From assembly GCA_964017965.1 (NCBI GenBank), contig CAXHNV010000004.1, positions 119,771-183,770 of the forward strand: 64,000 nt of DNA. The letters run 5' to 3'. Both the position numbers and the translations under genes were made by a program. The notes under the pieces are model-generated. The model searched no databases, was not told the origin of the DNA, and was given only the letters and a program-made list of their open reading frames with translations. This DNA comes from an uncultured Gastranaerophilales bacterium (lineage in GTDB: Bacteria > Cyanobacteriota > Vampirovibrionia > Gastranaerophilales > Gastranaerophilaceae). Each line of letters starts with the position of its first letter. The first letter of the stretch is position 1. Positions 1 to 64,000 of the stretch are shown in pieces.

Positions 1-1995
1 GGGTTTGAAAAAGATGTTGTTTTAAATGTTGCCCCAACAGCAAACAGAGGGGACGAATTCTCTGTAGTAGGTATCGCAAGAGAACTTTCAGCTATATTTG
101 AAAGACCGCTTAATTTCTCTTACCTTGAACCTACAAAGGACTTTTCTACAGATAGCTTTAAGGTAGAAATAAAAGATAATGACGTTTGTAAATACTATTC
201 TATCGGGGTTGTAAAAGACATCACTATCAAACAATCTCCTGATTGGATGCAAAAAAGATTACTCGCTTCAGGTATCCGCGCAATCAACAACGTAGTTGAT
301 ATTACAAACTACGTATTACTTGAATACGGGACACCTCTACACGCGTTTGATTACGATAAGCTAAACAACTATTTATGCGTAAGAAGAGCGAACGAAGGCG
401 AAAAAATCACAACACTTGATGAAGTTGAAAGAACTTGTACAACAGATACAGTCTTAATCTCAACAGAGACAGAAGGTGTTTGCGTAGGCGGAGTATTTGG
501 CGGTTATAACTCAGAAGTAACAGATAGTACCAAAAACCTTGCGCTTGAAGCAGCGTACTTTACACCATCTGCTATAAGAAAAAGTGCAAGAAGCATCGGC
601 TACCGCTCAGAAGCAAGCTCAAGATACGAACACGGTGTTGATATACAAGCTGTTGCACCAGGATTAAGAAGAGCTCTTCAATTATTAGTTGAATTCGCAG
701 ACGCAAAAATTGAAGGTATTGTTGAAACAGGCTCTTACGAAGTTGAACTTCCTGAAATAACATTGAGATACTCTCAAGTTAACAAAATCTTAGGCTGCAC
801 AATCGAAGCGTTCAAATGCCAAACAATCTTAGAACACTTGGGCTTTGAATACCTCGGCGGTAACGAGATTGCTGCAAAATTCAGAGTTCCGTCATTCAGA
901 GCAGCTGATGTAACAAGAGAAGTTGATTTAATTGAAGAAGTTGCAAGAATCTACGGTTACGATAAGATTGCTCCAACCCTTCCAAACAAAACAGCTACAC
1001 CTGTTATAACATTGGAAGAACGTACAAAAAACAAACTCCATGAAATAATGAGAGCTTACGGGCTGAATGAAATGGTAACATCTTCTTTAATAGGAAAACC
1101 GTTATTAAAACAGTTTGATATGAACTATGATGAAGAAAATGCTGTTTGTGTGGAAAACCCGGGCAGTGAAGAGTTCACAATGCTTCGTCAAACAATGGCT
1201 GCAAGTATGTTAAACTGCTTGAAATATAACTACGACAACGGTCAAAAAATATTCTGGGGTTATGAACTTGGAAAAACTTACATAAAAGAACGTGAAGCAA
1301 CAGAAAAAGATTCAGGGGTTAAAGAAACTCAGGTGCTTGCAGGTATAATAACAGGTGAAATAAACAATTCAATCTGGCAGCATTCTGCAAAAACTGATTT
1401 CTATACGGTTAAAGGATTAGTTGATAACCTATTGAATGAGCTCGGCGTTGCAAACAGAATCAAAGTTGCACCGATTAAAGAATCTCCTCTTGCAGATTCT
1501 CACAGAGCACTTCATCCTTATAGAACAGCCGTTCTTACATTGTTAGGTAAAACACCTCAAGTTATCGGTTATTATGGTCAGGTTAACCCTGAATTAAGAG
1601 ACAAGCTAAAGATTAAACAGGATATGTTCTTATTTAAACTTGATGTTGATGCTCTGGTTTCTGCTATTAACGAAAAAACCGTTCGTTATAAAAAATTAGC
1701 ACAATATCCGGAAGTTCAAAGAGATTTAGCTGTAATTATTCCAGATAAGGTTAGTTACGCAGAGCTTGAAAAAGTTATCCAAAAAGGTGTTCAAAACAAC
1801 CTATTCAAAGGCTGTGACGTATTCGACGTATATCAAGGTGAACACATTCAGGAAGGGTTCAAGAGCATAGCTTGCAGAATCAGAATGCAAGACGTTAACT
1901 CAACATTAACAGATGAAACTGTTGAAACCCAAATGGCTAATGTTAGAGCAGCACTGAAAAAAGCGTTCAATGAAGTTTCTTTCAGAGAGGGTTAA
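1..1995 (+). CDS. pheT: Phenylalanine--tRNA ligase beta subunit (5' end outside window)
   Basis: Frame 1 is open from base 1 (GFEKDVVLNVAPTANRGDEFSVVGIARELS...) and continuous with the listed 247..1995 ORF. NNVVDITNYVLLEYGTPLHAFD and the C-terminal FDVYQGE...RIRMQ pattern are typical of PheT. Confidence 0.9.
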   Translation, partial: GFEKDVVLNVAPTANRGDEFSVVGIARELSAIFERPLNFSYLEPTKDFSTDSFKVEIKDNDVCKYYSIGVVKDITIKQSPDWMQKRLLASGIRAINNVVDITNYVLLEYGTPLHAFDYDKLNNYLCVRRANEGEKITTLDEVERTCTTDTVLISTETEGVCVGGVFGGYNSEVTDSTKNLALEAAYFTPSAIRKSARSIGYRSEASSRYEHGVDIQAVAPGLRRALQLLVEFADAKIEGIVETGSYEVELPEITLRYSQVNKILGCTIEAFKCQTILEHLGFEYLGGNEIAAKFRVPSFRAADVTREVDLIEEVARIYGYDKIAPTLPNKTATPVITLEERTKNKLHEIMRAYGLNEMVTSSLIGKPLLKQFDMNYDEENAVCVENPGSEEFTMLRQTMAASMLNCLKYNYDNGQKIFWGYELGKTYIKEREATEKDSGVKETQVLAGIITGEINNSIWQHSAKTDFYTVKGLVDNLLNELGVANRIKVAPIKESPLADSHRALHPYRTAVLTLLGKTPQVIGYYGQVNPELRDKLKIKQDMFLFKLDVDALVSAINEKTVRYKKLAQYPEVQRDLAVIIPDKVSYAELEKVIQKGVQNNLFKGCDVFDVYQGEHIQEGFKSIACRIRMQDVNSTLTDETVETQMANVRAALKKAFNEVSFREG

Positions 1996-1997
1996 TC

Positions 1998-2639
1998 TTG
2001 ATTAGAAATATTCTGACAGCATTTGTTATAGTATTGGGGTTTGTGGGCATAAGTTTTGCAGATGTTATGCCGTTAGCTATGTCAGAGATTCCTGCTAAAT
2101 CAATCGGGGTTTATCAGGTTAGCAGCTCTAAGTTGACGGTTTACGATAAGCCAACTAATAACGCTAAGGTCGTTTACGAAGAAACTATCGATTATTCTCA
2201 CTACCTCGATAAGACAACCAGCCCTGTATTTTGCGTTATTCTGCCAAAGAAACAACTTAGTTATCTTTATGCAACAGACTGCTACGATGAATGGGTGGAA
2301 GTTATTTATAACAAAGCAAAGAATTCAATCGGCTGGGTAAAAAAAGACGATTTCTTCCAGTTTTTACCATGGGTAAATTTTTACGGAATGTACGGTAGAA
2401 AATATGGTTTAGTTGAACTCAAAACAGGTCAAAAATTCAACGGAACACTACATTCTCAACCCGATGAGAATTCTCAAATAGTCGCGAATGTTGTTAAACC
2501 TGTTAGAATACGTTTGACCTCAATAGAGGGTAACTGGGCGCTGGTTTCAATACTAGATATTACAGGAAGCGTTCATACAGGGTATCTGCAATGGCGAACT
2601 CAAGACGGTAAATATTTTGTTTTTCCGGAGTTTAAATAA
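1998..2639 (+). CDS. Hypothetical secreted/anchored protein with SH3b-like segments
   Basis: TTG start 2 nt after the pheT stop. Hydrophobic N-terminus (ILTAFVIVLGFVGISFA). GWVKKDDF and TGYLQW resemble bacterial SH3 repeats. Function unknown. Confidence 0.4.
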   Translation: MIRNILTAFVIVLGFVGISFADVMPLAMSEIPAKSIGVYQVSSSKLTVYDKPTNNAKVVYEETIDYSHYLDKTTSPVFCVILPKKQLSYLYATDCYDEWVEVIYNKAKNSIGWVKKDDFFQFLPWVNFYGMYGRKYGLVELKTGQKFNGTLHSQPDENSQIVANVVKPVRIRLTSIEGNWALVSILDITGSVHTGYLQWRTQDGKYFVFPEFK

Positions 2640-2641
2640 CG

Positions 2642-3334
2642 ATGTTTAAAGAGAAAGTTATCGATAGCGGCAAGGTGTTTTATTCTGATTTAATCCCTGA
2701 ACTAGAGCACTTTTTTACAACAAGAGAATCATCTTTAAATACAGAAAAAAACAAGAAACTAACAGCAAAATATTTAGGTATAGATGTTGATAGTTTAGTA
2801 GCTCCAAATCAGACACATAGTTCAAATGTTGCTGTTGCAAGATTAGGAATGAGCAATTACCCTGAAACAGACGCGTTGATTCTTACGAATAAAGAGCAGG
2901 CTGTATACTTACGGTTTGCAGACTGTGTTCCCGTTATTATTTATGACAAAAAACAGAATATCGCTGCAATATCTCATGCCGGCTGGAGAGGAACAGTAGC
3001 AAGAATAGTTCCTAAAACTATAGCAAAAATGCAATCTGATGTATCCGATATATATGTTATTATAGGCGCAGCCATAGGAAGCTGCTGTTATAGTGTCGGA
3101 GAAGAGGTTATTACAGGTATAAAAAACTCTGTTGAAGACTATTCCCGATTATTAAAAGACACCTTTGTTGATTTGAAACTTACAAATGCGCAACAGGCTA
3201 TTGAATTAGGTATTCCTGAGTCACAAATCGATATTTGTCCGTTTTGTACAAGCTGCAGGAACGATTTGTTTTATTCATATCGAAAAGAAAACGGCACAAC
3301 CAACCGACACAATGCCGTTATAAAATTAAAATAG
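2642..3334 (+). CDS. pgeF: YfiH/PgeF family laccase-domain protein (DUF152)
   Basis: Motifs NQTHSSNV, ADCVPV, HAGWRGT and CCYSVG, about 230 aa, match the YfiH/PgeF family. Confidence 0.8.
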   Translation: MFKEKVIDSGKVFYSDLIPELEHFFTTRESSLNTEKNKKLTAKYLGIDVDSLVAPNQTHSSNVAVARLGMSNYPETDALILTNKEQAVYLRFADCVPVIIYDKKQNIAAISHAGWRGTVARIVPKTIAKMQSDVSDIYVIIGAAIGSCCYSVGEEVITGIKNSVEDYSRLLKDTFVDLKLTNAQQAIELGIPESQIDICPFCTSCRNDLFYSYRKENGTTNRHNAVIKLK

Positions 3335-3399
3335 AGTATTAACTTTTGTAACAAAAATATATTAAGAAGTGTAACAATTTAGTCGAAAAACACCCGTTT

Positions 3400-3417
3400 T
3401 TTGTAAATTTTTGTAAC
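3400..3417 (-). promoter_or_regulatory. HLR1-like direct repeat (minus strand reads GTTACAAA-AA-TTTACAAA)
   Basis: Plus strand tt-TGTAAA-tttt-TGTAAC with 10-bp period. The reverse complement matches every defined position of (G/T)TTACA(T/A)(T/A)-NN-(G/T)TTACA(T/A)(T/A). Additional single TGTAAC boxes lie at 3347 and 3370. Confidence 0.5.
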
Positions 3418-3445
3418 GAATTTGGGGCAAAATACATATATTAAT

Positions 3446-3473
3446 TAAAGATTCTCATATAAAGAGCCGTAAA
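3446..3473 (+). promoter_or_regulatory. Sigma-28 (FliA)-type promoter candidate
   Basis: TAAAGATT (3446-3453), a 12-nt spacer, then GCCGTAAA (3466-3473). Enterobacterial consensus is TAAAGTTT-N11-GCCGATAA. It lies 57 nt upstream of the ATG at 3530. Confidence 0.5.
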
Positions 3474-3529
3474 CAAGAGTACCTAGGGAAATTATCGTAT
3501 TACGTAAAAAAGGGAAAAACGTTCGAACA

Positions 3530-6451
3530 ATGGGTATGTCATCATCACAAGCAAGACTGCTAACTTTAACGGCTCGTCTTCATAGCATCGAACATAAGGC
3601 TCAAAAGCTTGAAGCCGATAAGTTGCGCTTGGCTAATGATAGTGACAGAGTGTATGAAACCTACTTAGAGAGACTTGATGCAACTAAACTTCAGTACAGT
3701 GCTTTGACTGCAGACGGTACTATGACTTTCAAAGACGCAACTTTGAATGCTATGGAAAACGGTATTATTGGTAACTGGAACGGTGAAACTTCTAAGAACA
3801 TACTGTTCTTACAAAGTTTAGACGGTAAAGTACTTGTAACACCTGCTGTTGCTGCTAAATACGGTTTGGTTTCATCAGCAGATGAAACTCGTGACCTTGA
3901 TACTTTCGTTCACGATACAACAGGCAAAAACAAGACTGCAAGACCTGTTAACAAACAAGTTCCTGTATATCGTGATGAACAACACATGGTAGACAAAGTT
4001 GTTGATGATACTGACAAAGTACTTGACTTCACAAGAATCACTAACAAAGAAACTAAAGCACCTGTTAACGATGTACAACACACATACAATCCTGTAGCAA
4101 ACATCGATGGCGGTATCGATTACAGCGCATTAGAAGGTTATGCAAAATTCGACCCTTCACATAGCGCTTCAACAGCAGGAGCAACAGCCATAACTTCTTC
4201 TACAACAGAATTAACAGCTGGCGGAACATACACAGTAAATGATGCAGCCGGATTACAAAAATTAGCTCAATTAGCTAACGCAACAAACACTGCCGGTACA
4301 ACAATCATATTGGCTAACGATATCGATATGAGCGGTGTTACAGGCTGGAGCGGTATTTCAAACTTTGCAGGTACTTTTGACGGTAACGGTCACAAAATCA
4401 CTAACCTAACAGGTTCTCAAGGTTTATTCGCATCTACAAGCAATGCAACTATTAAAAACATCGGTTTAGAAAACATCAACATCAATGGTTCTTCTTATGT
4501 TGGTGGTTTAATTGGCAATTCAGGTACAAACACCAATATTACAAATTGTTATACAACAGGTACAGTAAAAGGTACCGGTAGCAATGTTGGTGGCTTGGTT
4601 GGCGCACATAACGGTAACGGACGTTTTGATAATGTATATTCAAGTGCTAATACAACAGGTTCTTCAAACGTTGGTGGCTTAATCGGATATATGCACTGTG
4701 GTCCGGGTTCTGTATTTGATTTATTAAACTGCTATGCAATTGGTAATGTTACCGGTACAACAAATGTTGGCGGATTAGCAGGTGATATGTATTACGATGA
4801 AGATTCTCGTAACACTGATATTACTGATATCGTTAACGCATATTCAGGCGGTAATGTATCAGGTACTGATAAAGTTGGTGGTTTTGTCGGTAATATTCTT
4901 TACTGGGGTGACGGCGGCGACTATTGTAAAATAATCAAATGTCAATCAACAGGTAAAGTAAACGGTACAAGCAATGTAGGTGCTTTTGCAGGTTCAATCA
5001 TTGTTAAATTAGATAGCGGCGCAGGTTGGGAATCTGATGATCAAAAATATGTTAACTTCATCGATTCAGGTTATGCAAACAACACAGGTGCATCATCACC
5101 TTATGGTTGTATCTATGATTCTGATGGTAATGACGTAACTCCTTTGGTTCAATCTACAGGTTCTACCGGTGGTCTTGTTTCATTCCAAATGGCAGGTTCT
5201 ATCCCTTCTATCAACTCTGACGGTTCAGGCGACTTTATGCAAAACATTATCGCAGCTTTAATTAAAGCAGGCGAATACGACCCTTGCGATCCTGAAGTTT
5301 CTGCAGCAGACAAAACAGCTATGGAAACAAAAGTTAAAAACTTCCTTAAATCATTCTCTGATAACGATGCAGACAACGCAAAATTATGGTACTTAAACAC
5401 CGCTATCAACGAATTCATTAACGGTACAGGCTCTGCAAACTTAGGTTCTGCTCTTGCTCAAGATATTAACAACGGTACAAAAACTGCTACAGCTGCGTTC
5501 CAAACAGGTGCAGCTCTAGACGGTAAAGTTGGCAGAGGCGTTGCTTCAGGTAACACTGTTCATTCAGGTACTCACAATATCCAAAAAGGTGAAATAGAAA
5601 TCCCTTCTGTTTCAAATATCGCAACATCATTATTCTATGCACTTAAAAAATCAGGCAACGAAGTTGCACAAGCTGATATCAATACCTGGATAGCTCAATA
5701 CAACACTTCTAATGCAACAGACAAACAATACCTTGCAAACCTAAACAACGATATTCAACAAGGTACTAATATGGCAGCAATCGCAGCATCAATCAATGCA
5801 GGTACTAAATATACAAACAACGCAATGTATGACACTAAAGACTATGATATTAAATTTGCTGCTAACCAAACAATCACTCCTACTTACGATAAGAAAACTA
5901 TTCAAGAATGGGACGGAACTTACGTTCAAGTATTTGATCACTACGATGAAGTATTTGACCACAACGAATACTTCTGGGACACAACTGACCCTGATATTGC
6001 TAATGCAATCGCTATGTATGCAATGATTAAACGCGGTGTAACAGTTGTTACAGATGAACAAGCTGCAAGCTATACATGGTTAGTAAATATGGTTAATGTT
6101 GGTGAAGCTGTATTCACAACTTTCAACCCTGAACAAGTTGCAGCATTTGCTAATATGTCAGAAGACGCTATTAACAATATGTCTGACGCTGAATACGAAG
6201 AATTTATGGGTATCAAAAACACATCAGTTTCAGTAGAAACTTTCATTATGGAAGTATCTGATGAAAAAGATTTGAAAAAAGCTGAAGCTCAATATGAAGC
6301 AGATATGTTGAAAATCAACAAAAAAGACAGATACTACGATACACAATTAGCTGCTATCGAAAATGAAAGAACAGCTATTATCGACGAAACTGAAACATTA
6401 AAAACTGTTATCAAAGATAACGTTGACAGAACATTCAAATTGTTCTCATAA
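3530..6451 (+). CDS. Large protein with conserved helical termini and GLUG-repeat core (flagellin-like architecture; family unknown)
   Basis: 973-aa ORF. N-terminal about 60 aa and C-terminal 58 aa are paralogous to ORF 14985..15905. No signal peptide or TM segment. The core is Gly/Asn/Thr-rich. Confidence 0.65.
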   Translation: MGMSSSQARLLTLTARLHSIEHKAQKLEADKLRLANDSDRVYETYLERLDATKLQYSALTADGTMTFKDATLNAMENGIIGNWNGETSKNILFLQSLDGKVLVTPAVAAKYGLVSSADETRDLDTFVHDTTGKNKTARPVNKQVPVYRDEQHMVDKVVDDTDKVLDFTRITNKETKAPVNDVQHTYNPVANIDGGIDYSALEGYAKFDPSHSASTAGATAITSSTTELTAGGTYTVNDAAGLQKLAQLANATNTAGTTIILANDIDMSGVTGWSGISNFAGTFDGNGHKITNLTGSQGLFASTSNATIKNIGLENININGSSYVGGLIGNSGTNTNITNCYTTGTVKGTGSNVGGLVGAHNGNGRFDNVYSSANTTGSSNVGGLIGYMHCGPGSVFDLLNCYAIGNVTGTTNVGGLAGDMYYDEDSRNTDITDIVNAYSGGNVSGTDKVGGFVGNILYWGDGGDYCKIIKCQSTGKVNGTSNVGAFAGSIIVKLDSGAGWESDDQKYVNFIDSGYANNTGASSPYGCIYDSDGNDVTPLVQSTGSTGGLVSFQMAGSIPSINSDGSGDFMQNIIAALIKAGEYDPCDPEVSAADKTAMETKVKNFLKSFSDNDADNAKLWYLNTAINEFINGTGSANLGSALAQDINNGTKTATAAFQTGAALDGKVGRGVASGNTVHSGTHNIQKGEIEIPSVSNIATSLFYALKKSGNEVAQADINTWIAQYNTSNATDKQYLANLNNDIQQGTNMAAIAASINAGTKYTNNAMYDTKDYDIKFAANQTITPTYDKKTIQEWDGTYVQVFDHYDEVFDHNEYFWDTTDPDIANAIAMYAMIKRGVTVVTDEQAASYTWLVNMVNVGEAVFTTFNPEQVAAFANMSEDAINNMSDAEYEEFMGIKNTSVSVETFIMEVSDEKDLKKAEAQYEADMLKINKKDRYYDTQLAAIENERTAIIDETETLKTVIKDNVDRTFKLFS
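4310..5010 (+). repeat. GLUG-type repeat module (protein level) inside the 973-aa ORF
   Basis: Six spaced copies of the G-G-[LF]-[IVA]-G motif (YVGGLIGN, NVGGLVGA, NVGGLIGY, NVGGLAGD, KVGGFVGN, NVGAFAGS). They are preceded by FAGTFDGNGHKITNL, as in GLUG-motif beta-helical surface proteins. Confidence 0.55.
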
Positions 6452-6504
6452 TCTATACCTTCCCAGCTAATTGAAAAATACCATTAAAAGCTAAAAATAA
6501 GATT

Positions 6505-7857
6505 ATGAAAGTTGTAATTATAGGAGGCGTAGCAGCAGGCGCAAAAGCTGCCGCCAAAGCAAAAAGAATGTTACCTGATGCTCAGGTAGATATTTATACA
6601 AAAGATACACACGTATCATATTCTTCGTGTGGTCTGCCTTACTATGTTCAAGGCAACTTTGAAGACTACCATAAACTAATAATAAGAACCCCTGAAAAAT
6701 TTAAACAAGACGGTATTGATGTTCATCTTTTAAGCGAAGTTATAAAGATAATGCCTGAAAAAAAAGAGATAATAGTACTTGACTTAGAAAAAAACACTGC
6801 TTATCCTGTATATTATGACAAATTAGTTGTTGCAACAGGTGCATATCCGATTGTTCCAAAGATAAAAAATGTTACTCTAAAAAATGTGTTTACACTAAGA
6901 ACGCTAGAAGACGGTATTGCCTTAAGAGAAAAACTCAGAGAATCCTCAAAAGCTGTAATTGTAGGTGGTGGATATATCGGACTTGAATTACTTGAAGCGT
7001 TTGTATCAAATAATGTTTCTACAACATTGATAGAAAGCAATCCTCTAATAATGCCGGCACTTGATAGTGAAATAGCAAAACTTGTGCAAGACTACGCACT
7101 ATCATATAAACCGGATTTAACCCACATAATAAATAACGACAGAGTTGTAGAAATAATAGGTGATGATGAAGTAACTGCTGTCAAAACAGAATCTGGACAA
7201 ATAATAGAAACAGACCTGGTTCTTCTATCTGTGGGAGTAAAACCCGCTGTTGAACTGGCAGTCTCAGCAGGAATAGAACTTGGTTCAACAGGGGCAATAA
7301 AAGTAAACAGCAGAATGGAAACAAACGTTCCTGATATATATGCTTGTGGTGACTGTATAGAAGAAGTTTATACAATGACGCTTACACCTGCGTGGATACC
7401 TTTAGGTTCTACCGCAAACAAAGAAGGACGCTGTGCAGCAATTAACCTTGCAGGAGGCGTAGATGATTTCGAAGGAGTATTAGGTTCCAGTGTGACAAAA
7501 TATTTTGACCTTACAATATCAATGACAGGGTTTACAGAAAAAACGGCTCGCCAAATGGGGTTTGACGCAATCTCAGTGACTATAACAAAACGTGATAAAG
7601 CAGGTTATATGCCTGAAGTTGAAAACGTAACCCTAAAACTCGTTGTTGATAGACGTTCACATAAACTGCTCGGCGGACAGGCAATCGGCTGCGGAGACGC
7701 TGATAAACGTATAAATACTCTATCAACTGCACTATTAAAACAAATGACCGTTGAAGAACTCGCAGGAGCTGATATAACATATTCACCTGCATTCTCAACA
7801 TCAATAGACCCGCTGATTTCAGCAGCCAGACTTGTTATCGATAAACTTAGAGGTTAA
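6505..7857 (+). CDS. FAD-dependent pyridine nucleotide-disulfide oxidoreductase (CoA-disulfide reductase / NADH oxidase family)
   Basis: GGVAAGAKAA dinucleotide fold, single redox Cys in SYSSCGLPYY, and a second GGGYIGLE motif. Confidence 0.8.
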   Translation: MKVVIIGGVAAGAKAAAKAKRMLPDAQVDIYTKDTHVSYSSCGLPYYVQGNFEDYHKLIIRTPEKFKQDGIDVHLLSEVIKIMPEKKEIIVLDLEKNTAYPVYYDKLVVATGAYPIVPKIKNVTLKNVFTLRTLEDGIALREKLRESSKAVIVGGGYIGLELLEAFVSNNVSTTLIESNPLIMPALDSEIAKLVQDYALSYKPDLTHIINNDRVVEIIGDDEVTAVKTESGQIIETDLVLLSVGVKPAVELAVSAGIELGSTGAIKVNSRMETNVPDIYACGDCIEEVYTMTLTPAWIPLGSTANKEGRCAAINLAGGVDDFEGVLGSSVTKYFDLTISMTGFTEKTARQMGFDAISVTITKRDKAGYMPEVENVTLKLVVDRRSHKLLGGQAIGCGDADKRINTLSTALLKQMTVEELAGADITYSPAFSTSIDPLISAARLVIDKLRG

Positions 7858-8661
7858 TTATTTTAAACCCCATTTCTCTCTAAGGGCATTAAGCTTACCC
7901 TGTTTATCCATATCGGTAATAACATTATTAACCGTATTCAAAAGAGTTGCAGATTCATCTGTTTTTCTAAACGCAACCCCGTAAAAATCTTTAGAATATT
8001 TTCTAGAGATTATTTGAACACCTGAATCAGCTAACGCAAAACGTCTAAGAATAGCGTCATCTGAAGTAATAGCTAATACATCGCCTCGTTTCAAAGCTTG
8101 GTAAGCTTCATCATAACTCTTATACCCCAAAACTTTTGCAGTCGGTAATAAGAACTTCATTGTCTGCTCTGCTGTTGAACCAAAGATTACACCAACTTTT
8201 TTATCACTCAAATCCGCCATTGAACGAACCGGACTTCCGGTTCTAACCAATAATGTTTGTCCCGTCAAATAATATGGTTTTGAAAAATTAACAGATTGCA
8301 AACGATTCTGGTTAATAGTAAGCGTAGCTATAACCATATCCAATTTATTTAGATTTAGCAAATACAACCTGTTATTATCAGATACAGGTACAAATTTAAC
8401 TTTTTGCGGATCATGAAATATCTCTCTGGCAATCTCGTGAGCTATATCAACATCAAAACCTGAAATAGTACCTGAACCGTCAATAAATCCGAAAGGCTTT
8501 GTATCTGTTTTTACACCAACGATAATATAACCTCGCTTAGTAACAGTTTTGTATAAATCTTCCGTTTTTTTATTTGCTGCATCATTAAAATAATCAACAG
8601 CATAAAACACACCAAAGATAACTATAGCAAGTATTAATAGTACTAATGTTCCTCGTTTCAT
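7858..8661 (-). CDS. Amino-acid ABC transporter substrate-binding protein (family 3)
   Basis: N-terminal membrane anchor, then typical SBP-3 segments (GFDVDIAHEIA, TINQNR, KPYY, GVIFGSTAE). No permease or ATPase gene is adjacent. Confidence 0.75.
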   Translation of the reverse strand: MKRGTLVLLILAIVIFGVFYAVDYFNDAANKKTEDLYKTVTKRGYIIVGVKTDTKPFGFIDGSGTISGFDVDIAHEIAREIFHDPQKVKFVPVSDNNRLYLLNLNKLDMVIATLTINQNRLQSVNFSKPYYLTGQTLLVRTGSPVRSMADLSDKKVGVIFGSTAEQTMKFLLPTAKVLGYKSYDEAYQALKRGDVLAITSDDAILRRFALADSGVQIISRKYSKDFYGVAFRKTDESATLLNTVNNVITDMDKQGKLNALREKWGLK

Positions 8662-8755
8662 AACTATATTATGCCATTTTTATACATTTTTGTAAATATA
8701 TTATAAAATATTAACAGATTCATCAATATATGCTAAACTAAAGCAGGAGGGCAAA

Positions 8756-9163
8756 ATGAAAGCTGTAGAATATTTTATGCAAGGTAACTCTTGCTCAGAA
8801 AGTGTAATATTAGAAGCCTGTGATAAAGGTTATTGTTCACGTGACTTGTTAAGTGTAGCAACAAGTTTTTCCGGAGGAATCGGCTCAGGTTGTTTATGCG
8901 GTGCTGTTTCAGCATCACTAATGGTTATAGGGAACCTTTTCGGAAAAGAGAATTCTAACAACAATCCCGTTATAGCAAGAAAACTCGCACAAGAGTTTAT
9001 GACAAAATTTAAAGAATCCCACAAAGCAACTTGCTGCAGAGTGCTTTCAAGAGGGTTTGAAATGGGTTCTCCCGAAAGAAAAAAACACTGTTGCAACTTT
9101 GTTGAATTTTGTTCAAATCTATTAGAAAACGTTATTGAAAAAGAAACGATTAAGCATGAGTAA
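8756..9163 (+). CDS. C_GCAxxG_C_C family protein
   Basis: Cys pattern CSESV ... GSGCLCGAVSAS ... CC ... CC matches this small redox-type family. Confidence 0.65.
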   Translation: MKAVEYFMQGNSCSESVILEACDKGYCSRDLLSVATSFSGGIGSGCLCGAVSASLMVIGNLFGKENSNNNPVIARKLAQEFMTKFKESHKATCCRVLSRGFEMGSPERKKHCCNFVEFCSNLLENVIEKETIKHE

Positions 9164-10088
9164 AAAGAGAATTTTAATTATAGGCGTGCCTGATATGGCA
9201 TACATGGGTGTAGACGCTCTTCAAAGAGCAGGAGTTAATATAGTCGGTGTTATGGGTCCATTGAAAACTCACAATACTTATAACGCGTTCAAATCCTTTG
9301 TTGAAACCCGAAACCTTAATTTTATCGAATATGACAACCTAAAATCACCTGATTTATATAAAACAATAACTGATATGGATGTCGATTTAGCAGTCGTATT
9401 CTCGTTCAATAATAAGATTCCAAAAGAATTCATTGACTTAATGAAAGACGGAATTCTGAATATGCACCCGTCTTTATTGCCTGAATATCGAGGCGGCAAC
9501 CCTTATTCCAGAGTTATTATGAACGGAGAAAAAGAAACAGGTGTAACAGTTCACTTTATGTCAGAAAACTTTGATGAAGGCGATATCGTTGCTCAGGTAA
9601 AATGCCCTGTTGATGAATTTGAGACAATGGGTACTATATTTAATAAAACTAACTACTTAGGAATAAGTCTTATGTTATCTGTTCTTGCTGAGTATGAAAA
9701 GACAGGAAGTTTGCCGTGTCATCCTCAACCGCAAGGTGAATTTAAAACTGCAAAAAATATTTCAGATGAAGAATTTTATATAAATTTTAATAAGACAGCT
9801 ATTGAACTTGAACGTCAAATCAGGGCATTGAATCCGTTCTTAAGCTGTTATACATATTATAAAAGACAGGTTTTAAAAATATTTAAAGCTAAAGTTGAAG
9901 ATTGTGAAATTCCTGAAAACGCAATAAATGGAGAAATCATCAAAATTGAAAACAACAAGCTTTATATAAAAACAAAAGAGGGTGCATTATGCCCTGAAGC
10001 TCTTCAATACGGAGTACTTTTCTCCGGAACAATTGAAGACTTTATCAATATTGCACAACCAAAAGTAGGGGAGATTATAGGAACATAA
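9156..10088 (+). CDS. fmt: Formyltransferase, methionyl-tRNA formyltransferase family
   Basis: HPSLLPEYRGGNPY and ETGVTVHFM..FDEGDIV motifs plus an Fmt-like C-terminal domain. I prefer the ATG at 9156 (MSKKRILIIG, 8-nt overlap with the upstream stop) over the TTG at 9135 in the track. Confidence 0.6.
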   Translation: MSKKRILIIGVPDMAYMGVDALQRAGVNIVGVMGPLKTHNTYNAFKSFVETRNLNFIEYDNLKSPDLYKTITDMDVDLAVVFSFNNKIPKEFIDLMKDGILNMHPSLLPEYRGGNPYSRVIMNGEKETGVTVHFMSENFDEGDIVAQVKCPVDEFETMGTIFNKTNYLGISLMLSVLAEYEKTGSLPCHPQPQGEFKTAKNISDEEFYINFNKTAIELERQIRALNPFLSCYTYYKRQVLKIFKAKVEDCEIPENAINGEIIKIENNKLYIKTKEGALCPEALQYGVLFSGTIEDFINIAQPKVGEIIGT

Positions 10089-10090
10089 AC

Positions 10091-10909
10091 ATGGATAAAC
10101 TAAATTTTGTCACAGCCGGAATGCCATTAGCAACAGCAAATAAAGGCTATAAAAGAGCATTAGAAATTTTAAAAGAACTTAACTTAGACGGATTAGAACT
10201 GGAGTTTGTACACGGAGTTCGAATTTCTGATGACAGCAAAGATACCGTTAAACAATCTGATTTAACAAAAACTATTCACGCACCATTTTATATAAACCTG
10301 AATTCTAAAGAGCCTGAAAAAGTGGAAGCAAGCGCTCAAAGGATATTAGAAACAGCAAGAATTGCAGATTATATAGGTGCATTCAGCATAACTTATCACG
10401 CAGGATTTTATCTTGGTATGGATAAGGAAGTTGTTTATAACAATATTAGAAAGCAAACCGAATTCATAACTTCAACATTAAAAGAAGAAAATATCAATGT
10501 TTGGGTAAGACCTGAAACAACAGGTAAAGCAACCCAATGGGGTGATTTAGACGAAATAGTTTCGTTATCTAAAGAGTTTGAAAGAGTATTGCCTTGCGTA
10601 GACTTTTCACACTTACATGCTCGATATAACGGAGAGTGTAATACTTATGATGAGTTTGCACAAGTGTTTGAAAAAATAGGTACTGAATTAGGCTCTAACG
10701 CTTTAGAGAATTTTCATGCGCATGTTGCAGGGATTGCATACTCTGCTAAAGGTGAAAAACATCACCTTAACCTTGAAGAATCTGATTTTAACTACAAAGA
10801 TTTGCTAAAAGCATTCAAAGCGTTTGATGTAAAAGGTGTTGTGGTTTGTGAAAGCCCTAACATCGAAACAGATTGTCAACTTTTAAAACAGTATTATATG
10901 TCATTATAA
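10091..10909 (+). CDS. Xylose-isomerase-like TIM-barrel protein, endonuclease IV family-like
   Basis: HAPFYINL, HAGFY, PETTGK and DFSHLHAR resemble the metal-ligand segments of Nfo-type TIM barrels. Confidence 0.5.
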   Translation: MDKLNFVTAGMPLATANKGYKRALEILKELNLDGLELEFVHGVRISDDSKDTVKQSDLTKTIHAPFYINLNSKEPEKVEASAQRILETARIADYIGAFSITYHAGFYLGMDKEVVYNNIRKQTEFITSTLKEENINVWVRPETTGKATQWGDLDEIVSLSKEFERVLPCVDFSHLHARYNGECNTYDEFAQVFEKIGTELGSNALENFHAHVAGIAYSAKGEKHHLNLEESDFNYKDLLKAFKAFDVKGVVVCESPNIETDCQLLKQYYMSL

Positions 10910-12136
10910 CAAGATTTGTGTACCAACTAAGATTTGATGAGAATCTCTTGCGTCTTGACGCTGACAGTAAACATAGTTAAGCATCAATCTGAGCGCCTGA
11001 CCTTTTAGGGAATAAGTCAGCCCTGCAGTATACTCACGTGAATAGTTATGTTTAATCTCTTCATTAGGGTCATAGCTATCATATCTTGCAAGGATTTCAA
11101 GTTTTGGAGTAAGTCTGTATGCAACAGTTGCAAAAAGACCACTGGACTTAGTCAATGTTGGACCGGCGCCTGCATTCGAACCATTTGCGTGCATATATTC
11201 AAATTTAGCCCAGAACTTCTTGTATTCATAACCTGCATATAAACCTGACAAGAAATAATCTGTATGGTTTCTACCGGCAGAAATCCCCCCCCCTGTAACA
11301 AGTTTACCGTATCTTCCGTCGGTCATACCCAACGGTTTAAAGTTAACCCAGCCGTTAAACTCTGCTCCGGGGAAGAATGATTGGAAAAACGTATCAGAAG
11401 AGTAACCGCCAATATCATATTCTACAAGTTTATAATCACCCTTTACTCTAACCCCGAATTTACGAATGTTAGAAAGGTTTCTCGCAGCTTGAGAACGGTT
11501 AATCAACGGTAACGTATAGATACTTGCTCTACCTTCATCACCAATACCTACACGGGAGTTACCAAACATAATAGTATGGTGAGAGAGTCTTGTTGTTTGG
11601 ATATAAGCATCCTGTAAGAATTGTGACATAAAGCTTCTGTTATGTTGCGGGGTAGGATCCACTATAAACCTGAAACTTTCTTTGCCGCCCCTAAAAGTAC
11701 CGTCTAATAAAATATTTATTAAGCTGTTTTCATAAACAGTATTTCCCTTACCTTTTTCAGGGATTGTAGTATTAAATGTTCCGTGATAAGCTCCCCAGAG
11801 ATAAATCTTTTCTAAAGGTCCCGATTCAAAAGTTTTTGTCGTATAGTTTTTAAGTAAACTTGTTGTTTTATCAGTTCTTTCAGCTTCCAAATGATAAAGT
11901 TTTGAAATACCTCTCGAAAAAGCGTTATTGATTAAAAAATTAGGATTTTGTTCTTGTGGAACATCTTCAATAATCTGTTGTCGTTCAACATCAGAAAAAA
12001 GTTTTTTCTCCGGTTCAACAATAGCAATATTAGACCTGACAGAATCATCCGTCAGGTCCAAAACAATCTCTTCTGCTGCATTACATAACGAAACTGTTTG
12101 TATAAATGCTATTATTAGTATTAAAAACTTTTTCAT
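10904..12136 (-). CDS. Putative outer-membrane beta-barrel porin
   Basis: Signal peptide MKKFLILIIAFIQTVSLCNA. Alternating beta-strand pattern with Tyr/Gly-rich turns across 410 aa. Subfamily not assignable by eye. Confidence 0.5.
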   Translation of the reverse strand: MKKFLILIIAFIQTVSLCNAAEEIVLDLTDDSVRSNIAIVEPEKKLFSDVERQQIIEDVPQEQNPNFLINNAFSRGISKLYHLEAERTDKTTSLLKNYTTKTFESGPLEKIYLWGAYHGTFNTTIPEKGKGNTVYENSLINILLDGTFRGGKESFRFIVDPTPQHNRSFMSQFLQDAYIQTTRLSHHTIMFGNSRVGIGDEGRASIYTLPLINRSQAARNLSNIRKFGVRVKGDYKLVEYDIGGYSSDTFFQSFFPGAEFNGWVNFKPLGMTDGRYGKLVTGGGISAGRNHTDYFLSGLYAGYEYKKFWAKFEYMHANGSNAGAGPTLTKSSGLFATVAYRLTPKLEILARYDSYDPNEEIKHNYSREYTAGLTYSLKGQALRLMLNYVYCQRQDARDSHQILVGTQILL

Positions 12137-13002
12137 TTTTCATCTCTAAGATAAGCAATCCAAAATAATAATACCACAAATACTAATGCGCCGACAATGT
12201 TACCTAAAGTAACAGGCACAAGATTGTGTACAAAGAATGAATGCCATGAAAGAGTTGATAATTGTTCTGCTGAAAGTCCTGAAAGGCTAACAACGTGCGG
12301 AACAGATTTCATAAATATGCCGCTTGGAATAAAAAACATATTTGCAATACTGTGCTCATAACCTGATGCAACGAATGTTGTAATAGGGAAGAATATTGCA
12401 AATATTTTACCTATAACTCTTTTAGAGCTTGTAGCCATCCAAACAGCTAAACAAACCAGCCAGTTACACATAATCCCTCTGCAAAACGCTTCGCAGAATG
12501 AGAGATTAACCTTCGCATGAGCTGTTAGCAACGTATTTACACCGAGTGCATCGTGAGCGTTGTGGCATAAAGCACCGTAGAATACAAATGCCGCAAGAAC
12601 AATTGAACCAACAAAGTTACCTATGTAAACAATTGACCAGCTTCGGAACAACTGCAACCAAGATATTTTCTTTTCGATAACAGAAAACATCATCATAACA
12701 TTACCGGTAAACAGTTCTGCACCTGTAAGAACAACCATAATCAAACCGGTAGCAAAAATCATTGCCCCGATAAGTTTTGCAAGTCCCCAGAACGGGATAC
12801 CGGTTGAAACAGTCAAACTAGCTTGTGCACCGTAAGCAATAAACGCACCCGCAGCAATTGCAAGCGCAAACATTTTTGTCTTTTTAAAATTAGCCTTAGC
12901 AGGCATAACTTTTTCACAGAAACCGTGAGCAACTTCCGCAGGAGCAACACAATCTCTATTGTCTAAATTCTCATTTGTCATTTTGTATATTCTCCTATCC
13001 AA
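12133..13002 (-). CDS. Formate/nitrite transporter family channel
   Basis: FNT signature segments GAELFTGN and GNFVGS, with six hydrophobic spans. Confidence 0.85.
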   Translation of the reverse strand: MDRRIYKMTNENLDNRDCVAPAEVAHGFCEKVMPAKANFKKTKMFALAIAAGAFIAYGAQASLTVSTGIPFWGLAKLIGAMIFATGLIMVVLTGAELFTGNVMMMFSVIEKKISWLQLFRSWSIVYIGNFVGSIVLAAFVFYGALCHNAHDALGVNTLLTAHAKVNLSFCEAFCRGIMCNWLVCLAVWMATSSKRVIGKIFAIFFPITTFVASGYEHSIANMFFIPSGIFMKSVPHVVSLSGLSAEQLSTLSWHSFFVHNLVPVTLGNIVGALVFVVLLFWIAYLRDEK

Positions 13003-13051
13003 TTTAAGTCAACATTATTCTATAACTTTAACAAGAATTTTCAAGAGGGAA

Positions 13052-13089
13052 TTACAAAATCAAAGAGAGTGGCAAAAAGCGCCACTCTC
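13052..13089 (-). terminator. Rho-independent terminator after the Hsp20 gene
   Basis: 9-bp stem GAGAGTGGC/GCCACTCTC (13065-13073 / 13081-13089) followed on the minus strand by TTTGATTTTG. A second hairpin (CCGTAT..GAGCT/AGCTC..ATACGG) lies just upstream. Confidence 0.6.
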
Positions 13090-13218
13090 ACCGTATTACG
13101 ACGAGCTAAAAAGCTCATACGGAACTACAAAACGAATGTAAGATTGATATTTACGCTCCGGATTTTATAATAGTTCATCCGGAAAGTTGCAAGTGCTAAT
13201 CACAAAACGTAAATATTA

Positions 13219-13695
13219 CTATTCAATCTCCAATCGTTTTGCTTTTGCTTCTTCGATACGCTGTTTTGGAATAGTTATTTTCAAAACACCGTTTTTGTAT
13301 TCAGCCTTACTTTCATCTTGTTTGATAGGCTGATCGAAAGATATTGTACGTTTATATTTACCATATCTGAATTCACATGTATGATATTTTTCGTTCTTTT
13401 CTTTCTCTTCTTTTTCTTCTTTCTCTTCTTCTATTTCAGCAGTTACTGTCATAAAATCATTATCAAGTGTTACTTCAATATCGTCTTTTTTAACACCCGG
13501 TAATTGAACTTTAACTTTATATTCGTGTTCATTTTGTTTAACTTCTACTGACGGTCTCCAAACAGAAGCTTTTTTAAGAGCTAATGGGTTTGAAAACATA
13601 GGAGCTAACATAGTATCTCGTAAAAAATTATTTAATTCATGGTGTAAACTGTCAAAATATAAATCAGGTTCTCTTATCATAATTTCGTCACGCAT
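13219..13695 (-). CDS. Small heat-shock protein, Hsp20/alpha-crystallin family
   Basis: Pattern YKVKVQLPGVKKDDIEV ... FRYGKYKRTISF ... AEYKNGVLKITIPK is classic for the alpha-crystallin domain. Confidence 0.9.
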   Translation of the reverse strand: MRDEIMIREPDLYFDSLHHELNNFLRDTMLAPMFSNPLALKKASVWRPSVEVKQNEHEYKVKVQLPGVKKDDIEVTLDNDFMTVTAEIEEEKEEKEEKEKNEKYHTCEFRYGKYKRTISFDQPIKQDESKAEYKNGVLKITIPKQRIEEAKAKRLEIE

Positions 13696-13847
13696 AAGAT
13701 TTCTCCTTTCTTACATTTTTAATATAGCCGGCTTACTATCACCAAACATTACCTGAAAGTCTAATATTTAATCATAAACTCTAACCTTATAAGGTAATAG
13801 AAGTTTCTTATAGAAGTTTTTATCCTATCAAAAAAGGAGAGTTCGCA

Positions 13848-14858
13848 ATGAAAATGTTAATGTTTGATTTTAGAGATTCTGAAAAAGAATATTTTGATAT
13901 AAATATTCCAAACGATTTGGAAATAGATTTCATACCGGAACCTCTCGATGAAGATACTGTATTAACTGACGAGCAAAAGAATGAAACAGTAATATTAAGC
14001 GTATTCATTAATTCAAACTTAACACCGGAAGTACTTTCTCAATTTAAGAACTTACAAATAATTGCAACCCGTTCAACAGGATATAATCATATCAATTTGG
14101 AATATTGCAGAAATAATAATATAGCAGTAATAAATGCTCCTTATTATGGCAAAACTTCTGTTGCACAATATACAATCGGCATGATTTTAATGTTAACAAG
14201 AAATGTTTTATTAGCAGCAAACGATATAAAAAATAGACACATTGATTATCAAAAATATGAAGGAGTAAATCTATCAGGTTTGACACTAGGTGTTATTGGT
14301 ACAGGCTCAATCGGAGGTGCTGTTTGTAAACTGGCAAACAAATTTGACATGAAAATATATGCACACGATATAAAAATAAACGATGAAATAAAAGATTTTG
14401 TAGAGTATGTTGATTTCAATGAATTAATTTCTAAATCAGATATTATTACATTGCATATACCATATATATTAGAATTTTATCACATGCTCTCAGATAAAGA
14501 GTTCAAACAAATGAAAGACGGTGTTTATATAATAAACACTTCTCGCGGTGAGCTTATTGATACGGGAGCATTATATGAAAATATAAGAAATGGTAAGATT
14601 AAAGGGGCAGCATTGGATGTACTTGAATGTGAATATATTAATTATGAACAGGATGAAATTACAAATGTTGTTAAAACTGCCTCAGAGACATGTCTTGAAA
14701 ATGTCATTATAACAGACAAGCTTATGCAATTTGACAATGTGATTATAACACCGCACATTGCATATAATACAAAAGAATCTGTTATTAACATATTAAATAG
14801 TATATTTACGTCTATAAAGAACCATTTTAACGGTGAACACACTAACCGAATAATTTAA
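13848..14858 (+). CDS. D-isomer-specific 2-hydroxyacid dehydrogenase
   Basis: NAD fold GVIGTGSIGGAV, with catalytic segments NTSRGELID and TPHIAYNT. Confidence 0.85.
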   Translation: MKMLMFDFRDSEKEYFDINIPNDLEIDFIPEPLDEDTVLTDEQKNETVILSVFINSNLTPEVLSQFKNLQIIATRSTGYNHINLEYCRNNNIAVINAPYYGKTSVAQYTIGMILMLTRNVLLAANDIKNRHIDYQKYEGVNLSGLTLGVIGTGSIGGAVCKLANKFDMKIYAHDIKINDEIKDFVEYVDFNELISKSDIITLHIPYILEFYHMLSDKEFKQMKDGVYIINTSRGELIDTGALYENIRNGKIKGAALDVLECEYINYEQDEITNVVKTASETCLENVIITDKLMQFDNVIITPHIAYNTKESVINILNSIFTSIKNHFNGEHTNRII

Positions 14859-14876
14859 TATGTAAACAAATGTAAC
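14859..14876 (-). promoter_or_regulatory. HLR1-like direct repeat (minus strand reads GTTACATT-TG-TTTACATA)
   Basis: Plus strand ta-TGTAAA-caaa-TGTAAC with 10-bp period. Perfect match to the HLR1 consensus at all defined positions. Lies 17 nt upstream of the sigma-28-like -35 box. Confidence 0.5.
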
Positions 14877-14893
14877 AAACTCCTTAAAATTCC

Positions 14894-14920
14894 TAAAGAT
14901 TTAAAAAAAGCTGCCGTCAT
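14894..14920 (+). promoter_or_regulatory. Sigma-28 (FliA)-type promoter candidate
   Basis: TAAAGATT (14894-14901), an 11-nt spacer, then GCCGTCAT (14913-14920). The -35 octamer is identical to the one at 3446. Lies 65 nt upstream of the ATG at 14985. Confidence 0.55.
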
Positions 14921-14984
14921 GCATGTGGTAAGGAATCACGAAGCAGATTAGGGGCTTCGTACAATAGGAAATAGGAGTAATACT

Positions 14985-15905
14985 ATGGGTTTAGCATCAT
15001 CACAAGCTAGATTACTTAATTTGACTACAAGAATGCACCAAATTGAGTACAAGGCAGCAAAATTAGAAGCTGAAAAGCTTCAAATGGCTAACGAATCACA
15101 ACAAGTTTATGAAACTTATTTAGAAGCGTTAGAAAAAACAAAAGTACAATACAAAGTTTTATCAACAGACGGCTCTGTAACTTATCGAGATATTCAACAT
15201 TATGAAGATTTCTTGAATGCAGGTTACGCACTAGACTTTAAAGGAACAGTTTATGACGGCTCATCCGGATTCAGAGCTGATCAAGGCACATTCACAAACA
15301 GAGGTACTGTAACCCCTACAGCAGAACAAGTAGCTGCAGGCGGCAAATACCAAGGTTTGACAGCCGGCACAACATACAATGTTTACAATGACGGTACAAC
15401 AGATTATTATTCAACAGCGGCTTTAACAGCAGGAGCATCAAAGACTCTTACTACAGTTCCTGCAGGCACAAAAACAATTAACAATGTAGTAGCAGTAACA
15501 TTTGATTATGCACAATTATGTGCTGATGCGTTTGATGCAGATCCTGCAAATCCGCCTGCAAATGTATATGAAGTTGTTACTAACTTGATTAATTCAGGCA
15601 GTGTAACCATTGTTCAAGCAAGAAAAGATGATTCATTCGCTATTGAAGTAGATCAAGACTTCAACATCTTTGAAACAAGTGTTGCAACAAATACAGGTTT
15701 ACAAGAAATACAAGACGCATCAGTCTTGAAGAAAGCTGAAGCTAAGTATGAAGCTGACATGAAACGAATTGATATGAAAGATAGAAAATTCGACCAAGAC
15801 TTAGCTGCTTTAGAAGCTGAACGTAACGCTATTAAACAAGAAATGGAAACATTGAAAACAGTGGCGAAAGAAAACGTAGAACGTACGTTCAAATTATTCA
15901 GTTAA
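14985..15905 (+). CDS. Short paralog of the conserved-termini (flagellin-like architecture) family
   Basis: 306 aa. MGLASSQARLLNLTTRMHQIEYKAAKLEAEKL... and ...ETLKTVAKENVERTFKLFS match the termini of ORF 3530..6451. AGGAG lies 7 nt before the ATG. Confidence 0.65.
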   Translation: MGLASSQARLLNLTTRMHQIEYKAAKLEAEKLQMANESQQVYETYLEALEKTKVQYKVLSTDGSVTYRDIQHYEDFLNAGYALDFKGTVYDGSSGFRADQGTFTNRGTVTPTAEQVAAGGKYQGLTAGTTYNVYNDGTTDYYSTAALTAGASKTLTTVPAGTKTINNVVAVTFDYAQLCADAFDADPANPPANVYEVVTNLINSGSVTIVQARKDDSFAIEVDQDFNIFETSVATNTGLQEIQDASVLKKAEAKYEADMKRIDMKDRKFDQDLAALEAERNAIKQEMETLKTVAKENVERTFKLFS

Positions 15906-15984
15906 TAGTTGAGTTAATATTATCAACAAAACTTTTAGTAAAATTCCTAAATTCCTATAATTCCTTTTCTTATTCCTAATAAGC

Positions 15985-16015
15985 GCCACTCTGTCCAAAC
16001 AAGTGGCTTTTTTTT
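15985..16015 (+). terminator. Rho-independent terminator
   Basis: GCCACT/AGTGGC stem with an 11-nt loop, followed by T8 (16008-16015). Confidence 0.7.
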
Positions 16016-16129
16016 CAAGCGAGCAGAGGCACGAGCGAAGCGAGAGATGAGCGTGCGTCGGACAAAACCACGCTTTTGTCCGCAAACGCGAACGTTGCCG
16101 TTTAACGCGAGCGCAGAGCAAGCGAGCAG
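16016..16129. other. GC-rich about 110-bp element bounded by 11-bp direct repeats
   Basis: CAAGCGAGCAG occurs at 16016-16026 and 16119-16129. Interior hairpins are GGACAAAA..TTTTGTCC and CGCGAACG..CGTT.CGCG. Composition is clearly GC-richer than the flanks. Nature unknown. Confidence 0.35.
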
Positions 16130-16202
16130 TACATTAATATTTCTTATCAAAGAATGTAATTAAATCATGGACATGCTAAACTATTTATAAGCGGAGGTAT
16201 AA

Positions 16203-17600
16203 ATGGTTTCAGCAACATCAAAAAAGACTTCACCTGAATTAGAACAGTTAATGCCGCAAAACTTAGAAGCGGAAGAAGCTGTATTAGGTGCTATTTTAGT
16301 TAATCCAAGATGTTTGGATAAAGTTATCAGCAATTTAAAATCCGAATATTTCTACAAACCTGCTCATAAATATATCTATGATGCTATCCTTCGATTAACA
16401 AACTCTAACCAACCGATAGATATCGTTTCTGTTTCTGATGAGTTGAATATCAATCAGAGACTCGAATTAGTCGGCGGAAGAGCATTTATCAACGACTTAA
16501 TTCTAAAATGTATCTCAACTGCAAACGTTCAATATTATGCAAACGTAATCGAAGAAAAAGCTATCAAGCGTTCTTTGATTCAGGCAGGTTCTGAGATTAC
16601 AACATCAGGTTATGATTTATCACCAAGTGCAGAATCATTAGAACAAGCTGAAAAACTGATTTTTGATATTTCATCAAAGAAAACCTCTTCTGATTTAATC
16701 CATATTGATAACCTTGTATCAGATGTATACGACCAAATATCTGAAAGATACAAAAACAAAGATAAAAAATCCGGCGTTGAATCAGGATTTTATGACTTAG
16801 ACGAAATGACAAACGGGTTCCAAAAATCTAACCTTATCATCCTTGCAGCCAGACCTGCAATGGGAAAAACAGCATTTGCATTAAACATTGCACAGAATGC
16901 AGCATTAAGATACAACAAAACAGTTGCAATATTCTCTCTCGAAATGTCAAAAGATGAACTTGTACAACGTTTAATGTGCTCAGAAGCTGAGGTTGAATCA
17001 CAAAGACTTCGTTCAGGAAACATGCAATCATCCGACTGGGAAAAACTTGTAACAGCAATGGATGTATTATCTGATGCACCTATATATATCGATGATACTC
17101 CGGGTTGCAGCTTAACAGATATAAGAGCAAAGTGTAGAAGACTAGCCATGTCTGATAAAAACTTGAGCATGATTATTATCGACTATTTGCAATTAATGGA
17201 AACCAGCGGACGTGAAACAGACAGAAACCAGCAAATTTCACAAATCTCAAGAGGTTTAAAGATTCTTGCAAAAGAATTAAATGTGCCTATTATAGCGCTT
17301 TCACAGCTATCACGTGCAACAGAGCAAAGACAGGATAAACGACCAATCATGTCAGATTTAAGAGACTCAGGTTCAATCGAGCAGGACGCAGATATCGTCA
17401 TGTTTATTTATCGTGGCGAATATTATGCTACAAAAGGTCAAACAGGTGAAGATGATGCTGCTGAAATAGCTAAAAACAAAGGCGAAGCAGAAATCATCAT
17501 TGCAAAACAAAGAAGCGGTCCGACCGGTACCGTAGAGCTATTATTCCAAAGCAATATCACTAAATTTAAGAACAAAACTAAGACAACTACAGAGTTTTAG
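16203..17600 (+). CDS. dnaB: Replicative DNA helicase
   Basis: DnaB N-terminal domain (PQNLEAEEAVLGAIL), Walker A ARPAMGKTAF, IIDYLQLM, SQLSRA. 465 aa, no intein. Confidence 0.95.
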   Translation: MVSATSKKTSPELEQLMPQNLEAEEAVLGAILVNPRCLDKVISNLKSEYFYKPAHKYIYDAILRLTNSNQPIDIVSVSDELNINQRLELVGGRAFINDLILKCISTANVQYYANVIEEKAIKRSLIQAGSEITTSGYDLSPSAESLEQAEKLIFDISSKKTSSDLIHIDNLVSDVYDQISERYKNKDKKSGVESGFYDLDEMTNGFQKSNLIILAARPAMGKTAFALNIAQNAALRYNKTVAIFSLEMSKDELVQRLMCSEAEVESQRLRSGNMQSSDWEKLVTAMDVLSDAPIYIDDTPGCSLTDIRAKCRRLAMSDKNLSMIIIDYLQLMETSGRETDRNQQISQISRGLKILAKELNVPIIALSQLSRATEQRQDKRPIMSDLRDSGSIEQDADIVMFIYRGEYYATKGQTGEDDAAEIAKNKGEAEIIIAKQRSGPTGTVELLFQSNITKFKNKTKTTTEF

Positions 17601-17735
17601 GTCAATACCCACGTTGGCAGTATAATATTAAATTTTGTAACAAAATTCCTTAACAATGACAAATTCAAAAATTTAGGGTTATTAAATCAAATGTAGACGA
17701 ATGTCGACCAGAATAGTATTGAAAGGATAAAAACA

Positions 17736-17918
17736 ATGACAGCATCAGTTTCAGCTAACGTAGGACAACAACAAGCATGTGCACCGGTAATGCAACCGGA
17801 ATTCAAACCAAGTTACAACGCAGTTCAATTGAACTTAAGCCAACCTACATTGAATGTACCGCCAGCACCAATGCCAGCTCCAATGCCAGCAACTGCAACA
17901 CAACAATGGACAGCTTAG
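17736..17918 (+). CDS. Small Pro-rich protein, paralog of the N-terminus of ORF 18019..19023
   Basis: 60 aa. FKPSYNAVQLNLSQPTLNVP aligns with FAPSYNAVQINLDTPTLNAP of the next ORF. GAAAGGA lies upstream of the ATG. Confidence 0.4.
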   Translation: MTASVSANVGQQQACAPVMQPEFKPSYNAVQLNLSQPTLNVPPAPMPAPMPATATQQWTA

Positions 17919-17936
17919 TTTGTAACAGAATGTAAA
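17919..17936 (-). promoter_or_regulatory. HLR1-like direct repeat (minus strand reads TTTACATT-CT-GTTACAAA)
   Basis: Plus strand tt-TGTAAC-agaa-TGTAAA with 10-bp period. Perfect consensus match. Lies 82 nt upstream of the ATG at 18019. Confidence 0.45.
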
Positions 17937-18018
17937 TAAAAAATATTGCTTTAGAGCAATTTCTACAATGTTTAATACTTTTAATAATTGTAGATATAGT
18001 TAGGAAAGGTTTATAGTA

Positions 18019-19023
18019 ATGATTCAAAATACACCAAATTACCCTGCGCAACAGCCAGTTGCAAATGTAAATGGACAACAGGTACAACAAAGACCTTCAT
18101 TTGCACCAAGCTATAATGCGGTACAAATCAACTTAGATACACCGACATTAAATGCGCCGCAACCATCATATTATTATGATTATCCACAAGCACAAGGTCA
18201 ACCATATTATCCGCCTGTGCAAACCCAACCACAGCCACAGCCACAGCCTCAAGCACCTGTGAATGTACCTCAGCCACAAGCTGAACAACCACAACAACCA
18301 CAGGCACCTGCAGAAACAGCTCCTGCTCAAGCACCTGCTCCTGCAGAAACAGCTCCGGCAGCTAGCGCAGTGGATATGGAAAAAGTTTTAGCTAACTTGT
18401 CAGATCCTGATTTTGATAAACAAGCAATCCAAATGGAAGAAATTGCTAAAAAAGGTTTAACAAACGAAGCTGATGCAGTTCCTTATGTACAAGAAGACGC
18501 TTTCAAAAAATTATTTGATATAGTCAATGTAGATTCAACAAAATTAGCAGGTCCGACTGAACAACAATTACAATTACGTGAAAAAGTTGCTCAAAACGAT
18601 TTAGCAATCTATAACGCTCAACAAGCAGGCAAAGACCCTTCAACAGTTGAGTTACCAAACAAATTAACTGATGATGAAGTAGCACTTGCTAATACAATCA
18701 CACCGTTAGAACAAGCTGAAAGAAACAAAGAATACGCGTTATTCACAACAGCAGTTCTTCAAAAAACTTATGGCGATGAAATCGAAAAACGTTCAGGTAA
18801 CGTAGTTCCATTAACAGATTTACCTGGTGCTGCAGTAGTGGTTGATGAATTAAAAGAAAACCAAAACCCTGCAATTAGAATGGCAGCAGTAGACGCTTTG
18901 AGATATATTCAACGTCCTGAATACAAAAATGATTTAGCTCAAATCTACACAATCGCTCAATCAGATGCTGATGACAGTGTTGCAGCAGCAGCTACAGATG
19001 CGTTGAAAAGCCTTGAAGCTTAA
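18019..19023 (+). CDS. Pro/Gln-rich protein with C-terminal HEAT-like repeats
   Basis: N-terminal SYNAVQINL motif, then a long P/Q/A tract (QPQPQPQPQAP...). The C-terminus has NPAIRMAAVDALRYI and DDSVAAAATDALKSL, which resemble PBS-lyase-type HEAT repeats. Confidence 0.6.
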   Translation: MIQNTPNYPAQQPVANVNGQQVQQRPSFAPSYNAVQINLDTPTLNAPQPSYYYDYPQAQGQPYYPPVQTQPQPQPQPQAPVNVPQPQAEQPQQPQAPAETAPAQAPAPAETAPAASAVDMEKVLANLSDPDFDKQAIQMEEIAKKGLTNEADAVPYVQEDAFKKLFDIVNVDSTKLAGPTEQQLQLREKVAQNDLAIYNAQQAGKDPSTVELPNKLTDDEVALANTITPLEQAERNKEYALFTTAVLQKTYGDEIEKRSGNVVPLTDLPGAAVVVDELKENQNPAIRMAAVDALRYIQRPEYKNDLAQIYTIAQSDADDSVAAAATDALKSLEA

Positions 19024-19050
19024 TCAATTATAAAATCTTTCCTTTCTATA

Positions 19051-19087
19051 ACAAAACAGATTCATCCTTGAGTCTGTTTTGTTTTTG
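19051..19087 (+). terminator. Rho-independent terminator
   Basis: 12-bp stem AAAACAGATTCA/TGAGTCTGTTTT (one G-U pair) with loop TCCT, followed by GTTTTTG. Confidence 0.8.
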
Positions 19088-19102
19088 CTGTATTAATAGT
19101 AT

Positions 19103-19777
19103 ATGGATGTAAATAAATTCAAAAATCAGGTGGTTGTATCGGTTCAGGCTATGCCGGATGAGCCTTTGTACAAAGAAGATTGTATGAAAGCTATGATGCA
19201 ATCTGTTATGAACGGGGGAGCAAAAACTTTAAGAGTTGCCGGAGTTCGTGACGTTAAAGTTGCAAAATCACTCGGAGCTAATGTTATAGGGATAACAAAG
19301 CCTGAAAGACTTCCTGAGAATTGGAAGGAAGTTGTTTATATAACCCCAACTACAGTTGAAACGAAGCAACTGATTGAGGCAGGAGCTGATATTATAGCGT
19401 TTGACGGGACATCAAGACCACGTCCAAACGGTTGCAAAATTGAAGATATAATCAAACTGATAAAAGCCAACAATAAACTTGCAATGGCAGATATATCAAC
19501 TCTGGAAGAGGGTATAAACTGTAAGAATTTAGGTGTTGATATCTTATCAACCACTTTATCAGGCTATACAATGGAATCGTTGTCTGATAGTACAGAGCCT
19601 GATTATGAGTTGTTAAAAGACATTGTTAAGGAAACTGACATGCCTGTGATTTTAGAAGGCAGAATTTGGGAGCCTGACGAAGTAACCAAAGCCTTTGACT
19701 TAGGCGCTCACGCCGTTGTAATAGGCTCAGCTATCACAAGACCGCAATTGATAACAAAAAGATTTATAGAAAGATAG
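19103..19777 (+). CDS. nanE: N-acylglucosamine/mannosamine-6-phosphate 2-epimerase
   Basis: VSVQA, FDGTSRPRPNG, ILEGRIWEP and VVIGSAITRP are NanE family segments. A ROK kinase gene is directly downstream. Confidence 0.8.
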   Translation: MDVNKFKNQVVVSVQAMPDEPLYKEDCMKAMMQSVMNGGAKTLRVAGVRDVKVAKSLGANVIGITKPERLPENWKEVVYITPTTVETKQLIEAGADIIAFDGTSRPRPNGCKIEDIIKLIKANNKLAMADISTLEEGINCKNLGVDILSTTLSGYTMESLSDSTEPDYELLKDIVKETDMPVILEGRIWEPDEVTKAFDLGAHAVVIGSAITRPQLITKRFIER

Positions 19778-19784
19778 GTTTATA

Positions 19785-20657
19785 ATGAAAAAAGCGCTTG
19801 CATTCGATATTGGCGGAACAAAGATTTACAGTACAATTATTGATGAAAACGGAAATGTTATATCTGAGATTGCAAAATTTTCTACACCAAAATCTTTAGA
19901 AGAGATTAAGGCTATACTTCAAACTGAAATAGAAAAGCACGAATCTGAGGTTGATACTATTGCAATAGCAACCGCAGGAGCTGTAAATAACGAAAATACA
20001 AGAGTAATAAGTTCTACCGGCAATCTTGTAGAAAACTACAGAACACTTGAATTTCAAAAACTTTCAACAAAACCTGTATTTGTTGAAAACGATGCAAACG
20101 CTGCAGCGTGGGCTGAATATAAAATCGGAGCATCACAAAACTGTCCTAATTCTGTAATGTTAACATTAGGAACCGGTGTTGGCGGCGGAATAATCTTAAA
20201 TAACAGATTGTATAAAGGTAAATCCGGTGCTGCAGGCGAAATGCACTTTAAGATGTACCCTGATAAACGCAGAAAATGCACCTGCGGGAGCTATGATTGT
20301 TTTGAAAGCTACGCATCAGGTACAGGATTAAAAATTACTGCGGAAGAAATCTCTAAGAACCCTGATATAACAACTTATGACGTTATTGAAGGAGTAAATA
20401 AAGGCGATGAAACAATGCAAAGAATCCTTGATACGTGGCAAAACCATATTACAGAAGGTATCATCGGTCTTGCAAATATATTTGACCCTGATTGTTTTGT
20501 TTTATCAGGCTCTATGGCTGAATTTGTCGATATCGAAAAAGTTGAAAACATCGTTAATTCAGAGATTGTGACTACAGCTACAAGTATTCGTAAAGCAAGC
20601 GCAGGTAACTATTCCGGAATGATAGGTGTTTCTTTACTTGCTATAGAAAAGGTTTAA
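19785..20657 (+). CDS. ROK-family sugar kinase (NanK-like)
   Basis: DIGGTK, ENDANAAAWAE, GTGVGGG and the Cys-rich CTCGSYDCFE zinc motif. Confidence 0.8.
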   Translation: MKKALAFDIGGTKIYSTIIDENGNVISEIAKFSTPKSLEEIKAILQTEIEKHESEVDTIAIATAGAVNNENTRVISSTGNLVENYRTLEFQKLSTKPVFVENDANAAAWAEYKIGASQNCPNSVMLTLGTGVGGGIILNNRLYKGKSGAAGEMHFKMYPDKRRKCTCGSYDCFESYASGTGLKITAEEISKNPDITTYDVIEGVNKGDETMQRILDTWQNHITEGIIGLANIFDPDCFVLSGSMAEFVDIEKVENIVNSEIVTTATSIRKASAGNYSGMIGVSLLAIEKV

Positions 20658-20662
20658 ATATA

Positions 20663-20872
20663 ATGGGTAAATCAAAAAGACGAATACTTGCTAAAGGTGT
20701 ACACCAACAACTTTCTACTCTTACAAGAGAAGAAGCTGTTAAATACGTAGTAAAAAATGAAGCTATTGAAGATATCACTAATATCATCACCCTTTTTGGT
20801 TTAAAACCCGAAGAACTGCTTGAAGCAGGAATGACTTATGAGCAGATAAAAAAACTTGAAGGTTCGTTTTAA
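20663..20872 (+). CDS. Hypothetical small protein
   Basis: 69-aa ORF tightly packed between neighbours. No recognisable motif. Confidence 0.3.
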   Translation: MGKSKRRILAKGVHQQLSTLTREEAVKYVVKNEAIEDITNIITLFGLKPEELLEAGMTYEQIKKLEGSF

Positions 20873-21697
20873 ATGGTTTCAAAGCTGTTATTCTGGCTAA
20901 GATGCTCAAGAGCATATACCTTACCTATAACGTTTTTTTCGTGGCTTGTAGCTTTTTCTTACGGACTAAAACATAACGGCAATGTCTGTTTTGGGTTGTT
21001 AGCGCTTTTGGGAATTATGATTTGTCATTTAGCGACAAACCTGTTTGATGATTATATAGATTTTAAAACACTAAAAGTATCTGCTAATATTCGTAAAGAT
21101 AAATGTGATTATTTATTAGAAAAATTAGCTACTACAAAAGAAGTTCTTAGAACCGTTTGTATCTATTTGTTTATTGCAAGTATAATCGGTATTTTTTTTG
21201 TATGTGAACGAGGGATTAAGACACTTTTATTTATTACGGCAGGCGGAACAATTGTTCTTTTGTATCCGTTTTTTTCAAAGCTGAGAATGTCTGAAGTCGC
21301 AGTTGCATTAGCTTACGGACCAATATTATTTGGCGGCACATATTTCGTTATGACAGGCGATTTAAGCCTAAACAGCATACTCATATCTATCCCGTCAACA
21401 ATATTTACACTCAATATAATCTATACTGATACTCTTATAGATTACGACTCGGATAAATCAGCAGGTAAAAAAACATTTGTCGGATTATTCAGCAAACCAA
21501 TCGCAAAAAAACTGCAAACATTCCTATTAATAATCGGATATATGGCAGCTTTCAAGGTAACTACTTTTACCCTTTTGACAATACCTTTAGCTATTCAAAT
21601 AATAAAAGGTTCCGGAGGATTTATGCAAACAATGCACCGGACAATAAATTTGACAATTTGTGTATCAAGCCTGTTAGCACTTGCAATATTGTTATGA
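20873..21697 (+). CDS. UbiA-family prenyltransferase (MenA-like)
   Basis: NLFDDYIDF (NxxxDxxxD) and a second Asp-rich motif YTDTLIDYDSD, with about 8 TM spans. Confidence 0.7.
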   Translation: MVSKLLFWLRCSRAYTLPITFFSWLVAFSYGLKHNGNVCFGLLALLGIMICHLATNLFDDYIDFKTLKVSANIRKDKCDYLLEKLATTKEVLRTVCIYLFIASIIGIFFVCERGIKTLLFITAGGTIVLLYPFFSKLRMSEVAVALAYGPILFGGTYFVMTGDLSLNSILISIPSTIFTLNIIYTDTLIDYDSDKSAGKKTFVGLFSKPIAKKLQTFLLIIGYMAAFKVTTFTLLTIPLAIQIIKGSGGFMQTMHRTINLTICVSSLLALAILL

Positions 21698-21709
21698 TAT
21701 AATTGTTGT

Positions 21710-22741
21710 ATGAAACAAGCTACTATAAAAGATATGTTAGAAGAAAAAGAATACACGTATTTGCGCAAATCAGCCGCAAAAAGCCGTGAAGCGACACGTG
21801 AATTTGAATATGAAGCACCTGAATACCGTACAAATTTTCAACGTGACAGAGACAAGATACTTCATTCAAAATCATTCAGACGTCTTAAACACAAGACACA
21901 GGTATTTTTGGCACCTTTTGACGACCATTTCAGAACAAGACTAACCCATACACTTGAGGTTTCGCAGATTGCAAGAACAATTGCGCGTGCATTAAGTTTA
22001 AACGAAGACTTGGTGGAAGCGATTTCACTGGGTCACGATTTGGGTCATACACCATTTGGACACTGCGGTGAGGGTGTACTTAATGAGCTTGTATCAACCG
22101 GTTTTCACCATAATATGCAAAGTGTAAGAGTTGTAAGACATATTGAAAAAATGAATCTCTGCAACGAAACGATTGACGGGATTCTAACTCATACGTGGGG
22201 ATTTGAACCTAAAACTATGGAAGCCCAGATTGTTCAATATGCGGATAAGATTGCTTATATAAACCACGATATCGAAGACTCTATTAGAGCAGGAATAATT
22301 ACAGAAGACGATTTACCGGACGAATGTAAGTTGTATTTTTCAACAACGCCTTCTAAAAGACTTTCAAAAATGATTTCATCTATTATTGAGACTTCTTTTG
22401 ACAAAGAATATGTCAAAATGGGCGATGAATGCTGGGAACAGACAAAAATCTTGAGAGAATGGATGTTCAAAAATGTCTATGTTGATTCACCTGCAAAAAT
22501 TGAAGAAACAAAAGCACGACATATTGTTAAAACGTTGTTTGAATATTACACAAACTATTTATCTGAGTTTTGTGATGACAATCAAAGAATCGAACAGCTT
22601 GTCACTGACTATATTTCAGGGATGACAGACCAATATGCGATTGAAAAATACAAAGAAAAGTTTATCCCAAAACCTATTATTACAGGTACAAAAGATGAAA
22701 ACTTTTTAAAAATATTATATGATACAAGTAAAGAGGATTAA
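21710..22741 (+). CDS. dgt: dGTP triphosphohydrolase-like HD-domain protein
   Basis: FQRDRDKILHSKSFRRLKHKTQVF, THTLEVSQI, GHDLGHTPFGH and YADKIAYINHDIED are Dgt-family segments. Confidence 0.8.
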   Translation: MKQATIKDMLEEKEYTYLRKSAAKSREATREFEYEAPEYRTNFQRDRDKILHSKSFRRLKHKTQVFLAPFDDHFRTRLTHTLEVSQIARTIARALSLNEDLVEAISLGHDLGHTPFGHCGEGVLNELVSTGFHHNMQSVRVVRHIEKMNLCNETIDGILTHTWGFEPKTMEAQIVQYADKIAYINHDIEDSIRAGIITEDDLPDECKLYFSTTPSKRLSKMISSIIETSFDKEYVKMGDECWEQTKILREWMFKNVYVDSPAKIEETKARHIVKTLFEYYTNYLSEFCDDNQRIEQLVTDYISGMTDQYAIEKYKEKFIPKPIITGTKDENFLKILYDTSKED

Positions 22742-22744
22742 AAA

Positions 22745-23023
22745 ATGGCTAACGAACCACAATACATACAATACGCAACACACGGTACATGCTCAAAAAT
22801 GATTGGAGTAGAAATAACTGATAATATTATTACTAATATCGAATTTATTGGTGGCTGCCAAGGAAATTTAACAGGTATTTCAAAACTTGTGACCGGTATG
22901 AATGTTGATGAAGTTATTAAACGTTTAGAAGGTATTAACTGCGGCAACAGAGGTACAAGCTGCCCTGACCAATTAGCAAAATGCTTAATTGAATACAAAA
23001 ATAAACAACTTGTACAGCAATAA
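22745..23023 (+). CDS. TSCPD-domain small protein (TIGR03905-like)
   Basis: GTCSKMI, FIGGCQGN, GINCGNRGTSCPDQLA. Confidence 0.7.
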   Translation: MANEPQYIQYATHGTCSKMIGVEITDNIITNIEFIGGCQGNLTGISKLVTGMNVDEVIKRLEGINCGNRGTSCPDQLAKCLIEYKNKQLVQQ

Positions 23024-23087
23024 AACAATAGCAAAACTTATTTTTAGGGGTGTTATATAAATGTGTACACATTTATAGGAGATTTTT

Positions 23088-24260
23088 ATGTCCCCTGCAT
23101 CCGTAACTTTTTCAAGTTTTTCACAGACTATTCCGGTAAAACCTGTTGCACCTACCGTTGAAAAGAAACCTTTATCTAAAACAAATGTTTGTGCAGGTTT
23201 AGGTTTGGCTTGCTTAGCTGCTGGCGGAGTTTATATTGCAACAGGAAGAACACAAAACGTAGGAAAAGTATTTGAAAAGGTTAAAAATGCAGATTCTATT
23301 CTGGATGTTTTAAAGAATACAAAACTTTCTAAGGGTAAGTTTAAGGAGCTTTTATTTAAGATAACCGGTGAAGAAGAGGTTAGCGAAAAGTTTATTAAAG
23401 AGGTTACAGCGAACCCTAGAAAAAGCAAAGAAAATGCAGGCATTTTGAAGAAAAAAATCGGCGGTGCGGAAGAATTATTAGATTGGATGATTCAACCAAA
23501 AGGATATCAGGAAGCTTATTATAGACACGCGCATAAGGTTTACGACGGAGCTAGAAAACCCGATGATGTCATAGGAATTTCTCCAAACTGGAATATTTGG
23601 GTTATGAAAAGTAAGTTTGGAGCTGATTTTTCATTTGGGGAACTTCCAAAAGAGATTGAGAATGCTGACCGATATAGAGAAATCTTTGAAACAGGTTTGA
23701 GGAATGCTAATTCCGGAGCACAACACGGAGAGGTTGTATTTGGTGATTACATAGGAGGCGGACTTTCAGGGAAAGCTGTAAGACAATTGAGAATTGGCGA
23801 TAAACAGTACATTTTGAAGTTCCAAAACCCGACATATTGTGAGGATTTGGCAGATAATTTTTCTATGAAATCCGATTCGGCATTTTTAAATGCGCAATTA
23901 GAGCGATATCTGCAAATACATAATTACCAACAGGGACCAAAACTTAGATTTTACGATAACAAGACTCACTCTGCTTTATATGAAATGAGTGAGGGAGTTA
24001 AACCTGATACAAACGGTGTTCATGACATTGTCAGTATCAATCGTCAATTGGGAGATTTGAATGAGTTAGGCGTTTATTATAACGATTTGAACGCGGGTAA
24101 CTTTATGGTTAAGGACGGGCAATTGAGTTTCATCGATTCAGGAGAATCGAGTTATGTGGATTTCTTTAAACCGGGTGTTACGATGTTGCATTTCACGTTA
24201 CCTAATTTAAACGGCAGAGGAATCACTGATTCTGCAGCTGCAATAACTCTGGTAAAATAA
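23088..24260 (+). CDS. Membrane-anchored hypothetical protein with protein-kinase-like C-terminal region
   Basis: One TM (VCAGLGLACLAAGGVYIA). The C-terminus has YILKF, YYNDLNAGNFMV and FIDSGES, which resemble the catalytic-loop and DFG-equivalent segments of Kdo/WaaP/APH-type kinases. Confidence 0.35.
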   Translation: MSPASVTFSSFSQTIPVKPVAPTVEKKPLSKTNVCAGLGLACLAAGGVYIATGRTQNVGKVFEKVKNADSILDVLKNTKLSKGKFKELLFKITGEEEVSEKFIKEVTANPRKSKENAGILKKKIGGAEELLDWMIQPKGYQEAYYRHAHKVYDGARKPDDVIGISPNWNIWVMKSKFGADFSFGELPKEIENADRYREIFETGLRNANSGAQHGEVVFGDYIGGGLSGKAVRQLRIGDKQYILKFQNPTYCEDLADNFSMKSDSAFLNAQLERYLQIHNYQQGPKLRFYDNKTHSALYEMSEGVKPDTNGVHDIVSINRQLGDLNELGVYYNDLNAGNFMVKDGQLSFIDSGESSYVDFFKPGVTMLHFTLPNLNGRGITDSAAAITLVK

Positions 24261-24264
24261 ATAT

Positions 24265-24285
24265 TGTAAATGTAACAATTGTAAC
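24265..24285 (-). promoter_or_regulatory. Cluster of three TGTAA[AC] boxes (irregular spacing)
   Basis: TGTAAA-TGTAAC-aat-TGTAAC, about 100 nt upstream of ORF 24382. The 13-mer TTGTAACGAATTT is identical to 3411-3423. Confidence 0.3.
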
Positions 24286-24381
24286 GAATTTTATTCTCTC
24301 TGCAATTTTGCATAAAACATATCCTTTATATATACAGTAGAAAGAGTATATGATATTGAGCTGCAAAAAGGAGGATATCAA

Positions 24382-25251
24382 ATGAGTTTTGGTGAAATGT
24401 CAGTTACAGGAGCAAGTGCAGTAAACGGAGCGTATTCAGCTAACAGTACAACACGTAGTGTAAGTAGCGAAGAAGCTATGTTTGATTTTTCTGATAAAGG
24501 TGGTAACACTTCAGAAATAGCAAGCGACGGAGGAATGATTACAAGAAACCCTGATGGTTCTATAAAGAGTGTTACCTATGTAAATGAAGACGGAAGTGTT
24601 TATTCTAAGTCTGTATTTAACAGTAATACAGAAACAGTATATTATACAAATGATGAAGGCAAGTTGGCACCATTTGCAGAACACGTATATGATCCGGCAA
24701 CACAGACCGGAACAGCTACACCTTATGTAGACGGGAAGCTTGATACAAGTTATACATTGAAGTATCCAATGGATTATGATGAATCAGGCAAGCCATATTT
24801 AATAGATAAACCAATGCTGCCTGATGAACCGAAAGCAGCTGAACAGCCTTCAGCAACGCCTGCAGCACCAAAAGCATCTACGGTAACACCTTCAGAAGCT
24901 AACGCTAAGTGGGCAAATGTAAAATTTGAACAAGGTATCGGCGGCGGATATGGCAAAGAATATGACGGTTCCGGCAGGATTGCTAATAGAGTTTATACAG
25001 ATAGCGCAGGCAATGTGACTATGTATACAGAATATAGTTATAGACCTGACGGTAGCATAGATAAGACAAGAACTTATTCATTACATAACGGTGAATTCAA
25101 GTTATCTGATGAAGTTACTTATTCAGAAGATAATAAGACTGCCGTAGGACAAGGTTATTCCGTATATAGCGGTGAACCACATCCGGGTAAGATAAATTAT
25201 ACGACTGAAAAAGTCGGTAATGAACTACAACTGGTATTTAAAGCAGATTAG
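24382..25251 (+). CDS. Hypothetical protein with Tyr/Asp/Gly/Thr-rich repeats
   Basis: AGGAGGA RBS. Repeated segments like TYVNEDGSVYSKSVF / YYTNDEGK / YTDSAGNVTMYTEYSYRPDGS and a central Pro/Ala linker. No signal peptide. Confidence 0.4.
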   Translation: MSFGEMSVTGASAVNGAYSANSTTRSVSSEEAMFDFSDKGGNTSEIASDGGMITRNPDGSIKSVTYVNEDGSVYSKSVFNSNTETVYYTNDEGKLAPFAEHVYDPATQTGTATPYVDGKLDTSYTLKYPMDYDESGKPYLIDKPMLPDEPKAAEQPSATPAAPKASTVTPSEANAKWANVKFEQGIGGGYGKEYDGSGRIANRVYTDSAGNVTMYTEYSYRPDGSIDKTRTYSLHNGEFKLSDEVTYSEDNKTAVGQGYSVYSGEPHPGKINYTTEKVGNELQLVFKAD

Positions 25252-25269
25252 ACAGAATAATCAAATATC

Positions 25270-25299
25270 AAAAAGAGGTTTAGAAAGTTCTAAACCTCT
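25270..25299. terminator. Hairpin between ORF 24382..25251 and tRNA-fMet (terminator, mainly for the minus strand)
   Basis: 11-12-bp stem AGAGGTTTAGA/TCTAAACCTCT. A T-run follows only on the minus strand. Confidence 0.55.
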
Positions 25300-25306
25300 T
25301 CTCAAA

Positions 25307-25383
<77 letters not shown>

Positions 25384-25402
25384 TTAGATTGTCTGTACCT
25401 CT

Positions 25403-25430
25403 ATTATGCTCCGTAAAAATAAAAAATCAA
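25403..25430 (-). promoter_or_regulatory. Sigma-70-type promoter for tRNA-fMet
   Basis: Minus strand TTGATT, 16-nt spacer, CATAAT, ending about 20 nt upstream of the tRNA 5' end. Confidence 0.45.
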
Positions 25431-25504
25431 GTACTCTTAATTTTATGTGAATAATATTTTATAAATTATATTCGCTCATTTTATATCAAATACGGAAGTA
25501 AAAC

Positions 25505-25540
25505 TAAACCGCCCCTTATGAGCCACCGAGCTACCAAGAT
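25505..25540 (-). pseudogene. tRNA-Met-like fragment (anticodon/D-arm remnant)
   Basis: TTATGAGCCACCGAGCTACCA aligns with TTATGAGCCCGACGAGCTACCA of the intact tRNA 130 bp away. No acceptor or T arm is recognisable. Confidence 0.35.
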
Positions 25541-25594
25541 TAAAACATTAAAAAAATGTTAAAATTTGCAAGGAAAATTTAAATCTGAAATATA

Positions 25595-26416
25595 ATGAGA
25601 ATAGAGTACTTAAAGTATGAAAGGGATAAAGTGGATATTGTAACCTTAAAACTATTGCTTATCTTTGCACCAGGTTTAATAGGAATGACAATTTATAATC
25701 ATTTGGTATGCAAAGCAAAACAGTCTTTTGAGTATTTCATTGTTTACTCTATACTGTTTGGTATTGTTAGTTACGCAAGTGTAAATATCCTTGTCAAAGC
25801 AATAAATCTAATAATTAAGTATTTTCCTAAAAATCCTATACCTGTATTTGATTTTAGTCAGTTTTTTAATATTATAAAAACTTCTCAACCAGATTTTTCA
25901 GTATCACTTTTGCACTTTTGGTTAACTTGTTTGACTGCGGTCTTATTATCGCTATTTTTTACTGTTTTTATCAACAAGTGTTGGTTGTATAAGGTATTAA
26001 ATTTTCTCAAAATAAGTAACCGAGATAGTGCTTTTCAAGTCTGGAATAAAATTTTTGGTGATGAAACTAACGATAATTGGGTCATGGTTATTGATTATAA
26101 AAATAATAAAATCTACGATGGACGTTTGTATCATCATTCTGATTATTCAGAAGAAAACGAGATATTTCTTAAAGGTGTAATTATTTACGATTTGTCTACC
26201 AAAAAAGAACTAGAACGCTGTAACGGTTTATATATATCACGAGCAGACAAAGAAACTACATTAATTGTTCCGAAAGCAGATGCTTCGGATGATTTTTTAG
26301 ATAGGGAATGTTATTATTCAGATGAAAATGACATAGAAGAAATTAAGATAGAAGAAGAAAAAAGAGGAGTATTCACAACATGGCTGAAAAAGATAAAAAA
26401 GATTTTCAAAGTTTAA
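25595..26416 (+). CDS. Hypothetical multi-pass membrane protein with soluble acidic C-terminal domain
   Basis: About 4 hydrophobic spans in the first 130 aa, then WVMVIDYKNNKIYDGRLYHHS...IFLKGVIIYD (a small beta-rich domain) and an acidic tail. Very AT-rich codon usage. Confidence 0.45.
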   Translation: MRIEYLKYERDKVDIVTLKLLLIFAPGLIGMTIYNHLVCKAKQSFEYFIVYSILFGIVSYASVNILVKAINLIIKYFPKNPIPVFDFSQFFNIIKTSQPDFSVSLLHFWLTCLTAVLLSLFFTVFINKCWLYKVLNFLKISNRDSAFQVWNKIFGDETNDNWVMVIDYKNNKIYDGRLYHHSDYSEENEIFLKGVIIYDLSTKKELERCNGLYISRADKETTLIVPKADASDDFLDRECYYSDENDIEEIKIEEEKRGVFTTWLKKIKKIFKV

Positions 26417-26484
26417 ATGAGTCACAAAAACCATCTCAAAATAAGAAAACTAAACCTGCTGAAAAACCAAAAACTAATAGATAG
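26380..26484 (+). CDS. Micro-ORF 1 (34 aa, Lys/Pro-rich)
   Basis: MAEKDKKDFQSLNESQKPSQNKKTKPAEKPKTNR. AGAGGAG lies 10 nt upstream of the ATG. It overlaps the 3' end of ORF 25595..26416 in another frame. Below the size cutoff of the ORF track. Confidence 0.4.
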   Translation: MAEKDKKDFQSLNESQKPSQNKKTKPAEKPKTNR

Positions 26485-26495
26485 AAAGGAAATTT

Positions 26496-26606
26496 ATGTC
26501 AAACAAACAACAAAGTATGAAAGGAAAAACCTTAACAACTTGCCAAGATTCGCAAAAACCTGCGACAAATGTTAAAACTCAACCACCAGTTAAACCTAAA
26601 AAATAG
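26496..26606 (+). CDS. Micro-ORF 2 (36 aa, Lys/Pro-rich)
   Basis: MSNKQQSMKGKTLTTCQDSQKPATNVKTQPPVKPKK. AAAGGA RBS about 6 nt upstream. Confidence 0.4.
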   Translation: MSNKQQSMKGKTLTTCQDSQKPATNVKTQPPVKPKK

Positions 26607-26621
26607 TAGAGAGGGTATAGA

Positions 26622-26717
26622 ATGGATAAGAAAGAGTATATAGCTAGCAATTCTCAATCGCCACAAAACAAAGCAAAGAGCAACCCTCCTATTAAACCTA
26701 TTATTATAAAAAATGAG
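26622..26717 (+). CDS. Micro-ORF 3 (31 aa, Lys/Pro-rich)
   Basis: MDKKEYIASNSQSPQNKAKSNPPIKPNYYKK. GAGAGGG RBS upstream. Its stop overlaps the next ATG (ATGA). Confidence 0.35.
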
Positions 26718-26760
26718 CAAGGAAATAAACATGAACACAAAAATTAGAATAAATAATAAA

Positions 26761-26835
26761 GGAGATGAAAAAAGGTCACAGTCACCGGCAATAAAAATAA
26801 AAACTGCACCTCCAGAAAAACCAAAAACAAAATAA
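26761..26835 (+). pseudogene. Fourth copy of the Lys/Pro-rich unit, no in-frame start
   Basis: The frame encodes GDEKRSQSPAIKIKTAPPEKPKTK but opens directly after a TAA. The ATG at 26714 is in a different frame (MSKEINMNTKIRINNKEMKKGHSHRQ). Either frameshifted or decayed. Confidence 0.25.
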
Positions 26836-26961
26836 CACCCCATACAGCCCCTCGCATTGTGTGGTATTGTTTCTTGGTCGAAAATAAATGATTTAAGGTA
26901 AGAGTATTCTCGGGCGAATGATGAAATGTTTACAGGCGGGGATGTATAAAGTTACCAAAAA

Positions 26962-28380
26962 TTATTTCTGCTTTAAGTATTCTAGTTCATATTCACAAAA
27001 TTCTGTTGGATTTGTCTTTTTTATTTCAAATGTTACAGACATAGTGTTGCCAATATAATTTTTATCAAGAATAAATTTTACAGTATATAATCCTTTTTCA
27101 AAAGAAAAGTCTTTTGTTTCGGCTATTTTAGAAAGATACTTATCTTTTAAATTTTCACAAAAAATTTTATTATACAAGCTACTACAATATTTTGAGAATA
27201 TCTTTAATTCAATTTTTATATCGTCCGCAAATTGTATGAAATCATATAACATATATGATTGTGGATATTGCTGATTACCTATAACACAATAGTATCTATT
27301 GTTATCTTCAGTATTATAAGAAAGTGCCTGATAATTACCACAGCCCTCAGAATAATTTGCATATTTATATGAGGCTATTGGAAAACCTAATTCAGCCATA
27401 AAACCTAATGATAAATCTAAAGCAATATCTGTATCAGTTTGAGGAGAATCTAAATGTTTATATCTTTGTTTAAATTCTTCAACCATTTTTTCTATATTTA
27501 AATCGACATCATAACCGCCATATGCACTAAGAAAAAAATGTTGCCATAATTTAAGCTGTCCAATATTTACTCCGCATAATTTAAAAGTTTTATAAGCGAA
27601 TTTAAATGAAGAAATGTGTTTATGTAGATTCTCTCGTAATACAGACATGCTTGTTAATATAGTTTCGTATTTAGCATAAACATAAATAACAAAACATATT
27701 GGATATAAAAATAAAGTATACATTATTGGTAACAATAATATTTGCAATGAATGAATATTGAACAATTGCATAGGCTCTTTAAATGCCCAAATGCTACTGT
27801 GTAAAATTATAAAAGCACCTATAAACATTTGAATTCCGTTTAAAAGTTGCTTAGCCTCTTTTACATTTTGAGTTTCTTCTTTAAAATATTCCATATAGGT
27901 ACTTGTAGTACATAATAATGTTACAAAAGCTACTAATACAATTTCAACAAAAATATTAAAATCATGAAAATTGACAAAAAATTCTAAAAAATAAATAGCT
28001 GAAAAATAACCTACAATATTATCTTTATAAATCTTATGAAAATTATCTGTACCAATTGCTTTGCCAAATAATAGTAATCCACCGACAATAGAAAATATAG
28101 TATCTTTTAATAGTGTATTGTCCCAAACATTACACTTAAACATTAAATAAGTTACTGCTATTAAATACATAGTTGGAATTAAAAAGAGTATAGTTAATTT
28201 GGAAAAAAATATCAACTTTAAAACCCGTAGTAGAGCTTTTCTTACATCAAGACTTTTTATCAAACAATATGACAAAAAAGCAATAATTAAAAATGCAATT
28301 GCATACTCCCTATTAGAAATTGAAGTAAAAAATATTTCCATAAAGTGATTATTACAGAAATGATTTATTTTCTCAAGCAT
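26962..28380 (-). CDS. Hypothetical multi-pass membrane protein (472 aa) with soluble C-terminal domain
   Basis: About 7 hydrophobic spans in the N-terminal 250 aa and a Tyr/Cys-containing soluble C-terminal half. No family recognised. Very AT-rich. Confidence 0.45.
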   Translation of the reverse strand: MLEKINHFCNNHFMEIFFTSISNREYAIAFLIIAFLSYCLIKSLDVRKALLRVLKLIFFSKLTILFLIPTMYLIAVTYLMFKCNVWDNTLLKDTIFSIVGGLLLFGKAIGTDNFHKIYKDNIVGYFSAIYFLEFFVNFHDFNIFVEIVLVAFVTLLCTTSTYMEYFKEETQNVKEAKQLLNGIQMFIGAFIILHSSIWAFKEPMQLFNIHSLQILLLPIMYTLFLYPICFVIYVYAKYETILTSMSVLRENLHKHISSFKFAYKTFKLCGVNIGQLKLWQHFFLSAYGGYDVDLNIEKMVEEFKQRYKHLDSPQTDTDIALDLSLGFMAELGFPIASYKYANYSEGCGNYQALSYNTEDNNRYYCVIGNQQYPQSYMLYDFIQFADDIKIELKIFSKYCSSLYNKIFCENLKDKYLSKIAETKDFSFEKGLYTVKFILDKNYIGNTMSVTFEIKKTNPTEFCEYELEYLKQK

Positions 28381-28591
28381 TGAAATTATATCTGTTTTTA
28401 GGTCATACTTTCTTGTAAGTAAAACGCCACAAATCTGCTTATTCTTAATCCCGTTATAAAAAAACTGATGTTCTTTTCCGGCAAAATGTTCTCCTAAGCT
28501 AACAGAAAAATAGCCGACATGGCTAATTGACCTTACCCCAAGTTTAATAGTTATATATTGTTAAGGGATATTATAAGGACAGAGTAGAGCT

Positions 28592-28906
28592 ATGAGCGAA
28601 AAAGAATCTTTTGTAATCATTATTGAGAAAAATACCATTACTAAATTACTTAAAATAATCTGCCCCGAAGATAATACGCTGATGAAGAATGAAAATCTTT
28701 CACCTAACGAACACATCCCACTCACAGAACGAGAACGCGAAATACTTAAACTAATAACACAAGGTAAAAATAATAACGAAATAGCGACCGCCCTTGAACT
28801 AAACATACATACAATTAAGTCTGATGTGTGTTCAATTCTTCAAAAACTCGAAGTCACAGACAGAGTTCAAGCTGCAGTCAAAGCCGTTAAACAAAACCTC
28901 GTCTAA
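28592..28906 (+). CDS. LuxR/GerE-type helix-turn-helix protein (solo, short N-terminus)
   Basis: LTEREREILKLITQGKNNNEIATALELNIHTIKSDVCSILQKLEVTDRVQAAV is a canonical GerE HTH. Only about 45 aa precede it. Confidence 0.75.
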   Translation: MSEKESFVIIIEKNTITKLLKIICPEDNTLMKNENLSPNEHIPLTEREREILKLITQGKNNNEIATALELNIHTIKSDVCSILQKLEVTDRVQAAVKAVKQNLV

Positions 28907-28945
28907 ACTGGACGAATTCTCTAAATTTTTGTATAATTATCATAA

Positions 28946-30697
28946 ATGAAAGGATACAAAATGAGAGATTATGAATTAAACCTATCTATAGAAGAATTAG
29001 AAAAACGTACTCACAAAGATTATTTAGTAACAAAAACAATGCTTAAAGAGGATTCACCTGAATACACCGCACTTGCAGAAGGTGATAAAAAAGCACTTAA
29101 ACACCTCGTTAAAGCTGCTTACATCCTCGAAAAAATAAATAAACAAATCGATAACCCACATAACCTACCGTTCGAAGAATACCTAAACAAAGAAATCTCT
29201 AACGGTAACAAACAAGCAGAATTGACAAAAATCCTCTACGACGCCCAAAAAGGTCTCTGCGCAATCGATAGAGAATCAAACATCATAGAACTTGCAAAAG
29301 GTGTTCACGCAACATTAGGTAAAGGCGCATACCCTGAAGATTTGGGCAAAGAAGAGTTTCAACAAATTGTTCTAAAAATGCTAAAATCAGGCAAAATAGA
29401 AGAACTTCGTACAATGCTTAACCAACGTTCAGTCGTTGAAAGACAAGGTGACGAACTCGTCGCAATCGACTATATTGATAAGTTTAAAGAAGATTTTGCT
29501 CTTATGGCAGATGAACTTGAACAAGCTGCAAAAGTTTCTACAAACAAAGATTTTAACGAATATCTTGAACTGCAAGCAAAAGCTCTAAGAACTCCTGATC
29601 CGATGCTTGATGCCTACGCAGATAAAAAATGGGCAACACTTCAAGATACACCATTGGAATTCACCATAACACGTGAAAACTACTCGGATGAACTAACAGA
29701 AAGTGTTATAGAAAACGAAGAGCTAAAAGCCCTATTAGAACAACACAAAATAACACCAATAGGAAAAGATTTCTTAGGCGGAAGAGTCGGAATAGTAAAC
29801 AAAAAAGGAACCGAAGCTATCCTAAAAGTTAAAGACTTTCTTCCTCTCATGGCAGACAATATGCCGTTCAAAGACGAGTACACCCAAAACATCTCTCCTG
29901 ATAAGGATTCTAAGCAAACAATGGTCGATGTTGACCTTGTAACCGTATCGGGTGATGTCGGAGAGTTCCGCGCAGGTATAACCCTGGCAGAAAATCTTCC
30001 AAACGATGACAAGTTATCATTAACAATTGGCGGCGGTCGTAGAAACGTATACCACAGACAAATACGTCTAATAACAAGCGAAGATTCGAAAAAGAAGCTT
30101 CAAGAACGTCTTGACGCTATCCTAAACAAAGACCAGCACAAATACTACAACGATGAAGCAGACCACTGGTTCACAATAGGTCACGAAAATGCCCACTCTC
30201 TTGGACCAAACTCAGGAACAGAGGCGCTCGGCAAATACAAATCAATCATAGAAGAAAACAAAGCAGACATAACATCACTTGCTATGCTTGATGTGCTTGA
30301 GCAAAACGGAATGTACACAAAAGAAGAAAAAGAACAAATAATTGTAACCTACGCAGCAGATAACATGCTTAAATCTAAACCAACTCTAAGTCAAGCTCAC
30401 AGAGTTCGTTCAGTAATGCAAAACTATTATTTCCTTAAAGAAGGCGCAATAGAAATCTCTGCTGACGGGGTTCTAACAGTTAACATTGAAAAGATGATTC
30501 CGACAGCTCAAAAAATGCTTGAAGAAATCATTCGAATCCAAATCGACGGAGACTTTAACAAAGGCGAAAAATACGTCCTCGAAAACTTCCAATGGACACC
30601 GGAAATGGATTTAATAGCAGAAAAAATAAAAAAAGTCTCAAAATCCCTCAACGGTAAAGTTGAAGAACCTCTGGCAACTGTTCTTCTAAATTCATAA
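28946..30697 (+). CDS. Zinc metallopeptidase, DPP III (M49)-like
   Basis: HENAH (HExxH) followed about 27 residues later by EENKAD, as in bacterial M49-like enzymes. An alternative start at 28961 (MRDYELN) has a better RBS. Confidence 0.55.
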   Translation: MKGYKMRDYELNLSIEELEKRTHKDYLVTKTMLKEDSPEYTALAEGDKKALKHLVKAAYILEKINKQIDNPHNLPFEEYLNKEISNGNKQAELTKILYDAQKGLCAIDRESNIIELAKGVHATLGKGAYPEDLGKEEFQQIVLKMLKSGKIEELRTMLNQRSVVERQGDELVAIDYIDKFKEDFALMADELEQAAKVSTNKDFNEYLELQAKALRTPDPMLDAYADKKWATLQDTPLEFTITRENYSDELTESVIENEELKALLEQHKITPIGKDFLGGRVGIVNKKGTEAILKVKDFLPLMADNMPFKDEYTQNISPDKDSKQTMVDVDLVTVSGDVGEFRAGITLAENLPNDDKLSLTIGGGRRNVYHRQIRLITSEDSKKKLQERLDAILNKDQHKYYNDEADHWFTIGHENAHSLGPNSGTEALGKYKSIIEENKADITSLAMLDVLEQNGMYTKEEKEQIIVTYAADNMLKSKPTLSQAHRVRSVMQNYYFLKEGAIEISADGVLTVNIEKMIPTAQKMLEEIIRIQIDGDFNKGEKYVLENFQWTPEMDLIAEKIKKVSKSLNGKVEEPLATVLLNS

Positions 30698-30723
30698 AAC
30701 TATAAAAAATAACACAAACAAAA

Positions 30724-30757
30724 ACGTCTGATATACGCTATATCAGGCGTTTTTATT
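30724..30757 (+). terminator. Rho-independent terminator
   Basis: 12-bp stem ACGTCTGATATA/TATATCAGGCGT with a 3-nt loop, followed by TTTTATTGTTTT. Confidence 0.85.
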
Positions 30758-30891
30758 GTTTTGTAAAGAAGTGTTAAGAATATAAAACAAAAAAGGCAAT
30801 TTTTAAGAAGCGATATACTTTATATATACATAAGAGATAATTAAATCTCGAAGGATAATTAGGATAATTAGAATATTAGAGGATATAGGAT

Positions 30892-31095
30892 ATGGCATTA
30901 GGACAATTCGGTAGTTTAACTTACAACACAAACAAAAACACTTACGGCTACTCAATCTCAAATGATTTCGGAATGAATACTATTTTAAAGACTTTGGGTA
31001 AAGCTAATTTCACAAATCCAATTGCTAACAACGCACCGCAAGAAAATGCTTTAGAAAACTTAGCAGAAGACGGTCACGTTGAAGTATTAAGCTAA
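30892..31095 (+). CDS. Hypothetical small protein (67 aa)
   Basis: Stand-alone ORF between two terminators. Upstream is TGTAAAGAAGTGTTAAG (a degenerate TGTAA box pair). No motif recognised. Confidence 0.3.
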   Translation: MALGQFGSLTYNTNKNTYGYSISNDFGMNTILKTLGKANFTNPIANNAPQENALENLAEDGHVEVLS

Positions 31096-31170
31096 TTTTT
31101 GGATTACTACGTCTATTTTAGGGGTTAATGTGCACCATAATGCTATTATCTATTCTAATTATCAAAATAT

Positions 31171-31194
31171 GAGCCGTAAAGGCTCTTTTTTTTT
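31171..31194. terminator. Terminator hairpin between convergent genes
   Basis: GAGCC-GTAAA-GGCTC followed by T9 on the plus strand. Confidence 0.65.
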
Positions 31195-31206
31195 GCCCCA
31201 AAAAGA

Positions 31207-33954
31207 TTATTTTATACGTTTTAGAGAAGAGATAAAGTTGTTACGTTCAACATCACCTTCAACCTTAGTCAAGAAAATCTGACAATCTTTTTCTTCCGCC
31301 TCAATATTAGGAATCTCCTTAACTTCCTGATTATAAAGGTTATAAAGGGTTTTACTTGTTAATGGAAGGTGACTTGCAAGACTGCTCAAAGAAATGTGTC
31401 TCAACACTCCATAGATACCTTTATTTTTGTTAGAAAACTTCGTATAAATTCTCAATGAAGCATCGCGATTTTCAAGGTCAAATCTACCGGCAATATAAGA
31501 ACTCAGTTGAGGTGCTGCTGATTTAATGTTAATTCGTTCAACAACATTATCTTTCATTAATAAATGACCTGATATAGTATTAAATTCGCCTTTTGGAATA
31601 TTTACCAAATCCCAAATAGTAGTCGGAGAAATCATCGCAAGAGGGTTTCTGAATATTGAAGCAATATTCAATACATACTGCAAGAATCCGACTGTACCAA
31701 TAGTACCGTCTTTTATTTCAAACTTAATTTCGCCGTTTAGTTTCAGACTGTTATCTGTATGTAACTCAATTAGTCCGCGTGCTTTACCGCTTATCTCATC
31801 CTTTAGCCCCAGTAAAGATGATGCAACAATATTAGAATCAACATCTTTTACACCGAGTCTTACTTTATAAATATGTTTTTTCAAATCACAGAACACTTTA
31901 CAAGAAGATATACCTTCTGCAAAACCAAATCTATTTGAATTCAATTCCAGAATAGAATTTTCGTTTAATGACATTGTTGCAACCAAATCGTCGATATGAA
32001 TATCATTATAAATCCCTTCATTCATTTTGAAAGAACAGCTTTTTATAATCAGATTAGAAGTATCAAATGTTGGCACAACATCGTCATCATTAGATAAATC
32101 AGCTTTTTGAGTAGTAGCTTCTCCTTGCATATTCATTGATTCAAGCATTTTGCCAATATTAATTTTATCAATTGCAAGATTCAACTTATTTATTACAATA
32201 GGGAATGCGATATTATTAACGAATTCACCGTCGAGATTATATTTAGTTCTTCTATATCTACCATTAGCATTGATATTAATTGTATCGAAATTGGTAGATA
32301 AAGTACCCTTTTCAACATAAATACGTTGAGAAGGAACCCTTATTTTCGAAAGGTTAATATTACCAAAAAGTTTTACACCCTTAGGACCGTCGATTGCTTT
32401 CAGTTTACCGACAACAGTACCGCCTTTGAACAAATCTGCACGTGCAACCATATTCAAAAACTCACTTGGTAAAGGTTCAGAGACTTCAAATCCCATTTCT
32501 TTAAAGTTTATATCTTTTGAAAAATCAATTTTACCTGTTAACTGAAGTATTTTATGATAAATATTTTCTGTATTGTTTTGTTCGGTTATATAGTAATTAA
32601 GTTTTTTCAAATCAAGCATCATATCCTTAATCTGCATATCAGCAAGAAGAATTCTTTGTAATTTATACTTACTCAAGGGTTCTCCGCCAATCAGGATATC
32701 ATTATCAGCATTAACCCAGAATATCCAGCGCATATCTACGACATTATTTAGCATAGATACGTGTAATTTAGTATCTGCATCACTTTTTAATTCAATTGGA
32801 TAACCTACCATTTTAGATAAATAATTTTTCATAAAATCGTTTGATACTTTTGCATTGATATCGACATTTGTATCAAATGTTTTCATATAATCTTTTACAG
32901 TACCGGTAAGTTTAATATCGTTTTTCGGACGCTTGTCATAATGTCCTACAAAATCGTTCAAAAAGATATCGTTATTTGTTATTTTAACGTTACCTTTAGT
33001 AACTGTAAGCGGAATATTATCAATCGGAACAAGACCAAAGTTAACCTTTTTGATACATACATTACCGCTTTGCCCTTTATTATTCATATTAAAATTAAAA
33101 TCAAAAAGCCCCTTAATATCAGAGAAGAATGCTAACAGCTCTGAACCGTTCGGGATAAGGATATTTGATTCAATAATATCAACAACATTTTCGACTTTAA
33201 AATCATTAGAAAATACGTCAATATTAAACCTGTTACGTTTATCCATTTTAGCGTTTATATTGACAATAGATTCGTTTAATCTTAACTTACAATTATCGAC
33301 AACAAGCTTATCTCTTTCGATATAAACGTTATTATCATCATCAAACACAACATTTATAATATGTTTATCTTTTATGACGTTTGTTGCAAGATAAAAGTGT
33401 AAATAATTCTTTTTCTTAGATTTTGCAAGGTAGATATCATCAATCCAAACATCGTATAAAACACCGTTTGCATCGTATAAGATACGAACATCATCGACAT
33501 CAATATCAGCATTAAAGAAGCCAAATTCCCAGTCACAAGGCTGAGGTTCTTTCTTTTCACCGGCAGGGAATAAACTAATAAGCTTCGTTGCATCAACGAA
33601 GAACTTAGGGGACTTTAATGTCCTTAATTCTACACGTTTATTAAAAAGTTTTGCAAAAGACAAAGCAACGTCACAATCATCAAGACGTAAATAGTTTTGA
33701 TTATCTTTATCAATAGAAATTTTATCAACAGAGAATTCTATTATCGGAGACAGTTTAGTTTTCAATACAGGTTTTTCAATCGTCAAGGACGCATTTGTAA
33801 GCTTGTGAAACTCGTTTTTAACAATATTCTGTACAATTTCTGACGATACAGCTTTTGGCAGCAAAAACAAGTATAAAAACAAAGCTACAAAAACTAAACC
33901 GAACACAAATAATCCGATAAATAAATTTATTTTATTATTCTTAGACATTTTCAT
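31207..33954 (-). CDS. AsmA/TamB-like large envelope protein
   Basis: Single N-terminal TM anchor (INLFIGLFVFGLVFVALFLYLFLL) followed by about 880 aa of beta-rich Asn/Lys/Ile/Asp sequence, as in AsmA-family outer-membrane biogenesis proteins. Confidence 0.45.
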   Translation of the reverse strand: MKMSKNNKINLFIGLFVFGLVFVALFLYLFLLPKAVSSEIVQNIVKNEFHKLTNASLTIEKPVLKTKLSPIIEFSVDKISIDKDNQNYLRLDDCDVALSFAKLFNKRVELRTLKSPKFFVDATKLISLFPAGEKKEPQPCDWEFGFFNADIDVDDVRILYDANGVLYDVWIDDIYLAKSKKKNYLHFYLATNVIKDKHIINVVFDDDNNVYIERDKLVVDNCKLRLNESIVNINAKMDKRNRFNIDVFSNDFKVENVVDIIESNILIPNGSELLAFFSDIKGLFDFNFNMNNKGQSGNVCIKKVNFGLVPIDNIPLTVTKGNVKITNNDIFLNDFVGHYDKRPKNDIKLTGTVKDYMKTFDTNVDINAKVSNDFMKNYLSKMVGYPIELKSDADTKLHVSMLNNVVDMRWIFWVNADNDILIGGEPLSKYKLQRILLADMQIKDMMLDLKKLNYYITEQNNTENIYHKILQLTGKIDFSKDINFKEMGFEVSEPLPSEFLNMVARADLFKGGTVVGKLKAIDGPKGVKLFGNINLSKIRVPSQRIYVEKGTLSTNFDTININANGRYRRTKYNLDGEFVNNIAFPIVINKLNLAIDKINIGKMLESMNMQGEATTQKADLSNDDDVVPTFDTSNLIIKSCSFKMNEGIYNDIHIDDLVATMSLNENSILELNSNRFGFAEGISSCKVFCDLKKHIYKVRLGVKDVDSNIVASSLLGLKDEISGKARGLIELHTDNSLKLNGEIKFEIKDGTIGTVGFLQYVLNIASIFRNPLAMISPTTIWDLVNIPKGEFNTISGHLLMKDNVVERINIKSAAPQLSSYIAGRFDLENRDASLRIYTKFSNKNKGIYGVLRHISLSSLASHLPLTSKTLYNLYNQEVKEIPNIEAEEKDCQIFLTKVEGDVERNNFISSLKRIK

Positions 33955-33992
33955 ATTTCCAAATCCAATTTTATTATATCATGAAAACCTTT

Positions 33993-34946
33993 TTACAAAA
34001 CACAGCGGACTCTATGAGTTTCAGAGAGTTCAATAAAATTCGGACATTTCAAGTCGCAATCATCGTTTGAATATTTACATCGAGAAAAGAACTTACAACC
34101 CTGAGGAAGTTCTAAAGGTAAATCACCCTGCAACATTTCAGAGCGTTCTTTCTTGAATTTTGGAACAGCATTAAGAAGCGCCTTTGTATAAGGGTGAACA
34201 GGGTTATCATAAATTTCATTAGTCAGCCCCTGTTCAAGTACTTCACCAAGATACATTACTGAAACTTTGTCTGACAAGTATTTGATAACGCTCAAATCGT
34301 GCGATATGAACAAAATAGTGAGATTAAACTCTTTTTTCAAATCATTCAGAAGATTTATTATTTGCGCCTGAATACTGGCATCCAATGCACTAACAGGCTC
34401 ATCCGCTATAATAAGTTTTGGTTTTAATATCAAAGCTCTTGCGATAGCTATTCTTTGACGTTGACCGCCTGAAAACTCGTGAGGATAAAGCTCCAATGCG
34501 TTTGGTTTTAACCCGACCTTTTCTATTATCTCTACTATAAGTTTATCTTTTTCTTCTTTTGAATAATCCGTATTTATATCGAGTGTTTCGCGCAGAATAT
34601 CTTTAATTTTCATCTTAGGGTTAAGGCTTGAATAAGGGTTTTGAAATATCATCTGAACATTATGACGATAGTTTCTCAGCTCATCTTTAGAGTATTTCAT
34701 AATATCTTCATTGTTATAAAGAATATTACCTTCATAAAACGGAACCAGACGCATAATAGCTTTAGCCAGCGTTGATTTACCGCAGCCTGATTCACCTGCA
34801 ATAGAATATATCTCACCCTCGTTTATAGTTAAAGAAACACCGTTAACAGCGTTCACAACTCTTTCTGAACCAACTTTTGATACTTTATATCTAACCTTTA
34901 AATTATTTATTTTTAAGATAGTTTTTCCCATAATATGATTATTCAA
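33993..34946 (-). CDS. ABC transporter ATP-binding protein, OppF/DppF type
   Basis: Walker A GESGCGKST, signature FSGGQRQR, Walker B LIIADEP, and a Cys-containing oligopeptide-type C-terminal extension. No permease is adjacent. Confidence 0.85.
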   Translation of the reverse strand: MNNHIMGKTILKINNLKVRYKVSKVGSERVVNAVNGVSLTINEGEIYSIAGESGCGKSTLAKAIMRLVPFYEGNILYNNEDIMKYSKDELRNYRHNVQMIFQNPYSSLNPKMKIKDILRETLDINTDYSKEEKDKLIVEIIEKVGLKPNALELYPHEFSGGQRQRIAIARALILKPKLIIADEPVSALDASIQAQIINLLNDLKKEFNLTILFISHDLSVIKYLSDKVSVMYLGEVLEQGLTNEIYDNPVHPYTKALLNAVPKFKKERSEMLQGDLPLELPQGCKFFSRCKYSNDDCDLKCPNFIELSETHRVRCVL

Positions 34947-34976
34947 TAAATAAAAAATTTTGCTATCAACAACTTA

Positions 34977-35579
34977 CTATAATTCTCTACGACCTTCCAA
35001 CGCTTTTGCGATAGTAATTTCATCAGCGTACTCAATATCAGAGCCGATAGGAATCCCGAATGCGATTCTTGAGATTTTTATCCCGAAAGGTTTAACAAGT
35101 TTTGTCAGGTAAAGACAAGTAGCTTCACCTTCAACAGAAGGACTTAGAGCAAGTATAAGCTCTTTCACGTCGTTATCAACCAATCTGGTTAAAAGCTCTT
35201 TTATTCTAATATCTTCAGCACCTATTCCGTCGATTGGAGAGATAAGCCCTTGTAAAACGTGGAACAAACCTTTGTACTCATTAGTTTTTTCGATAGCAAT
35301 CAAGTCTCTTGTTTCAGCAACAACACAAATGGTTGATTTATCGCGGGCTGTAGAGCTGCAAATTTCACAGGGAGAAGTATTTGAGAGGTTAAAACAAACC
35401 TCACATGTGCAGGTTTGAGCTTTTGCATTAACAATAGCTTCCGCTAAGCTTTCAACTTCTTGATTACTCATTTTAAGAATTTGAAAAGCCATTCTCTGTG
35501 CAGATTTGGGACCTATTGACGAGAATTTCTTTAAATGTTCTATGAGTGTAGCTATCGGTTTTGGATAAATCATTAGCAA
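34977..35579 (-). CDS. recR: Recombination protein RecR
   Basis: HhH N-terminus, Cys4 finger CEVCFNLSNTSPCEIC, Toprim domain. Confidence 0.95.
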   Translation of the reverse strand: MLMIYPKPIATLIEHLKKFSSIGPKSAQRMAFQILKMSNQEVESLAEAIVNAKAQTCTCEVCFNLSNTSPCEICSSTARDKSTICVVAETRDLIAIEKTNEYKGLFHVLQGLISPIDGIGAEDIRIKELLTRLVDNDVKELILALSPSVEGEATCLYLTKLVKPFGIKISRIAFGIPIGSDIEYADEITIAKALEGRREL

Positions 35580-35905
35580 AGTCCGGGAATACTGATACCG
35601 CCTGTTACTGACTTGATTTTTGCTTCCATTTCATCACTCGCTTTTTTAGAAGTTTGAGTAATTGCTGTAATGATAGCATCTTCCAATGTTTCAATAGTAT
35701 CTTCATCAACTGATTCCGGATTTTCAGGGTTGATTAATTCTGCAGAAAGTTTAATAGATTTGAATTTACCCTGTCCGTCACAGATAACTTTAACAGCGCC
35801 GTTTAAAGCTTCACCTGAAACTTCAGTGTTTGATAATTCAGTTTGCACATCTTTCAATCTCTTCTGGATATTTTGTGCTTGCTGCATCATTTGCATAATA
35901 TTCAT
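35573..35905 (-). CDS. ybaB: Nucleoid-associated protein YbaB/EbfC
   Basis: 110 aa. MQQAQNIQKRLKDVQTEL... matches the family pattern, and it lies immediately upstream of recR. Confidence 0.9.
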   Translation of the reverse strand: MNIMQMMQQAQNIQKRLKDVQTELSNTEVSGEALNGAVKVICDGQGKFKSIKLSAELINPENPESVDEDTIETLEDAIITAITQTSKKASDEMEAKIKSVTGGISIPGLC

Positions 35906-35969
35906 AAGAATTTACTCCTCCTAATTACACTAATTTTACCCCTTAGCTTTTTTATTATACAATAAAAGT

Positions 35970-36767
35970 ATGAAAAGTTACACCTATTTAAACGAAAGTG
36001 TTAAAAACGGTTATATGCTCAGGTGGAGCAAAATGCCTATTGCTGTTTACATTGCTCCTATGAAATTCTACTCTAAAAGGGGCGAAGAAGCAATCTATAA
36101 CAAACTCGTATATAGAGCGCTGGAAGCATGGGAGAGTGTAAGCGAAGGACTTGTACAATTCAGAATGGTTAATTCTTTGTACGATTCACAAATAAACATC
36201 GACTGGAGAAGGGTAGACAGAAAAGCTCTCGGACACTGCACTTATAACTACAATAATCAACAAGTATTATACGGAGCGGATGTTTCAATCGGGTTAACTG
36301 ACGGAACTATTCACCAACAATACGATTCAACCGATGAAGTTTATCATACAATCCTGCACGAAATAGGACACGCACTCGGATTAGGACACAGTCCTTATAA
36401 ATCAGATATTATGTATACTCCGCATCAATACGGAGTGGTTAGCTTGTCTTTAAACGATGCCTATTCAATCCAATGTTTGTATTGCCTACCGCCTGCAACG
36501 CCGGTCAGACAAATTGCTGCTCAATACTCTGTTATGACAGACCACGATATTGATTTGGTCATCTCAAAACTCGATGAAAAATACCAACAAGAATCTACCG
36601 GAGAAACCCCGCAACCTGTCCAAAATTATCAGCCGCAAAGAGATTTACTCGATGAAACAGCAGGGATTGCCGACATTCAAAAATATCACCTTATGATACA
36701 AAGTGTAGGACTATCAAATAATATGCAAAAGTTCTTTATTGACCAGCACAGAAAGAACAATCAATAA
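35970..36767 (+). CDS. Matrixin-like zinc metalloprotease (M10 family)
   Basis: HEIGHALGLGHS zinc-binding motif followed by a Met-turn candidate (DIMYTP). Confidence 0.7.
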   Translation: MKSYTYLNESVKNGYMLRWSKMPIAVYIAPMKFYSKRGEEAIYNKLVYRALEAWESVSEGLVQFRMVNSLYDSQINIDWRRVDRKALGHCTYNYNNQQVLYGADVSIGLTDGTIHQQYDSTDEVYHTILHEIGHALGLGHSPYKSDIMYTPHQYGVVSLSLNDAYSIQCLYCLPPATPVRQIAAQYSVMTDHDIDLVISKLDEKYQQESTGETPQPVQNYQPQRDLLDETAGIADIQKYHLMIQSVGLSNNMQKFFIDQHRKNNQ

Positions 36768-37362
36768 ACTTTGCCAACTCTTGAGCAACAACTCTGTGAC
36801 CGGTCTCATCAAAATGTAACCCGTCTGTATCAGAGACAGTCACTTTATCGTTCAAATCAAGATAATAGCACCCCGTTCTCTCAGCAACACCCTTCCAAAT
36901 CTCAGGCAATAACCTGCTGTCTTTAACAGACTGTTCATCAAAGAAATAACTAAAATGACATTTTAAAACATTTTCGTTTATAAATGGCGGAGCCAGAACA
37001 ATAATCTTTGAATCAAAATTTGATTGGATAACCTTTATATATTCTTCAAACCCACTCACAAGCTCTTGTTTTGAAGGTTTATAGAACTTCTGTAAATCGT
37101 TAGAGCCAATAGCTGAAATAATGATGTCAAAATCATACTGTGCGTATTTTGTTATGAACCGTTTCCCGATAAACTTTTCGCCGTCTTGATGTTCGACAAA
37201 ACAGGCTCTGTTGTTACAGCCGGCTTCAAAGATTTTATATTCTTCGCCCAACAAATCAGCAAGCAAAGAAGTCCACCTTACACCACGCGGGTAACGCTCT
37301 CCGCACCCCGCTATATAGCCAAAAGTGTTACTGTCACCAAAACATAAAATGTTTTTAGCCAT
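36736..37362 (-). CDS. SGNH/GDSL hydrolase
   Basis: Block I FGDSNTFGY, block III GSNDL, and a C-terminal DGLHFDETGH (DxxH). Confidence 0.75.
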   Translation of the reverse strand: MAKNILCFGDSNTFGYIAGCGERYPRGVRWTSLLADLLGEEYKIFEAGCNNRACFVEHQDGEKFIGKRFITKYAQYDFDIIISAIGSNDLQKFYKPSKQELVSGFEEYIKVIQSNFDSKIIVLAPPFINENVLKCHFSYFFDEQSVKDSRLLPEIWKGVAERTGCYYLDLNDKVTVSDTDGLHFDETGHRVVAQELAKFIDCSFCAGQ

Positions 37363-37372
37363 AACTGTTAGA

Positions 37373-39853
37373 TTAGCCTTTCACAACGATATTAACAAGC
37401 TTTTTAGGGACAACGATTGTTTTCACAATCTCTTTACCCGCTGTTAATTCTTTAATCTTAGGACTATTTAAAGCAACTTCTTTAAGTTCGTCATTGCCTA
37501 AGCTTTCATCAACAGATATTTTGTCCTTAACTTTACCGTTAACCTGAACAACAAGTGTAATAGAACTTGCTTTCGCTAAGTTTTCATCCCATTCACACCA
37601 AGGTTCGTCGTGGATTGACGTTGTTGCACCGAGCTCATGCCAGATTTCATCAGACATAAACACAGTTACAGGTGACATCAATTTTACTAATGAAAGAACT
37701 GCAAAACTAAATACGTTTTTATCTTCATCTGAGAAGTCTTTCTTTTTACCTACCCATTCATAGATAGCATTAGTAAGTTCTCTATATCTTGAGATAACCG
37801 TATTAAATTGAAAATCGTTAGCAATGTCGTTTGAAATAGCTTTGATAGCCATGTGAACAACACGAACTAAATCATCGTTTTCCTTAGCTAAGTTTGCAGG
37901 AATATTGTAGTTTAGAACGATTTTATCCTGATTAGTAGACACAAGTCTCCAAACACGGTTCAAGAATTTATAACAACCTTCAACCCCTGCATCAGACCAA
38001 TCGAAATCACGAGCCGGAGGACTGTCTGAAAGAATAAATAATCTTGCTGTATCAGCCCCATAGTTTTCAAATATTTCATCAGGGTCAACCGTATTACCCT
38101 TAGATTTAGACATCTTAGCCCCGTCTTTCAAAACCATACCCTGAGTAAGCAAGTTTTTGAAAGGTTCATCAAAATCTAACAATCCTAAATCTCTCAAAGC
38201 CTTAGTAAAGAACCTTGAATACAATAAGTGAAGAATAGCGTGCTCGATACCACCAACATACTGGTCGACAGGTAACCACTTATTCACAAGGTCTCTGTCA
38301 AAACATTTTTCAGAGTTTCTTGCATCAGCATATCTCAAATAATACCAGCTTGAGCAAACAAATGTATCCATTGTATCCATTTCTCTGACAGCGTGTCCGC
38401 CACAAACAGGACAAACTGTATCCTTGAAAGTAGGAGATGTCGTAATCGGAGATTTACCAACCACAGAGAAATCAACATCTTTCGGTAACCTAACAGGTAA
38501 CTGCTCTTCCGGTACAGGTTGAATACCACACTTATCACAATATACAACCGGAATAGGTGCACCCCAGTATCTTTGACGTGAAATCAACCAGTCTCTTAAT
38601 CTATACTGAGTCTTAAACTCACCAAATCCGCCGTCAACTGCTTTTTGAGTAATAGCCTTTTTAGCCTCAGTATTTTTCATACCGTCAAACTCGTTAGAGT
38701 TAACAAGAACACCTTCTTCTGTATAAGCTTCTTCAGAACAATCAGAAGGGTTTTCAGGATTAGTAATAACAACTTTCATAGGAAGATTAAATTTCTTCGC
38801 AAATGCATAGTCTCTTGTATCGTGGGTAGGAACTGCCATAACAGCACCTGTACCGTATTCAACAAGAGCATAATCCGCTGTCCATAACGGGAATTCTTCT
38901 CCGGTAAACGGATTGATACAGTGAGTTCCCAAAGGAACACCTGTTTTGTCTCTATCCGTAGAAAGTCTCTCTATTTCAGACATCTTTCTTGCATTAGCTC
39001 TATACTCTTCAACAGCTGCTTTGTTTTCAGGGGTTGTAAGTTTTTCGATATCTTTGTATTCAGGTGCGACAACAAGGTAAGTTATACCGTGAACAGTATC
39101 AGGTCTTGTTGTATAAACCGGAACCTCCAAACCTTCGATTTCTTTAACTTTGAATCTGAAAATAGCACCCGTAGATTTACCAATCCAGTTAGCCTGCATA
39201 GTTTTAACGTTATCGCCCCAACCTTCAAGCAAGTCTAAGTCTTTTAATAATTTGTCAGCATATTCTGTAATCTTAAAGAACCATTGAGACAAGTATTTTT
39301 TCTCAACAACGCTGTCACATCTCCAGCACTTGCCGTCAATAACCTGTTCGTTAGCAAGAACCGTACCGCATTTTTCACACCAGTTAACAGCAGCTTCCTT
39401 TTTATAAGCCAACCCTTTTTTATAAAGTTGTAAGAACAACCATTGTGTCCATTTATAATAATCTTCTTTACAGGTAGTAACTTCTCTATCCCAATCGTAA
39501 GAGATACCGAGACGCTTAAGTTGACCTGTCATATACGCAATATTTTCATCAGTCCAAACAGCAGGGTCCGCACCATGCTGCATAGCAGCATTTTCAGCAG
39601 GTAATCCGAAACTGTCCCAGCCAATCGGATGTAAAACATTAAATCCGTTCATTTTTTTGTATCTTGCAATAACATCAGTAATCGTATAGTTTCTTACATG
39701 ACCCATGTGCAATTTACCTGACGGATACGGGAACATAGACAGCGCAAAGTATTTTGGTTTATCACTGTCATCATAAGTCTTAAAAGTATTGTTATCTTCG
39801 TAATACTTTTGCCATCTCTTTTCTAATTCCTGTGGAAAATAAGCGTCTTTCAT
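37373..39853 (-). CDS. leuS: Leucine--tRNA ligase
   Basis: HMGHVRNY (HIGH), KMSKSKGN (KMSKS), CP1 editing domain, 826 aa. Confidence 0.97.
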   Translation of the reverse strand: MKDAYFPQELEKRWQKYYEDNNTFKTYDDSDKPKYFALSMFPYPSGKLHMGHVRNYTITDVIARYKKMNGFNVLHPIGWDSFGLPAENAAMQHGADPAVWTDENIAYMTGQLKRLGISYDWDREVTTCKEDYYKWTQWLFLQLYKKGLAYKKEAAVNWCEKCGTVLANEQVIDGKCWRCDSVVEKKYLSQWFFKITEYADKLLKDLDLLEGWGDNVKTMQANWIGKSTGAIFRFKVKEIEGLEVPVYTTRPDTVHGITYLVVAPEYKDIEKLTTPENKAAVEEYRANARKMSEIERLSTDRDKTGVPLGTHCINPFTGEEFPLWTADYALVEYGTGAVMAVPTHDTRDYAFAKKFNLPMKVVITNPENPSDCSEEAYTEEGVLVNSNEFDGMKNTEAKKAITQKAVDGGFGEFKTQYRLRDWLISRQRYWGAPIPVVYCDKCGIQPVPEEQLPVRLPKDVDFSVVGKSPITTSPTFKDTVCPVCGGHAVREMDTMDTFVCSSWYYLRYADARNSEKCFDRDLVNKWLPVDQYVGGIEHAILHLLYSRFFTKALRDLGLLDFDEPFKNLLTQGMVLKDGAKMSKSKGNTVDPDEIFENYGADTARLFILSDSPPARDFDWSDAGVEGCYKFLNRVWRLVSTNQDKIVLNYNIPANLAKENDDLVRVVHMAIKAISNDIANDFQFNTVISRYRELTNAIYEWVGKKKDFSDEDKNVFSFAVLSLVKLMSPVTVFMSDEIWHELGATTSIHDEPWCEWDENLAKASSITLVVQVNGKVKDKISVDESLGNDELKEVALNSPKIKELTAGKEIVKTIVVPKKLVNIVVKG

Positions 39854-40041
39854 GTCTCCCCCAATCTTATAAACTTTTTTATATTATACTACAAAAAATC
39901 GTTAAAAAACCTGAATTTCAACATGCTGTATCAATATTAAGTTTTGTAAAAATCTCTTAAAATATCGAGATTACAGTAGCAAATAATAAAAATTTCAGGT
40001 GTTTATATATATGTGTGTGATAGAAAAATGGAGTTCGTGTT

Positions 40042-40716
40042 ATGTTAGGAATTCATAATCAGCCGAATGTAGTGACCCCGAGTATAAGTTTCAGAGGGGA
40101 AGTTTCCGATATTAAACGAAAAATTGAGGATGAAGGTCAAGAAAAAATCGACCAGTTTGAGAAAGATCAGGCTGATTGGAACGAATTCGCTGACAATCTC
40201 GAAAAGTCAGATAATAAAGTTGCAAAAAAAGCAAGTAAACTCGTTAGAGTAGGTGCTTCTCTTCTTGGTATTGCAGCAACCTTTGTAGGTGCAAAGGTCA
40301 GTTCTAAAGTAGTTATCGAAACCGTAAAAACATTAGATAAAGGCGGTACAGCTAAAACAATTATTGATGGTGCTAAAAAGATGCAAGAACCTTTAGCAAG
40401 AGTTTGGACTACAGTAGTTGAAGGCGCTAAAAAAGTTGCTGAAAATCCTTCTGTAAAAGAAGTTATTACCAAAGCAAAAGATTCAAGAGTAGGTAAAGCA
40501 GTAGTAGGCGCACTTGAAAACGAAAAAGTTGCTAAAGTTTTAGAACCTCTTAAAAAGACAGTTGAATCAGTAAAAGATATCAAAGTAGACGGTAAAAAAG
40601 TTCAAAGCGTAATCGAAAATACAATGGCAGGTGTTACAACAGGTTCAGTTATTGTAGATGATTTAGCCGGTAGAAATAACAATAAATCAAACGCAGAATT
40701 AGCAGTCGGTGTGTAG
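40042..40716 (+). CDS. Hypothetical Lys/Val/Ala-rich protein with one central TM segment
   Basis: GGAG RBS. VGASLLGIAATFVGAKV hydrophobic span. Amphipathic K/A/V repeats. The antisense ORF 40167..40583 is judged spurious. Confidence 0.35.
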   Translation: MLGIHNQPNVVTPSISFRGEVSDIKRKIEDEGQEKIDQFEKDQADWNEFADNLEKSDNKVAKKASKLVRVGASLLGIAATFVGAKVSSKVVIETVKTLDKGGTAKTIIDGAKKMQEPLARVWTTVVEGAKKVAENPSVKEVITKAKDSRVGKAVVGALENEKVAKVLEPLKKTVESVKDIKVDGKKVQSVIENTMAGVTTGSVIVDDLAGRNNNKSNAELAVGV

Positions 40717-40727
40717 GAGAATAAAAA

Positions 40728-41126
40728 ATGGACGCTTCTTATAATTATACATATAATAGCAATGTAAGCTACTCAGGTCAGAGATATCAACAAGCTAAAC
40801 AAACAATTAGCGATAATTCTACACAGATAGCTGTTGAAGGTGGTGTCGGAGCTGCAACATTCGGAGCTATCAGAAACTCAAGCAAAATAGGTAAGAGCGT
40901 TTCTCAAGCAGTTAAGACTTCAAAACTAATTAAAGTAGATAAACAAGCTAAATTATTAAAGATTTTAGAAGGATGTGAGCCGTTAGCAAGATTCGCTAAG
41001 ATTCCTGTCGTAAAAAAAGCCGCAGGCGTATTGGGCGGAGTATTCGCAGCAACATCACTCGTTGGTGCTACAGCTAAAATAGCTGATACTTGTAATTATC
41101 TCCAAAACTCAAACCCGCAAGCTTAA
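40728..41126 (+). CDS. Hypothetical protein (132 aa)
   Basis: AGGAG RBS, 11 nt after the previous stop. Two Gly/Ala-rich hydrophobic segments. No family recognised. Confidence 0.35.
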   Translation: MDASYNYTYNSNVSYSGQRYQQAKQTISDNSTQIAVEGGVGAATFGAIRNSSKIGKSVSQAVKTSKLIKVDKQAKLLKILEGCEPLARFAKIPVVKKAAGVLGGVFAATSLVGATAKIADTCNYLQNSNPQA

Positions 41127-41129
41127 GAA

Positions 41130-43031
41130 TTATAATTCAGCGTCCGTATTCAATATAGCGATAAATTCGCTTGCTATTTTGGCGTTCCATTTTTTATCAA
41201 TCTCGTTTTTGATAACTTCAAGCGCTTCTTCTTTCGTCATAGCCTGACGATATGGTCTTTGTTCTATAAGCGCAAAATAAGCATCTATAATCAACACTAT
41301 CTGAGAACACAATGGAATATTTTGACCTGAAGTATTATGCGGATAACCTGTTCCGTCCCAGTTTTCATGGTGATGTTCGATAATAGGAATAATATCGTGC
41401 ACCGCTGAAATCGGCTCCAAAATCTCTCTTGCAGCTATAACAGGATGTCGTTTAATAATATCCTTTTCTTCGTCCGTTAAAGGTGTACGTTTTTGTAATA
41501 AATCTTTCGGAAGCATTGTATTACCGATATCGTATAACAATATAGCAACCTTTAGATTATCAATATCCTCTTTTGACAATTCAAAACGTTTTGCAAGTAA
41601 ATTAGCTATCATAATCTTGTTCTTAGCTGAACCGTCTTTGTGGTTAGGGTTGTAAGTCGCAGACAACATATCCGATAACGTAAACAAGGTTTCTTTATCT
41701 TTATTAGGTGATTCGTCTTTCAATAAAGACTTCATCTCAAAGAGTTTGTCGTTATCAAACGGAATGTTTTTGTTTTTCAAAATTTCTTTCAATGACTTAA
41801 TAGCAACATCCTGCCAAGAATCAATAGTTTTAGGATTAGCGAGTGTAACTCTGTTTCTGCCGTTTTTCTTCGAAGTATACATCGCAAAATCGGTTAATTC
41901 CATAAGCTCTGTCAAGTTATCAGAATGCTCACCAAAAGTCGCAACCCCGATACTTGCAGTCACATTACCTATAACCTCTATTTGCACCTCTTCAATAGCT
42001 TTTCGGATTCTCTCAGCAGCTATCATACCGCCCTGATGATCAACACCCGGTAAAAGTATATTAAACTCTTCTCCGCCCATTCTCGCAGCTATATCGATAG
42101 AACGTGCGTTGGTCTTAATAACATCTGCAACCGTCTTAATCGCAATATCACCGCAAGAGTGACCGAATTTGTCGTTTATCTGTTTCAAATGGTCTAAATC
42201 AAGCCCGATAATAGTAAACTTCTGACCCTGACGAGCAGATCTTAACATCTCTTTTTGAGCTTCTTCTTCAAAATATCTTCTGTTATTCAAACCAGTCAAA
42301 CTATCCGTAATAGCTTGTTCTTTAACAGTTTGGAACAAGTTCGCAATAGTAATCGCAAGCTCAATCTGTTTTGCAAACAGTTCTAAAAACGTTATTTCTG
42401 CTTCCTGCGCATCAGCTCTTGATGACAACACAACAAGAGAGCCAAAATGAGTACCGTTACTTTTTAGAGGAATAAGAATATATGATGAAATATTAGCATC
42501 CTGACAAATTTCCTGTACAGCTTCTTTGCCAACATCACGCAAAGTCGATTCTATTACGGAACGAACTTCTTTACTCTGATATATCTTATTACTTTCAATG
42601 TGTTCTTCTACATCCTGTAAACAACTCCAATACAATCTTAAATCGTATATAGATTTACCGGAATGTTTCAGAATATCCTCTGCAAACTGACACTTTGAAT
42701 CAGCCAGCAACTCCAAATATGTACCGTCGTTATCAACTTTTTTCTGCAAAATACAGCTATATAAATAACCGAGTTCACCCTGCAAACTATTTACAATGGA
42801 ATACAAAACATTAGATAACGGCTGGGAAGAGTTCATCATTTCCCAAATATGCTGTACCGTAACAAGTCTCTGATTGGCAAGTTGTAATTCTTCCGTACGT
42901 TCTTTAATTTCTGCTTCTAACTGAATATTTTTTTCATATACTTCGTAAAAATCCTTACGCGTAGCATAAATAGAGTTTTCAACATCATTAAGTTTATTTT
43001 TATATTCGCTAATCTTGTCCCAGAAACCCAT
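41130..43031 (-). CDS. Diguanylate cyclase (coiled coil-GAF-GGDEF) fused to a degenerate HD-GYP domain
   Basis: RSIDIAARMGGEEF (I-site RxxD plus GGEEF). The C-terminus has HHENWDGTGYP, but the HD dyad position reads LLYDIGN. Confidence 0.8.
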   Translation of the reverse strand: MGFWDKISEYKNKLNDVENSIYATRKDFYEVYEKNIQLEAEIKERTEELQLANQRLVTVQHIWEMMNSSQPLSNVLYSIVNSLQGELGYLYSCILQKKVDNDGTYLELLADSKCQFAEDILKHSGKSIYDLRLYWSCLQDVEEHIESNKIYQSKEVRSVIESTLRDVGKEAVQEICQDANISSYILIPLKSNGTHFGSLVVLSSRADAQEAEITFLELFAKQIELAITIANLFQTVKEQAITDSLTGLNNRRYFEEEAQKEMLRSARQGQKFTIIGLDLDHLKQINDKFGHSCGDIAIKTVADVIKTNARSIDIAARMGGEEFNILLPGVDHQGGMIAAERIRKAIEEVQIEVIGNVTASIGVATFGEHSDNLTELMELTDFAMYTSKKNGRNRVTLANPKTIDSWQDVAIKSLKEILKNKNIPFDNDKLFEMKSLLKDESPNKDKETLFTLSDMLSATYNPNHKDGSAKNKIMIANLLAKRFELSKEDIDNLKVAILLYDIGNTMLPKDLLQKRTPLTDEEKDIIKRHPVIAAREILEPISAVHDIIPIIEHHHENWDGTGYPHNTSGQNIPLCSQIVLIIDAYFALIEQRPYRQAMTKEEALEVIKNEIDKKWNAKIASEFIAILNTDAEL

Positions 43032-43042
43032 AATATCCTCGT

Positions 43043-43480
43043 TTAAATATTTTTCAAGTAATCAATAAGCCCTAGAAGAGCATATTTATATGAATTTTCT
43101 TTAAAACCAACCACCTGAGCAACGCAAACACCGGATAATAACGAAGTATGTCTGAATTCCTCACGTGCGTGAATATTAGTCATGTGAACCTCAACGGTAG
43201 GAATTGAAACTGCAGAAATAGCATCGCGCAACGCAACACTTGTATGAGTATAACCGCCGGCATTTATAATAATCCCGTCAAAACAACCTTTTGCACCCTG
43301 AATCTTATCAATCAGCTCACCTTCGTGGTTTGATTGATAACAGCTCAATTCAGCTCCTGATTGCATTGCCAGCTCACACATTGAGTTCTCAACATCTTTC
43401 AATGTTAAATTACCGTATTTTTCAGGTTCTCGTGTGCCCAACATATTAAGATTAGGGCCGTTTACTAACAATATCTTCAT
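43043..43480 (-). CDS. aroQ: Type II 3-dehydroquinate dehydratase
   Basis: MKILLVNGPNLNMLGTREPEKYG, HEGELID and NAGGYTHTSVALRDA. The start at 43480 fits the family better than the track start at 43525. Confidence 0.9.
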   Translation of the reverse strand: MKILLVNGPNLNMLGTREPEKYGNLTLKDVENSMCELAMQSGAELSCYQSNHEGELIDKIQGAKGCFDGIIINAGGYTHTSVALRDAISAVSIPTVEVHMTNIHAREEFRHTSLLSGVCVAQVVGFKENSYKYALLGLIDYLKNI

Positions 43481-43530
43481 AACATTCACAAGTACAAGGA
43501 TATACTCATTTGAAGAGATTGTCAAATTAT

Positions 43531-45732
43531 TTAATCACGATAACCGTTAGACATATATTTATCTAAATCAGCAATTGTTTGAGCAGATTTATTCAACATA
43601 TCTTGTGCAACCTGATAGTTTTTAGGTTGGTTAGGGTCTTCCAATGGGTTCATATAAGGCAATGGAGCATTTACATCAACTTTTGGAACATAACTTCTCG
43701 GAACAGTATCATTTACACTAACGTTTGGATCAGGTTGACCCGGTTGTTGTGGAGCCTGTGGATTGTTACCATTTGACTGCTGTTGCGGGAACGTAGGAGG
43801 CATAAACGGTTCACCGCTAACCATTGTTGCAGGAGCTGCATTAAATGGTTGGTTTACAGGTGCTTGTTGCGGAGCATCAGGTTGAACACCTAACAACTTT
43901 TGTTTAATCAAATTGTTGTTTGATAAGCTGTTTACATCCACAGCGTCTAAACCTTGAACTGCAGCAGGATTAGGTAAGAATCTTGGTCCCGGATACAATT
44001 GAGCCAAACGTTCAGCTTCTTTTGCCTGTTCTTCTTTCACTTTGTCAGGATCATAAGCTTCACCAAATATAGCTTTTGTACCCCAAGATATAACTTTATC
44101 AACAACAGGTGCAAATACTGCCATATATAATGCAAATCTAAGTGGATAACCTAATAAATTTCTTCCCAAATTAGGCATCATTCTCTTAAGGTTACCCATA
44201 CGAGTAGCCCATTTAGCAGAACCTTTCAATGCTTCTGTGCTTTCTTTGTATGGATTGAACTGTTCAAGACCAACGCTTAATGCTTTACCAAAACCGCCAA
44301 AGAACTTAGTCAACTTACTTTGAGGACCTGCAACATTTTTCAATGCTTCAATTCTGTTCTTTTCAGCAGTCCATTCTGCTAAAGAAGAGAAGCCGCAGTT
44401 TTTAGCTTTAAGATTGAAGGCTTTTAATTCTTCCTTAAATAATTTATATTGGTCTTTTGACAGTCCTGTATTTTTCAAACCGTTAACTGCGTGCATACCA
44501 AATAGTGCTAAAGGCATTGAAACAACCCATGATAGAGCATCTGTAATACCTTCTGCTAATGTGCCTACTTTTTTGTCTTTTGGAGCATCAAAAGCATTTT
44601 TAATAGAGATTCCAAGAGGGAGCGCTACCATACCGGCATTTATTACACCGCCACCAAATGTTAATCCTCTTACAGTAAGTTTTGCCATTTTAGGTAAGAA
44701 CTTACCGAGTTTGGTAGTTGGAATGTGCATTGCCTTTAATTTATTGATATGTCTTGATAACTTAGGAGCAACAGATGAACCGCGCTCTAAAGCTGTTTCA
44801 ACAGTAGCTGCGTGAGCTGTCGGATTAGCTTTTACAGCCTCTAAAACACCGCCGCTTAAACCTAATTTATCCAGTTTTACTTGTCGTAATTTATTACCTC
44901 TATAATTTTCAGCTTGAGTATACAAGTTTTGTAATCTTTGGACTGCTTTAGGATAAGAAGGACTTGCAGGGTCCATAGCCATTACTCTTTGTTCATAGGC
45001 TTGAATAATTTGAGGGATTCTTTGTTCTTTTGCTAAAACTCGTCTTACAACGCTATCGCCACCCAGTTTTTGTAATTGGAATTCTTGGATAGCAGCCTTT
45101 TCATTTTTTATCTTACCAAAGATATTTGTTCCGTATTTTTGTTTTAATGCTTCTATCTCAGCCTTAGTAGCACCTGATTCTTTTAATGATTTAGGTGTTT
45201 TATCAACAAATTTTTCTAATTGAGTAGTTGCTTCTTTTATATCACATTCGTTTTGTGACTCCATAAAAGTCGTAACAAAAGGACATTCAGGTTTTGTAGG
45301 TGTTTTTTGCATAGCGCTAAGCATAGGGTGTCTATCGATATATGCTTGAGCTTTTACCTTGAATGAATCCCATGTAGTACCGATTTTGCGGGTAGCACTA
45401 TTGTTAAGAACGCTTGTGCCTGCCAAATAGTCGCCAAATCTACCTAAACGACCCATTATACTTTTTTCATAAGCTCCGCCGCATCCTTTATTAAATAAAT
45501 CTGTTCCCTTATTCAAACCATACCACGTAGGAATGATAAATGCAGCTGTACGTAATGGACTGTCTTCTTTTACCGGTTGAGTTTGATATGTATCAGCAGC
45601 AGGAGTATTGTCAACAGCGTTTGGATTTCCTTTGAAAGAAACCTTTGATGTGCTGACATTATCCTTGTGTGGAGTAATATTCGCTTGTGAAGTTACTGTA
45701 TTTCTGATGTCTTCAAGCATAGATATTCCCAA
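43531..45732 (-). CDS. Large hypothetical protein (733 aa) with Pro/Gln-rich C-terminus
   Basis: No signal peptide. N-terminal KVSFKGNPNAVDNTP, internal hydrophobic segments, and a C-terminal PQQAPVNQP...QAPQQPGQP tract. Upstream is TTGTAAACATTTTGTAAT (TGTAA boxes, 11-bp period). Confidence 0.45.
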   Translation of the reverse strand: MGISMLEDIRNTVTSQANITPHKDNVSTSKVSFKGNPNAVDNTPAADTYQTQPVKEDSPLRTAAFIIPTWYGLNKGTDLFNKGCGGAYEKSIMGRLGRFGDYLAGTSVLNNSATRKIGTTWDSFKVKAQAYIDRHPMLSAMQKTPTKPECPFVTTFMESQNECDIKEATTQLEKFVDKTPKSLKESGATKAEIEALKQKYGTNIFGKIKNEKAAIQEFQLQKLGGDSVVRRVLAKEQRIPQIIQAYEQRVMAMDPASPSYPKAVQRLQNLYTQAENYRGNKLRQVKLDKLGLSGGVLEAVKANPTAHAATVETALERGSSVAPKLSRHINKLKAMHIPTTKLGKFLPKMAKLTVRGLTFGGGVINAGMVALPLGISIKNAFDAPKDKKVGTLAEGITDALSWVVSMPLALFGMHAVNGLKNTGLSKDQYKLFKEELKAFNLKAKNCGFSSLAEWTAEKNRIEALKNVAGPQSKLTKFFGGFGKALSVGLEQFNPYKESTEALKGSAKWATRMGNLKRMMPNLGRNLLGYPLRFALYMAVFAPVVDKVISWGTKAIFGEAYDPDKVKEEQAKEAERLAQLYPGPRFLPNPAAVQGLDAVDVNSLSNNNLIKQKLLGVQPDAPQQAPVNQPFNAAPATMVSGEPFMPPTFPQQQSNGNNPQAPQQPGQPDPNVSVNDTVPRSYVPKVDVNAPLPYMNPLEDPNQPKNYQVAQDMLNKSAQTIADLDKYMSNGYRD

Positions 45733-45820
45733 TCAAACTTAATTCTCTATTGATATAAAGTAAGTTTTTTCAAGAAAATTGCTATTTTTAGCCCTATATT
45801 ACAAAATGTTTACAATAAAT

Positions 45821-46390
45821 TTATAATAAATCCAGACAGGCTTTGATATTTTTATGAAATTCTTCTTTTGTTGAGTTGTTTTCAACAACATAATCGGCTT
45901 TTTCTATTTTTTCTTCCTGCGGAAGCTGTGAATCTATACGCTTCTGTGCATATTCTTTTGTATAACCGTTTCGCTCTATTAGTCTTTGCAGTCTGATATC
46001 TTCATCCGATTTAATAAAAATAACCTTGTCAAAAAACTGTTCCCAACCTGCTTCATACAAAAGAGGAACAGATACAAAAATGTAATCTTCATCTTTAAAT
46101 GTCTCAAAGAGTTTCTCAATATTCTCTAAAATCAAGGGATGAACAATCTCTTCCAATTTAGCTTTTAATTCTTCGTTATTAAAAACGAGTTTGCCAAGTT
46201 TTTCACGTGATAATTTACCGTGTTCAAAAACATCATAAGATTCAAAAGCCTCAGAAACCTCAGGATTATCTAGCAATATATCATGTGCCATTACATCGGT
46301 ATCAAAAACAACATAATCGTTATTAAAAAGATACTTCTCAAATTCGGATTTACCGGATGCAATATTACCGACAATAGCAACCTTAATCAT
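45821..46390 (-). CDS. coaE: Dephospho-CoA kinase
   Basis: P-loop GNIASGKS and PLLYEAG, 189 aa. Confidence 0.9.
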   Translation of the reverse strand: MIKVAIVGNIASGKSEFEKYLFNNDYVVFDTDVMAHDILLDNPEVSEAFESYDVFEHGKLSREKLGKLVFNNEELKAKLEEIVHPLILENIEKLFETFKDEDYIFVSVPLLYEAGWEQFFDKVIFIKSDEDIRLQRLIERNGYTKEYAQKRIDSQLPQEEKIEKADYVVENNSTKEEFHKNIKACLDLL

Positions 46391-47117
46391 TGTTCATTTT
46401 CTCCAATTTAGCTATATATTTACGTAAATCTTTCAACTGAGACGCCTTAATCATCCTGACCTGACCTCGTTTTAATCCTTCAATCGCAATAGTAGCGTGT
46501 TGAATCCGTTTCAAAGAAACAACAGGATGACCTAAATAATCAAACATCTTTCTAATCTGTCTGTTTAACCCCTGAGTAAGTACAACCTGAAGCATAGTTT
46601 CGTTTTTATCAAAATCAAGCACCATTGCTTCTGCATAAGCTATTTTGCCTTTTTCTATTTCAATCCCTTTTGCTAACGTTTCCAAATCGTTAACAGTAAT
46701 CTTACCTTCAACGCTAACCGTATAAACCTTAATAACCTTAACAGAAGGGTGCGTAAGCTGATTGATGAGTTCACCGTCATTTGTCAATATCAAAAGCCCC
46801 GTAGAGTCTTTATCAAGTCTTCCCACCGGTTTTAAATGGTGTAATTCCTTAGGCAAAATATCATAGATAGTCTTTCTGCCTTTTTCATCATCAGAAGTTG
46901 TAATATAGCCTGCAGGCTTATAGAACTTGTAATACTCGTGTCTTTGAGGTTTGATAAGCTGTTTATCAATAACAACCTTGTCTTTTGGACCAACCTGGAA
47001 CCCGAGTTCTTTAACAATTTTTCCGTTTACAAGAACCTTTCCCGCTTCAATCAATTCATCGGCTTTTCTTCTTGAACAAAGTCCTGATGACGCTATAAAT
47101 TTGTTTAAGCGTTGCAT
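46383..47117 (-). CDS. Pseudouridine synthase, RsuA/RluB family
   Basis: S4 domain (RLNKFIASSGLCSRRKADELI) and the catalytic GRLDKDSTGLLILTNDG. Confidence 0.9.
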   Translation of the reverse strand: MQRLNKFIASSGLCSRRKADELIEAGKVLVNGKIVKELGFQVGPKDKVVIDKQLIKPQRHEYYKFYKPAGYITTSDDEKGRKTIYDILPKELHHLKPVGRLDKDSTGLLILTNDGELINQLTHPSVKVIKVYTVSVEGKITVNDLETLAKGIEIEKGKIAYAEAMVLDFDKNETMLQVVLTQGLNRQIRKMFDYLGHPVVSLKRIQHATIAIEGLKRGQVRMIKASQLKDLRKYIAKLEKMNND

Positions 47118-47521
47118 ACAATAGCCTCATTAAAAGACTTTGTAAGTACTTCCGGCAATCTTCTGTATAGCTTACCTGCATTACTTATAGCAACAATAAC
47201 AATCTCACCGACAATAAACAGCTTGCCTGTATTCTTATCAGATATAGTCTGTGTAAAAGTAATCGCAAGCGGAGTTATCTTAGTAACCTTTGTTGAAATA
47301 ACTATCTCATCATCCAATCTGGCTGAAGCCTTATACTTAACATTGATAGTCGCAACTGGAAGCGCAATATCATTCTTTGTAAGCTCAGAAAGGTTCAAAC
47401 CGAGTTGTTCACAAAACAACACTCTGCCCTTTTCAAGCCATCGTAAATATGTACCATGCCAGACAACGCCATAAGCGTCCGTATCTGCGTAATAAACTTT
47501 TTCTTCAAATATATGTTCCAT
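47105..47521 (-). CDS. Acyl-CoA thioesterase, YbgC/4HBT family
   Basis: VYYADTDAYGVVWHGTYLRWLE, the hot-dog fold signature. Confidence 0.75.
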   Translation of the reverse strand: MEHIFEEKVYYADTDAYGVVWHGTYLRWLEKGRVLFCEQLGLNLSELTKNDIALPVATINVKYKASARLDDEIVISTKVTKITPLAITFTQTISDKNTGKLFIVGEIVIVAISNAGKLYRRLPEVLTKSFNEAIVCNA

Positions 47522-47544
47522 AATACCCTTATTTTAACATAAAC

Positions 47545-48117
47545 CTACAAAACAAGTAACTTAAATTTTACAAACACAATCCCTATCAAAGCACTGACGA
47601 TAATATACCATATAACATCTTTTTTCTTCGTCAAACTAACCCCCAAAAGTCCTAAGAATAATGCAATTGAACTAATTTGATTAGGATTAGGAGTAAAAAG
47701 TGATTCTTTCATAAGGTTAATTGCAACAACACTCAAAAGTGCACAGCTTGTAGGTTTCAAAATATCCAACGCAGTCTTAACATAGAAATTATCCTTGAAC
47801 TTGCGCAATAGTTTAGAGATAAAAATCACAATAAACAAGGCGGGCAAAACTTCTGAAGCCGTTGCAAGAAAAGCCGTAAATATCCCGCCGACTTTTAATC
47901 CTGCATAAGTAGCAACATTTATCCCTACAGGTCCCGGTGTAATAGATGCAACCGCAACCATTTGAGTCAAATCCTGAGGCGAATACCAGTGATAACGCTG
48001 TGAAATATCCAACAAAAACGGTAATGTGGCATACCCGCCGCCAAACGAGAATATACCAATCTTTGCAAACTCTTTAAACAGGTGAAAATAAAGAACTAAT
48101 AAATTAGACATCTTCAC
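47545..48117 (-). CDS. Chromate transporter family protein (half-size, second of pair)
   Basis: FGGGYATLPFL and PGPVGINVATYAG segments typical of CHR family halves. Confidence 0.8.
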   Translation of the reverse strand: MKMSNLLVLYFHLFKEFAKIGIFSFGGGYATLPFLLDISQRYHWYSPQDLTQMVAVASITPGPVGINVATYAGLKVGGIFTAFLATASEVLPALFIVIFISKLLRKFKDNFYVKTALDILKPTSCALLSVVAINLMKESLFTPNPNQISSIALFLGLLGVSLTKKKDVIWYIIVSALIGIVFVKFKLLVL

Positions 48118-48664
48118 CCCGTTTCTTTGTTAAAACTTTATACAAAAGCCCTACAACAACAGTCGTAATAATGGTTAATGCAGGCGAAACCTTTCCAAAA
48201 AGCATTAAACACAGTGCAAAAAGAAACACCATATACGAAAACTTTGAGCACATTGCCTTTTCCCACATCTCACGAACAGACATTATAATTAGCACAATAA
48301 CAGCGACTTCAACTCCCCAAAGCAAACCTTGAACATAGCTGTTCGTAGTGAGCTTTGATAAAACAGAAGCAAGCGCAACTATCATCCAGAAAGCAGAAAA
48401 AACAAGCCCCACAATAGCCGTTAAAGCACCCCATTTGCCGCGTAGTTTATATCCGACAAAGATAGATGTATTGATAGCAATAATTCCCGGTAAAGATTGA
48501 CTAAGTGCGTAAAATTCTATAAGTTCATCCTCTGTTATCCAACCGCGTTTTTCAACAAGCTCAGACTGCATAACCGGAAGTATTACATAACCCCCGCCCA
48601 ATAAAATAAGTCCAATCTTTACACAGGCACAAAATAACTGCCACAAACTAATCTTCTTTTGCAT
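48104..48664 (-). CDS. Chromate transporter family protein (half-size, first of pair)
   Basis: LGGGYVILPVM and SLPGIIAINTSIFVGY. Overlaps its partner by 14 nt. Confidence 0.8.
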   Translation of the reverse strand: MQKKISLWQLFCACVKIGLILLGGGYVILPVMQSELVEKRGWITEDELIEFYALSQSLPGIIAINTSIFVGYKLRGKWGALTAIVGLVFSAFWMIVALASVLSKLTTNSYVQGLLWGVEVAVIVLIIMSVREMWEKAMCSKFSYMVFLFALCLMLFGKVSPALTIITTVVVGLLYKVLTKKRGEDV

Positions 48665-48697
48665 AACACAATTTAAACATAAACAAAATAAAACTTC

Positions 48698-48863
48698 ACA
48701 CAGGTGGATTTTGTTACCTGCTGATACTCGGCAGGTGGGTGAACGCCTTGATACATCCGTTTCCTGCTGGCAATTGTTTTAGCAATTGGCAGGTATACTT
48801 CAAATATCGCTGAGTCAATTCTCCCTTTTGTTAAAAATGTAGGAACAAAATTAACACCTGTAT
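48698..48863 (-). ncRNA. Structured 5' leader (candidate riboregulator) upstream of the chromate-transporter-family pair
   Basis: A 9-bp closing helix (AUACAGGUG / CACCUGUGU) encloses three hairpins, two of them with identical CCUGC/GCAGG stems. The 3' strand can alternatively pair with the neighbouring GCAGGU and is followed by a U-rich tract. Confidence 0.35.
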
Positions 48864-48907
48864 GAAGTAATAGTATTATTACATATTTTTTACGGGTTGG
48901 CAAGTAG

Positions 48908-49513
48908 TTAACTTGGGTTAAAATATTCGTCTTTTTCAAGGATATCCAACAACGGTCCTTTTTCACCGTAATCGTATCCGTAAGCTTCCGCTATCTTATC
49001 ATCAGTGACAAATTTGTAATCAAGATTAAACGATTTCGGCTCTACCGTAATACCCGATTCTTTTAACTTTTCTTCCGTAATAATATTCTTCTCAAAATCC
49101 ATAACATCAGAATAATTCAACCCCTCAAACGCACAAAACGGCATCTGCATCTTATCACTTTCGTTAAAATATATAAGCCCGAATGTTCTGCAAATTATCC
49201 CTCGATTGTTATAAACACAGCACGTATTATCAACTAAAAACGGACACTCATGCATAAAAGGTTCTTCTTTAGAAGCCTTCTTCTTCGCTATCAAGTCCTG
49301 TATGCGTTCAAGAATTATTTCTTTTAAATCGTCATTAAGGGTTCGAAACCCTTGTTTAAGATACTCAACTTCAAGCTGTGAAAACGGATAATTACCGTTC
49401 TGACAACACTTTGCACAGCCCATTTTACATTTGATATAAGGCGCCTGTTCCGTAAAATATCTGTTTAGTAACCCTTGAAAATAATCCAAAAACTTCAAAT
49501 AATTCTCAATCAT
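48908..49513 (-). CDS. YkgJ-family Cys-cluster protein (CxxCxxCC)
   Basis: CKMGCAKCCQNG near the N-terminus and additional Cys pairs later. Confidence 0.6.
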   Translation of the reverse strand: MIENYLKFLDYFQGLLNRYFTEQAPYIKCKMGCAKCCQNGNYPFSQLEVEYLKQGFRTLNDDLKEIILERIQDLIAKKKASKEEPFMHECPFLVDNTCCVYNNRGIICRTFGLIYFNESDKMQMPFCAFEGLNYSDVMDFEKNIITEEKLKESGITVEPKSFNLDYKFVTDDKIAEAYGYDYGEKGPLLDILEKDEYFNPS

Positions 49514-49519
49514 AAACCC

Positions 49520-49560
49520 TCTTTTATATATAAAAGAGGGTGACCGAAGGTCACCCTCTT
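49520..49560 (-). terminator. Rho-independent terminator after metK
   Basis: Minus strand AAGAGGGTGACC-TTC-GGTCACCCTCTT followed by TTATATATAAAAG. Confidence 0.8.
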
Positions 49561-49574
49561 AAGTTCAAACTAAA

Positions 49575-50843
49575 TTAGCAGCAAACTAATTCTTTAAGAT
49601 TTTTTTTTAATAACTCAGCCTTATCGGTTGCTTCCCAAGGAACAACAATATCAGTTCTTCCCATGTGACCGTAAGCAGCGAGTTTTTGATAGAACTTACC
49701 ACCGTTTTTAGCAGGTAAGTTTCTTAAATCAAACTGTCTGATAATAGCCATAGGGCTAAGTTCAAAGTTTGAAGTAACGATTTCGCTGATTTCATCATCA
49801 GAAATCTTACCTGTACCGAACGTATCAACAAATACAGAGATAGGCTCAGCAACACCGATAGCGTAAGCCAATTCTATTTCACATTTGTCCGCTAACCCTG
49901 CAGCAACAATGTTTTTCGCAACATATCTTGCAGCATAAGCAGCAGAACGGTCAACCTTCGTAGGATCCTTTCCGCTGAAAGCACCGCCGCCGTGTCTTGA
50001 ATAACCGCCATAAGTGTCAACAATAATCTTTCTGCCTGTTAAACCTGCATCACCCTGAGGTCCGCCAATAACGAATCTTCCTGAAGGGTTGATAAGGATT
50101 TTTGTTTCCATATCAGGTTTGATAGCTTCTGATTCAAACACATAATCGATTACAAGTTTTTTCAAATCATTCTTGATAATCTCCTGAACCTTAGAATTGT
50201 TAGTAATTCCGTTGATTTCAGGGTCGTGTTGAGTTGAAAGTAAAACCGTGTGAATTCTTGCAGGCATTCCGTCAATATATTCAACAGTAACCTGAGATTT
50301 GCCGTCAGGTCTAAGATAGTTTAACAAACCTTCTTTTCTAACCTGAGCAAGTCTATAAGAAAGCTTATGAGCTAAGCTGATAGGTAAAGGCATAAGTTCA
50401 GGTGTTTCGTTACAAGCGTAACCAAACATAATACCCTGGTCACCCGCACCTAATTCTTCTGTTTCCATAGCTGATGTGTCAGCGTTTTCAGAACGTGTTT
50501 CAAGCGCTTTGTTAACACCGCCTGCGATATCAGTAGATTGTTCATCAATACTTGTTAAAACAGCACAGGTATTAGCATCAAATCCACCGCTTGTTTCGCC
50601 TATATATCCAATATTTTCTACTGTATTTCTTACAACTTGAGGAATATCTACATAACAATCTGCAGATATTTCACCTGATACTAAGACCATGCCTGTTGTA
50701 ACCGTAGTTTCAGCAGCTACACGTGCTTGAGTATCCTTTGTTAAAAACTCATCCAAAATAGCATCAGATATCTGATCACATACTTTGTCAGGGTGTCCTT
50801 CGGTAACAGATTCCGAAGTAAACAAAAATTTTCTCGATTTCAT
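49575..50843 (-). CDS. metK: S-adenosylmethionine synthetase
   Basis: [40 protein letters not shown]. Confidence 0.97.
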
Positions 50844-50898
50844 AACCTTCTCCTTAATTTATATTTTACCGGTAAGGTTTTTAATTCCGACCCGGTAC
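50844..50898 (-). promoter_or_regulatory. metK leader hairpin with loop complementary to the translation-initiation region
   Basis: RNA stem UACCGG/CCGGUA. The loop contains AACCUU, which is complementary to AAGGUU immediately 5' of the AUG and adjacent to the AAGGAG SD. Confidence 0.3.
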
Positions 50899-51060
50899 AT
50901 TTATATACAATATTAATATTGTATAACTAACACTTTCTAAATCAAATATTATTAAGCAAATTTATCATAAATTATTCACATAAGTTAACTTTCTTGATAA
51001 AATAACATGTTTTTATTATAATTTCTAATAATAGTTAACGTCTAAGGAGAGGAATTAAAA

Positions 51061-51660
51061 GTGGCTAATTTAAATGATGGTGTAGGTAAAAAAATAGTAG
51101 AAGCGTTGAAAAAACAATCAACAGGCGAAATTGAAGTTCCTGTTAGTCAACCTGTTCAAGAAGAATTCACTACAGGTTTAGGTATTGATATTTCAGCGTT
51201 AGACGATATACAACCCGTTGAAACTTCAACAGAAAGCAAACAAATACCTAACTTTGATGAGTTCTTTGCTGACGATGAACTTAGCAATATTTCTGAGCCG
51301 CAAACCTCTTTTGATGATTTTATGGTTCAACCTGAAAGAGTAGAAACTACAGGTGAAATGCCGGGTAATATTGTTATATTAAAGAAGCTTATCTCTCAGC
51401 TTCCTAACGGTGTTACACGCCACACTGGCGCTCAAATCATTAAACAAACTATGGAAGCATTAGGAATTTCTATGAAAAGCGTTCTTAATGAAGCTCAAGA
51501 AGTTCAAAACAACATCCAAACATCATCAAAAGAATGTCAGATGATGATTCAAGATTACAAAAGAAAAATTGTAGAACTTGAAAAACAGGTTCAAAACTAT
51601 CAAAAACAATACAATGCTCTTAATGACTTGATTAGTCTATTTATTCAGACAACAAAATAA
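51061..51660 (+). CDS. Hypothetical protein, acidic N-terminal half and coiled-coil C-terminus
   Basis: GTG start with AAGGAGAGG RBS. No family recognised. Confidence 0.4.
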   Translation: MANLNDGVGKKIVEALKKQSTGEIEVPVSQPVQEEFTTGLGIDISALDDIQPVETSTESKQIPNFDEFFADDELSNISEPQTSFDDFMVQPERVETTGEMPGNIVILKKLISQLPNGVTRHTGAQIIKQTMEALGISMKSVLNEAQEVQNNIQTSSKECQMMIQDYKRKIVELEKQVQNYQKQYNALNDLISLFIQTTK

Positions 51661-51683
51661 TTTTTAAATAAGGAGTATAAATT

Positions 51684-52481
51684 ATGAAAAAACTTTTAGC
51701 ATCATTAGTTTGTGTATTTGCTATTGCTTTACAATCTTTTGCTGCAACATGGGTAGCAGCTGACAGAGTAGCTCCAATCGGTGCAAATTTACTTACTAAA
51801 AACGGTATCACAGCAAAAATCACTTTCAAAGTTGTTAACGCAGAAGCTGATAACTCAGCAGTAGGAACAACAAAAGTTGTTCAAATCAGTTCTACTGATT
51901 TATCATTTGCAGGTAACGACAACGAAGTAGCTGCAGTTATTGCTAATGAATTAGGACATATTATCTGTAACCACACTGATAAAGCAAAAGTAAGAGGCAT
52001 GGCACTTAGTAAACTCGGTGTTGATACAACTTCAACAGTTGCATCATTAGCTTCTTCTCAACTTTCAGCTAAAGAAGAAACCGAAGCTGACCTTGTTGGT
52101 ATAGACTTGATGATTAACGCAGGTTACAACCCGCTGGCTATGGTTGTTCTTATTACAAAATATCCGGGTTCTACAATGGATGCACTTAGAGGTCGTCCTT
52201 GTAACGCTGATAGAGCAATGGAAGCTTTCAACTATTTGACTTTCAGCTACCCTGCAAAAGTTAAAGCAGGTTACGCTTGTAACGAATACAGAAACTTCCT
52301 GACTTATGCAGACCCTATCGTTAAAGCAAGAAATGCTAACGCAAAAGAATTAGCAAAATTCAAACAAGAACAAGCTAAAAACTTGCAAACAAGAAGAGCA
52401 AACCTTGCTAAATATAAGGTTTCAGGCGGTTTAAATTCTTGGGGCGTACTTTACGACTCATTAACAAATGACAAAAAATAG
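51684..52481 (+). CDS. Secreted M48-like protein with altered zinc motif (NELGH)
   Basis: Signal peptide. ANELGHIICNH sits where M48 has HExxH. The downstream EETEADLVGIDLMINAGYNP matches the M48 third-ligand region. Confidence 0.5.
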   Translation: MKKLLASLVCVFAIALQSFAATWVAADRVAPIGANLLTKNGITAKITFKVVNAEADNSAVGTTKVVQISSTDLSFAGNDNEVAAVIANELGHIICNHTDKAKVRGMALSKLGVDTTSTVASLASSQLSAKEETEADLVGIDLMINAGYNPLAMVVLITKYPGSTMDALRGRPCNADRAMEAFNYLTFSYPAKVKAGYACNEYRNFLTYADPIVKARNANAKELAKFKQEQAKNLQTRRANLAKYKVSGGLNSWGVLYDSLTNDKK

Positions 52482-53289
52482 TATGCAAAGAGAATTTCAA
52501 CTATACATTGTCCCAACACCAATAGGGAATATTTCAGATATAACACTTCGTGCAATAGAAGTGCTTAAATCAGTAGATATCATAGCATGTGAAAATTCAA
52601 GAGTTACTCAAAAACTCTTGAATCACTATGATATTAAAACGAAACTCGTTTCTTATCATAAATACAACGAGAAGAGCCGCATTGAAGAAATGCTGAAATA
52701 TATAGATGAAGGTAAAACAATAGCCCTCGTATCAGATGCCGGAACCCCGATGATTTGTGACCCTGGTAACGTCTTAATAACAGAGCTTCGCAAAAGAAAT
52801 ATTGAAATAACATCTTTAGCTGGTGCGTGTGCCGTATCTACATTCTTATCTCAAGTCCCGAGAGAAACAGAAGAATACACATTTGTAGGATTCTTCCCAA
52901 AAACAACACAAGCTGCAAAAGATTTACTGTTAAACTACACCAACAATAATATGGTATTCTACGATTCACCTAACAGAATTATTGACACCTTAAAATTAAT
53001 TAAAGAATTCCGGGGAGAAGCTAGAATCGCACTCGGACGGGAGCTTACAAAACTATTCGAGGAAATTGTTATCGATAACGTATCTAACGTCATTGAACAT
53101 TTTTCAGAAGGTATAAAAGGCGAAATTGTTTGTATGGTTTATGCTGATGAAAACCCTCAAACAACAGATATAACAACTAAAATTAACCAACTGAAAGACA
53201 AAGGATTCAAGTCAAAAGAGATTGCAACAATTCTTTCAACACTTTATAACCTTAACAAAAACGATATCTATAAAATGACAATGAACTAA
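52468..53289 (+). CDS. rsmI: 16S rRNA (cytidine1402-2'-O)-methyltransferase
   Basis: LYIVPTPIGNISDITLRAIEVLKSVDIIACE and SDAGTPMICDPG, the tetrapyrrole-methylase fold. Confidence 0.9.
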   Translation: MTKNSMQREFQLYIVPTPIGNISDITLRAIEVLKSVDIIACENSRVTQKLLNHYDIKTKLVSYHKYNEKSRIEEMLKYIDEGKTIALVSDAGTPMICDPGNVLITELRKRNIEITSLAGACAVSTFLSQVPRETEEYTFVGFFPKTTQAAKDLLLNYTNNNMVFYDSPNRIIDTLKLIKEFRGEARIALGRELTKLFEEIVIDNVSNVIEHFSEGIKGEIVCMVYADENPQTTDITTKINQLKDKGFKSKEIATILSTLYNLNKNDIYKMTMN

Positions 53290-53336
53290 TACCCAATCGG
53301 GCATGTTTGTTATACAATAGTCTTGAGGAGATTATT

Positions 53337-54404
53337 ATGACTAATGTAAATAACGAAGAAAAAGTAATCGGTATCCCTAGAGGTATGTCATACTTTGAAC
53401 ATTATCCTTTCTGGTACGGATTCTTTAACAGTTTAGGGATAAAAGTAGTACTTTCAGGTAGAACTACAAAACAAACCGTTTCTAAAGGCGCAGCTCTAGT
53501 AGTAACAGAAACTTGCCTCCCTATCAAAATTTACGTTGGTCACGTTGTTGAATTGTTAGAAAAAGGGGTTAAACGAATTCTCGTCCCTTCTATCCAATCA
53601 ATCGCTCCTAAAATTTATAACTGCTCTAAAATCAGAGGACTTCCTGATTTAATCAGAAATGTTATCAAAGAAGATTTTGAACTAATAGAACCAACAATCG
53701 ATAAATCAGCAAAAAATCAAGGGTTCTATCAGTTCCTAAGAGAAAGCGTTGAATGTTTTGGAATAACCGACTTTGATACGATAAGAAACGCTTCAAAAGA
53801 AGGCTGGAAACTTTTCAACAACTTCAACACAATGATGCGTAACGGTATCCCATACAAAACCGCATTATCTAACGCTCTAAACGGTAAAATTGTTCTTGGC
53901 AGCGCATCAGAAAAGGATTATCCAATCTCAGTAGCACTCGTTGCTCACGGATACGATGTACTAGACGATCAAGCTTCTATGAAAATCTTTGATAAGCTCG
54001 ATAAGATGAAAGTTAAGGTTTATTCATCATACCAGCTAACAGATGAGCAAAAAATAGAAGGGTTAAACACACTTGAACAACGTATGTACTGGGCAAACGA
54101 ACTTGATATGACAGGAACAGCCGGTCATTATCTTAAAGACAACAATATCGACGGGCTTGTAACAGTAAACTCATTCGGCTGCGGACCTGATTCACTTATG
54201 ATTGAAAAGATTGTCAGAAAAGCAAAAGATTTTTCAAAACCAATCCTTACACTTACAATCGATGAGCACACCGGTGAAGCCGGGTTCATTACAAGACTTG
54301 AAGCGTTTGTTGATATGCTTTATCGTAAAAAACGTTCCACTGTACAAAAATCAGAAGAAGACTTCACACCGAATACAAACATCTGCGAAAATATTTATTC
54401 ATAA
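53337..54404 (+). CDS. Acyl-CoA dehydratase activase-related protein (DUF2229-like)
   Basis: IGIPRGMSYFEHYPFWYGFFNSLG and SFGCGPDS segments. The ATG at 53337 has a GAGGAG RBS and is preferred over the TTG at 53307. Confidence 0.55.
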   Translation: MTNVNNEEKVIGIPRGMSYFEHYPFWYGFFNSLGIKVVLSGRTTKQTVSKGAALVVTETCLPIKIYVGHVVELLEKGVKRILVPSIQSIAPKIYNCSKIRGLPDLIRNVIKEDFELIEPTIDKSAKNQGFYQFLRESVECFGITDFDTIRNASKEGWKLFNNFNTMMRNGIPYKTALSNALNGKIVLGSASEKDYPISVALVAHGYDVLDDQASMKIFDKLDKMKVKVYSSYQLTDEQKIEGLNTLEQRMYWANELDMTGTAGHYLKDNNIDGLVTVNSFGCGPDSLMIEKIVRKAKDFSKPILTLTIDEHTGEAGFITRLEAFVDMLYRKKRSTVQKSEEDFTPNTNICENIYS

Positions 54405-54416
54405 TAAATAAAAAAA

Positions 54417-54445
54417 TTAGGGCGGTGCTAAGCAACCCGCCCTAA
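54417..54445. terminator. Bidirectional terminator hairpin
   Basis: TTAGGGCGG-N11-CCGCCCTAA between convergent genes. Confidence 0.8.
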
Positions 54446-54458
54446 TTAGTATAAATAC

Positions 54459-54908
54459 TTATTTCAATGCAACAGTGATATCTGCTTCAATAGCAACTTT
54501 ACCGTTAACAGTACCTACACCGTGACATTTGCAGATAGGACCTTTTACCTTAGTTAATTCTACAGTCATCTCTAACTTGTCACCAGGTCTAACAATACTT
54601 TTCCATCTAACATTATCAGCTCCGGCATACAATGTTAATTTGCCTTGATATTCAGGCATACACATTAAAATAGGTGCTGAACATTGTGCCAATGCTTCTA
54701 ATTGCAATACACCCGGCATTACAGGGTTGCCAGGGAAGTGACCTTGGAAGAATCCTTCGTTCATAGTCAAGTTCTTGTAACCTTTTGAATATTTACCAGG
54801 CACACATTCTGTAATCGCATCAACCAATAAGAATGGATATCTGTGAGGAATCATTTCCATGATTTCCATAACATTCAAGCTTATTGTTTCTTCTTTAACT
54901 TCTGTCAT
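54459..54908 (-). CDS. fabZ: 3-hydroxyacyl-ACP dehydratase
   Basis: LPHRYPFLLVD and GHFPGNPVMPGVLQLEA. Confidence 0.95.
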   Translation of the reverse strand: MTEVKEETISLNVMEIMEMIPHRYPFLLVDAITECVPGKYSKGYKNLTMNEGFFQGHFPGNPVMPGVLQLEALAQCSAPILMCMPEYQGKLTLYAGADNVRWKSIVRPGDKLEMTVELTKVKGPICKCHGVGTVNGKVAIEADITVALK

Positions 54909-54918
54909 TTCTTACTCC

Positions 54919-55764
54919 TTATTTTAGTTTTACTAATTTATCTTTTAATACTTTTGCCACCTTAATATGAACAGCGTGTCCTGCTTCTTTTATCAAAATA
55001 TGACATTTCATATCCAAAGGTGAAACTCCTGTTTGATACAAATCTCCAAACATATCCAAAATCTTATGTTTTATTGGTTCTTTCTCTGAGCGCAACTCTG
55101 TAGTATACCCCTCATCAGTTAAGCCCACCGTATTATCAATCGTAACACCTTGAGCAAACCCCAGCATCTGAAACTTTTTCAAGTCCTTATAGAACCCGAA
55201 AGTTCTCGCCTCAATAATTTCTTCAATATTCTTAGGATTATAAGAAACCCATTGATGTCTTAAATCATCATGCTCATAATTCACTGAATAAGTGATATTA
55301 AGCTCGTCATCAGGCAATATAACCATACTGGTCTTACCGTTCAAATAATAAACCGGTTCACTCACAGTATAAAACTCACGTTTTTTAGGTCTGTCTACAA
55401 TCCCCGCTTCATTAAAGAGCCTTACCCATTCTTTAGAGCTTCCGTCAAATACAGGAAACTCCTCTTCCGAAAGATAAACGTCAATCGAATCAATCCCCAT
55501 AATAGCGCAAGCAGCCATAAAATGTTCACACAAACCCGCTTTGTATCTATAACCGCCCAAAAGAGTACGACAATCCTTGCTGCCCAATGTAACACAATGG
55601 TCTGTAGAAATCACATTGTCTGTATTAGCTTCAAAACTCTTCTCTTCTTGTTTAACAAACAGCCTGATAACACCCTTGTCAGAAGGTTTAATAACAACCT
55701 TACAATCAAAGTTCTTCATTAAAGTATTGCCGTTTGCTTGTATCTCTTTTGAAATAGTTGTCAT
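54919..55764 (-). CDS. lpxC: UDP-3-O-acyl-N-acetylglucosamine deacetylase
   Basis: CEHFMAA, HKILDMFGDL and AGHAVH segments. Confidence 0.9.
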   Translation of the reverse strand: MTTISKEIQANGNTLMKNFDCKVVIKPSDKGVIRLFVKQEEKSFEANTDNVISTDHCVTLGSKDCRTLLGGYRYKAGLCEHFMAACAIMGIDSIDVYLSEEEFPVFDGSSKEWVRLFNEAGIVDRPKKREFYTVSEPVYYLNGKTSMVILPDDELNITYSVNYEHDDLRHQWVSYNPKNIEEIIEARTFGFYKDLKKFQMLGFAQGVTIDNTVGLTDEGYTTELRSEKEPIKHKILDMFGDLYQTGVSPLDMKCHILIKEAGHAVHIKVAKVLKDKLVKLK

Positions 55765-55767
55765 ATA

Positions 55768-56865
55768 TTATTCTTCCGATTGTGCATTTTCAAAAGAAGT
55801 TAAAAGCGGTTCATATTTTTTGAACTTCTTAATCAATTCGCCAGCATCTTTCATAATCTTCAACTGCTTAATGAATTCTTTTCTAGGAACAGCAGGAGCA
55901 CCTACAACGATAGATTTTGCAGGGAAGCTCTTAGTAACGCCCGCCTTAGCAGCAACGATAGAGTCATCACCAATCTTGATGTGGTCAGCAAGACCGGCTT
56001 GACCTGCAAGAACAACTCTGTCACCAATAACACAGCTGCCTGCAATACCAACTTGTGATACTATCATACAACCTGAACCAACTCTACAGTTGTGACCTAT
56101 CATAACAAGGTCATCAATCTTTGTGTTATCTCCGATAACGGTATTTTCAATAGTTCCTCTGTCAATCGCTGTATTGGCACCGATTTCTACATTGTTACCG
56201 ATAACAACTGAACCGATAGAGTTAATCTTGAAGATAACGTGTTCAGCAGCTGTAGTATCTTGAATCTTACCGTCTTTTCTTGCTTGTTCAATATTGTTAG
56301 GGTTTTCTGTAACGAAGCTGAAACCGTCAGCACCGAGTGAAACACCGTGATGAAGAATAACTTTATTACCAACCTTAACTCTGTCACCAATATTAACGCC
56401 TGCGTGGAAGAAACAACCTTCTCCGATTATAACGTTATTACCGATATATGAGTTAGCCAAAATAGTTGTATTATCACCGATTTGAGCGCCTTTAGCAACT
56501 ACAACATTCGGACCTAATGAAACGTTTTTACCTAAGTTTGCTTCAGGGTGAACAACCGCTGTAGGATGAACTCCCTCATTTGTTTCAGGTGCTTCATAGA
56601 ACATTGTTATCAATTTCATCATTGCTAATCTGGGTCTTTCAACCTCGATTGTTGTAAAACCGTCAATATTTACGCCAAAAGGAACCAAAGCAGCTTTTGC
56701 TTTTGTTTTTGAAAGGTTTTCAATTTCTTCTTCTCCTAATGCTAACGCTAAAGTATTTTCATCTGCCAACATTGGAGGTGCGATATTTGTAATTGCTACA
56801 TCAGCATTCTTTGTTAACATTCCACCTGTAACTTTTGCAAGTTCTTCTAAAGTAAAAGATTTCAT
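55768..56865 (-). CDS. lpxD: UDP-3-O-acylglucosamine N-acyltransferase
   Basis: N-terminal LpxD domain followed by a long run of hexapeptide repeats. Confidence 0.9.
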
Positions 56866-56868
56866 TTT

Positions 56869-57342
56869 CTACTCCTTATTATTTATCTTTTCAATTATAT
56901 TTGTTGTAGATTTTCCCTGTACAAACTCGATAAATTCAACTCTTGTACCGTTCTTAATCATAATATCTCTTTCAGGGAGTGTCTCCATTGTGTAATCAGC
57001 ACCTTTTGTATAAACGTCAGGTTTGATTTCATCCAACAATAGAGCAGGACTGTCTTCGTCAAACATAACAACAAAATCCACACAGCTCAATGCTGTCAAA
57101 ATATACGCTCTGTCGTTTTCGTTGTTAATCGGACGAGAATCACCTTTAATACTTTTAACAGACTTATCAGAGTTCAATAAAACAATAGAATAATCGGCAA
57201 ACGACTTTGTTTTTTGCAAATACTTCACATGACCGACGTGCAAAATATCAAAACAACCGTTTGTAGCAACAACAGTTTTACCTGCATCGTGCAAGTTTTT
57301 GATAAATTCTGAAATATTTTTTCTTCCTAAAAGCTGTCCCAT
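56869..57342 (-). CDS. Cytidylyltransferase-fold protein, RfaE domain II-like (heptose 1-phosphate adenylyltransferase)
   Basis: NGCFDILHVGHVKYL nucleotidyltransferase motif. The start at 57342 (MGQLLG) is more likely than 57378. Confidence 0.7.
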   Translation of the reverse strand: MGQLLGRKNISEFIKNLHDAGKTVVATNGCFDILHVGHVKYLQKTKSFADYSIVLLNSDKSVKSIKGDSRPINNENDRAYILTALSCVDFVVMFDEDSPALLLDEIKPDVYTKGADYTMETLPERDIMIKNGTRVEFIEFVQGKSTTNIIEKINNKE

Positions 57343-57435
57343 ACTAACTCCTGCTCTAATTATACCAAAAAAGAACATAGTTTCTGCGCAAAAGTATACA
57401 AATATTAAGCTAATTTTACATAAAAAGCATGGCTT

Positions 57436-58749
57436 CTAAGACACTTTTCTCAATGGTTTCAGAATCTTTATCAAACAAATGGCAAGTATCGTAGTTAATA
57501 AAATTGAGGCAACAGAAATACCTATCCAGCAACCCATTAAATACATTTTCTTGAAGAATCCAAGGTACGTCCCCAGAGAAATCCCAACAACTGCATAAGC
57601 AACAAAGTTTGCTATCAATATAAACTTCGTTTTCTTAATACCTTTATACACCCCGCCAAGTGTAGTTTGTAAACCGTCTGTCAGTTGGAACACTGCAGCT
57701 ACAACCATAATCGGAACAATAATGTTTATAACACAAACATCCTTTGTAAAAATCGATGCTAACTGATGCGGGAAGATAGCAAACAAAGAACTTGCAACGA
57801 ACATAAAGCATACCGTAATCAATAATCCGTGTCTGATATAATCAAACATCTCATCATAATGTTTTGCACCATTAGAATATCCTACTTTTACAGCCAAAGC
57901 ATTGGAAACACCAAAAGGTATCATATACGTAGTACTAATCAATACAATGATAATATTATGCGCAGCAGCATAAACTCCGGAAACCTTACCCAATGCCACT
58001 GCTATATAATTGAACGCCAAAAACTCAATCATTATAGCAAGTGAGATAGGAAATCCTATCTGTAATAATTGCTTATAATAACCTGGCTCAGAATATTTCT
58101 TGAACCTGAACTTATAAAAACAGAATATCAGCATTACAAACGCTGTAAAAAACCTTACAATCGATGTTGCAATAGCAAGCCCTGCAACTCCCATCTCCGG
58201 ACAGCCATACATCCCAAATACAAATACATAATTCAAAAACAAGTTCAATAACACAGACGCTATCATCAACAGATTAGGAAAAACAACAATCTCATACGAC
58301 TGCAAAAACTCTTTCAGAGCAACATTTATCTCTACCCCAATAACAGAAAAAGCTACAATAAAAGTATAAACTTTTATATCGTGTAATAACTGCGGTTCAT
58401 AATGTAAAAAATCCAACATCGGAATATAAGCCAGAGTTAAAATTGTCATAATAACAGATATCACAACCGCAAACTTCAATGACGGATAAAAATATTTTTT
58501 TGCACCAATCTTTTCGCCGCGCTTGTTTGATAACAAAGGTGAAATCCCGACAGTCAAACCAACGCCGAACATCAATAAAATAGAATGGATTGAATTCGCA
58601 ATACTGATAGCAGCAAGCGCCGATGTAGAATACCTGCCTGCAACCAAACAATCTGCAGCACCGAGCATTACAACACCAAGATTACCTATGATAATCGGAA
58701 TTGCTAACTTAAACAATTCTCGTATGTACTTAAATTCAAATAATTTCAT
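57436..58749 (-). CDS. MATE-family efflux transporter
   Basis: 12 hydrophobic spans. The N-terminal KLAIPIIIGNL pattern is typical of MATE. Confidence 0.85.
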   Translation of the reverse strand: MKLFEFKYIRELFKLAIPIIIGNLGVVMLGAADCLVAGRYSTSALAAISIANSIHSILLMFGVGLTVGISPLLSNKRGEKIGAKKYFYPSLKFAVVISVIMTILTLAYIPMLDFLHYEPQLLHDIKVYTFIVAFSVIGVEINVALKEFLQSYEIVVFPNLLMIASVLLNLFLNYVFVFGMYGCPEMGVAGLAIATSIVRFFTAFVMLIFCFYKFRFKKYSEPGYYKQLLQIGFPISLAIMIEFLAFNYIAVALGKVSGVYAAAHNIIIVLISTTYMIPFGVSNALAVKVGYSNGAKHYDEMFDYIRHGLLITVCFMFVASSLFAIFPHQLASIFTKDVCVINIIVPIMVVAAVFQLTDGLQTTLGGVYKGIKKTKFILIANFVAYAVVGISLGTYLGFFKKMYLMGCWIGISVASILLTTILAICLIKILKPLRKVS

Positions 58750-58751
58750 AA

Positions 58752-59798
58752 CTACTTATTTATAAACATACAGTCGCCATAACTGTAAAATCTGTATTTG
58801 TTCTCAATAGCGTGCTCATAAGCATTAAATATACATTCTTTTGAAGTCAATGCCGATACAAGCATCAATAACGTTGATTTAGGCAAGTGGAAGTTTGTGA
58901 TAAGTTTATCCACAACCTTAAACTCATAAGGCGGATAAATGAATAACGTCGAAGCTGAACGACATGCCTGTATTTTACCAAACTCTTTATAAGCCGATTC
59001 AAGCGTACGCACAGAAGTTGTTCCGACAGCAACAAGTTTCTTACCCTGAGCCTTAGCATCGTTTATCAACTTTGCGGTTTCTTCCGAGATTTCGTACTCT
59101 TCAGAATCCATTTTGTGATCTAATACATCATCACACTGCACCGGTCTAAAGGTACCTAGACCAACGTTCAACGTAACATAACCTATTTGAACCCCTTTGG
59201 CTTTCAATTTATCCAATATTTCGGTTGTAAAGTGCAAACCCGCAGTAGGAGCGGCAACAGAGCCTTCGTTTTTAGCATAAACTGTCTGATAACGTTCATA
59301 GTCTAGCTGTTTAAGCTCTTCTGATGTCATCTTACGTTCAATATAAGGCGGAAGCGGAACATTGCCAACCTCCGATAAGACACCGTAGATATCGCCTTCA
59401 TAACTAAGCTGAACGAGCCATTTGCCTGCATCTTCTAATGGTTCTATAACAGTTGCCGAAAGTTTATCAGAGATAGTTATCTCCGTACCGACTTTTACAC
59501 GTTTAGAAGGTTTGATTAAAACTTCCCACTGTTTGTTATCCTTTTGTTTTAACAAGAAGATTTCTATCTTAGCACCGGTTGATTTGTAACCATAAAGCCT
59601 TGCAGGAATAACTTTAGTATTGTTCAAAATCAATACACAATTCTCATCAAGGTAATCGACGATATCAAAGAAGTGTTTATCTTCAAGAGTATTTGAAGCA
59701 GGGTTAACCACCAACATCTTTGAAAAATCGCGTTTTTGTGACGGAGTTTGAGCTATCAATTCCTCCGGCAGTTCGTAATCAAATTCAGATACCTTCAT
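58752..59798 (-). CDS. queA: S-adenosylmethionine:tRNA ribosyltransferase-isomerase
   Basis: FDYELPEELIAQTP, PLPPYI, AAPTAGLHFT. Confidence 0.95.
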   Translation of the reverse strand: MKVSEFDYELPEELIAQTPSQKRDFSKMLVVNPASNTLEDKHFFDIVDYLDENCVLILNNTKVIPARLYGYKSTGAKIEIFLLKQKDNKQWEVLIKPSKRVKVGTEITISDKLSATVIEPLEDAGKWLVQLSYEGDIYGVLSEVGNVPLPPYIERKMTSEELKQLDYERYQTVYAKNEGSVAAPTAGLHFTTEILDKLKAKGVQIGYVTLNVGLGTFRPVQCDDVLDHKMDSEEYEISEETAKLINDAKAQGKKLVAVGTTSVRTLESAYKEFGKIQACRSASTLFIYPPYEFKVVDKLITNFHLPKSTLLMLVSALTSKECIFNAYEHAIENKYRFYSYGDCMFINK

Positions 59799-59800
59799 AA

Positions 59801-60886
59801 CTATTCCTTAGCTTTAATCTGTTTAGCGTCAGCAATATCGTCATCAGAAACAGCATCTTTTTTAGCTGCATATTCTAAATCTAATTTTTTGTTTATCAAA
59901 ATAGTTTGAATGATTTGAACAATGTTGCTTGAAATCAAGTATAACAATACCCCTGCAGGAATCGGAATAAGAACAAATGTACCGCATAACATTATAGGCA
60001 TAAACATGTTCATTGATTTTTGCATAGCAGCTTGAGTAGGGTCAACTTCCTGACCTTTATTCATAGCCATCATAGCTTTTTGAGTAAATACCATTGTTAA
60101 ACCAAACAGAATAATCAAGGCTAAGACATCAAAGTGGAAGCTTGATTGAACAGCTTTTGTCGGTATGGTTGCCATTAACAGATAACCTTTCTTTACGAAA
60201 GTTACGGTTTCTGTTTCTTTAGTTAGAACGTTAGTAACTTCAAGTTCTGCCTTTTCGAGCTTATCGAATTGAGAGAATTTAAGGTCTTTTAGGTTATCGA
60301 TATTCATCTTAAGTTCAAGCGGTTGTCCCGGAACTACAGCACCCTGAATAGCAACTGCTGAATTTGGTTTATCGATTTTAACATCTTTTAGAACTTCTTG
60401 TTTAAGGTAAACTGTAGCAGTTTTACCTGTCATGAACTTCGCTGTATTGGAAACACCCATGACACCGTCTTTTGAGATACCGGCGTTTGTACGGAGGGTT
60501 GAATCAAGACTGTTAACGAACAAGAATGGAGCATTACCTGCCATTTTAATAAACTGCGGACTCATCAGAGTTGAGTATAACAAGATAAAGATAGGCATTT
60601 GAATTAACAAAGGAAGACAACCTGACATAGGGTTAAAGTTGTGTTCTTTGTAGAACTCCATCATTTTACGCTGCATAGTTTGCGGATCGTTTTTGTAACG
60701 TTCCTGAATTGCTTTCATACGAGGTTGAAGCGTTTGCATTTGTTTCATTGAACGTTGTTGAGAAACGCCGAGTGGCCACATCGCAACACGAACTATAATT
60801 GTCAGGAGGATTATACCTAATCCGTAGCTGCCTGTTAATTTAGATAAAACTCTAAGTGCTTCTATAGTTAAACTTATAAAATCCAT
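59801..60886 (-). CDS. yidC: Membrane protein insertase YidC/Oxa1 family (short form with internal insertion)
   Basis: GLGIILLTIIVRVAMWPL, MQTLQPRMKAIQERYKNDPQ and NPMSGCLPLLIQMPIF are core motifs. There is no large N-terminal periplasmic domain, and extra sequence lies between the third and fourth spans. Confidence 0.85.
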   Translation of the reverse strand: MDFISLTIEALRVLSKLTGSYGLGIILLTIIVRVAMWPLGVSQQRSMKQMQTLQPRMKAIQERYKNDPQTMQRKMMEFYKEHNFNPMSGCLPLLIQMPIFILLYSTLMSPQFIKMAGNAPFLFVNSLDSTLRTNAGISKDGVMGVSNTAKFMTGKTATVYLKQEVLKDVKIDKPNSAVAIQGAVVPGQPLELKMNIDNLKDLKFSQFDKLEKAELEVTNVLTKETETVTFVKKGYLLMATIPTKAVQSSFHFDVLALIILFGLTMVFTQKAMMAMNKGQEVDPTQAAMQKSMNMFMPIMLCGTFVLIPIPAGVLLYLISSNIVQIIQTILINKKLDLEYAAKKDAVSDDDIADAKQIKAKE

Positions 60887-61059
60887 AATAACTCTTCCCT
60901 AATCTTTCTATGTCTATTTATCATCATGCCTGTCAAAAATATTAACTTGACTAGGAACAAAAATACCTTAAAAATACGCTCAAGTCAAATAAACAAAATA
61001 ATTTATAAAAAGGGCTTTACAAAAAAAAATTATTTGCTAATATATAAGTATAGAGATAT

Positions 61060-61131
61060 TCCTCAGTAGCTCAATGGTGGAGCAACCGGCTGTTAACCGG
61101 TAGGTTGTTGGTTCGAGCCCAACCTGGGGAG
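61060..61131 (+). tRNA. tRNA-Asn (anticodon GTT), CCA not encoded
   Basis: TCCTCAG acceptor pairs with CTGGGGA. Anticodon arm is ACCGG-CTGTTAA-CCGGT and T arm is GTTGG-TTCGAGC-CCAAC. 72 nt. Confidence 0.9.
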
Positions 61132-61148
61132 TATTTTTTTTTGCAAAG

Positions 61149-61182
61149 AAAAGGTGCGGATGATAAATCATCCGCACCTTTT
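61149..61182. terminator. Bidirectional terminator hairpin
   Basis: 15-bp stem AAAAGGTGCGGATGA/TCATCCGCACCTTTT with loop TAAA, between tRNA-Asn and the endolysin gene. Confidence 0.85.
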
Positions 61183-61189
61183 CTAAACT

Positions 61190-61585
61190 TTAATACTTAA
61201 GAACCTGCTTTCTATTTTTACCTTTTACATAAGAAATATGCACCCATTTATCATATTCATTTATTAGCTGGTCAAACTCTATTCCCGAGTTTTTGATGAA
61301 TTCTATAATTTGTTTAACACTCATACCTTTGACCGTAAAATCTACAGCCTGACCTTTTGTATGTTGAGAGGTTACAACTCCACCAACAAGTTTATTAACC
61401 TGTGAATTTCTATAACCGCTTGATATAATCATTGGCTTTGCCAATTTGTTTCTGATTGGTTGAAGACAATAGCAGATTAAATTCAGCATACAATCCATAC
61501 TATTTATGTCAGGCATATTATTTATATTATTTCGAATCGCTGTCTCAGAATATATAAGTTCGCTCATTTTAAAATTCATAATCAA
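61190..61585 (-). CDS. Peptidase M15 family cell-wall hydrolase (phage endolysin type)
   Basis: SGYRNSQVNKLVGGVVTSQHTKGQAVDF plus a later WVHISY give the H-D-H zinc ligand pattern of M15 peptidases. Confidence 0.8.
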   Translation of the reverse strand: MIMNFKMSELIYSETAIRNNINNMPDINSMDCMLNLICYCLQPIRNKLAKPMIISSGYRNSQVNKLVGGVVTSQHTKGQAVDFTVKGMSVKQIIEFIKNSGIEFDQLINEYDKWVHISYVKGKNRKQVLKY

Positions 61586-61899
61586 ATCTCCATATTACTA
61601 TCAATCTTTGATTTTAACAGGTTATAAATAAGCTGGGTAAAATCATCGATATATGGCAGAATAAACTTATTGATTACAAAGTTAAAACAAAACTTTGCAA
61701 TTATATTTGAAGGAGCATACAGAAACATTACATTTTGGATATATTTAATGACAGCTTTATCTAACTTTTCTTTTTTAGCAGAATTAGATAACTCCGTTTC
61801 TGCAAGCACGCATATAATCCGTTTAGTTTCTATCACAACACTTTTTAACAAATTTTTAAAACCTTTTGACATAATATAACCTCCTTTTTTGTATTTCAA
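61582..61899 (-). CDS. Hypothetical phage protein in the holin position
   Basis: 105 aa, overlaps the endolysin start by 4 nt. I see no strongly hydrophobic TM segment, so a holin call is not supported. Confidence 0.3.
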   Translation of the reverse strand: MKYKKGGYIMSKGFKNLLKSVVIETKRIICVLAETELSNSAKKEKLDKAVIKYIQNVMFLYAPSNIIAKFCFNFVINKFILPYIDDFTQLIYNLLKSKIDSNMEI

Positions 61900-61934
61900 A
61901 TAAAAAGGATAGAAACTCTATCCCTTTCTAACTT

Positions 61935-64000
61935 TTAGCCATATATTTTATAGTATTTCATACCGTTTTTAGGTGGTATGTATGGAGCGTAGAAACCTTC
62001 TTCTATCTCCTTTGTTTTTTGTGAATATTTACTTAACGGTGTCCAAACTCTATTAACTGAATAAGGATGATTTGTCAGTGCTTCGTTAAGAGCTTCGTCA
62101 TCAAAAGAAATTTCTTTATCGTTTAATAATTTTTTAACATCACCGTCATAGAAATATGTTTCTGAGCCATCCCAAGTTGTAGTTACACTACCAACTCCAT
62201 TTCCCGTGTATTCTACAATATCATGACCAGTAGCCCAGAGAACCGCTTGAGATAAGGACACTCCTGGCATTGTATTTGTGCCAGTTGTATAAATAGGTGT
62301 AAACATAGTTCTATTAGTATTTGTTTGATTATCATATAAGTCAGTTATTTCTGGATAAATATTTTCACATCCACTCATCCATATTTTCATAGTATACAAA
62401 TCTGTGAACCCTCCTGCATACACTGCTGCATCAGCATGGTATAAAGTCCTCATTCCATAACTACTATAATAATTATATGGAGCATAAGCTGTTAATACAC
62501 AATCTGTTTGTTGATTACTATAATCAAGTTTATCCTTATTCTTAAAATCTTTTAAATAAGGTGCAACTGTGATTGTATAACCTTTAATAGAATATGTATC
62601 AATATAAGGGTTTGGATTAGTTGATAAATTAGTGTTCATATCTCTTTTTAGAGATTCCCAAGATTTAACAGCTATCTTATATTTTGTATTTGGCTCAAAT
62701 ACTATTCCAGTATTTCGACCGCTGACTCTCCATTTCAATGAATTTGAAGATTTATATCCTGCAATATAAAGAGTTAAACTTCCAGTTGCTCCTATGTTTA
62801 AAACAAGAGACCTGTACCCATGAAATAAATTACCAGCTTTGAATGTTGTTGGTGTAATCCAATCAAATTCCATCCAAAAGTCTTGAGAGATTTTATCAGC
62901 AAGATCAAAACTAGACCAAGTATTTGTTTCTAAATCGTATGTACCAACCGTATTTGCCTTACCATCAATAATATTCGTCATATAACCATTACAACTAATT
63001 GTTCTATCAGTTTCTGCTGTACTATAGCAGTTGTAACCAGTCATATTTGGTAATTGGTTATCTGAAAGAGATTCTCCATTGTGATAACAATCTGGCAATA
63101 CATCTTTTATTTTTTTATTAGGAACATCGAATTCTCTATACCACATATCAGTTAAAGTTACTTCAAAAGAATGTTCTAAATCGACTTCGTGTTTTCCATC
63201 GAAAAATCCGCTTACACTTGTTATTACACCTTTTGACATAGAGATTTCTTCTTCTATGTGTCGATATTTTCCTGTTTTTCTATCGTAGTAATAAATATCA
63301 TCTATATCCGCAACATCATTTACACAAACGTATTTATTTGAAGTATACAATTCTGTTAAATAGTTATTTCCATTATCCGTTACGTGTGCTAATGGATATA
63401 GTGTTATTTTTGGATTTTCTGATTCACCTGAAATATTCAGTTTTTCTCCATTACATTCAATGCACGTGGAGTTTTCCATATATGCAGAACAAGACTGAAT
63501 TATCGTTCCATTTGGGATTCTTCTTCTTGCATAAGAAGAAGACATTTTTGTGTCTATTGCTTTATTTAAATTATTAACTTCCGATTCAAACGTAGTTTCT
63601 ACTATATATTTTTTATCATTTTCAAAAGCCGAAACCTTTGTCGGAAGTTCTGTTTTATCAGCCTTTTCATTAAGAAGAGTATCTACTTCGGATTTATGAT
63701 AAAATCCTGAAACAGAAACCCCTGTTGCTAAATCAATTTTGTCATTGATTTCTGTTCTGGTATAAGTTTCATCTTTTGTGTAATAATCGTCCAATTCAGA
63801 CTTATCTGCTTTTTCTTGTAAAACTGTATCATCATAGGATACATCAAATTTACGGTATGTTCTGTAAATCAGTATTATCATATCGTCTATTTGTGGAGTT
63901 CCCACTACCTCTAATGAATATTCTTCTGATAAATCAACATCATTGCCATTTTCATCTACCCAGCGTTCAGATGTTAATTCATCATCAACTTTGTTTGTAT
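61935..64000 (-). CDS. Phage tail-fibre-like protein (5' end outside window)
   Basis: The frame stays open from the GTG at 63905 up to the window edge. Repeats like KADKSELDDYYTKDETYTRTEINDKI and YHKSEVDTLLNEKADKTELPTKVS are typical of tail-fibre shafts. Confidence 0.6.
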   Translation of the reverse strand, partial: TNKVDDELTSERWVDENGNDVDLSEEYSLEVVGTPQIDDMIILIYRTYRKFDVSYDDTVLQEKADKSELDDYYTKDETYTRTEINDKIDLATGVSVSGFYHKSEVDTLLNEKADKTELPTKVSAFENDKKYIVETTFESEVNNLNKAIDTKMSSSYARRRIPNGTIIQSCSAYMENSTCIECNGEKLNISGESENPKITLYPLAHVTDNGNNYLTELYTSNKYVCVNDVADIDDIYYYDRKTGKYRHIEEEISMSKGVITSVSGFFDGKHEVDLEHSFEVTLTDMWYREFDVPNKKIKDVLPDCYHNGESLSDNQLPNMTGYNCYSTAETDRTISCNGYMTNIIDGKANTVGTYDLETNTWSSFDLADKISQDFWMEFDWITPTTFKAGNLFHGYRSLVLNIGATGSLTLYIAGYKSSNSLKWRVSGRNTGIVFEPNTKYKIAVKSWESLKRDMNTNLSTNPNPYIDTYSIKGYTITVAPYLKDFKNKDKLDYSNQQTDCVLTAYAPYNYYSSYGMRTLYHADAAVYAGGFTDLYTMKIWMSGCENIYPEITDLYDNQTNTNRTMFTPIYTTGTNTMPGVSLSQAVLWATGHDIVEYTGNGVGSVTTTWDGSETYFYDGDVKKLLNDKEISFDDEALNEALTNHPYSVNRVWTPLSKYSQKTKEIEEGFYAPYIPPKNGMKYYKIYG

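Follow-up and report, generated by a model that had tools for sequence, protein, structure and literature searches.

A Gastranaerophilales-specific protein family with flagellin-like architecture and sigma-28-type promoters: a candidate substrate of the flagellar type III apparatus

Two paralogous genes and their family

The window analysed here, a stretch of 64,000 nucleotides (64 kb) from an uncultured Gastranaerophilales bacterium, carries two related genes on the plus strand, ORF A (3530..6451, 973 aa), a long member of its protein family, and ORF B (14985..15905, 306 aa), a short one. Both reading frames are present as the first-pass annotation, made from the sequence alone, had described them, and the terminal identity that it had counted by hand was reproduced exactly, with 39 of the first 60 and 40 of the last 58 residues identical and the final seven (RTFKLFS) the same in both translations. 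BLASTP of ORF A against ORF B returned an N-terminal block (43/69 identities, E 4e-27), a C-terminal block (49/86 identities, E 2e-25) and no significant match between them, in agreement with the claim that the cores cannot be aligned. The absence of a signal peptide or transmembrane segment, which had also been claimed, is borne out by maximal Kyte-Doolittle 19-residue means of 1.37 for ORF A and 0.89 for ORF B. No third copy was detected in the window when its six-frame translation was searched with phmmer. Over the first 56 codons, 15 are identical, 23 differ synonymously and 18 non-synonymously; with synonymous differences this abundant, recent gene conversion was ruled out as the source of the terminal identity, and purifying selection therefore maintains the protein sequence of the termini.

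In the AlphaFold models (pLDDT 88.3 for ORF A and 81.7 for ORF B), both proteins have one helix of 50-60 residues at each end, a base domain, and a core inserted into the latter. The N-terminal and C-terminal helices span aa 2-49 (nt 3533-3676) and aa 912-972 (nt 6263-6445) in ORF A, and aa 2-52 (nt 14988-15140) and aa 245-305 (nt 15717-15899) in ORF B. The family alignment (A1) indicated that the part common to both proteins exceeds the two helices and includes this small conserved alpha/beta base domain, represented in ORF B by TDGSVTY..D..AGYAL after the N helix and by ITNLINSG.VTIV and ETSV.TNTGLQEV before the C helix, and that the insertion point of the variable core lies within it. In ORF B the base domain carries a small beta-rich insert, and in ORF A the core comprises long beta-ribbons (aa 136-186 and 784-815), a GLUG / M26_N-type beta-helix (aa 258-530, nt 4301-5119; Pfam Glug and Peptidase_M26_N, Foldseek) and a helical domain (aa 568-757). 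The beta-helix resembles the N-terminal GLUG right-handed beta-helix of the M26 IgA1-specific metalloproteases and also matches the beta-helix domain of Bacteroides ovatus BACOVA_03286, and Foldseek aligned the ORF A core with IgA1-protease beta-helix domains (3n6z, E 8e-9; 7uvk; 6xja). However, the M26 enzymes have a catalytic domain with an HExxH motif, whereas ORF A contains the non-catalytic module alone, with no HExxH motif and no Pfam match to the catalytic M26 domain. Among 55 long family members, Pfam found Glug in 17, Peptidase_M26_N in 11, calpain-like Peptidase_C2 in 2 and Flagellin_IN repeats in one (P0244, E 3e-11). Judged by these matches, the core of ORF A and the other cores appear to be extracellular-type domains.

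The family comprises 2,652 representative clusters with lengths of 225-1,289 aa, and it was found only in Candidatus Gastranaerophilales; the 707 homologues of ORF B, all from this order, are unnamed or annotated as "hypothetical". Searches outward from divergent members (P0265, 526-aa class) led only to more unnamed Gastranaerophilales subfamilies. The count of copies and core diversity that the first-pass annotation had proposed gave up to 11 paralogues per genome in 24 species-level MAGs, and within one genome the termini are 80-89% identical while about 90% of core pairs are unrelated. Some 55 residues at the N terminus and 60 at the C terminus hardly vary between paralogues or within the order, and in some 345 distinct termini the conserved residues occupy every face of both helices. 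A flagellar export signal is typically short and disordered, with little sequence conservation, and would not require conserved residues on every face of the two helices.

The suggestion that this is an undescribed family, and the profile and structure searches proposed along with it, led to the same result, as no known family or fold was found for the termini. Pfam and NCBIfam scans of the termini of ORF A and ORF B gave merely sub-threshold coiled-coil noise, a profile search of PDB sequences with the family termini retrieved designed coiled coils alone (E > 0.07), and the literature search found no paper containing the terminal motifs. With the whole ORF B model, Foldseek returned nothing below E 0.29 from PDB and BFVD, in a search to which long-helix models are poorly suited. 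A weak Foldseek match to IpaD (E 5.2) was not significant. A phage or plasmid origin was rejected, since tblastn gave no match in 50,697 phage and 72,556 plasmid records, BFVD gave no fold match, and the neighbours of ORF A and ORF B are housekeeping genes.

Promoters and leaders of the family genes

The main new result concerns the promoter of the family genes, whose motif is nearly exclusive to them. ORF A is preceded on the plus strand by a sigma-28/FliA-type promoter at 3446..3473, with the -35 element TAAAGATT (3446-3453), a 12-nt spacer and the -10 element GCCGTAAA (3466-3473), and ORF B by one at 14894..14920, with the same -35 element TAAAGATT (14894-14901), an 11-nt spacer and the -10 element GCCGTCAT (14913-14920). 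These two are the only motif matches in the 64-kb window, where 0.32 would be expected by chance. Across the family, (C/T)TAAAG(T/A)TT-N11/12-TGCCGT(A/C)A was present in 65 of 67 non-redundant upstream regions; its median distance to the ATG is 62 nt. In the 1.15 Mb of loci, or 2.3 Mb when both strands are counted, a looser form of the motif matched 128 times. Of these matches, 78 fell in the 300 nt preceding a family ORF, accounting for 78 of the 95 such ORFs, and only 7 lay upstream of non-family ORFs, of which there were about 1,100. Variants of this promoter precede the genes of the divergent 526-aa paralogue class and that of P0244, the member with Flagellin_IN repeats. Both elements and their spacing agree with the published sigma-28 consensus, TCTAAAG and GCCGATAA (PMC12784957), and from this motif we infer that the family genes may be transcribed by a FliA-type sigma factor. 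The sole group-3 sigma factor found, at L077, scored best as cyanobacterial SigF and not as FliA, with scores below the curated cut-offs, and its gene adjoins a prepilin-peptidase-like gene (judged by eye from the N-terminal sequence only) and not flagellar genes.

A direct-repeat box lies upstream of both promoters on the same strand, at 3402..3417 for ORF A (TGTAAATTTTTGTAAC, TGTAAA-N4-TGTAAC, 28 nt upstream of the -35 element) and at 14861..14876 for ORF B (TGTAAACAAATGTAAC, 17 nt upstream). Such a box was found 5' of the -35 element in 42 of the 67 non-redundant family promoters, phased at 17-18 or 27-28 nt, and it may be a binding site for an activator.

The 5' leader of ORF B (14921..14984, plus strand) is rich in GGA and GGG and contains a hairpin at 14938-14960 (stem ACGAAGC/GCUUCGU, loop AGAUUAGGG), followed by GUACAAUAGGAAAU and an AGGAG Shine-Dalgarno sequence. 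When each of 16 distinct short-type leaders was folded separately, the hairpin recurred with stems that differed in sequence and stayed complementary, UAGG was unpaired in 11 of the 16, and the mean z-score was -2.7; these counts rest on per-sequence folding because RNAalifold, run on a MAFFT alignment in which the stems were misaligned, gave no consensus structure. Family leaders contain 2.6 WGGR motifs per 70 nt, versus 0.9 for other genes. Rfam gave no leader match in the 64-kb window, only two tRNAs. Neither csrA nor fliW turned up in the 1.15 Mb of sampled loci, a sample that is uninformative for csrA.

Comparison with flagellin and with the flagellar apparatus of the order

The first-pass annotation had proposed a flagellin-like filament or scaffold family distinct from FliC. 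The distinction held, since hhalign of the family against E. coli FliC gave a probability of 0.1-0.5%. Against 39 flagellar and chemotaxis proteins including FliC, the family profile (A1) reached at most 2.4%, with single-sequence targets that limit sensitivity, and probabilities for E. coli FlgB, FlgC, FlgE, FlgF, FlgG, FlgK, FlgL, FliD and FliE were at most 0.2% each. Neither Flagellin_N (PF00669) nor Flagellin_C (PF00700) matched ORF A or ORF B (Pfam at E <= 1; NCBIfam), and no Pfam match to Flg_bb_rod or Flg_bbr_C was obtained. Because these profile tests failed, ORF A, ORF B and their relatives are, as far as profiles can tell, not members of the flagellin family, and because there is no similarity to flagellin, hook, rod, junction or cap proteins, homology lends no support to a flagellin-like reading. 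Of the proposal itself, the architecture stands, with conserved termini of one helix each and unrelated cores; assembly into a filament and export itself are conjectural.

As an analogy, the comparison with flagellin (FliC/Hag) is nevertheless much stronger than the sequence of the two genes alone had shown, owing to the promoters, the Flagellin_IN repeats of P0244 and the type III apparatus of the host. Like flagellins, the family proteins combine conserved helical termini with a hypervariable, outward-facing middle that ranges from tiny to very large, occur as several paralogues per genome, have no signal peptide, and are encoded by genes that each have a sigma-28-type promoter and a GGA-rich leader; one of them bears the Flagellin_IN repeats. 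Unlike flagellins, they have no similarity to the flagellin sequence or profiles (Pfam E > 1; hhalign at most 0.5%), a single helix at each terminus with a small alpha/beta base domain in place of the D0 and D1 helical bundles, and cysteines, and they occur in genomes reported to have no hook, cap, junction, ring or motor genes. The 7 cysteines of ORF A would be unusual in a flagellin, though not prohibitive. We describe the family, on present comparisons, as probably Gastranaerophilales-specific and flagellin-like without detectable relatedness to flagellin.

The window also contains no flagellar, pilus or secretion gene, as had been noted before for flagellar genes; this is not counter-evidence, because in these genomes the members of the family, like the flagellar genes, are dispersed. 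Within the 20-kb flanks of family genes, FliI, FlhA, FliH and FliF were found in 4 of the 24 MAGs. FliI lies 337 bp upstream of a family gene on the same strand at L081, and FlhA-FliH lies 360 bp from one at L028. Flagellar genes make up about 8 kb of the 1.15 Mb of flanks, so that such closeness is not above chance; as it is not enriched, we do not use proximity as evidence of linkage. Among 742 ORFs around 95 family genes, conserved-neighbour analysis found local synteny blocks and no universal partner, nor was a conserved small chaperone gene found at these loci. A recurrent 70-aa "neighbour" was rejected as an artefact, being an ORF antisense to the N-terminal coding region.

The flagellar genes of the order have been surveyed elsewhere, and by these accounts the export-gate and ATPase genes are widely conserved in it. 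Four draft genomes, taken here as those of Gastranaerophilales, are listed as containing FlgB/C/F/G, FlhA/B and FliE/I/J/P/R and as having no FliC/D, FlgD/E/H/I/K/L, FliG/M/N or MotAB (Soo et al. 2014). According to a 2026 preprint, about 25% of Gastranaerophilales genomes have complete flagellar sets, and the remaining genomes keep flagellar genes "postulated to be involved in extracellular secretion". The reported absence of the L and P rings from the reduced systems makes it puzzling how a structure built on the rod could cross the outer membrane, and the family proteins may accordingly have a periplasmic destination.

Precedents exist for parts of such a system. Reduced flagellar basal bodies serve Buchnera aphidicola as protein exporters, retaining gate, ATPase and rod without filament or motor as in the reduced Gastranaerophilales, and Campylobacter secretes non-flagellin proteins (FlaC, Cia and Fed) through its flagellum. 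However, we know of no dedicated, expanded and regulated substrate family tied to any of these exporters, whereas here there is a candidate family of thousands of members. In the proteolytic "flagellinolysins" of Clostridium and the giant flagellins of marine gamma-proteobacteria, a functional domain in the variable region is displayed on a polymer, to which the GLUG / M26_N and Peptidase_C2 inserts of the family are comparable; those proteins, in contrast, are bona fide Flagellin_N/C proteins on motile flagella. EspA of EPEC, Bsp22 and the needle-tip proteins form hairpins of N- and C-terminal helices that polymerise on a needle or rod with no hook, and they share with the proposed family subunit the coiled-coil hairpin and type III export without a cleavable signal. 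They differ in having no sequence similarity to the family, in being single-copy, in lacking large inserted domains, and in belonging to injectisomes, whereas the system here would be of the flagellar type.

Possible functions of the family

We tentatively favour, with a confidence just short of an even balance, the reading that ORF A and ORF B are late substrates of the flagellar type III apparatus that act like flagellin; that they form filaments is less certain. A group-3 sigma factor (FliA/SigD/SigF-like) would transcribe each gene from the observed promoter motif, the identity of the factor being our inference. The GGA-rich leader, with its hairpin in the short paralogues, might then be subject to CsrA/FliW-type post-transcriptional control as in flagellins, which is a weak suggestion. 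The protein, having no Sec or Tat signal, would be exported unfolded by the flagellar apparatus (FlhA/FlhB/FliPQR gate, FliH/I/J ATPase, FliF ring and FliE-FlgBCFG rod), which would be kept even in the roughly 75% of genomes without flagellin, hook, cap, rings and motor. The near-invariant N and C helices could pair as a coiled coil, and paralogues could dock on the rod tip or co-polymerise from it, with the polymorphic core in the base domain displayed outward, in ORF A as an IgA1-protease-type GLUG beta-helix on beta-ribbon stalks. Polymerisation is the least certain part of this mechanism. Such a mechanism would yield either an appendage without a motile role, serving adhesion or interaction with the host, or a group of secreted proteins; in both cases the surface domains would be interchangeable.

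The promoter, the missing signal peptide and the export machine would count equally for a different use of the same apparatus, in which the proteins are soluble secreted or surface-anchored monomers, that is, polymorphic effectors or adhesins whose termini serve as export signal, chaperone site or anchor, comparable to the Campylobacter proteins FlaC, Cia and Fed. Their cores are indeed typical of binding or enzymatic modules (GLUG beta-helix, calpain-like peptidase), and the hook, junction and cap genes, whose products normally nucleate filament growth, are absent in reduced genomes. We nevertheless consider monomers unlikely, as the roughly 55 N-terminal and 60 C-terminal residues held nearly invariant on all helical faces fit subunit packing, and the conserved base domain suggests a fixed structural role. 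It seems improbable that the family is unrelated to type III export and forms a cytoplasmic or periplasmic coiled-coil scaffold, intermediate-filament-like or belonging to the envelope, under a SigF/FliA-like sigma factor. The long terminal helices prone to coiled-coil formation, the lack of a detectable export signal or conserved operon partner, the reported absence of L and P rings, and the SigF-like character and prepilin-peptidase-like neighbour of the sole group-3 sigma factor at L077 would all suit such a scaffold, but the cores are known otherwise from extracellular proteins (IgA1-protease beta-helix with GLUG; Flagellin_IN), and extreme core diversity among 6-11 paralogues per genome is the pattern of surface-exposed proteins under selection by host or phage. 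To our knowledge, there is also no precedent for a sigma-28-type promoter on a cytoskeletal gene family.

We regard it as very improbable that these are true flagellins or hook-associated proteins that have diverged extremely, which would form the motility filament where flagella are present, in about a quarter of the order, and be relics in the rest. Architecture, regulation and copy number are all flagellin-like, and P0244 has Flagellin_IN repeats; however, every profile comparison fails, each terminus has a single helix of about 55 residues instead of the ND0-ND1 and CD1-CD0 pairs of flagellin, and strong purifying selection on the termini argues against relics. Moreover, canonical flagellins that can be aligned to E. 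coli FliC, including the TLR5 region, are present in MEL.A1, MEL.B1, MEL.B2 and ACD20 (Di Rienzi et al. 2013), and the motility filament therefore already has its subunit.

Starting again from the favoured reading of flagellin-like late substrates, we also speculate on a bolder scenario, which as a whole we would call somewhat unlikely. The Gastranaerophilales flagellum might have become an organelle for type III secretion and display that no longer serves motility and consists of gate, ATPase and rod, with a sigma-28-type late regulon and new, non-homologous subunits replacing hook and flagellin, so that a filament of mix-and-match adhesin or enzyme domains would face the host gut. Alongside the flagellar filament and the injectisome needle or EspA filament, it would add a third, independent kind to the filaments built by type III secretion systems.

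Humans and other animals widely harbour Gastranaerophilales as gut symbionts; no cultured member is known to us, and their partial flagellar gene sets have been unexplained since 2013-2014. The family of ORF A and ORF B provides a concrete candidate, with thousands of genes, for a secreted or assembled product, and it is the best candidate for the cargo or filament subunit of the stripped-down flagellar secretion machine of gut Melainabacteria; its cores resemble binding or protease modules that face the host. If the favoured reading is true, the family would show how a flagellum can acquire a new use through a newly invented subunit, and a protein family without detectable relatives would join the short list of polymers assembled by type III systems. 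The main variable surface antigens of a gut lineage would then be identified, which would matter for immune recognition, as these proteins would not be flagellins of the TLR5 type. Even without export, the family and its promoter would represent a large, previously invisible sigma-28-type regulon in non-photosynthetic cyanobacteria.

Constant ends and variable cores

Two intact plus-strand genes, ORF A at 3530..6451 (973 aa) and ORF B at 14985..15905 (306 aa), encode proteins that are similar only at their ends: BLASTP found 43/69 identical residues in the N-terminal block (E 4e-27) and 49/86 in the C-terminal one (E 2e-25). The hand counts of the first-pass annotation were exact on recount (39/60 N-terminal and 40/58 C-terminal identities, the final seven residues, RTFKLFS, being identical), and neither protein contains a hydrophobic segment capable of being the signal peptide or transmembrane segment that it had reported missing. 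The observation is therefore real. The first 56 codons differ by 23 synonymous and 18 non-synonymous codons, which indicates that the terminal identity is upheld by protein-level selection; recent recombination as its source is excluded by the 23 synonymous differences. No third copy was found in the 64-kb window, which is low-GC (about 35%) chromosomal DNA of a diderm bacterium with housekeeping genes throughout, including pheT, dnaB, leuS, lpxC/lpxD, yidC and metK.

Both proteins are already on record in NCBI, and all named homologues of ORF B belong to Candidatus Gastranaerophilales, gut cyanobacteria that do not photosynthesise and that also go by the name of Melainabacteria or Vampirovibrionia. 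A word-indexed search with ORF B returned 707 relatives, and an exhaustive profile search (E <= 1e-3) gave 2,652 clusters, counted by their representatives at 50% identity; the best 150 of these span 134 to 1,289 aa, with fragments at the short end. Source records label the members 'hypothetical protein', no Pfam domain covers the termini of any member, and the family is absent from the phage and plasmid collections searched. Scanning one genome per GTDB species with strict peptide patterns gave 78 family loci; the 24 MAGs that hold them are without exception Gastranaerophilales, Melainabacteria or unnamed gut/rumen bins, and the copy number in one MAG reaches 11. Same-genome paralogues share 80-89% identity across the terminal 56 and 60 residues, and core similarity is undetectable in about 90% of such pairs. 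This is a very large, undescribed and, on these searches, order-specific family. Beside its hypervariable members there are conserved paralogue classes of ~380 aa (with a proline-rich linker), ~434 aa, ~526 aa (with far more divergent termini, MGMAASQARYLALTARK…TFKTFSGG) and ~602 aa; loci of conserved classes include L038:7453-9033 and L040:7539-9119, and member P0265 also represents such a class. These classes are apparently single-copy and, unlike the hypervariable members, conserved over their full length. They could be specialised, for instance as a junction, a cap or an adaptor.

In an alignment of 43 short members, the N-terminal segment MG[LM][SA]SSQARLLxLTxRMHxIEYKAxKLEAxKLQMANES..VYE.Y..AL..TK.Q. 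and the C-terminal segment LKKAEAKYEADMKKID.KDRKYD.DLAALE.ERNAIK.EMETLKTVAKDNVERTFKLFS enclose a strand-rich conserved motif, TDGS.TY.D....F...GYAL, followed by a variable insert, and the conserved motifs ITNLINSG.VTIV and ETSV.TNTGLQEV. The AlphaFold2 model of ORF B built on this alignment (pLDDT 81.7) has a helix (2-52), a beta-rich middle and a second helix (245-305). That of ORF A, built on 55 long members (pLDDT 88.3), comprises a helix (2-49), a base domain, a beta-helix (258-530), a helical domain (568-757) and a final helix (912-972), and two ~30-residue beta-ribbons (136-186 and 784-815) are predicted to form a stalk. In Foldseek, the beta-helix matched 3n6z (E 8e-9, TM 0.57), and also 7uvk and 6xja, and groups with the non-catalytic N-terminal beta-helix of IgA1 proteases, a placement that agrees with the Pfam matches to Glug and Peptidase_M26_N. 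This non-catalytic part is all that the ORF A core has in common with the M26 IgA1 proteases, and ORF A contains no catalytic HExxH motif. Among the cores of the 55 long members, Pfam recognised Glug in 17, Peptidase_M26_N in 11, calpain-like Peptidase_C2 in 2 and Flagellin_IN in one, P0244 (E 3e-11, several IN-type repeats). The architecture is modular and flagellin-like, and the cores are of extracellular type. Across about 345 distinct termini, conserved residues extend beyond the heptad a/d positions and include the invariant runs S6-Q7-A8-R9-L10-L11, K-A-E-A and R-T-F-K. This points to terminal helices that would engage several simultaneous interfaces, and not to a simple two-stranded coiled coil or a loose secretion signal.

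Promoters and leaders of the family genes

A common element, (C/T)TAAAG(T/A)TT, 11 or 12 nt and TGCCGT(A/C)A(T), was found upstream of 65/67 non-redundant family genes, with its 3' end at a median of 62 nt 5' of the ATG. We take it to have the shape of a sigma-28/FliA/SigD promoter. In E. coli, promoters of this class read TAAAGTTT-N11-GCCGATAA, and in B. subtilis they read TAAA-N15-GCCGATAT. According to a structural paper of 2026 (PMC12784957), the sigma-28 -10 consensus is GCCGATAA and the -35 of P. aeruginosa fliC is TCTAAAG. The family -10 departs from the consensus past GCCG, with TAA or TCA and not ATAA. Variants are TTAAGATA-N11-GCCGATTT in the ~526-aa class and CTAAAGAT-N12-TACGTAAA in P0244. 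A loose pattern matched 128 times in 1.15 Mb, both strands counted; 78 of these matches lie within 300 nt upstream of 78/95 family ORFs, the remaining ORFs being mostly cut by contig ends or given mis-called starts, and only 7 lie upstream of any of ~1,100 non-family ORFs, two or three of these fitting the strict consensus. The window has exactly two matches to TAAAG-N12-15-GCCGT (3446-3470 and 14894-14917), each directly 5' of a family gene, against a chance expectation of 0.32 (two matches were reached in 3/100 shuffles). These predicted sigma-28-type promoters are almost exclusive to the family.

Two non-family genes have near-consensus promoters of this type: L081:705-1286 (promoter L081:627-650) encodes a 193-aa product whose N terminus resembles a signal peptide and which contains a zincin motif, HESFH, and L054:7473-7973 (-) encodes a 166-aa glutamine-rich protein without a family match, which could be FlgM-like or another regulon member.

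A direct-repeat box, TGTAAA-N4-TGTAAC, stands 5' of the -35 in 42/67 family genes and is phased at 17-18 or 27-28 nt, which is what an activator site predicts. TGTAAC-type boxes also occur at 17921-17936 and 24271-24285 (+), as well as at 3343-3380, and precede two ORFs without a Pfam match, 18019..19023 (334 aa) and 24382..25251 (289 aa), from which the TAAAG/GCCGT promoter is absent; the box may be the target of a regulator with a wider range.

Family leaders are rich in WGGR (2.6 vs 0.9 per 70 nt). Those of the short paralogues, ORF B among them, carry a hairpin with AGAUUAGGG in the loop (mean folding z-score -2.7), whose stems vary among orthologues yet stay complementary (CGAAGC, GCGGA, CUGAAC, ACAGAU, GUCAGC, CCGGC and others). 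It is followed 3' by (G)UACAAGGAA, which we consider to resemble the CsrA SELEX consensus RUACARGGAUGU, and then by the Shine-Dalgarno sequence. This recalls the CsrA/FliW control of flagellin mRNAs, but goes no further than a likeness, since the sampled DNA yielded no csrA gene.

Other genes around the loci

Just after a tRNA-Met (25307..25383), the block at 26962-33954 contains large ORFs without a Pfam match (472 aa on the minus, 583 aa on the plus and 915 aa on the minus strand) and adjoins genes for a DUF6338 protein (25595..26416) and a small regulator of LuxR/GerE type (28592..28906). The block may be an island that is specific to the lineage or was acquired. The window also encodes a matrixin-type (Peptidase_M10) metalloprotease (35970-36767, +), an uncommon type for bacteria that may act on the host, and a GAF-GGDEF-HD-GYP protein for c-di-GMP synthesis and degradation (41130-43031, -); c-di-GMP commonly governs the switch between motility or secretion and adhesion. 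A NanE-ROK-UbiA block is a recurrent landmark (window 19103-21697, L056:10503-16441, L089:7023-12178). Elsewhere UbiA has a family member after it, and in L056 FliI lies at the opposite end of the block, whereas in the window ORF B and dnaB precede it, which indicates rearrangements around family genes. An unannotated gene trio in divergent orientation (L004:7158-9696 (-), also in L005, L018 and L029) encodes a 222-aa coiled-coil protein with a CPxC motif, a 486-aa membrane protein and a 138-aa product; it adjoins the 244-aa paralogue in these four loci and was not found beside other paralogues.

Flagellar genes and proposed export of the family proteins

As the first-pass annotation had remarked, the 64-kb window contains no flagellar gene. 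When E. coli K-12 flagellar proteins were compared with all 1,222 ORFs in the family loci and their flanks, and matches were confirmed by NCBIfam, FliI was found in three MAGs (in L081 it shares its strand with a family gene and lies 337 bp upstream of it), FlhA and FliH in L028, 360 bp from a family gene, and FliF in L010. Flagellar-gene density in the family flanks was not above chance, so these matches show presence in the genomes and not linkage. A group-3 sigma factor in L077 matched cyanobacterial SigF best, then SigB/F/G and FliA/WhiG, all below curated cut-offs.

At L077:8060-9762 this SigF/FliA-like gene is followed by a PilD-like prepilin peptidase gene (by eye, from its N-terminal sequence), and a family gene with its own promoter starts at 10001. 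SigF controls pili and secretion in photosynthetic cyanobacteria, which the arrangement recalls by analogy. A 355-aa protein without a Pfam or NCBIfam match occupies the fliG position, after fliF in L010 (9594-10661, -) and before fliH-flhA in L028 (3886-4344, -). Its C-terminal part (…VLKLLDQRRVNAVLKQFPPEEAEAIQRYV…) looks like the N-terminal, FliF-binding domain of FliG alone, and such a shortened FliG would be in keeping with a basal body that has no motor and serves secretion only.

Di Rienzi et al. 2013 described some Melainabacteria with canonical flagellins and a full flagellar gene set. A 2026 preprint reports complete sets in about 25% of genomes and postulates a role in extracellular secretion for the genes kept by the others. 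According to Soo et al. 2014 and Utami et al. 2018, most Gastranaerophilales have partial sets only. In a supplementary table of the former, four genome columns, which on our assignment are Gastranaerophilales drafts, list FlgB, C, F, G, FlhA, FlhB, FliE, I, J, P and R as present and FlgD, E, H, I, K, L, FliC, D, G, M, N, S and MotA/B as absent. On this reported content, the order retains the export gate, ATPase and rod without a known late substrate.

We tentatively favor the explanation that the family proteins are exported through the retained flagellar apparatus and assembled, as late substrates acting like flagellin. A FliA-like sigma factor would read the family promoters, the proteins would exit the cytoplasm via the flagellar export apparatus, the terminal helices would mediate docking or polymerisation on the rod, and the cores would be displayed. 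The absence of a Sec or Tat signal and the occurrence of flagellar T3SS genes in the same MAGs support this, and one weakness is that the L and P rings are missing from the gene content in that table, which leaves the route across the outer membrane unexplained. The same two observations would suit export as monomers, a reading that we regard as unlikely, since terminal conservation points to several interfaces. A non-exported scaffold, which would also lack a signal, is less probable still, given the extracellular type of the cores. The first-pass annotation had proposed an undescribed filament or scaffold family rather than FliC. Truly diverged motility flagellins are highly improbable: the family resembles flagellin in its architecture and regulation, in its copy number and in how it diversifies, and has functional domains inserted as in enzymatic or giant flagellins, but the sequence and profile comparisons place it neither among flagellins nor among other axial proteins.

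Functionally, the nearest precedents are the pared-down flagellar exporters of endosymbionts, proteins other than flagellin that leave through flagella and the EspA-type coiled-coil filaments of injectisomes, none of which is related to the family in sequence. The flagellin analogy is on firmer ground than the first-pass annotation could know; the family is new, and its putative functional kind, the flagellin-like type III late substrate, is already known. With it, the decade-old puzzle of why Gastranaerophilales have partial flagellar gene sets can be put to a direct test.

Follow-up and report, generated by a model that had tools for sequence, protein, structure and literature searches.

A conserved sigma-28-like promoter motif ahead of a multi-copy gene family of Candidatus Gastranaerophilales

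Bacteria of the order Gastranaerophilales are widespread in the gut. No cultured representative has been reported, and neither a promoter nor a regulon has been described for them in the literature that we searched. The window analyzed here, that is, the whole stretch of 64,000 nucleotides (G+C content 32-38%; 35% for the genome), carries two related genes in front of which similar promoter-like boxes can be read, as well as housekeeping genes such as pheT, dnaB, a formate/nitrite transporter gene and an Hsp20-family gene. These boxes raise the question of whether they are genuine promoters and, if so, which class of sigma factor would read them.

Promoter boxes and transcription units of the two genes

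The core elements and the two genes are listed below; matrix scores refer to the family matrix described in the next section.

3446-3453, plus strand: -35 element TAAAGATT of the 973-aa family gene, by direct sequence read
3466-3473, plus strand: -10 element GCCGTAAA of the 973-aa gene (promoter score 24.1 bits)
3530-6451, plus strand: 973-aa family member, with conserved termini and a large middle insert containing GLUG / Peptidase_M26_N-like repeats
14894-14901, plus strand: -35 element TAAAGATT of the 306-aa family gene, by direct sequence read
14913-14920, plus strand: -10 element GCCGTCAT of the 306-aa family gene, by direct read; the promoter scores 26.0 bits
14985-15905, plus strand: 306-aa family member, predicted to have one helix at the N-terminus (residues 2-51) and one at the C-terminus (residues 245-305) on either side of a beta-rich variable middle
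15985-16015, plus strand: intrinsic terminator of the 306-aa gene (GCCACT, 11-nt loop, AGTGGC, T8), read by eye

The two proteins are paralogs: their identity is 62% in the N-terminal 69 residues and 57% in the C-terminal 86, and their middle parts are unrelated. The preliminary description had reported the same -35 octamer ahead of both, followed by spacers of 11 and 12 nt, and these strings are indeed present. The spacer is 11 nt at the 306-aa gene, with 64 nt between the -10 box and the ATG at 14985, and 12 nt at the 973-aa gene, with 56 nt between the -10 box and the ATG at 3530. Transcription is predicted to start 5-9 nt past the -10 box, which would be near 14926-14929 for the 306-aa gene. 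No competing sigma-70-like promoter was found in either intergenic region. The 306-aa gene appears to be monocistronic because of its intrinsic terminator, the loop of which exceeds the 8-nt maximum of the automatic scanner. Given this terminator and the absence of a rival promoter, each gene looks like its own transcription unit.

Two A/T-rich intergenic regions might resemble the sigma-28 consensus by chance, especially in a genome of 35% G+C, and the loose pattern TAAA-N14-16-GCCG is in fact not enriched in the window (6 observed and 5.06 expected). Since this loose form is at chance level, any significance has to be carried by the full octamers. The strict pattern TAAAGATT-N11-12-GCCGT occurs twice in the window, exactly at the two sites considered here, and in none of 100 dinucleotide-preserving shuffles.

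The protein family itself is large, surface-protein-like and unannotated. In the database, 707 relatives of the 306-aa protein were found. None of them carries a Pfam domain, and all informative organism names among them are Candidatus Gastranaerophilales, an order within the Melainabacteria, which are related to cyanobacteria but non-photosynthetic. An exhaustive profile search retrieved 2,571 clusters at 50% identity (1,377 at E <= 1e-10). Family lengths range from ~220 to 1,289 aa, and in the long members the profile match is limited to the two ends, where the near-invariant sequences are MGLSSSQARLLNLT.RMHQIEYKAAKLEA.KLQMANES at the N-terminus and KKAEAKYEADMKKID.KDRKYD.DLAALE.ERNAIKQEMETLKTVAK.NVERTFKLFS at the C-terminus. 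There are several copies per genome, at least 5-6 in HUM_9, UBA7753 and CANNUY01. No match to the family was found in Pfam, NCBIfam or the PDB sequences. An AlphaFold2 model of the 306-aa protein (mean pLDDT 82) gave no significant fold match in the PDB, the best Foldseek E-value being 0.07.

Conservation of the motif across the family

We scanned one genome per species, which yielded 75 loci (1.08 Mb) from 24 related assemblies (loci are referred to below by identifiers such as L038). Together with the window, these contain 78 family gene starts, of which we counted the 74 that have 150 nt or more of DNA upstream. The motif TAAAG(T/A)TT-N11/12-G(C/T)CGT(C/A)A(T/A) precedes every one of these genes (74/74, although the sites are non-independent, many being orthologs), and the motif-bearing set includes paralogs with only 36-45% protein identity. 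In fuller form, the consensus reads (C)TAAAG(T/A)TT, an A/T-rich stretch of 11 or 12 nt, and G(C/T)CGT(C/A)A(T/A). The motif always lies on the coding strand, 27-116 nt before the ATG, and its spacer is 11 nt long at 46 sites and 12 nt at 28, with no other length among the 74. The -35 box, whose majority octamer is TAAAGTTT, has T1, A2 and A3 at every site, and A4 and G5 at 73 of the 74. Within the -10 box, C3, G4 and T5 are invariant (74/74), whereas G1 and C2 occur in 63 and 57 of the 74 sites, respectively. The spacer is 82% A+T without a conserved sequence, and the information content is near zero beyond the boxes; many family promoters have a conserved gCATG directly past the -10 box.

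The motif is also nearly exclusive to the family. A position-matrix scan of both strands of the loci and the window (1.15 Mb) gave 81 matches of at least 14 bits, compared with a null (best score per random 250-nt stretch) whose 95th percentile was 6.8 bits. Of these matches, 71 were family promoters and 2 further ones were family promoters cut by contig ends. One match outside the family (L067, minus strand, 1809) is a canonical TAAAGTTT-N11-GCCGATAT ahead of an orphan ORF of 137 aa, for which the sample contains no homolog. From base composition, we estimate that the relaxed regular expression would be expected by chance in ~3% of 200-nt regions. The occurrence of the motif in 74 of 74 family genes and almost nowhere else, together with the result of the shuffles, thus agrees with the preliminary description in making coincidence an extremely improbable explanation.

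A third, weaker candidate had been proposed at 17683-17710, and it could not be upheld. As written, it consists of TAAA (17683-17686), 16 nt and GTCGACCA (17703-17710). The best matrix score in the 250 nt upstream of the corresponding ORF was only -2.5 bits, and it fell at another position. In the ortholog at L011 the TAAA is kept and the -10 box becomes TTTCAAAT.

It might also be considered that the element is not a promoter, being either the operator of a transcription factor or sequence passively left over from the duplications by which the paralogs arose. The family did arise by duplication, so that some upstream similarity is to be expected, and the adjacent repeat of the HLR1 type (see below) indicates that regulator sites exist in these regions. 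However, only two 8-nt boxes at a fixed distance of 11 or 12 nt have been kept, whereas spacer and flanks have diverged between proteins of less than 45% identity. The constant position and orientation of the element before the ATG, the lack of any other promoter-like element in the intergenic regions and the presence of the same element ahead of flgK in unrelated bacteria (see below) also argue against this explanation, which we regard as improbable. Our comparison therefore supports the view that both sites are real, selected promoter elements, and the motif appears to be a promoter dedicated to one large gene family, which is present in multiple copies in Candidatus Gastranaerophilales.

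Sigma-factor class and flagellar context

Class III promoters of sigma-28 (FliA/SigD/WhiG) read TAAAGTTT-N11-GCCGATAA in E. coli and TAAA-N15-GCCGATAT in B. subtilis. The family promoters resemble them in several respects. First, their majority -35 octamer is identical to the E. coli consensus (8/8), and the TAAAGATT of the window is the -35 box of the FliA-dependent flxA promoter of E. coli. Second, their 11-12 nt spacer agrees with E. coli FliA ChIP-seq sites, which share the geometry TAAAGxxx-N11-GCCG. Third, their -10 box begins with GCCG and has A at position 7, and a C frequently precedes the -35 box to give CTAAAG. On the other hand, all 74 family sites have T at position 5 of the -10 box and hence a CGT core, whereas almost all E. 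coli FliA sites have CGA; position 6 is C or A instead of T. Two further differences are that the sampled motif serves one family of unknown genes and not flagellin, motor or chemotaxis genes, and that a phased HLR1 box lies upstream. Thus, the earlier designation of the two sites as near-consensus sigma-28/FliA promoters holds for the -35 octamer and the spacer, but not for the -10 core.

The CGT form could also be found at a flagellar gene in other bacteria. Metagenome contigs were scanned for the exact string TAAAGTTT-N11-12-GCCGTCAT, which gave at least 120 matches, most of which look random. Among the matches listed, five contigs (L096, L131, L141, L152 and L159) have TAAAGTTT-N11-GCCGTCAT 29-35 nt before flgK, in intergenic DNA that has otherwise diverged, except that L141 and L152 are near-identical. 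The identity of FlgK was established by Pfam FlgK_D1 in two of the five (L141, 4e-83; L096, 3e-76), and the remaining three have an N-terminal sequence in common with the Pfam-confirmed FlgK. The CGT variant of the -10 box thus occupies the position of a late-flagellar promoter in other bacteria. Because the CGA core is lacking and CGT also precedes flgK, we classified the family promoter as a variant of the sigma-28 type and not as a canonical member. On the basis of these results, both sites in the window are probably genuine promoters of a sigma-28-type (FliA/SigD/WhiG) alternative sigma factor in a lineage-specific variant, a reading to which we assign a probability of roughly 60%. An invariant CGT in a sigma-28-like promoter would represent a natural case of altered -10 specificity. 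The same metagenome scan also revealed at least three further family-type genes that are too divergent or cut for the N-terminal pattern: the gene on L194 is a distant N-terminal relative (hhalign 76%), and those on L145 and L133 are cut by contig ends.

CGT is the usual -10 core of promoters of ECF sigma factors, and the element might therefore be a real promoter that is read by a different alternative sigma factor, either of the ECF type (group 4) or a group-3 factor dedicated to the family and not orthologous to FliA. The invariance of CGT would fit this alternative, and so would its distance from the -35 core, since TAAAG-N16-CGT has the geometry of the ECF arrangement AAC-N16-17-CGT. However, the -35 box TAAAG(T/A)TT does not contain the AAC of ECF promoters and its majority form TAAAGTTT matches sigma-28 at 8/8 positions, GCCG stands ahead of the core in the manner of sigma-28, and in other bacteria the identical 16 specified bases precede flgK, one of the classical late flagellar genes. 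No pair of ECF sigma and anti-sigma genes was identified near the family genes in the sampled loci.

The genomic surroundings of the family bear on both explanations. Full flagellar gene sets have been reported for about a quarter of Gastranaerophilales genomes (PMC4040986 supplement; bioRxiv 10.64898/2026.04.24.720558). The others retain only FlhA, FlhB, FliP, FliR, FliI, FliJ, FliE and FlgB/C/F/G (PMC4040986; bioRxiv 10.64898/2026.04.24.720558), that is, a reduced export apparatus with rod proteins and without hook, flagellin or motor. Family genes of flagellated relatives show synteny with flagellar genes, which speaks for a sigma-28-type reader: the gene order is flagellin, flagellin, family gene, sepF, yggS, flgE, flgD, fliK at L038 and motA, motB, fliL, fliM, fliN, family gene at L032, and at L023 and L024 flgE lies ~2 kb from a family gene. 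Among the best 120 database relatives of FliI, one of which is named HUM_9, the identity is 87-100%. In contigs of the HUM_9 type, two family genes flank fliI within 17 kb, and a block of pheT, an SH3-domain gene, pgeF and a family gene matches positions 247-6451 of the window.

The family motif is nevertheless absent at the canonical flagellin genes of L038 and L022 (best matrix scores -2.9, 9.3 and -4.1) and at the motA operon of L032 (best score -4.9). At the motA of L045 there is a marginal TAAAGTTT-N11-TTCGTTCG of 7.1 bits, approximately the 95th percentile of the null. The two L038 flagellin genes have TGnTATAAT extended -10 promoters together with a TGTAAC box, and all three flagellin genes of L038 and L022 have a GTAA-AGGA-TTAC leader hairpin. 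Since canonical flagellin genes and one of the two motA operons lack the motif, it does not mark the classical flagellar late regulon in this lineage. This confinement of the sampled motif to one gene family, and the ~75% of Gastranaerophilales genomes without complete flagella, would again fit a sigma factor other than a FliA ortholog. Taking the similarity to sigma-28, the flgK promoters and the synteny into account, we consider such a factor a rather unlikely reader, albeit one to be taken seriously.

We also searched for the sigma factor gene itself. No sigma-70-family gene of any kind was found by phmmer among all ORFs of the window, the 75 loci (1.08 Mb) and five fliI loci, using as queries FliA of E. 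coli, SigD of B. subtilis and the C-terminus of RpoD. Similarly, Pfam and NCBIfam identified no sigma or flagellar gene among ~40 ORFs of the window, but only the gene of a small GerE-type HTH protein (28592-28906). An exact look-up of the proteins of two window genes, intended to extend the window, yielded no entry. No mention of fliA or of a sigma factor in Melainabacteria was found in the literature and supplements searched. As no sigma gene was found in the DNA covered here and the literature searched is silent on fliA, we only infer that a FliA ortholog reads the family promoters. Cyanobacterial SigF had been named as another possible reader; its reported promoter elements differ in appearance from the family motif, and this proposal received no support.

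Upstream repeat, leader and possible role of the family

A second conserved feature lies upstream of the -35 box. HLR1 consists of two imperfect 8-nt direct repeats, (G/T)TTACA(T/A)(T/A), 2 nt apart, which in cyanobacteria are bound by the OmpR-type regulator RpaB (PMC6525291). A similar pattern was found three times in the window, compared with 0.05 expected by chance:

3400-3417, minus strand: zero-mismatch HLR1-type direct repeat GTTACAAA-AA-TTTACAAA, ending 28 nt upstream of the -35 box of the 973-aa gene
14859-14876, minus strand: zero-mismatch HLR1-type direct repeat GTTACATT-TG-TTTACATA, a putative RpaB site, ending 17 nt upstream of the -35 box of the 306-aa gene
17919-17936, minus strand: third zero-mismatch HLR1-type repeat, by pattern match

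On the coding strand the repeat reads TTGTAAa-N3-TTGTAAC, and on the opposite strand (G/T)TTACA(T/A)(T/A)-N2-(G/T)TTACA(T/A)(T/A). At least one TGTAA(A/C/G) box occurs in 69 of the 74 family promoters and the relaxed repeat in 63. The proximal box ends 17 nt before TAAAG in 47 promoters, 18 nt in 7 and 27-28 nt in 12; with these spacings, the box stays on one face of the helix. The repeat at 3400-3417 is accordingly one helical turn further from the -35 box than that of the gene at 14985.

RpaB activates transcription from HLR1 centres at -66 to -45 and represses it from -38 to +23 (PMC6525291). With a start predicted ~7 nt past the -10 box, the HLR1 centre would be at ~-60 for the gene at 14985, which would be within the activating range, and at ~-71 for the gene at 3530. 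The paired 8-nt repeats with a 2-nt gap are the same as those of RpaB-activated cyanobacterial promoters, such as those of photosystem I genes and isiA (PMC6525291). The lineage itself has an RpaB equivalog (L035:18332-19123; 360.8 bits against a cutoff of 330 for NCBIfam NF045944), and homologs of RpaA, RpaB and NblS with unknown role have been noted in Melainabacteria (Di Rienzi et al., PMC3787301). It is thus plausible that RpaB activates the family promoters via the putative HLR1 site. Several differences should be noted. The host is non-photosynthetic, unlike the cyanobacteria in which RpaB targets are known. Those targets use ordinary sigma-70-type promoters, whereas the core promoter of the family is sigma-28-like. 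In addition, the repeat of the family lies on the strand opposite to the gene, and one subclass of promoters has it one helical turn further upstream.

The 5' leaders have features of their own, which at the 306-aa gene are as follows.

14921-14984, plus strand: discriminator and 5' leader, with a hairpin at 14940-14958 and loop AGATTAGGG
14974-14977, plus strand: Shine-Dalgarno sequence GGAG, by sequence read

GGA is present in family leaders at ~2 times the expected frequency. Single-sequence folds by RNAfold gave a hairpin with (GA)TTAGGG or GGGG in the loop in 28 of 75 leaders, and at least nine different complementary stem sequences occur across these 28. A consensus fold of the leaders (MAFFT and RNAalifold) showed no structure because the loop lengths differ, and hence we relied on the single-sequence folds. 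CsrA binds leaders with GGA loops on flagellin mRNAs, which those of the family resemble. Searches of the window and the fetched loci by phmmer gave no csrA (E. coli and B. subtilis CsrA) and a single insignificant match for fliW (B. subtilis FliW; E = 0.03).

Taken together, each family gene appears to be a self-contained unit. An RpaB-type regulator would bind the HLR1 repeat, phased at 17 or ~28 nt from the -35 box, and the sigma-28-like -35 and -10 boxes would recruit the alternative sigma factor. Transcription, predicted to start 5-9 nt past the -10 box, would then proceed through a GGA-rich leader of 27-116 nt and the ORF, and would end at a terminator in the case of the gene at 14985, of which the 3' end was read. 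This combination of HLR1 box, sigma-28-like -35 box and CGT -10 box provides a high-confidence promoter model, and the motif would define a regulon consisting of a very large, hypervariable and unannotated family with flagellin-like organisation.

The likeness to flagellin concerns the general layout: conserved N- and C-terminal helices, a hypervariable middle that tolerates insertions, several paralogs per genome, the absence of a signal peptide, and monocistronic genes with a structured, GGA-rich leader. In contrast with the D0/D1 bundle of flagellin, the family protein has a single long helix at each end. Homology to flagellin was examined separately and rejected, as there was no match to Flagellin_N or Flagellin_C and hhalign gave a probability of 0.1% against the flagellins of the lineage (an alignment of two Gastranaerophilales flagellins and B. 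subtilis Hag).

A more speculative possibility, which we regard as unlikely on present evidence, is that the reduced flagellar type III export apparatus has the family members as its substrates, which would be secreted or form filaments. Their genes would be the late class of a retained, CGT-shifted FliA and would be tuned by the two-component system NblS/RpaB, which this non-photosynthetic lineage has kept. If true, both RpaB in Melainabacteria and the relic flagellar genes would be given a function. With the promoter model described above, two published puzzles become directly testable, namely why in most of these genomes the export gate, the ATPase and the rod alone have been retained (PMC4040986; bioRxiv 10.64898/2026.04.24.720558) and what role RpaB and NblS have in a non-photosynthetic lineage (PMC3787301).

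Finally, HLR1-type repeats also occur outside the family. The loci and the window contain 58 strict repeats, 45 of which precede family genes and 2 of which belong to family promoters at contig ends. The remaining 11 lie either where no ORF was called or before other genes, for the most part small ORFs without an assigned function, and several of them have a CTTTATATA(T/A)ACA-like element ~40 nt downstream.

HLR1-type boxes and a possible second promoter class

Three perfect matches to HLR1, the direct repeat bound by the OmpR-type regulator RpaB in cyanobacteria, were identified in the window of this non-photosynthetic Melainabacterium, all on the minus strand. On the basis of their sequence they are putative RpaB sites, and an RpaB equivalog is encoded in the lineage (sampled locus L035, 18332-19123). 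The boxes, a related repeat and two other candidate regulators are as follows.

3400-3417, minus strand: HLR1 box, perfect match, phased with the sigma-28-like promoter at 3446-3473
14859-14876, minus strand: HLR1 box, perfect match, phased with the sigma-28-like promoter at 14894-14920
17919-17936, minus strand: HLR1 box, perfect match, upstream of a Q/P-rich 334-aa ORF (18019-19023)
24265-24287: irregular triple TGTAA(A/C) repeat, upstream of ORF 24382-25251
28592-28906, plus strand: stand-alone GerE/LuxR-type HTH protein, 104 aa
41130-43031, minus strand: GAF-GGDEF-HD-GYP protein

The GAF-GGDEF-HD-GYP protein suggests cyclic-di-GMP turnover, and either this or the GerE/LuxR-type protein may regulate surface structures.

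An HLR1-like repeat followed ~40 nt downstream by CTTTATATA(T/A)ACA was also found 5' of genes for small hypothetical proteins (L032 minus strand 1101, L035 minus strand 5710, L037 12237, L055 13720, L072 5445 and window 24265-24340), and this arrangement may represent a second promoter class. Several of the proteins behind these candidate promoters share a PSYNAVQ(L/I)NL or MGIYD motif. The former is also common to the N-terminus of the 334-aa ORF and a 60-aa Pro-rich ORF (17736-17918), the latter ORF being kept in L011 with 83% identity across 41 aa.

Leaders of family and flagellin genes

In 28 of the 75 family-gene 5' leaders analysed there is a conserved hairpin with a G-rich loop, (GA)TTAGGG or GGGG, which is closed by at least nine different complementary stems. 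The window copy lies at 14940-14958, and equivalent hairpins occur in L001-L018, L019-L033, L041, L055 and L065. GGA was present in the family leaders at twice the expected frequency. Neither csrA nor fliW was found by phmmer, using E. coli and B. subtilis CsrA and B. subtilis FliW as queries, among the ORFs of the window and the fetched Gastranaerophilales loci.

The sigma-28-like motif was absent upstream of canonical flagellin genes of flagellated Gastranaerophilales (L038 7700-7915 and 8775-8935; L022 12990-13085). Each of the L038 genes is instead preceded by an extended -10 promoter, TGcTATAAT or TGtTATAAT, with a TGTAAC box ~40-45 nt upstream of it. All three flagellin leaders carry a hairpin, GTAA-AGGA-TTAC, followed by GAAAGGAG, which in sequence appears similar to a CsrA-type site.

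Motif matches outside the family

Exact TAAAGTTT-N11-GCCGTCAT was located 29-35 nt upstream of flgK in at least five environmental contigs of 41-52% G+C (L096 864-890, L131, L141 7216-7242, L152 and L159); it occupies the position of a sigma-28 promoter, yet has CGT instead of CGA. The canonical TAAAGTTT-N11-GCCGATAT occurs on the minus strand of a Melainabacteria contig (L067, around 4382-4408), 28 nt upstream of a 137-aa orphan ORF (3913-4323) that had neither a homolog in the sampled loci nor a family match.

The fliI neighbourhood and contig labels

A lone gene for the flagellar/T3SS ATPase, fliI, is flanked by two large family paralogs, all inside 17 kb, in HUM_9-type contigs (L196-L198; genes at 204-2099, 10001-11347 and 14655-17204). 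Because the block of pheT, an SH3-domain gene, pgeF and a family gene in these contigs corresponds to window 247-6451, fliI probably lies a few kb past the left end of the window. FliI was 87-100% identical among its best 120 database relatives, and one FliI cluster carries the name Spirochaetes bacterium. Similarly, a family C-terminus with 72% identity was present at positions 1-327 of a contig labelled uncultured Treponema sp. (L052). Both labels likely reflect mis-binned Gastranaerophilales contigs.

Follow-up and report, generated by a model that had tools for sequence, protein, structure and literature searches.

The closest described counterpart of the locus analysed here comes from Pseudomonas stutzeri, where the DUF6338 gene Pstu14405_RS12030 lies in an operon with the genes of three small proteins, SEP1, SEP5 and SEP2 (PMC10433244, Anal Chem 2023). 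These Pro-rich proteins of 36-47 aa were detected by digest-free mass spectrometry with 44-114 PSMs, in samples without membrane fractions, and the authors judged them to be species-specific, possibly de novo genes, for which an antimicrobial role was also raised (PMC10433244). Our literature search for tandem proline-rich small-protein operons returned nothing relevant beyond this study, and a search for Sm-like transmembrane defence proteins found none.

We analysed a stretch of 64,000 nucleotides (the window) from an uncultured Gastranaerophilales bacterium, in which a DUF6338 gene is likewise followed by tandem, closely spaced or overlapping small ORFs on the same strand, each shorter than 50 aa and directly downstream of or overlapping the DUF6338 gene. 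There are four of them (P1-P4), compared with three in P. stutzeri, and the hosts belong to the Melainabacteria and the Gammaproteobacteria, respectively. The P. stutzeri peptides are hydrophilic, basic and Pro-rich and end in PPPPKK or similar. Proline accounts for 23-28% of their residues, whereas the Lys-rich window peptides, at 9-12%, fall far short of this, though above the typical level.

A DUF6338 gene followed by four micro-ORFs

The positions of the features are collected in Table 1. Judged by its sequence, the conserved unit consists of the DUF6338 gene and the peptide ORFs, which form a compact, translationally coupled operon at 25595-26835. DNA homology to relatives spans ~25481-26887; the flank to the right is different at different loci. 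An earlier note on this DNA had placed the peptides between two membrane proteins; the upstream protein alone proved to be a conserved partner. The downstream 472-aa membrane ORF was considered as a third component and rejected, as it has no homologue at any related locus.

Table 1. Features of the operon, with positions in the window
Feature	Position	Strand	Description
Upstream partner gene	25595..26416	+	273 aa, divergent DUF6338-family membrane protein
P1 micro-ORF	26380..26484	+	34 aa, MAEKDKKDFQSLNESQKPSQNKKTKPAEKPKTNR; called by gene callers in sister contigs
A_AAA_AAG heptamer	26395..26401	+	zero frame of the DUF6338 gene, read from the sequence
P2 micro-ORF	26496..26606	+	36 aa, MSNKQQSMKGKTLTTCQDSQKPATNVKTQPPVKPKK
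P3 micro-ORF	26622..26747	+	41 aa, MDKKEYIASNSQSPQNKAKSNPPIKPIIIKNEQGNKHEHKN
P4 micro-ORF	26731..26835	+	34 aa, MNTKIRINNKGDEKRSQSPAIKIKTAPPEKPKTK; 34-aa form called in L002 and found in the protein collection
Possible operon terminator	26840..26864	+	weak hairpin directly 3' of the P4 stop; weak candidate

P1 starts inside the DUF6338 gene, in the -1 frame, and overlaps its stop end by 37 nt, in agreement with the overlap reported in the earlier note. Gaps of 11 nt and 15 nt separate P1 from P2 and P2 from P3, and the tail of P3 overlaps P4 by 17 nt, running across the ribosome-binding site and start of the latter. Shine-Dalgarno sequences of the GGAG/AGGA type are found 6-10 nt upstream of all four ORFs, so that the ribosome-binding sites noted before for P1-P3 extend to P4; the GGAG located 10 nt 5' of the P1 ATG is kept in relatives. 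Two details had been misread. P3 does not end in KPNYYKK with an ATGA overlap; its actual tail is ...NPPIKPIIIKNEQGNKHEHKN and its stop is the TAG at 26745-26747. The fourth copy, described as having no in-frame start, has ATGs in frame at 26713 and 26731. The latter is preceded by a ribosome-binding site and is picked by gene callers in sister contigs, and the former is an alternative start that would give a peptide of 40 aa.

The four same-strand ORFs share a core that aligns without gaps, S-Q-[KS]-P-x2-[NK]-x-K-[TS]-x-P-[AP]-x-K-P, which bears out their description as tandem paralogues. The back-translated pattern matches the 64-kb window exactly four times (26422, 26550, 26652 and 26776; spacings of 128, 102 and 124 nt) and none of 100 dinucleotide-preserving shuffles, although this test is circular in that the pattern was built from the same four copies. 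TRF detected no DNA-level tandem repeat, and the paralogy of P1-P4 is ancient and visible at the peptide level only. Each peptide has 3-4 prolines, 0-1 arginines, a hydrophobic fraction of 0.15-0.21 and a net charge of +4 to +7, which upheld the earlier description of the set as cationic, while its proline richness turned out to be modest. Lys codons are favoured by the AT-rich genome. Neither Pfam nor NCBIfam nor PADLOC returned a meaningful match for the peptides. As far as their sequences tell, P1-P4 are disordered, basic, Lys/Pro-rich and separately translated small proteins.

Comparison with orthologues from related Candidatus Gastranaerophilales contigs argues strongly for coding. The reading frames are intact in the related loci L005, L006, L009, L011, L012 and L013, the Shine-Dalgarno sequences are kept, and dN/dS over the four ORFs is 0.06-0.42 at pS of 0.29-0.86 (P1, 0.07-0.42; P2, 0.08-0.42; P3, 0.06-0.40 where synonymous sites are unsaturated; P4, 0.16-0.37). 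Identity among orthologues reaches 86-93% in the 16-aa core compared with 54-73% in the flanks. An identical P2 peptide is present on 60 public contigs, and in many relatives P3 and P4 are fused in frame (P0247, 59 aa, 55 contigs). The suggestion that the tandem ORFs code for peptides is thus borne out, and the loss of peptide-level conservation in relatives that would have spoken against it was not seen. On this comparative evidence P1-P4 are genuine coding genes under purifying selection. A strict scan with the back-translated motif gave no match in viral contigs and 41 loci in metagenomes, among which only L014, L018, L038 and L054 are real, all of them close relatives; the other 37 were rejected, being mostly one conserved soil-metagenome sequence repeated (translated 'SREPSALHPSAS...').

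Downstream of P4, the candidate terminator hairpin has a fold z-score of -0.22 in the window and of -0.2 to -1.5 in relatives; its sequence block is conserved, and L012 and L013 have a cleaner stem and a T-run. A conserved element of ~60 nt at 26901-26967 gave no Rfam match and no covarying structure. The same tRNA-Met-like sequence adjoins the cassette in all Gastranaerophilales contigs that reach that far, a position that suggests a chromosomal locus more than a recent mobile insertion and speaks against a mobile module in this order.

The 273-aa protein matches the Pfam DUF6338 profile (PF19865) with E=4.5e-5 over 183 of its 205 positions; at 23.6 bits, the match stays short of the gathering score (26.5). 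An exhaustive profile search starting from the window family collected 637 relatives at E<1e-3, including P0059 and P0139, which lie above the Pfam gathering score, and proteins from a further search that bear the NCBI name 'DUF6338 family protein' gave end-to-end alignments. The full-length homology to bona fide members indicates that the 273-aa protein is a divergent DUF6338 member. Searches of genome contigs with the DUF6338 alignment (no confirmed relative), of the PDB with the DUF6338 profile (no match) and of phage genomes by tblastn (no match) were negative, and BFVD held one full-length-like uncharacterised Siphoviridae protein.

Small proline-rich partners of DUF6338 genes in other bacteria

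To place the window peptides in context, we turn to the DUF6338 lineages examined (the window group, L005, L144, L135, L136, L139, L142, L146-L152, L153 and L155). Pro-rich micro-ORFs of 33-91 aa, one to four per locus, overlap or lie just 3' of the DUF6338 stop in 15 of 15 independent lineages, the loci being a small, non-random sample of the >600 family representatives. With a strict criterion of >=14% Pro, applied to 13 of the lineages, they were found in 9/13, compared with 2/119 other long ORFs of the same loci (Fisher p=1.5e-9). The remote peptides have in common the motif [LI]-N/T-E-G-x2-KKGG[VL]N...PPPP, and a few family members (P0081, P0139 and P0183) carry a fused Pro-rich tail. Examples of the remote micro-ORFs are those of B. 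cereus pAH187_45 (ACJ82892.1) and Acidiphilium (WP_155856286.1), which are unannotated or 'hypothetical' and read [LI]NEG..KKGGVN..PPPPP.GQG. Like the window ORFs, these remote ORFs of 40-72 aa are on the same strand as the DUF6338 gene, overlap or directly follow its stop and have a basic, Pro-rich C-terminal half, and the LNEG of the remote peptides has a counterpart in the LNES of P1. In contrast to the window peptides, they are single-copy and combine a KKGG-N box with extended stretches of polyproline.

Demonstrable homology to the window peptides was confined to one case, L144b (28.4 bits; 0/1000 shuffles). HMM comparisons of the window peptides with the remote KKGGVN/PPPP peptides scored the same as shuffled controls, and those with the P. 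stutzeri SEPs no better than composition-preserving shuffles. As sequence homology was demonstrable for L144 only, the proposal that all of these are the same partner rests on position, size and composition, and on that basis the window peptides are a lineage-specific, amplified form of a Pro-rich microprotein that accompanies DUF6338 genes across many bacteria. In GC-rich lineages the remote partners are dominated by Pro and Gly rather than Lys, so that the conserved property is proline content and not high positive charge.

DUF6338 modules are mostly found on plasmids, in a likely integron cassette array, or near genes for restriction-modification systems, TIR proteins and caspases. A type I R-M system with TIR/SEFIR and GmrSD neighbours L136, TIR genes neighbour L139 and L152, caspase and nuclease genes L146, and ADP-ribosyltransferase and RES genes L151; L005 has a faint TIR-like match and GmrSD. 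Relaxases and IS elements occur at L147 and L149, and L150 belongs to a cassette array, likely an integron array judging by its DUF3265 genes, that also contains CcdAB and HigB. This patchy, mobile distribution among defence and mobile-element genes, together with the compact coupled operon, is a trait of toxin-antitoxin (TA) and abortive-infection systems. Type II TA and abortive-infection modules are similarly compact two-component operons with overlapping, coupled genes, and their small partner is disordered, as is likely here. On the other hand, the DUF6338 module has no homology to a known toxin or antitoxin, PADLOC does not match its membrane protein, and its small partner, unlike that of type II TA modules, has no DNA-binding domain and is multi-copy.

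A predicted Sm/LSm-like domain and a proposed role of its partners

The 273-aa protein is predicted to contain three transmembrane helices (residues about 15-37, 45-74 and 105-127), an Sm/LSm-like beta-barrel (about 146-225) and a lineage-specific C-terminal amphipathic helix. AF2 gave a pLDDT of 80.2 with a 68-sequence alignment, whereas a 7-sequence alignment gave a pLDDT of 46, which is unusable. In the model, residues ~146-225 form an N-terminal helix and a five-stranded, strongly bent beta-sheet, as expected of the Sm/LSm fold. Trp and Tyr residues in the barrel are invariant. The best PDB matches found with Foldseek were LSm/Sm proteins with target-normalised TM scores of 0.6-0.8 (6qw6_64, 3swn_A and 5mkl at probability 1.0), including 6f9w, in which the LSm domain of LSM14 binds a short linear peptide of 4E-T. 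The AF2 model and the positive-inside rule predict that this soluble domain is cytoplasmic.

Short linear motifs are ligands of some LSm domains, and LSM14 and EDC3 have peptide-binding domains of this type. The DUF6338 domain has a predicted fold in common with these, but it is fused to three transmembrane helices and shows no sequence similarity to the PDB. In the most likely reading, P1-P4 would associate with the membrane protein or regulate it from the cytoplasmic side, as part of a mobile TA-like or defence-like module. They would remain in the cytoplasm, where their Pro-containing core could bind the Sm/LSm-like barrel as an extended polyproline-type ligand and in this way restrain or tune the membrane protein. 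The peptides would then resemble the labile antitoxin or regulator of a mobile TA-like or abortive-infection-like accessory module, and their multiple copies may raise dosage or diversify the ligand. We give this reading as a whole (real coding genes, a coupled DUF6338 operon and cytoplasmic partners), whose mechanism we infer, a tentative probability of about 0.4. It is tempting to speculate further, at lower odds, that DUF6338 proteins and Pro-rich microproteins make up an unrecognised pan-bacterial two-component system, a membrane-tethered Sm-like ring gated by polyproline-type micro-ligands that would be a new TA or anti-phage module, with the ligand gene amplified to 3-4 copies at least three times independently (in Gastranaerophilales, in the L144 lineage and in P. 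stutzeri).

Competing explanations

The predicted fold would also suit an RNA-centred module, in which the Sm/LSm-like domains form a membrane-tethered RNA-binding ring and the polycationic peptides serve as nucleic-acid-binding co-factors, similar to histone H1 tails or RNA chaperones. Both the match of the fold to Sm/LSm proteins and the positive charge and Lys/Pro-rich composition of P1-P4, which is reminiscent of H1-type tails, are consistent with this explanation. We nevertheless consider it unlikely, as Pro and Gly, not Lys, dominate the partners in remote GC-rich lineages.

Slightly less probable is a reading that builds on the exported peptide set suggested in the earlier note: P1-P4 would be secreted to act as antimicrobials or signals, or would be precursors of the RiPP type, and the DUF6338 protein would serve in export or immunity. 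Multi-copy, cationic, Pro-containing peptides beside a membrane protein could be read in this way, and the KKGG of the remote peptides bears a loose resemblance to a double-glycine leader; the window peptides, however, have no GG. P1-P4 contain no signal peptide, hydrophobic segment or PRP-type motif, the conserved soluble domain of their partner is predicted to face the cytoplasm, and none of the examined loci has a conserved peptidase, ABC transporter or modifying enzyme. Nor do we know of a transporter architecture that combines three transmembrane helices with an Sm domain. Proline-rich antimicrobial peptides (oncocin, Bac7, apidaecin) are also short, cationic and proline-containing, but their sequences are rich in Arg and Pro and contain PRP repeats, and animals produce them as secreted precursors, whereas P1-P4 are Lys-rich, have few prolines and no export signal, and come with a fixed genomic partner. 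The antimicrobial role raised for the P. stutzeri SEPs favours export; their recovery from samples without membrane fractions speaks against it (PMC10433244). Altogether, neither a RiPP nor an antimicrobial-peptide role finds support.

Another possibility is that translation itself counts for more than its product: the PP-containing ORFs would be slow, EF-P-dependent frames that serve as a readout of translational capacity or determine mRNA stability and stoichiometry within the operon. PPx or PPPPP stretches occur in nearly all partners, and the ORFs overlap and are tightly coupled in translation. We regard this as quite improbable: the 16-aa core is under purifying selection along its whole length, with the non-proline SQ, K and T positions included, the ORFs lie downstream and not upstream of the sole conserved large gene, and the P. 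stutzeri peptides are abundant and stable enough to be seen by mass spectrometry (PMC10433244).

Marginally weaker still is the idea that P1 mainly serves to lengthen the DUF6338 protein at its C-terminus, with the free peptides being secondary. The A_AAA_AAG sequence in the overlap is a canonical dnaX-type heptamer in the correct frame, and a -1 slip on it would join the C-terminal 28 residues of P1 to the membrane protein (predicted junction ...WLKKIKKDFQSLNESQK), comparable with the in-frame Pro-rich tails of some family members. The heptamer is kept in the window group (A_AAA_AAG in L006, L012 and L013; A_AAA_AAC in L005), yet chance alone should produce A-runs in sequence with 49% A, and no stimulatory element was identified for the site. 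P1 also has its own conserved start (ATG; TTG in L013) and Shine-Dalgarno sequence, the overlap at 6 of 8 remote loci examined needs +1 rather than -1, with several lacking a slippery site, and programmed frameshifting leaves P2-P4 unexplained.

A non-coding origin, in which P1-P4 are chance ORFs in an A-rich spacer or the antisense 103-aa ORF (26532-26843) is the true gene, would fit the missing TRF repeat and an A content that makes the antisense strand stop-poor, but it is effectively refuted by the low dN/dS of the four sense ORFs at high synonymous divergence, the conserved Shine-Dalgarno sequences and the splitting of the antisense frame into stretches of <=85 aa in all relatives.

Returning to P1-P4 as cytoplasmic partners of a DUF6338 protein, the analysis moves four unannotated ORFs of less than 45 aa from possible genes to genes under purifying selection, and points to a general rule by which a DUF6338 membrane protein is accompanied by at least one small proline-rich protein. 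This suggests that the P. stutzeri peptides are not species-specific but belong to a widespread kind of microprotein, for the most part unannotated, that partners DUF6338 and moves with defence islands, plasmids and what is probably an integron cassette array. The family, with its >600 representative clusters, gains a testable hypothesis, that of an Sm-like cytoplasmic domain and a polyproline ligand, and P. stutzeri offers a culturable model for a module of uncultured gut Melainabacteria.

Coding potential of the P1-P4 micro-ORFs

The DUF6338-type gene and the four tandem Lys/Pro-rich micro-ORFs P1-P4 form a translationally coupled operon, in which the first 37 nt of P1 lie within the upstream gene, the P1-P2 and P2-P3 gaps measure 11 and 15 nt, P4 begins inside P3 and shares 17 nt with it, and a Shine-Dalgarno sequence of the GGAG/AGGA type lies 6-10 nt 5' of each micro-ORF. 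An earlier note had given P3 the tail '...KPNYYKK' with its stop in an ATGA, which proved to be a misreading, and had left the fourth copy without a start codon; P4 has one, and a further ATG upstream. The peptides align without gaps across a core of 16-17 residues, SQ[KS]Pxx[NK]xK[TS]xP[AP]xKP. Back-translated, this pattern matched four times in the 64 kb, at P1-P4, and in none of 100 shuffles, a count that is circular since the pattern was built from these copies. Tandem Repeats Finder detected no repeat at the DNA level in the P1-P4 region, which argues that the units are old paralogues rather than a recent DNA repeat.

Features of the cassette, its surroundings and compared loci (L numbers)
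Feature	Sequence	Position	Strand	Remarks
DUF6338-type gene	window	25595-26416	+	273 aa
P1	window	26380-26484	+	34 aa; MAEKDKKDFQSLNESQKPSQNKKTKPAEKPKTNR
P2	window	26496-26606	+	36 aa; MSNKQQSMKGKTLTTCQDSQKPATNVKTQPPVKPKK
P3	window	26622-26747	+	41 aa; MDKKEYIASNSQSPQNKAKSNPPIKPIIIKNEQGNKHEHKN
P4	window	26731-26835	+	34 aa; MNTKIRINNKGDEKRSQSPAIKIKTAPPEKPKTK; 40 aa from alternative ATG at 26713
Heptamer A_AAA_AAG	window	26395-26401
Antisense ORF	window	26532-26843	antisense	103 aa
DNA homology with relatives	window	~25481 to ~26887		273-aa gene plus P1-P4
Shared stretch with tRNA	window	25292-25444
tRNA-Met (CAT)	window	25307-25383	-
Non-coding block, ~60 nt	window	26901-26967		…GAGAGTATTCTCGGGCGAATGATGAAATGTTTTAGGGTGGTGAGGTATAAAGTTACC…
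Same block	L006	6325-6394
Same block	L012	6288-6361
Same block	L013	1639-1705
Same block	L005	5122-5172
Five ORFs (390, 289, 472, 583, 915 aa)	window	23088-25251; 26962-28380 (-); 28946-30697; 31207-33954 (-)		no Pfam match
LuxR/GerE-type regulator	window	28592-28906		104 aa
DUF6338 gene	L136	4001-4802		Lentisphaerota-type contig
DUF6338 gene and 44-aa partner	L150	75623-76415		Vibrio sp. SCSIO 43009 plasmid NZ_CP071844.1

Close homologues of the 273-aa protein fall into only six clusters (66-93% identity), and the micro-ORFs are present on all contigs encoding them, most having been called independently by gene callers. In codon alignments of the window with four relatives (L006, L012, L013 and L005), dN/dS was 0.06-0.42 for each of P1-P4 at a pS of 0.29-0.86, and orthologue identity reached 86-93% in the core versus 54-73% in the flanks. 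The antisense ORF, which the earlier note had considered as the possible real gene, is split in relatives into pieces no longer than 85 aa and is a by-product of a sense strand that is 49% A. With the sense frames kept and the antisense frame broken, P1-P4 are coding, and an A-rich non-coding repeat is scarcely credible. We estimate at about 0.9 the probability that P1-P4 are real genes forming a conserved module with DUF6338.

Natural variants occur among the relatives: P3 is frameshifted and joined to P4 in L007, L008 and L010, P4 is frameshifted in L001, and P1 starts with TTG in L013. In protein P0247, seen in the metagenomic loci L018 and L054, an in-frame deletion joins P3 and P4 into 59 aa with two cores; its presence on 55 contigs marks it as a widespread natural allele and not as a product of misassembly.

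Extent and flanks of the cassette

Homology with relatives at the DNA level covers the 273-aa gene and P1-P4, and the tRNA-Met-like stretch upstream and the ~60-nt block are shared as well. On the right, the gene content changes from locus to locus: the window carries a 472-aa membrane ORF, L005 a gene whose product faintly matches TIR, followed by GmrSD, L012 an XRE-type regulator (with a reverse transcriptase upstream on the left), and L006 a pyridine-nucleotide oxidoreductase neighbourhood. An all-against-all BLASTP of neighbour proteins returned no third conserved component; the partner is thus the upstream gene only, and the picture of two flanking membrane proteins, as first proposed, is wrong.

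Directly upstream of the cassette lies a tRNA-Met gene, and a tRNA-like stretch, ~79-84% identical, is found 5' of the cassette in L005, L006, L007, L009 and L014. On the far (3') side of this stretch, left of the cassette, L009 carries genes for an integrase and a resolvase, so that the tRNA seems to serve as a hotspot for integration beside the module. To the right, a ~60-nt non-coding block of ~80% identity, with neither an Rfam match nor covarying structure, recurs in four relatives, in L005 3.4 kb off past two inserted genes, as if it marked the outer boundary of a slot for variable insertions. The wider setting is the chromosome of Candidatus Gastranaerophilales (Melainabacteria), with DnaB, MetK and PheT nearby and a LeuS 93% identical to that of MAG HUM_9. 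Five ORFs around the cassette have no Pfam match, and the LuxR/GerE-type regulator stands ahead of the 583-aa ORF; the area resembles a cluster of genes specific to the lineage.

Proline-rich partners of DUF6338 genes across phyla

The partnership of DUF6338 with peptides recurs across phyla. We inspected metagenomic or MAG loci (L135, L136 (Lentisphaerota), L139, L142, L144, L153 and L155) and plasmid loci of Bacillus cereus, Acidiphilium, Methylobacterium, Agrobacterium, Vibrio, Pantoea and Citrobacter, 15 lineages in total with the window group and L005 included. In all 15, the DUF6338 stop is overlapped or immediately followed by a same-strand ORF of 33-91 aa whose product is basic and Pro-rich; several of these ORFs are unannotated or were missed by gene calling. 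Most single-copy partners share the motif [LI]-[NT]-E-G-x2-[KR]-K-G-G-[VL]-N, then a stretch of prolines and, in many cases, GQG, as in L153 (MSKNKGTQSNPPKPLSEGIEKKGGVNPRPTTAPPPPPTGQGGKKK). When a stringent definition of the partner (28-95 aa, Pro content of 14% or more, start -75 to +60 nt from the stop) was applied to 13 of the lineages, 9 of 13 DUF6338 genes had such a partner versus 2 of 119 other long ORFs at the same loci (Fisher p=1.5e-9); the four misses, window P1 (9% Pro) among them, fail solely on the proline cut-off.

A literature search for DUF6338 yielded one paper. Digest-free proteomics of Pseudomonas stutzeri has identified SEP1 (36 aa), SEP5 (47 aa) and SEP2 (41 aa), novel Pro-rich peptides supported by 44-114 PSMs apiece. 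Their genes stand in tandem immediately downstream of the DUF6338 gene Pstu14405_RS12030, and the authors describe the peptides as 'not conserved beyond' P. stutzeri (PMC10433244). That operon has the same architecture as the window's and provides protein-level proof, whereas the window version is Lys-rich, four-copy and found in Melainabacteria. The combination of a DUF6338 gene with tandem Pro-rich small proteins has been published once, in one species, its generality unrecognised and no function given.

The DUF6338 protein of L144 is 40% identical to that of the window and precedes three tandem peptides (SQKPA..K[KR]PAP.QP.KP.K), one of which scored 28.4 bits against the window-group HMM, a value reached by none of 1000 shuffles. 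With the same HMM, the P. stutzeri SEPs and the KKGGVN-motif peptides scored no higher than shuffles, nor did P1-P4 exceed composition-matched shuffles with HMMs built from remote peptides. A window-type profile retrieved only 35 clusters from 5.8 billion proteins, those inspected belonging to the window lineage or L144. The partnership is therefore conserved in position and composition, with homology demonstrable only out to L144, and we do not claim common ancestry of all Pro-rich partners as proven. Three lineages, separate from one another, have tandem sets of three or four copies. Each window-group paralogue can be paired with a distinct orthologue in relatives, and the copies within L144, like those within P. 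stutzeri, are more similar to one another than to copies elsewhere, which suggests independent amplifications. In soil metagenome contigs (L015-L053), most chance matches to the motif pattern were one highly conserved sequence ('SREPSALHPSASTRLQATSRHHEEESQLPFRSSKTFPPRKPSTSIP' in translation), probably a non-coding or rRNA-like element conserved within a soil lineage, unrelated to P1-P4.

Elsewhere the module lies in varied settings. In L136, 10 nt separate the start of DUF6338 from hsdS, a gene of a type I restriction-modification operon. DUF6338 shares its strand with this operon and may be co-transcribed with it, and TIR/SEFIR and GmrSD genes follow. TIR genes adjoin the module in L139 and L152, a caspase-like peptidase and a nuclease in L146 and L152, an ADP-ribosyltransferase and a RES-domain protein in L151, relaxases or IS elements in L147 and L149, and ImmA/XRE pairs in L155. 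DUF3265 mini-ORFs are typical of Vibrio integron attC repeats. In L150, DUF6338 and its partner stand between two of them, among CcdAB and HigB cassettes, surroundings that we interpret as an integron cassette array; the pair thus seems to move as a single cassette. Such settings are the signature of a self-contained accessory module travelling with mobile DNA and defence islands, which is not in itself evidence of a defence function.

The membrane partner and possible roles of the peptides

P1-P4 are paired with a membrane protein whose Sm-like domain is predicted to face the cytoplasm. Its Pfam DUF6338 match is sub-threshold (23.6 bits versus a gathering score of 26.5); an exhaustive profile search gave 637 relatives at E<1e-3, typically of 205-240 aa, several of which exceed the threshold. 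Some relatives from a further search are named 'DUF6338 family protein' by NCBI. The AlphaFold2 model (pLDDT 80.2, 68-sequence alignment) places three long hydrophobic helices before a helix and a five-strand bent sheet (~146-225), for which Foldseek returned Sm/LSm proteins at target-normalised TM 0.6-0.8, including the LSM14 LSm domain with bound 4E-T peptide. Lys-rich loops follow TM1 and TM3, so that the positive-inside rule would place this domain in the cytoplasm. Residues that vary little or not at all among the relatives include W150, W162, D167, G176, S182, E189 and Y213. Sequence searches gave no match in the PDB, none in PADLOC and, by tblastn, none in phage genomes. Among viral structures, only BFVD A0A8S5PTE5, a protein of 197 aa from Siphoviridae sp. 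ct96x5, resembles the whole model (E=4.9e-5 over 225 aligned columns); it suggests that gut phages or prophages carry the gene now and then, although deposited phage genomes gave no tblastn match.

We tentatively favour, at somewhat below even odds, a regulatory-ligand, toxin-antitoxin-like mechanism. The peptides would stay in the cytoplasm and bind the Sm-like domain as extended ligands of the polyproline type. They would thereby control the membrane protein in a way that resembles toxin-antitoxin or abortive-infection systems, and additional copies would serve a higher dose or ligand diversification. P1-P4 have a net charge of +4 to +7 and 3-4 prolines each, and their sequences contain no hydrophobic stretch. 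An RNA-centred Sm ring with the peptides as polycation co-factors, compatible with both fold and charge, is unlikely, and exported or antimicrobial peptides are less likely again. Sensing of translation rate through PP motifs is improbable. Within the P1 overlap, the DUF6338 gene contains a dnaX-type slippery heptamer in its zero frame, which is kept in L006, L012 and L013; a -1 slip there would add the P1 core to the membrane protein, and we consider such a frameshift fusion the least probable of these four alternatives.

It is conceivable, if doubtful, that a membrane-tethered Sm domain and a microprotein constitute a new pan-bacterial system of the toxin-antitoxin or defence type. The comparison suggests that the partnership of DUF6338 with Pro-rich peptides is a family-wide rule, and the window adds a Lys-rich, four-copy version from Melainabacteria to a barely described kind.
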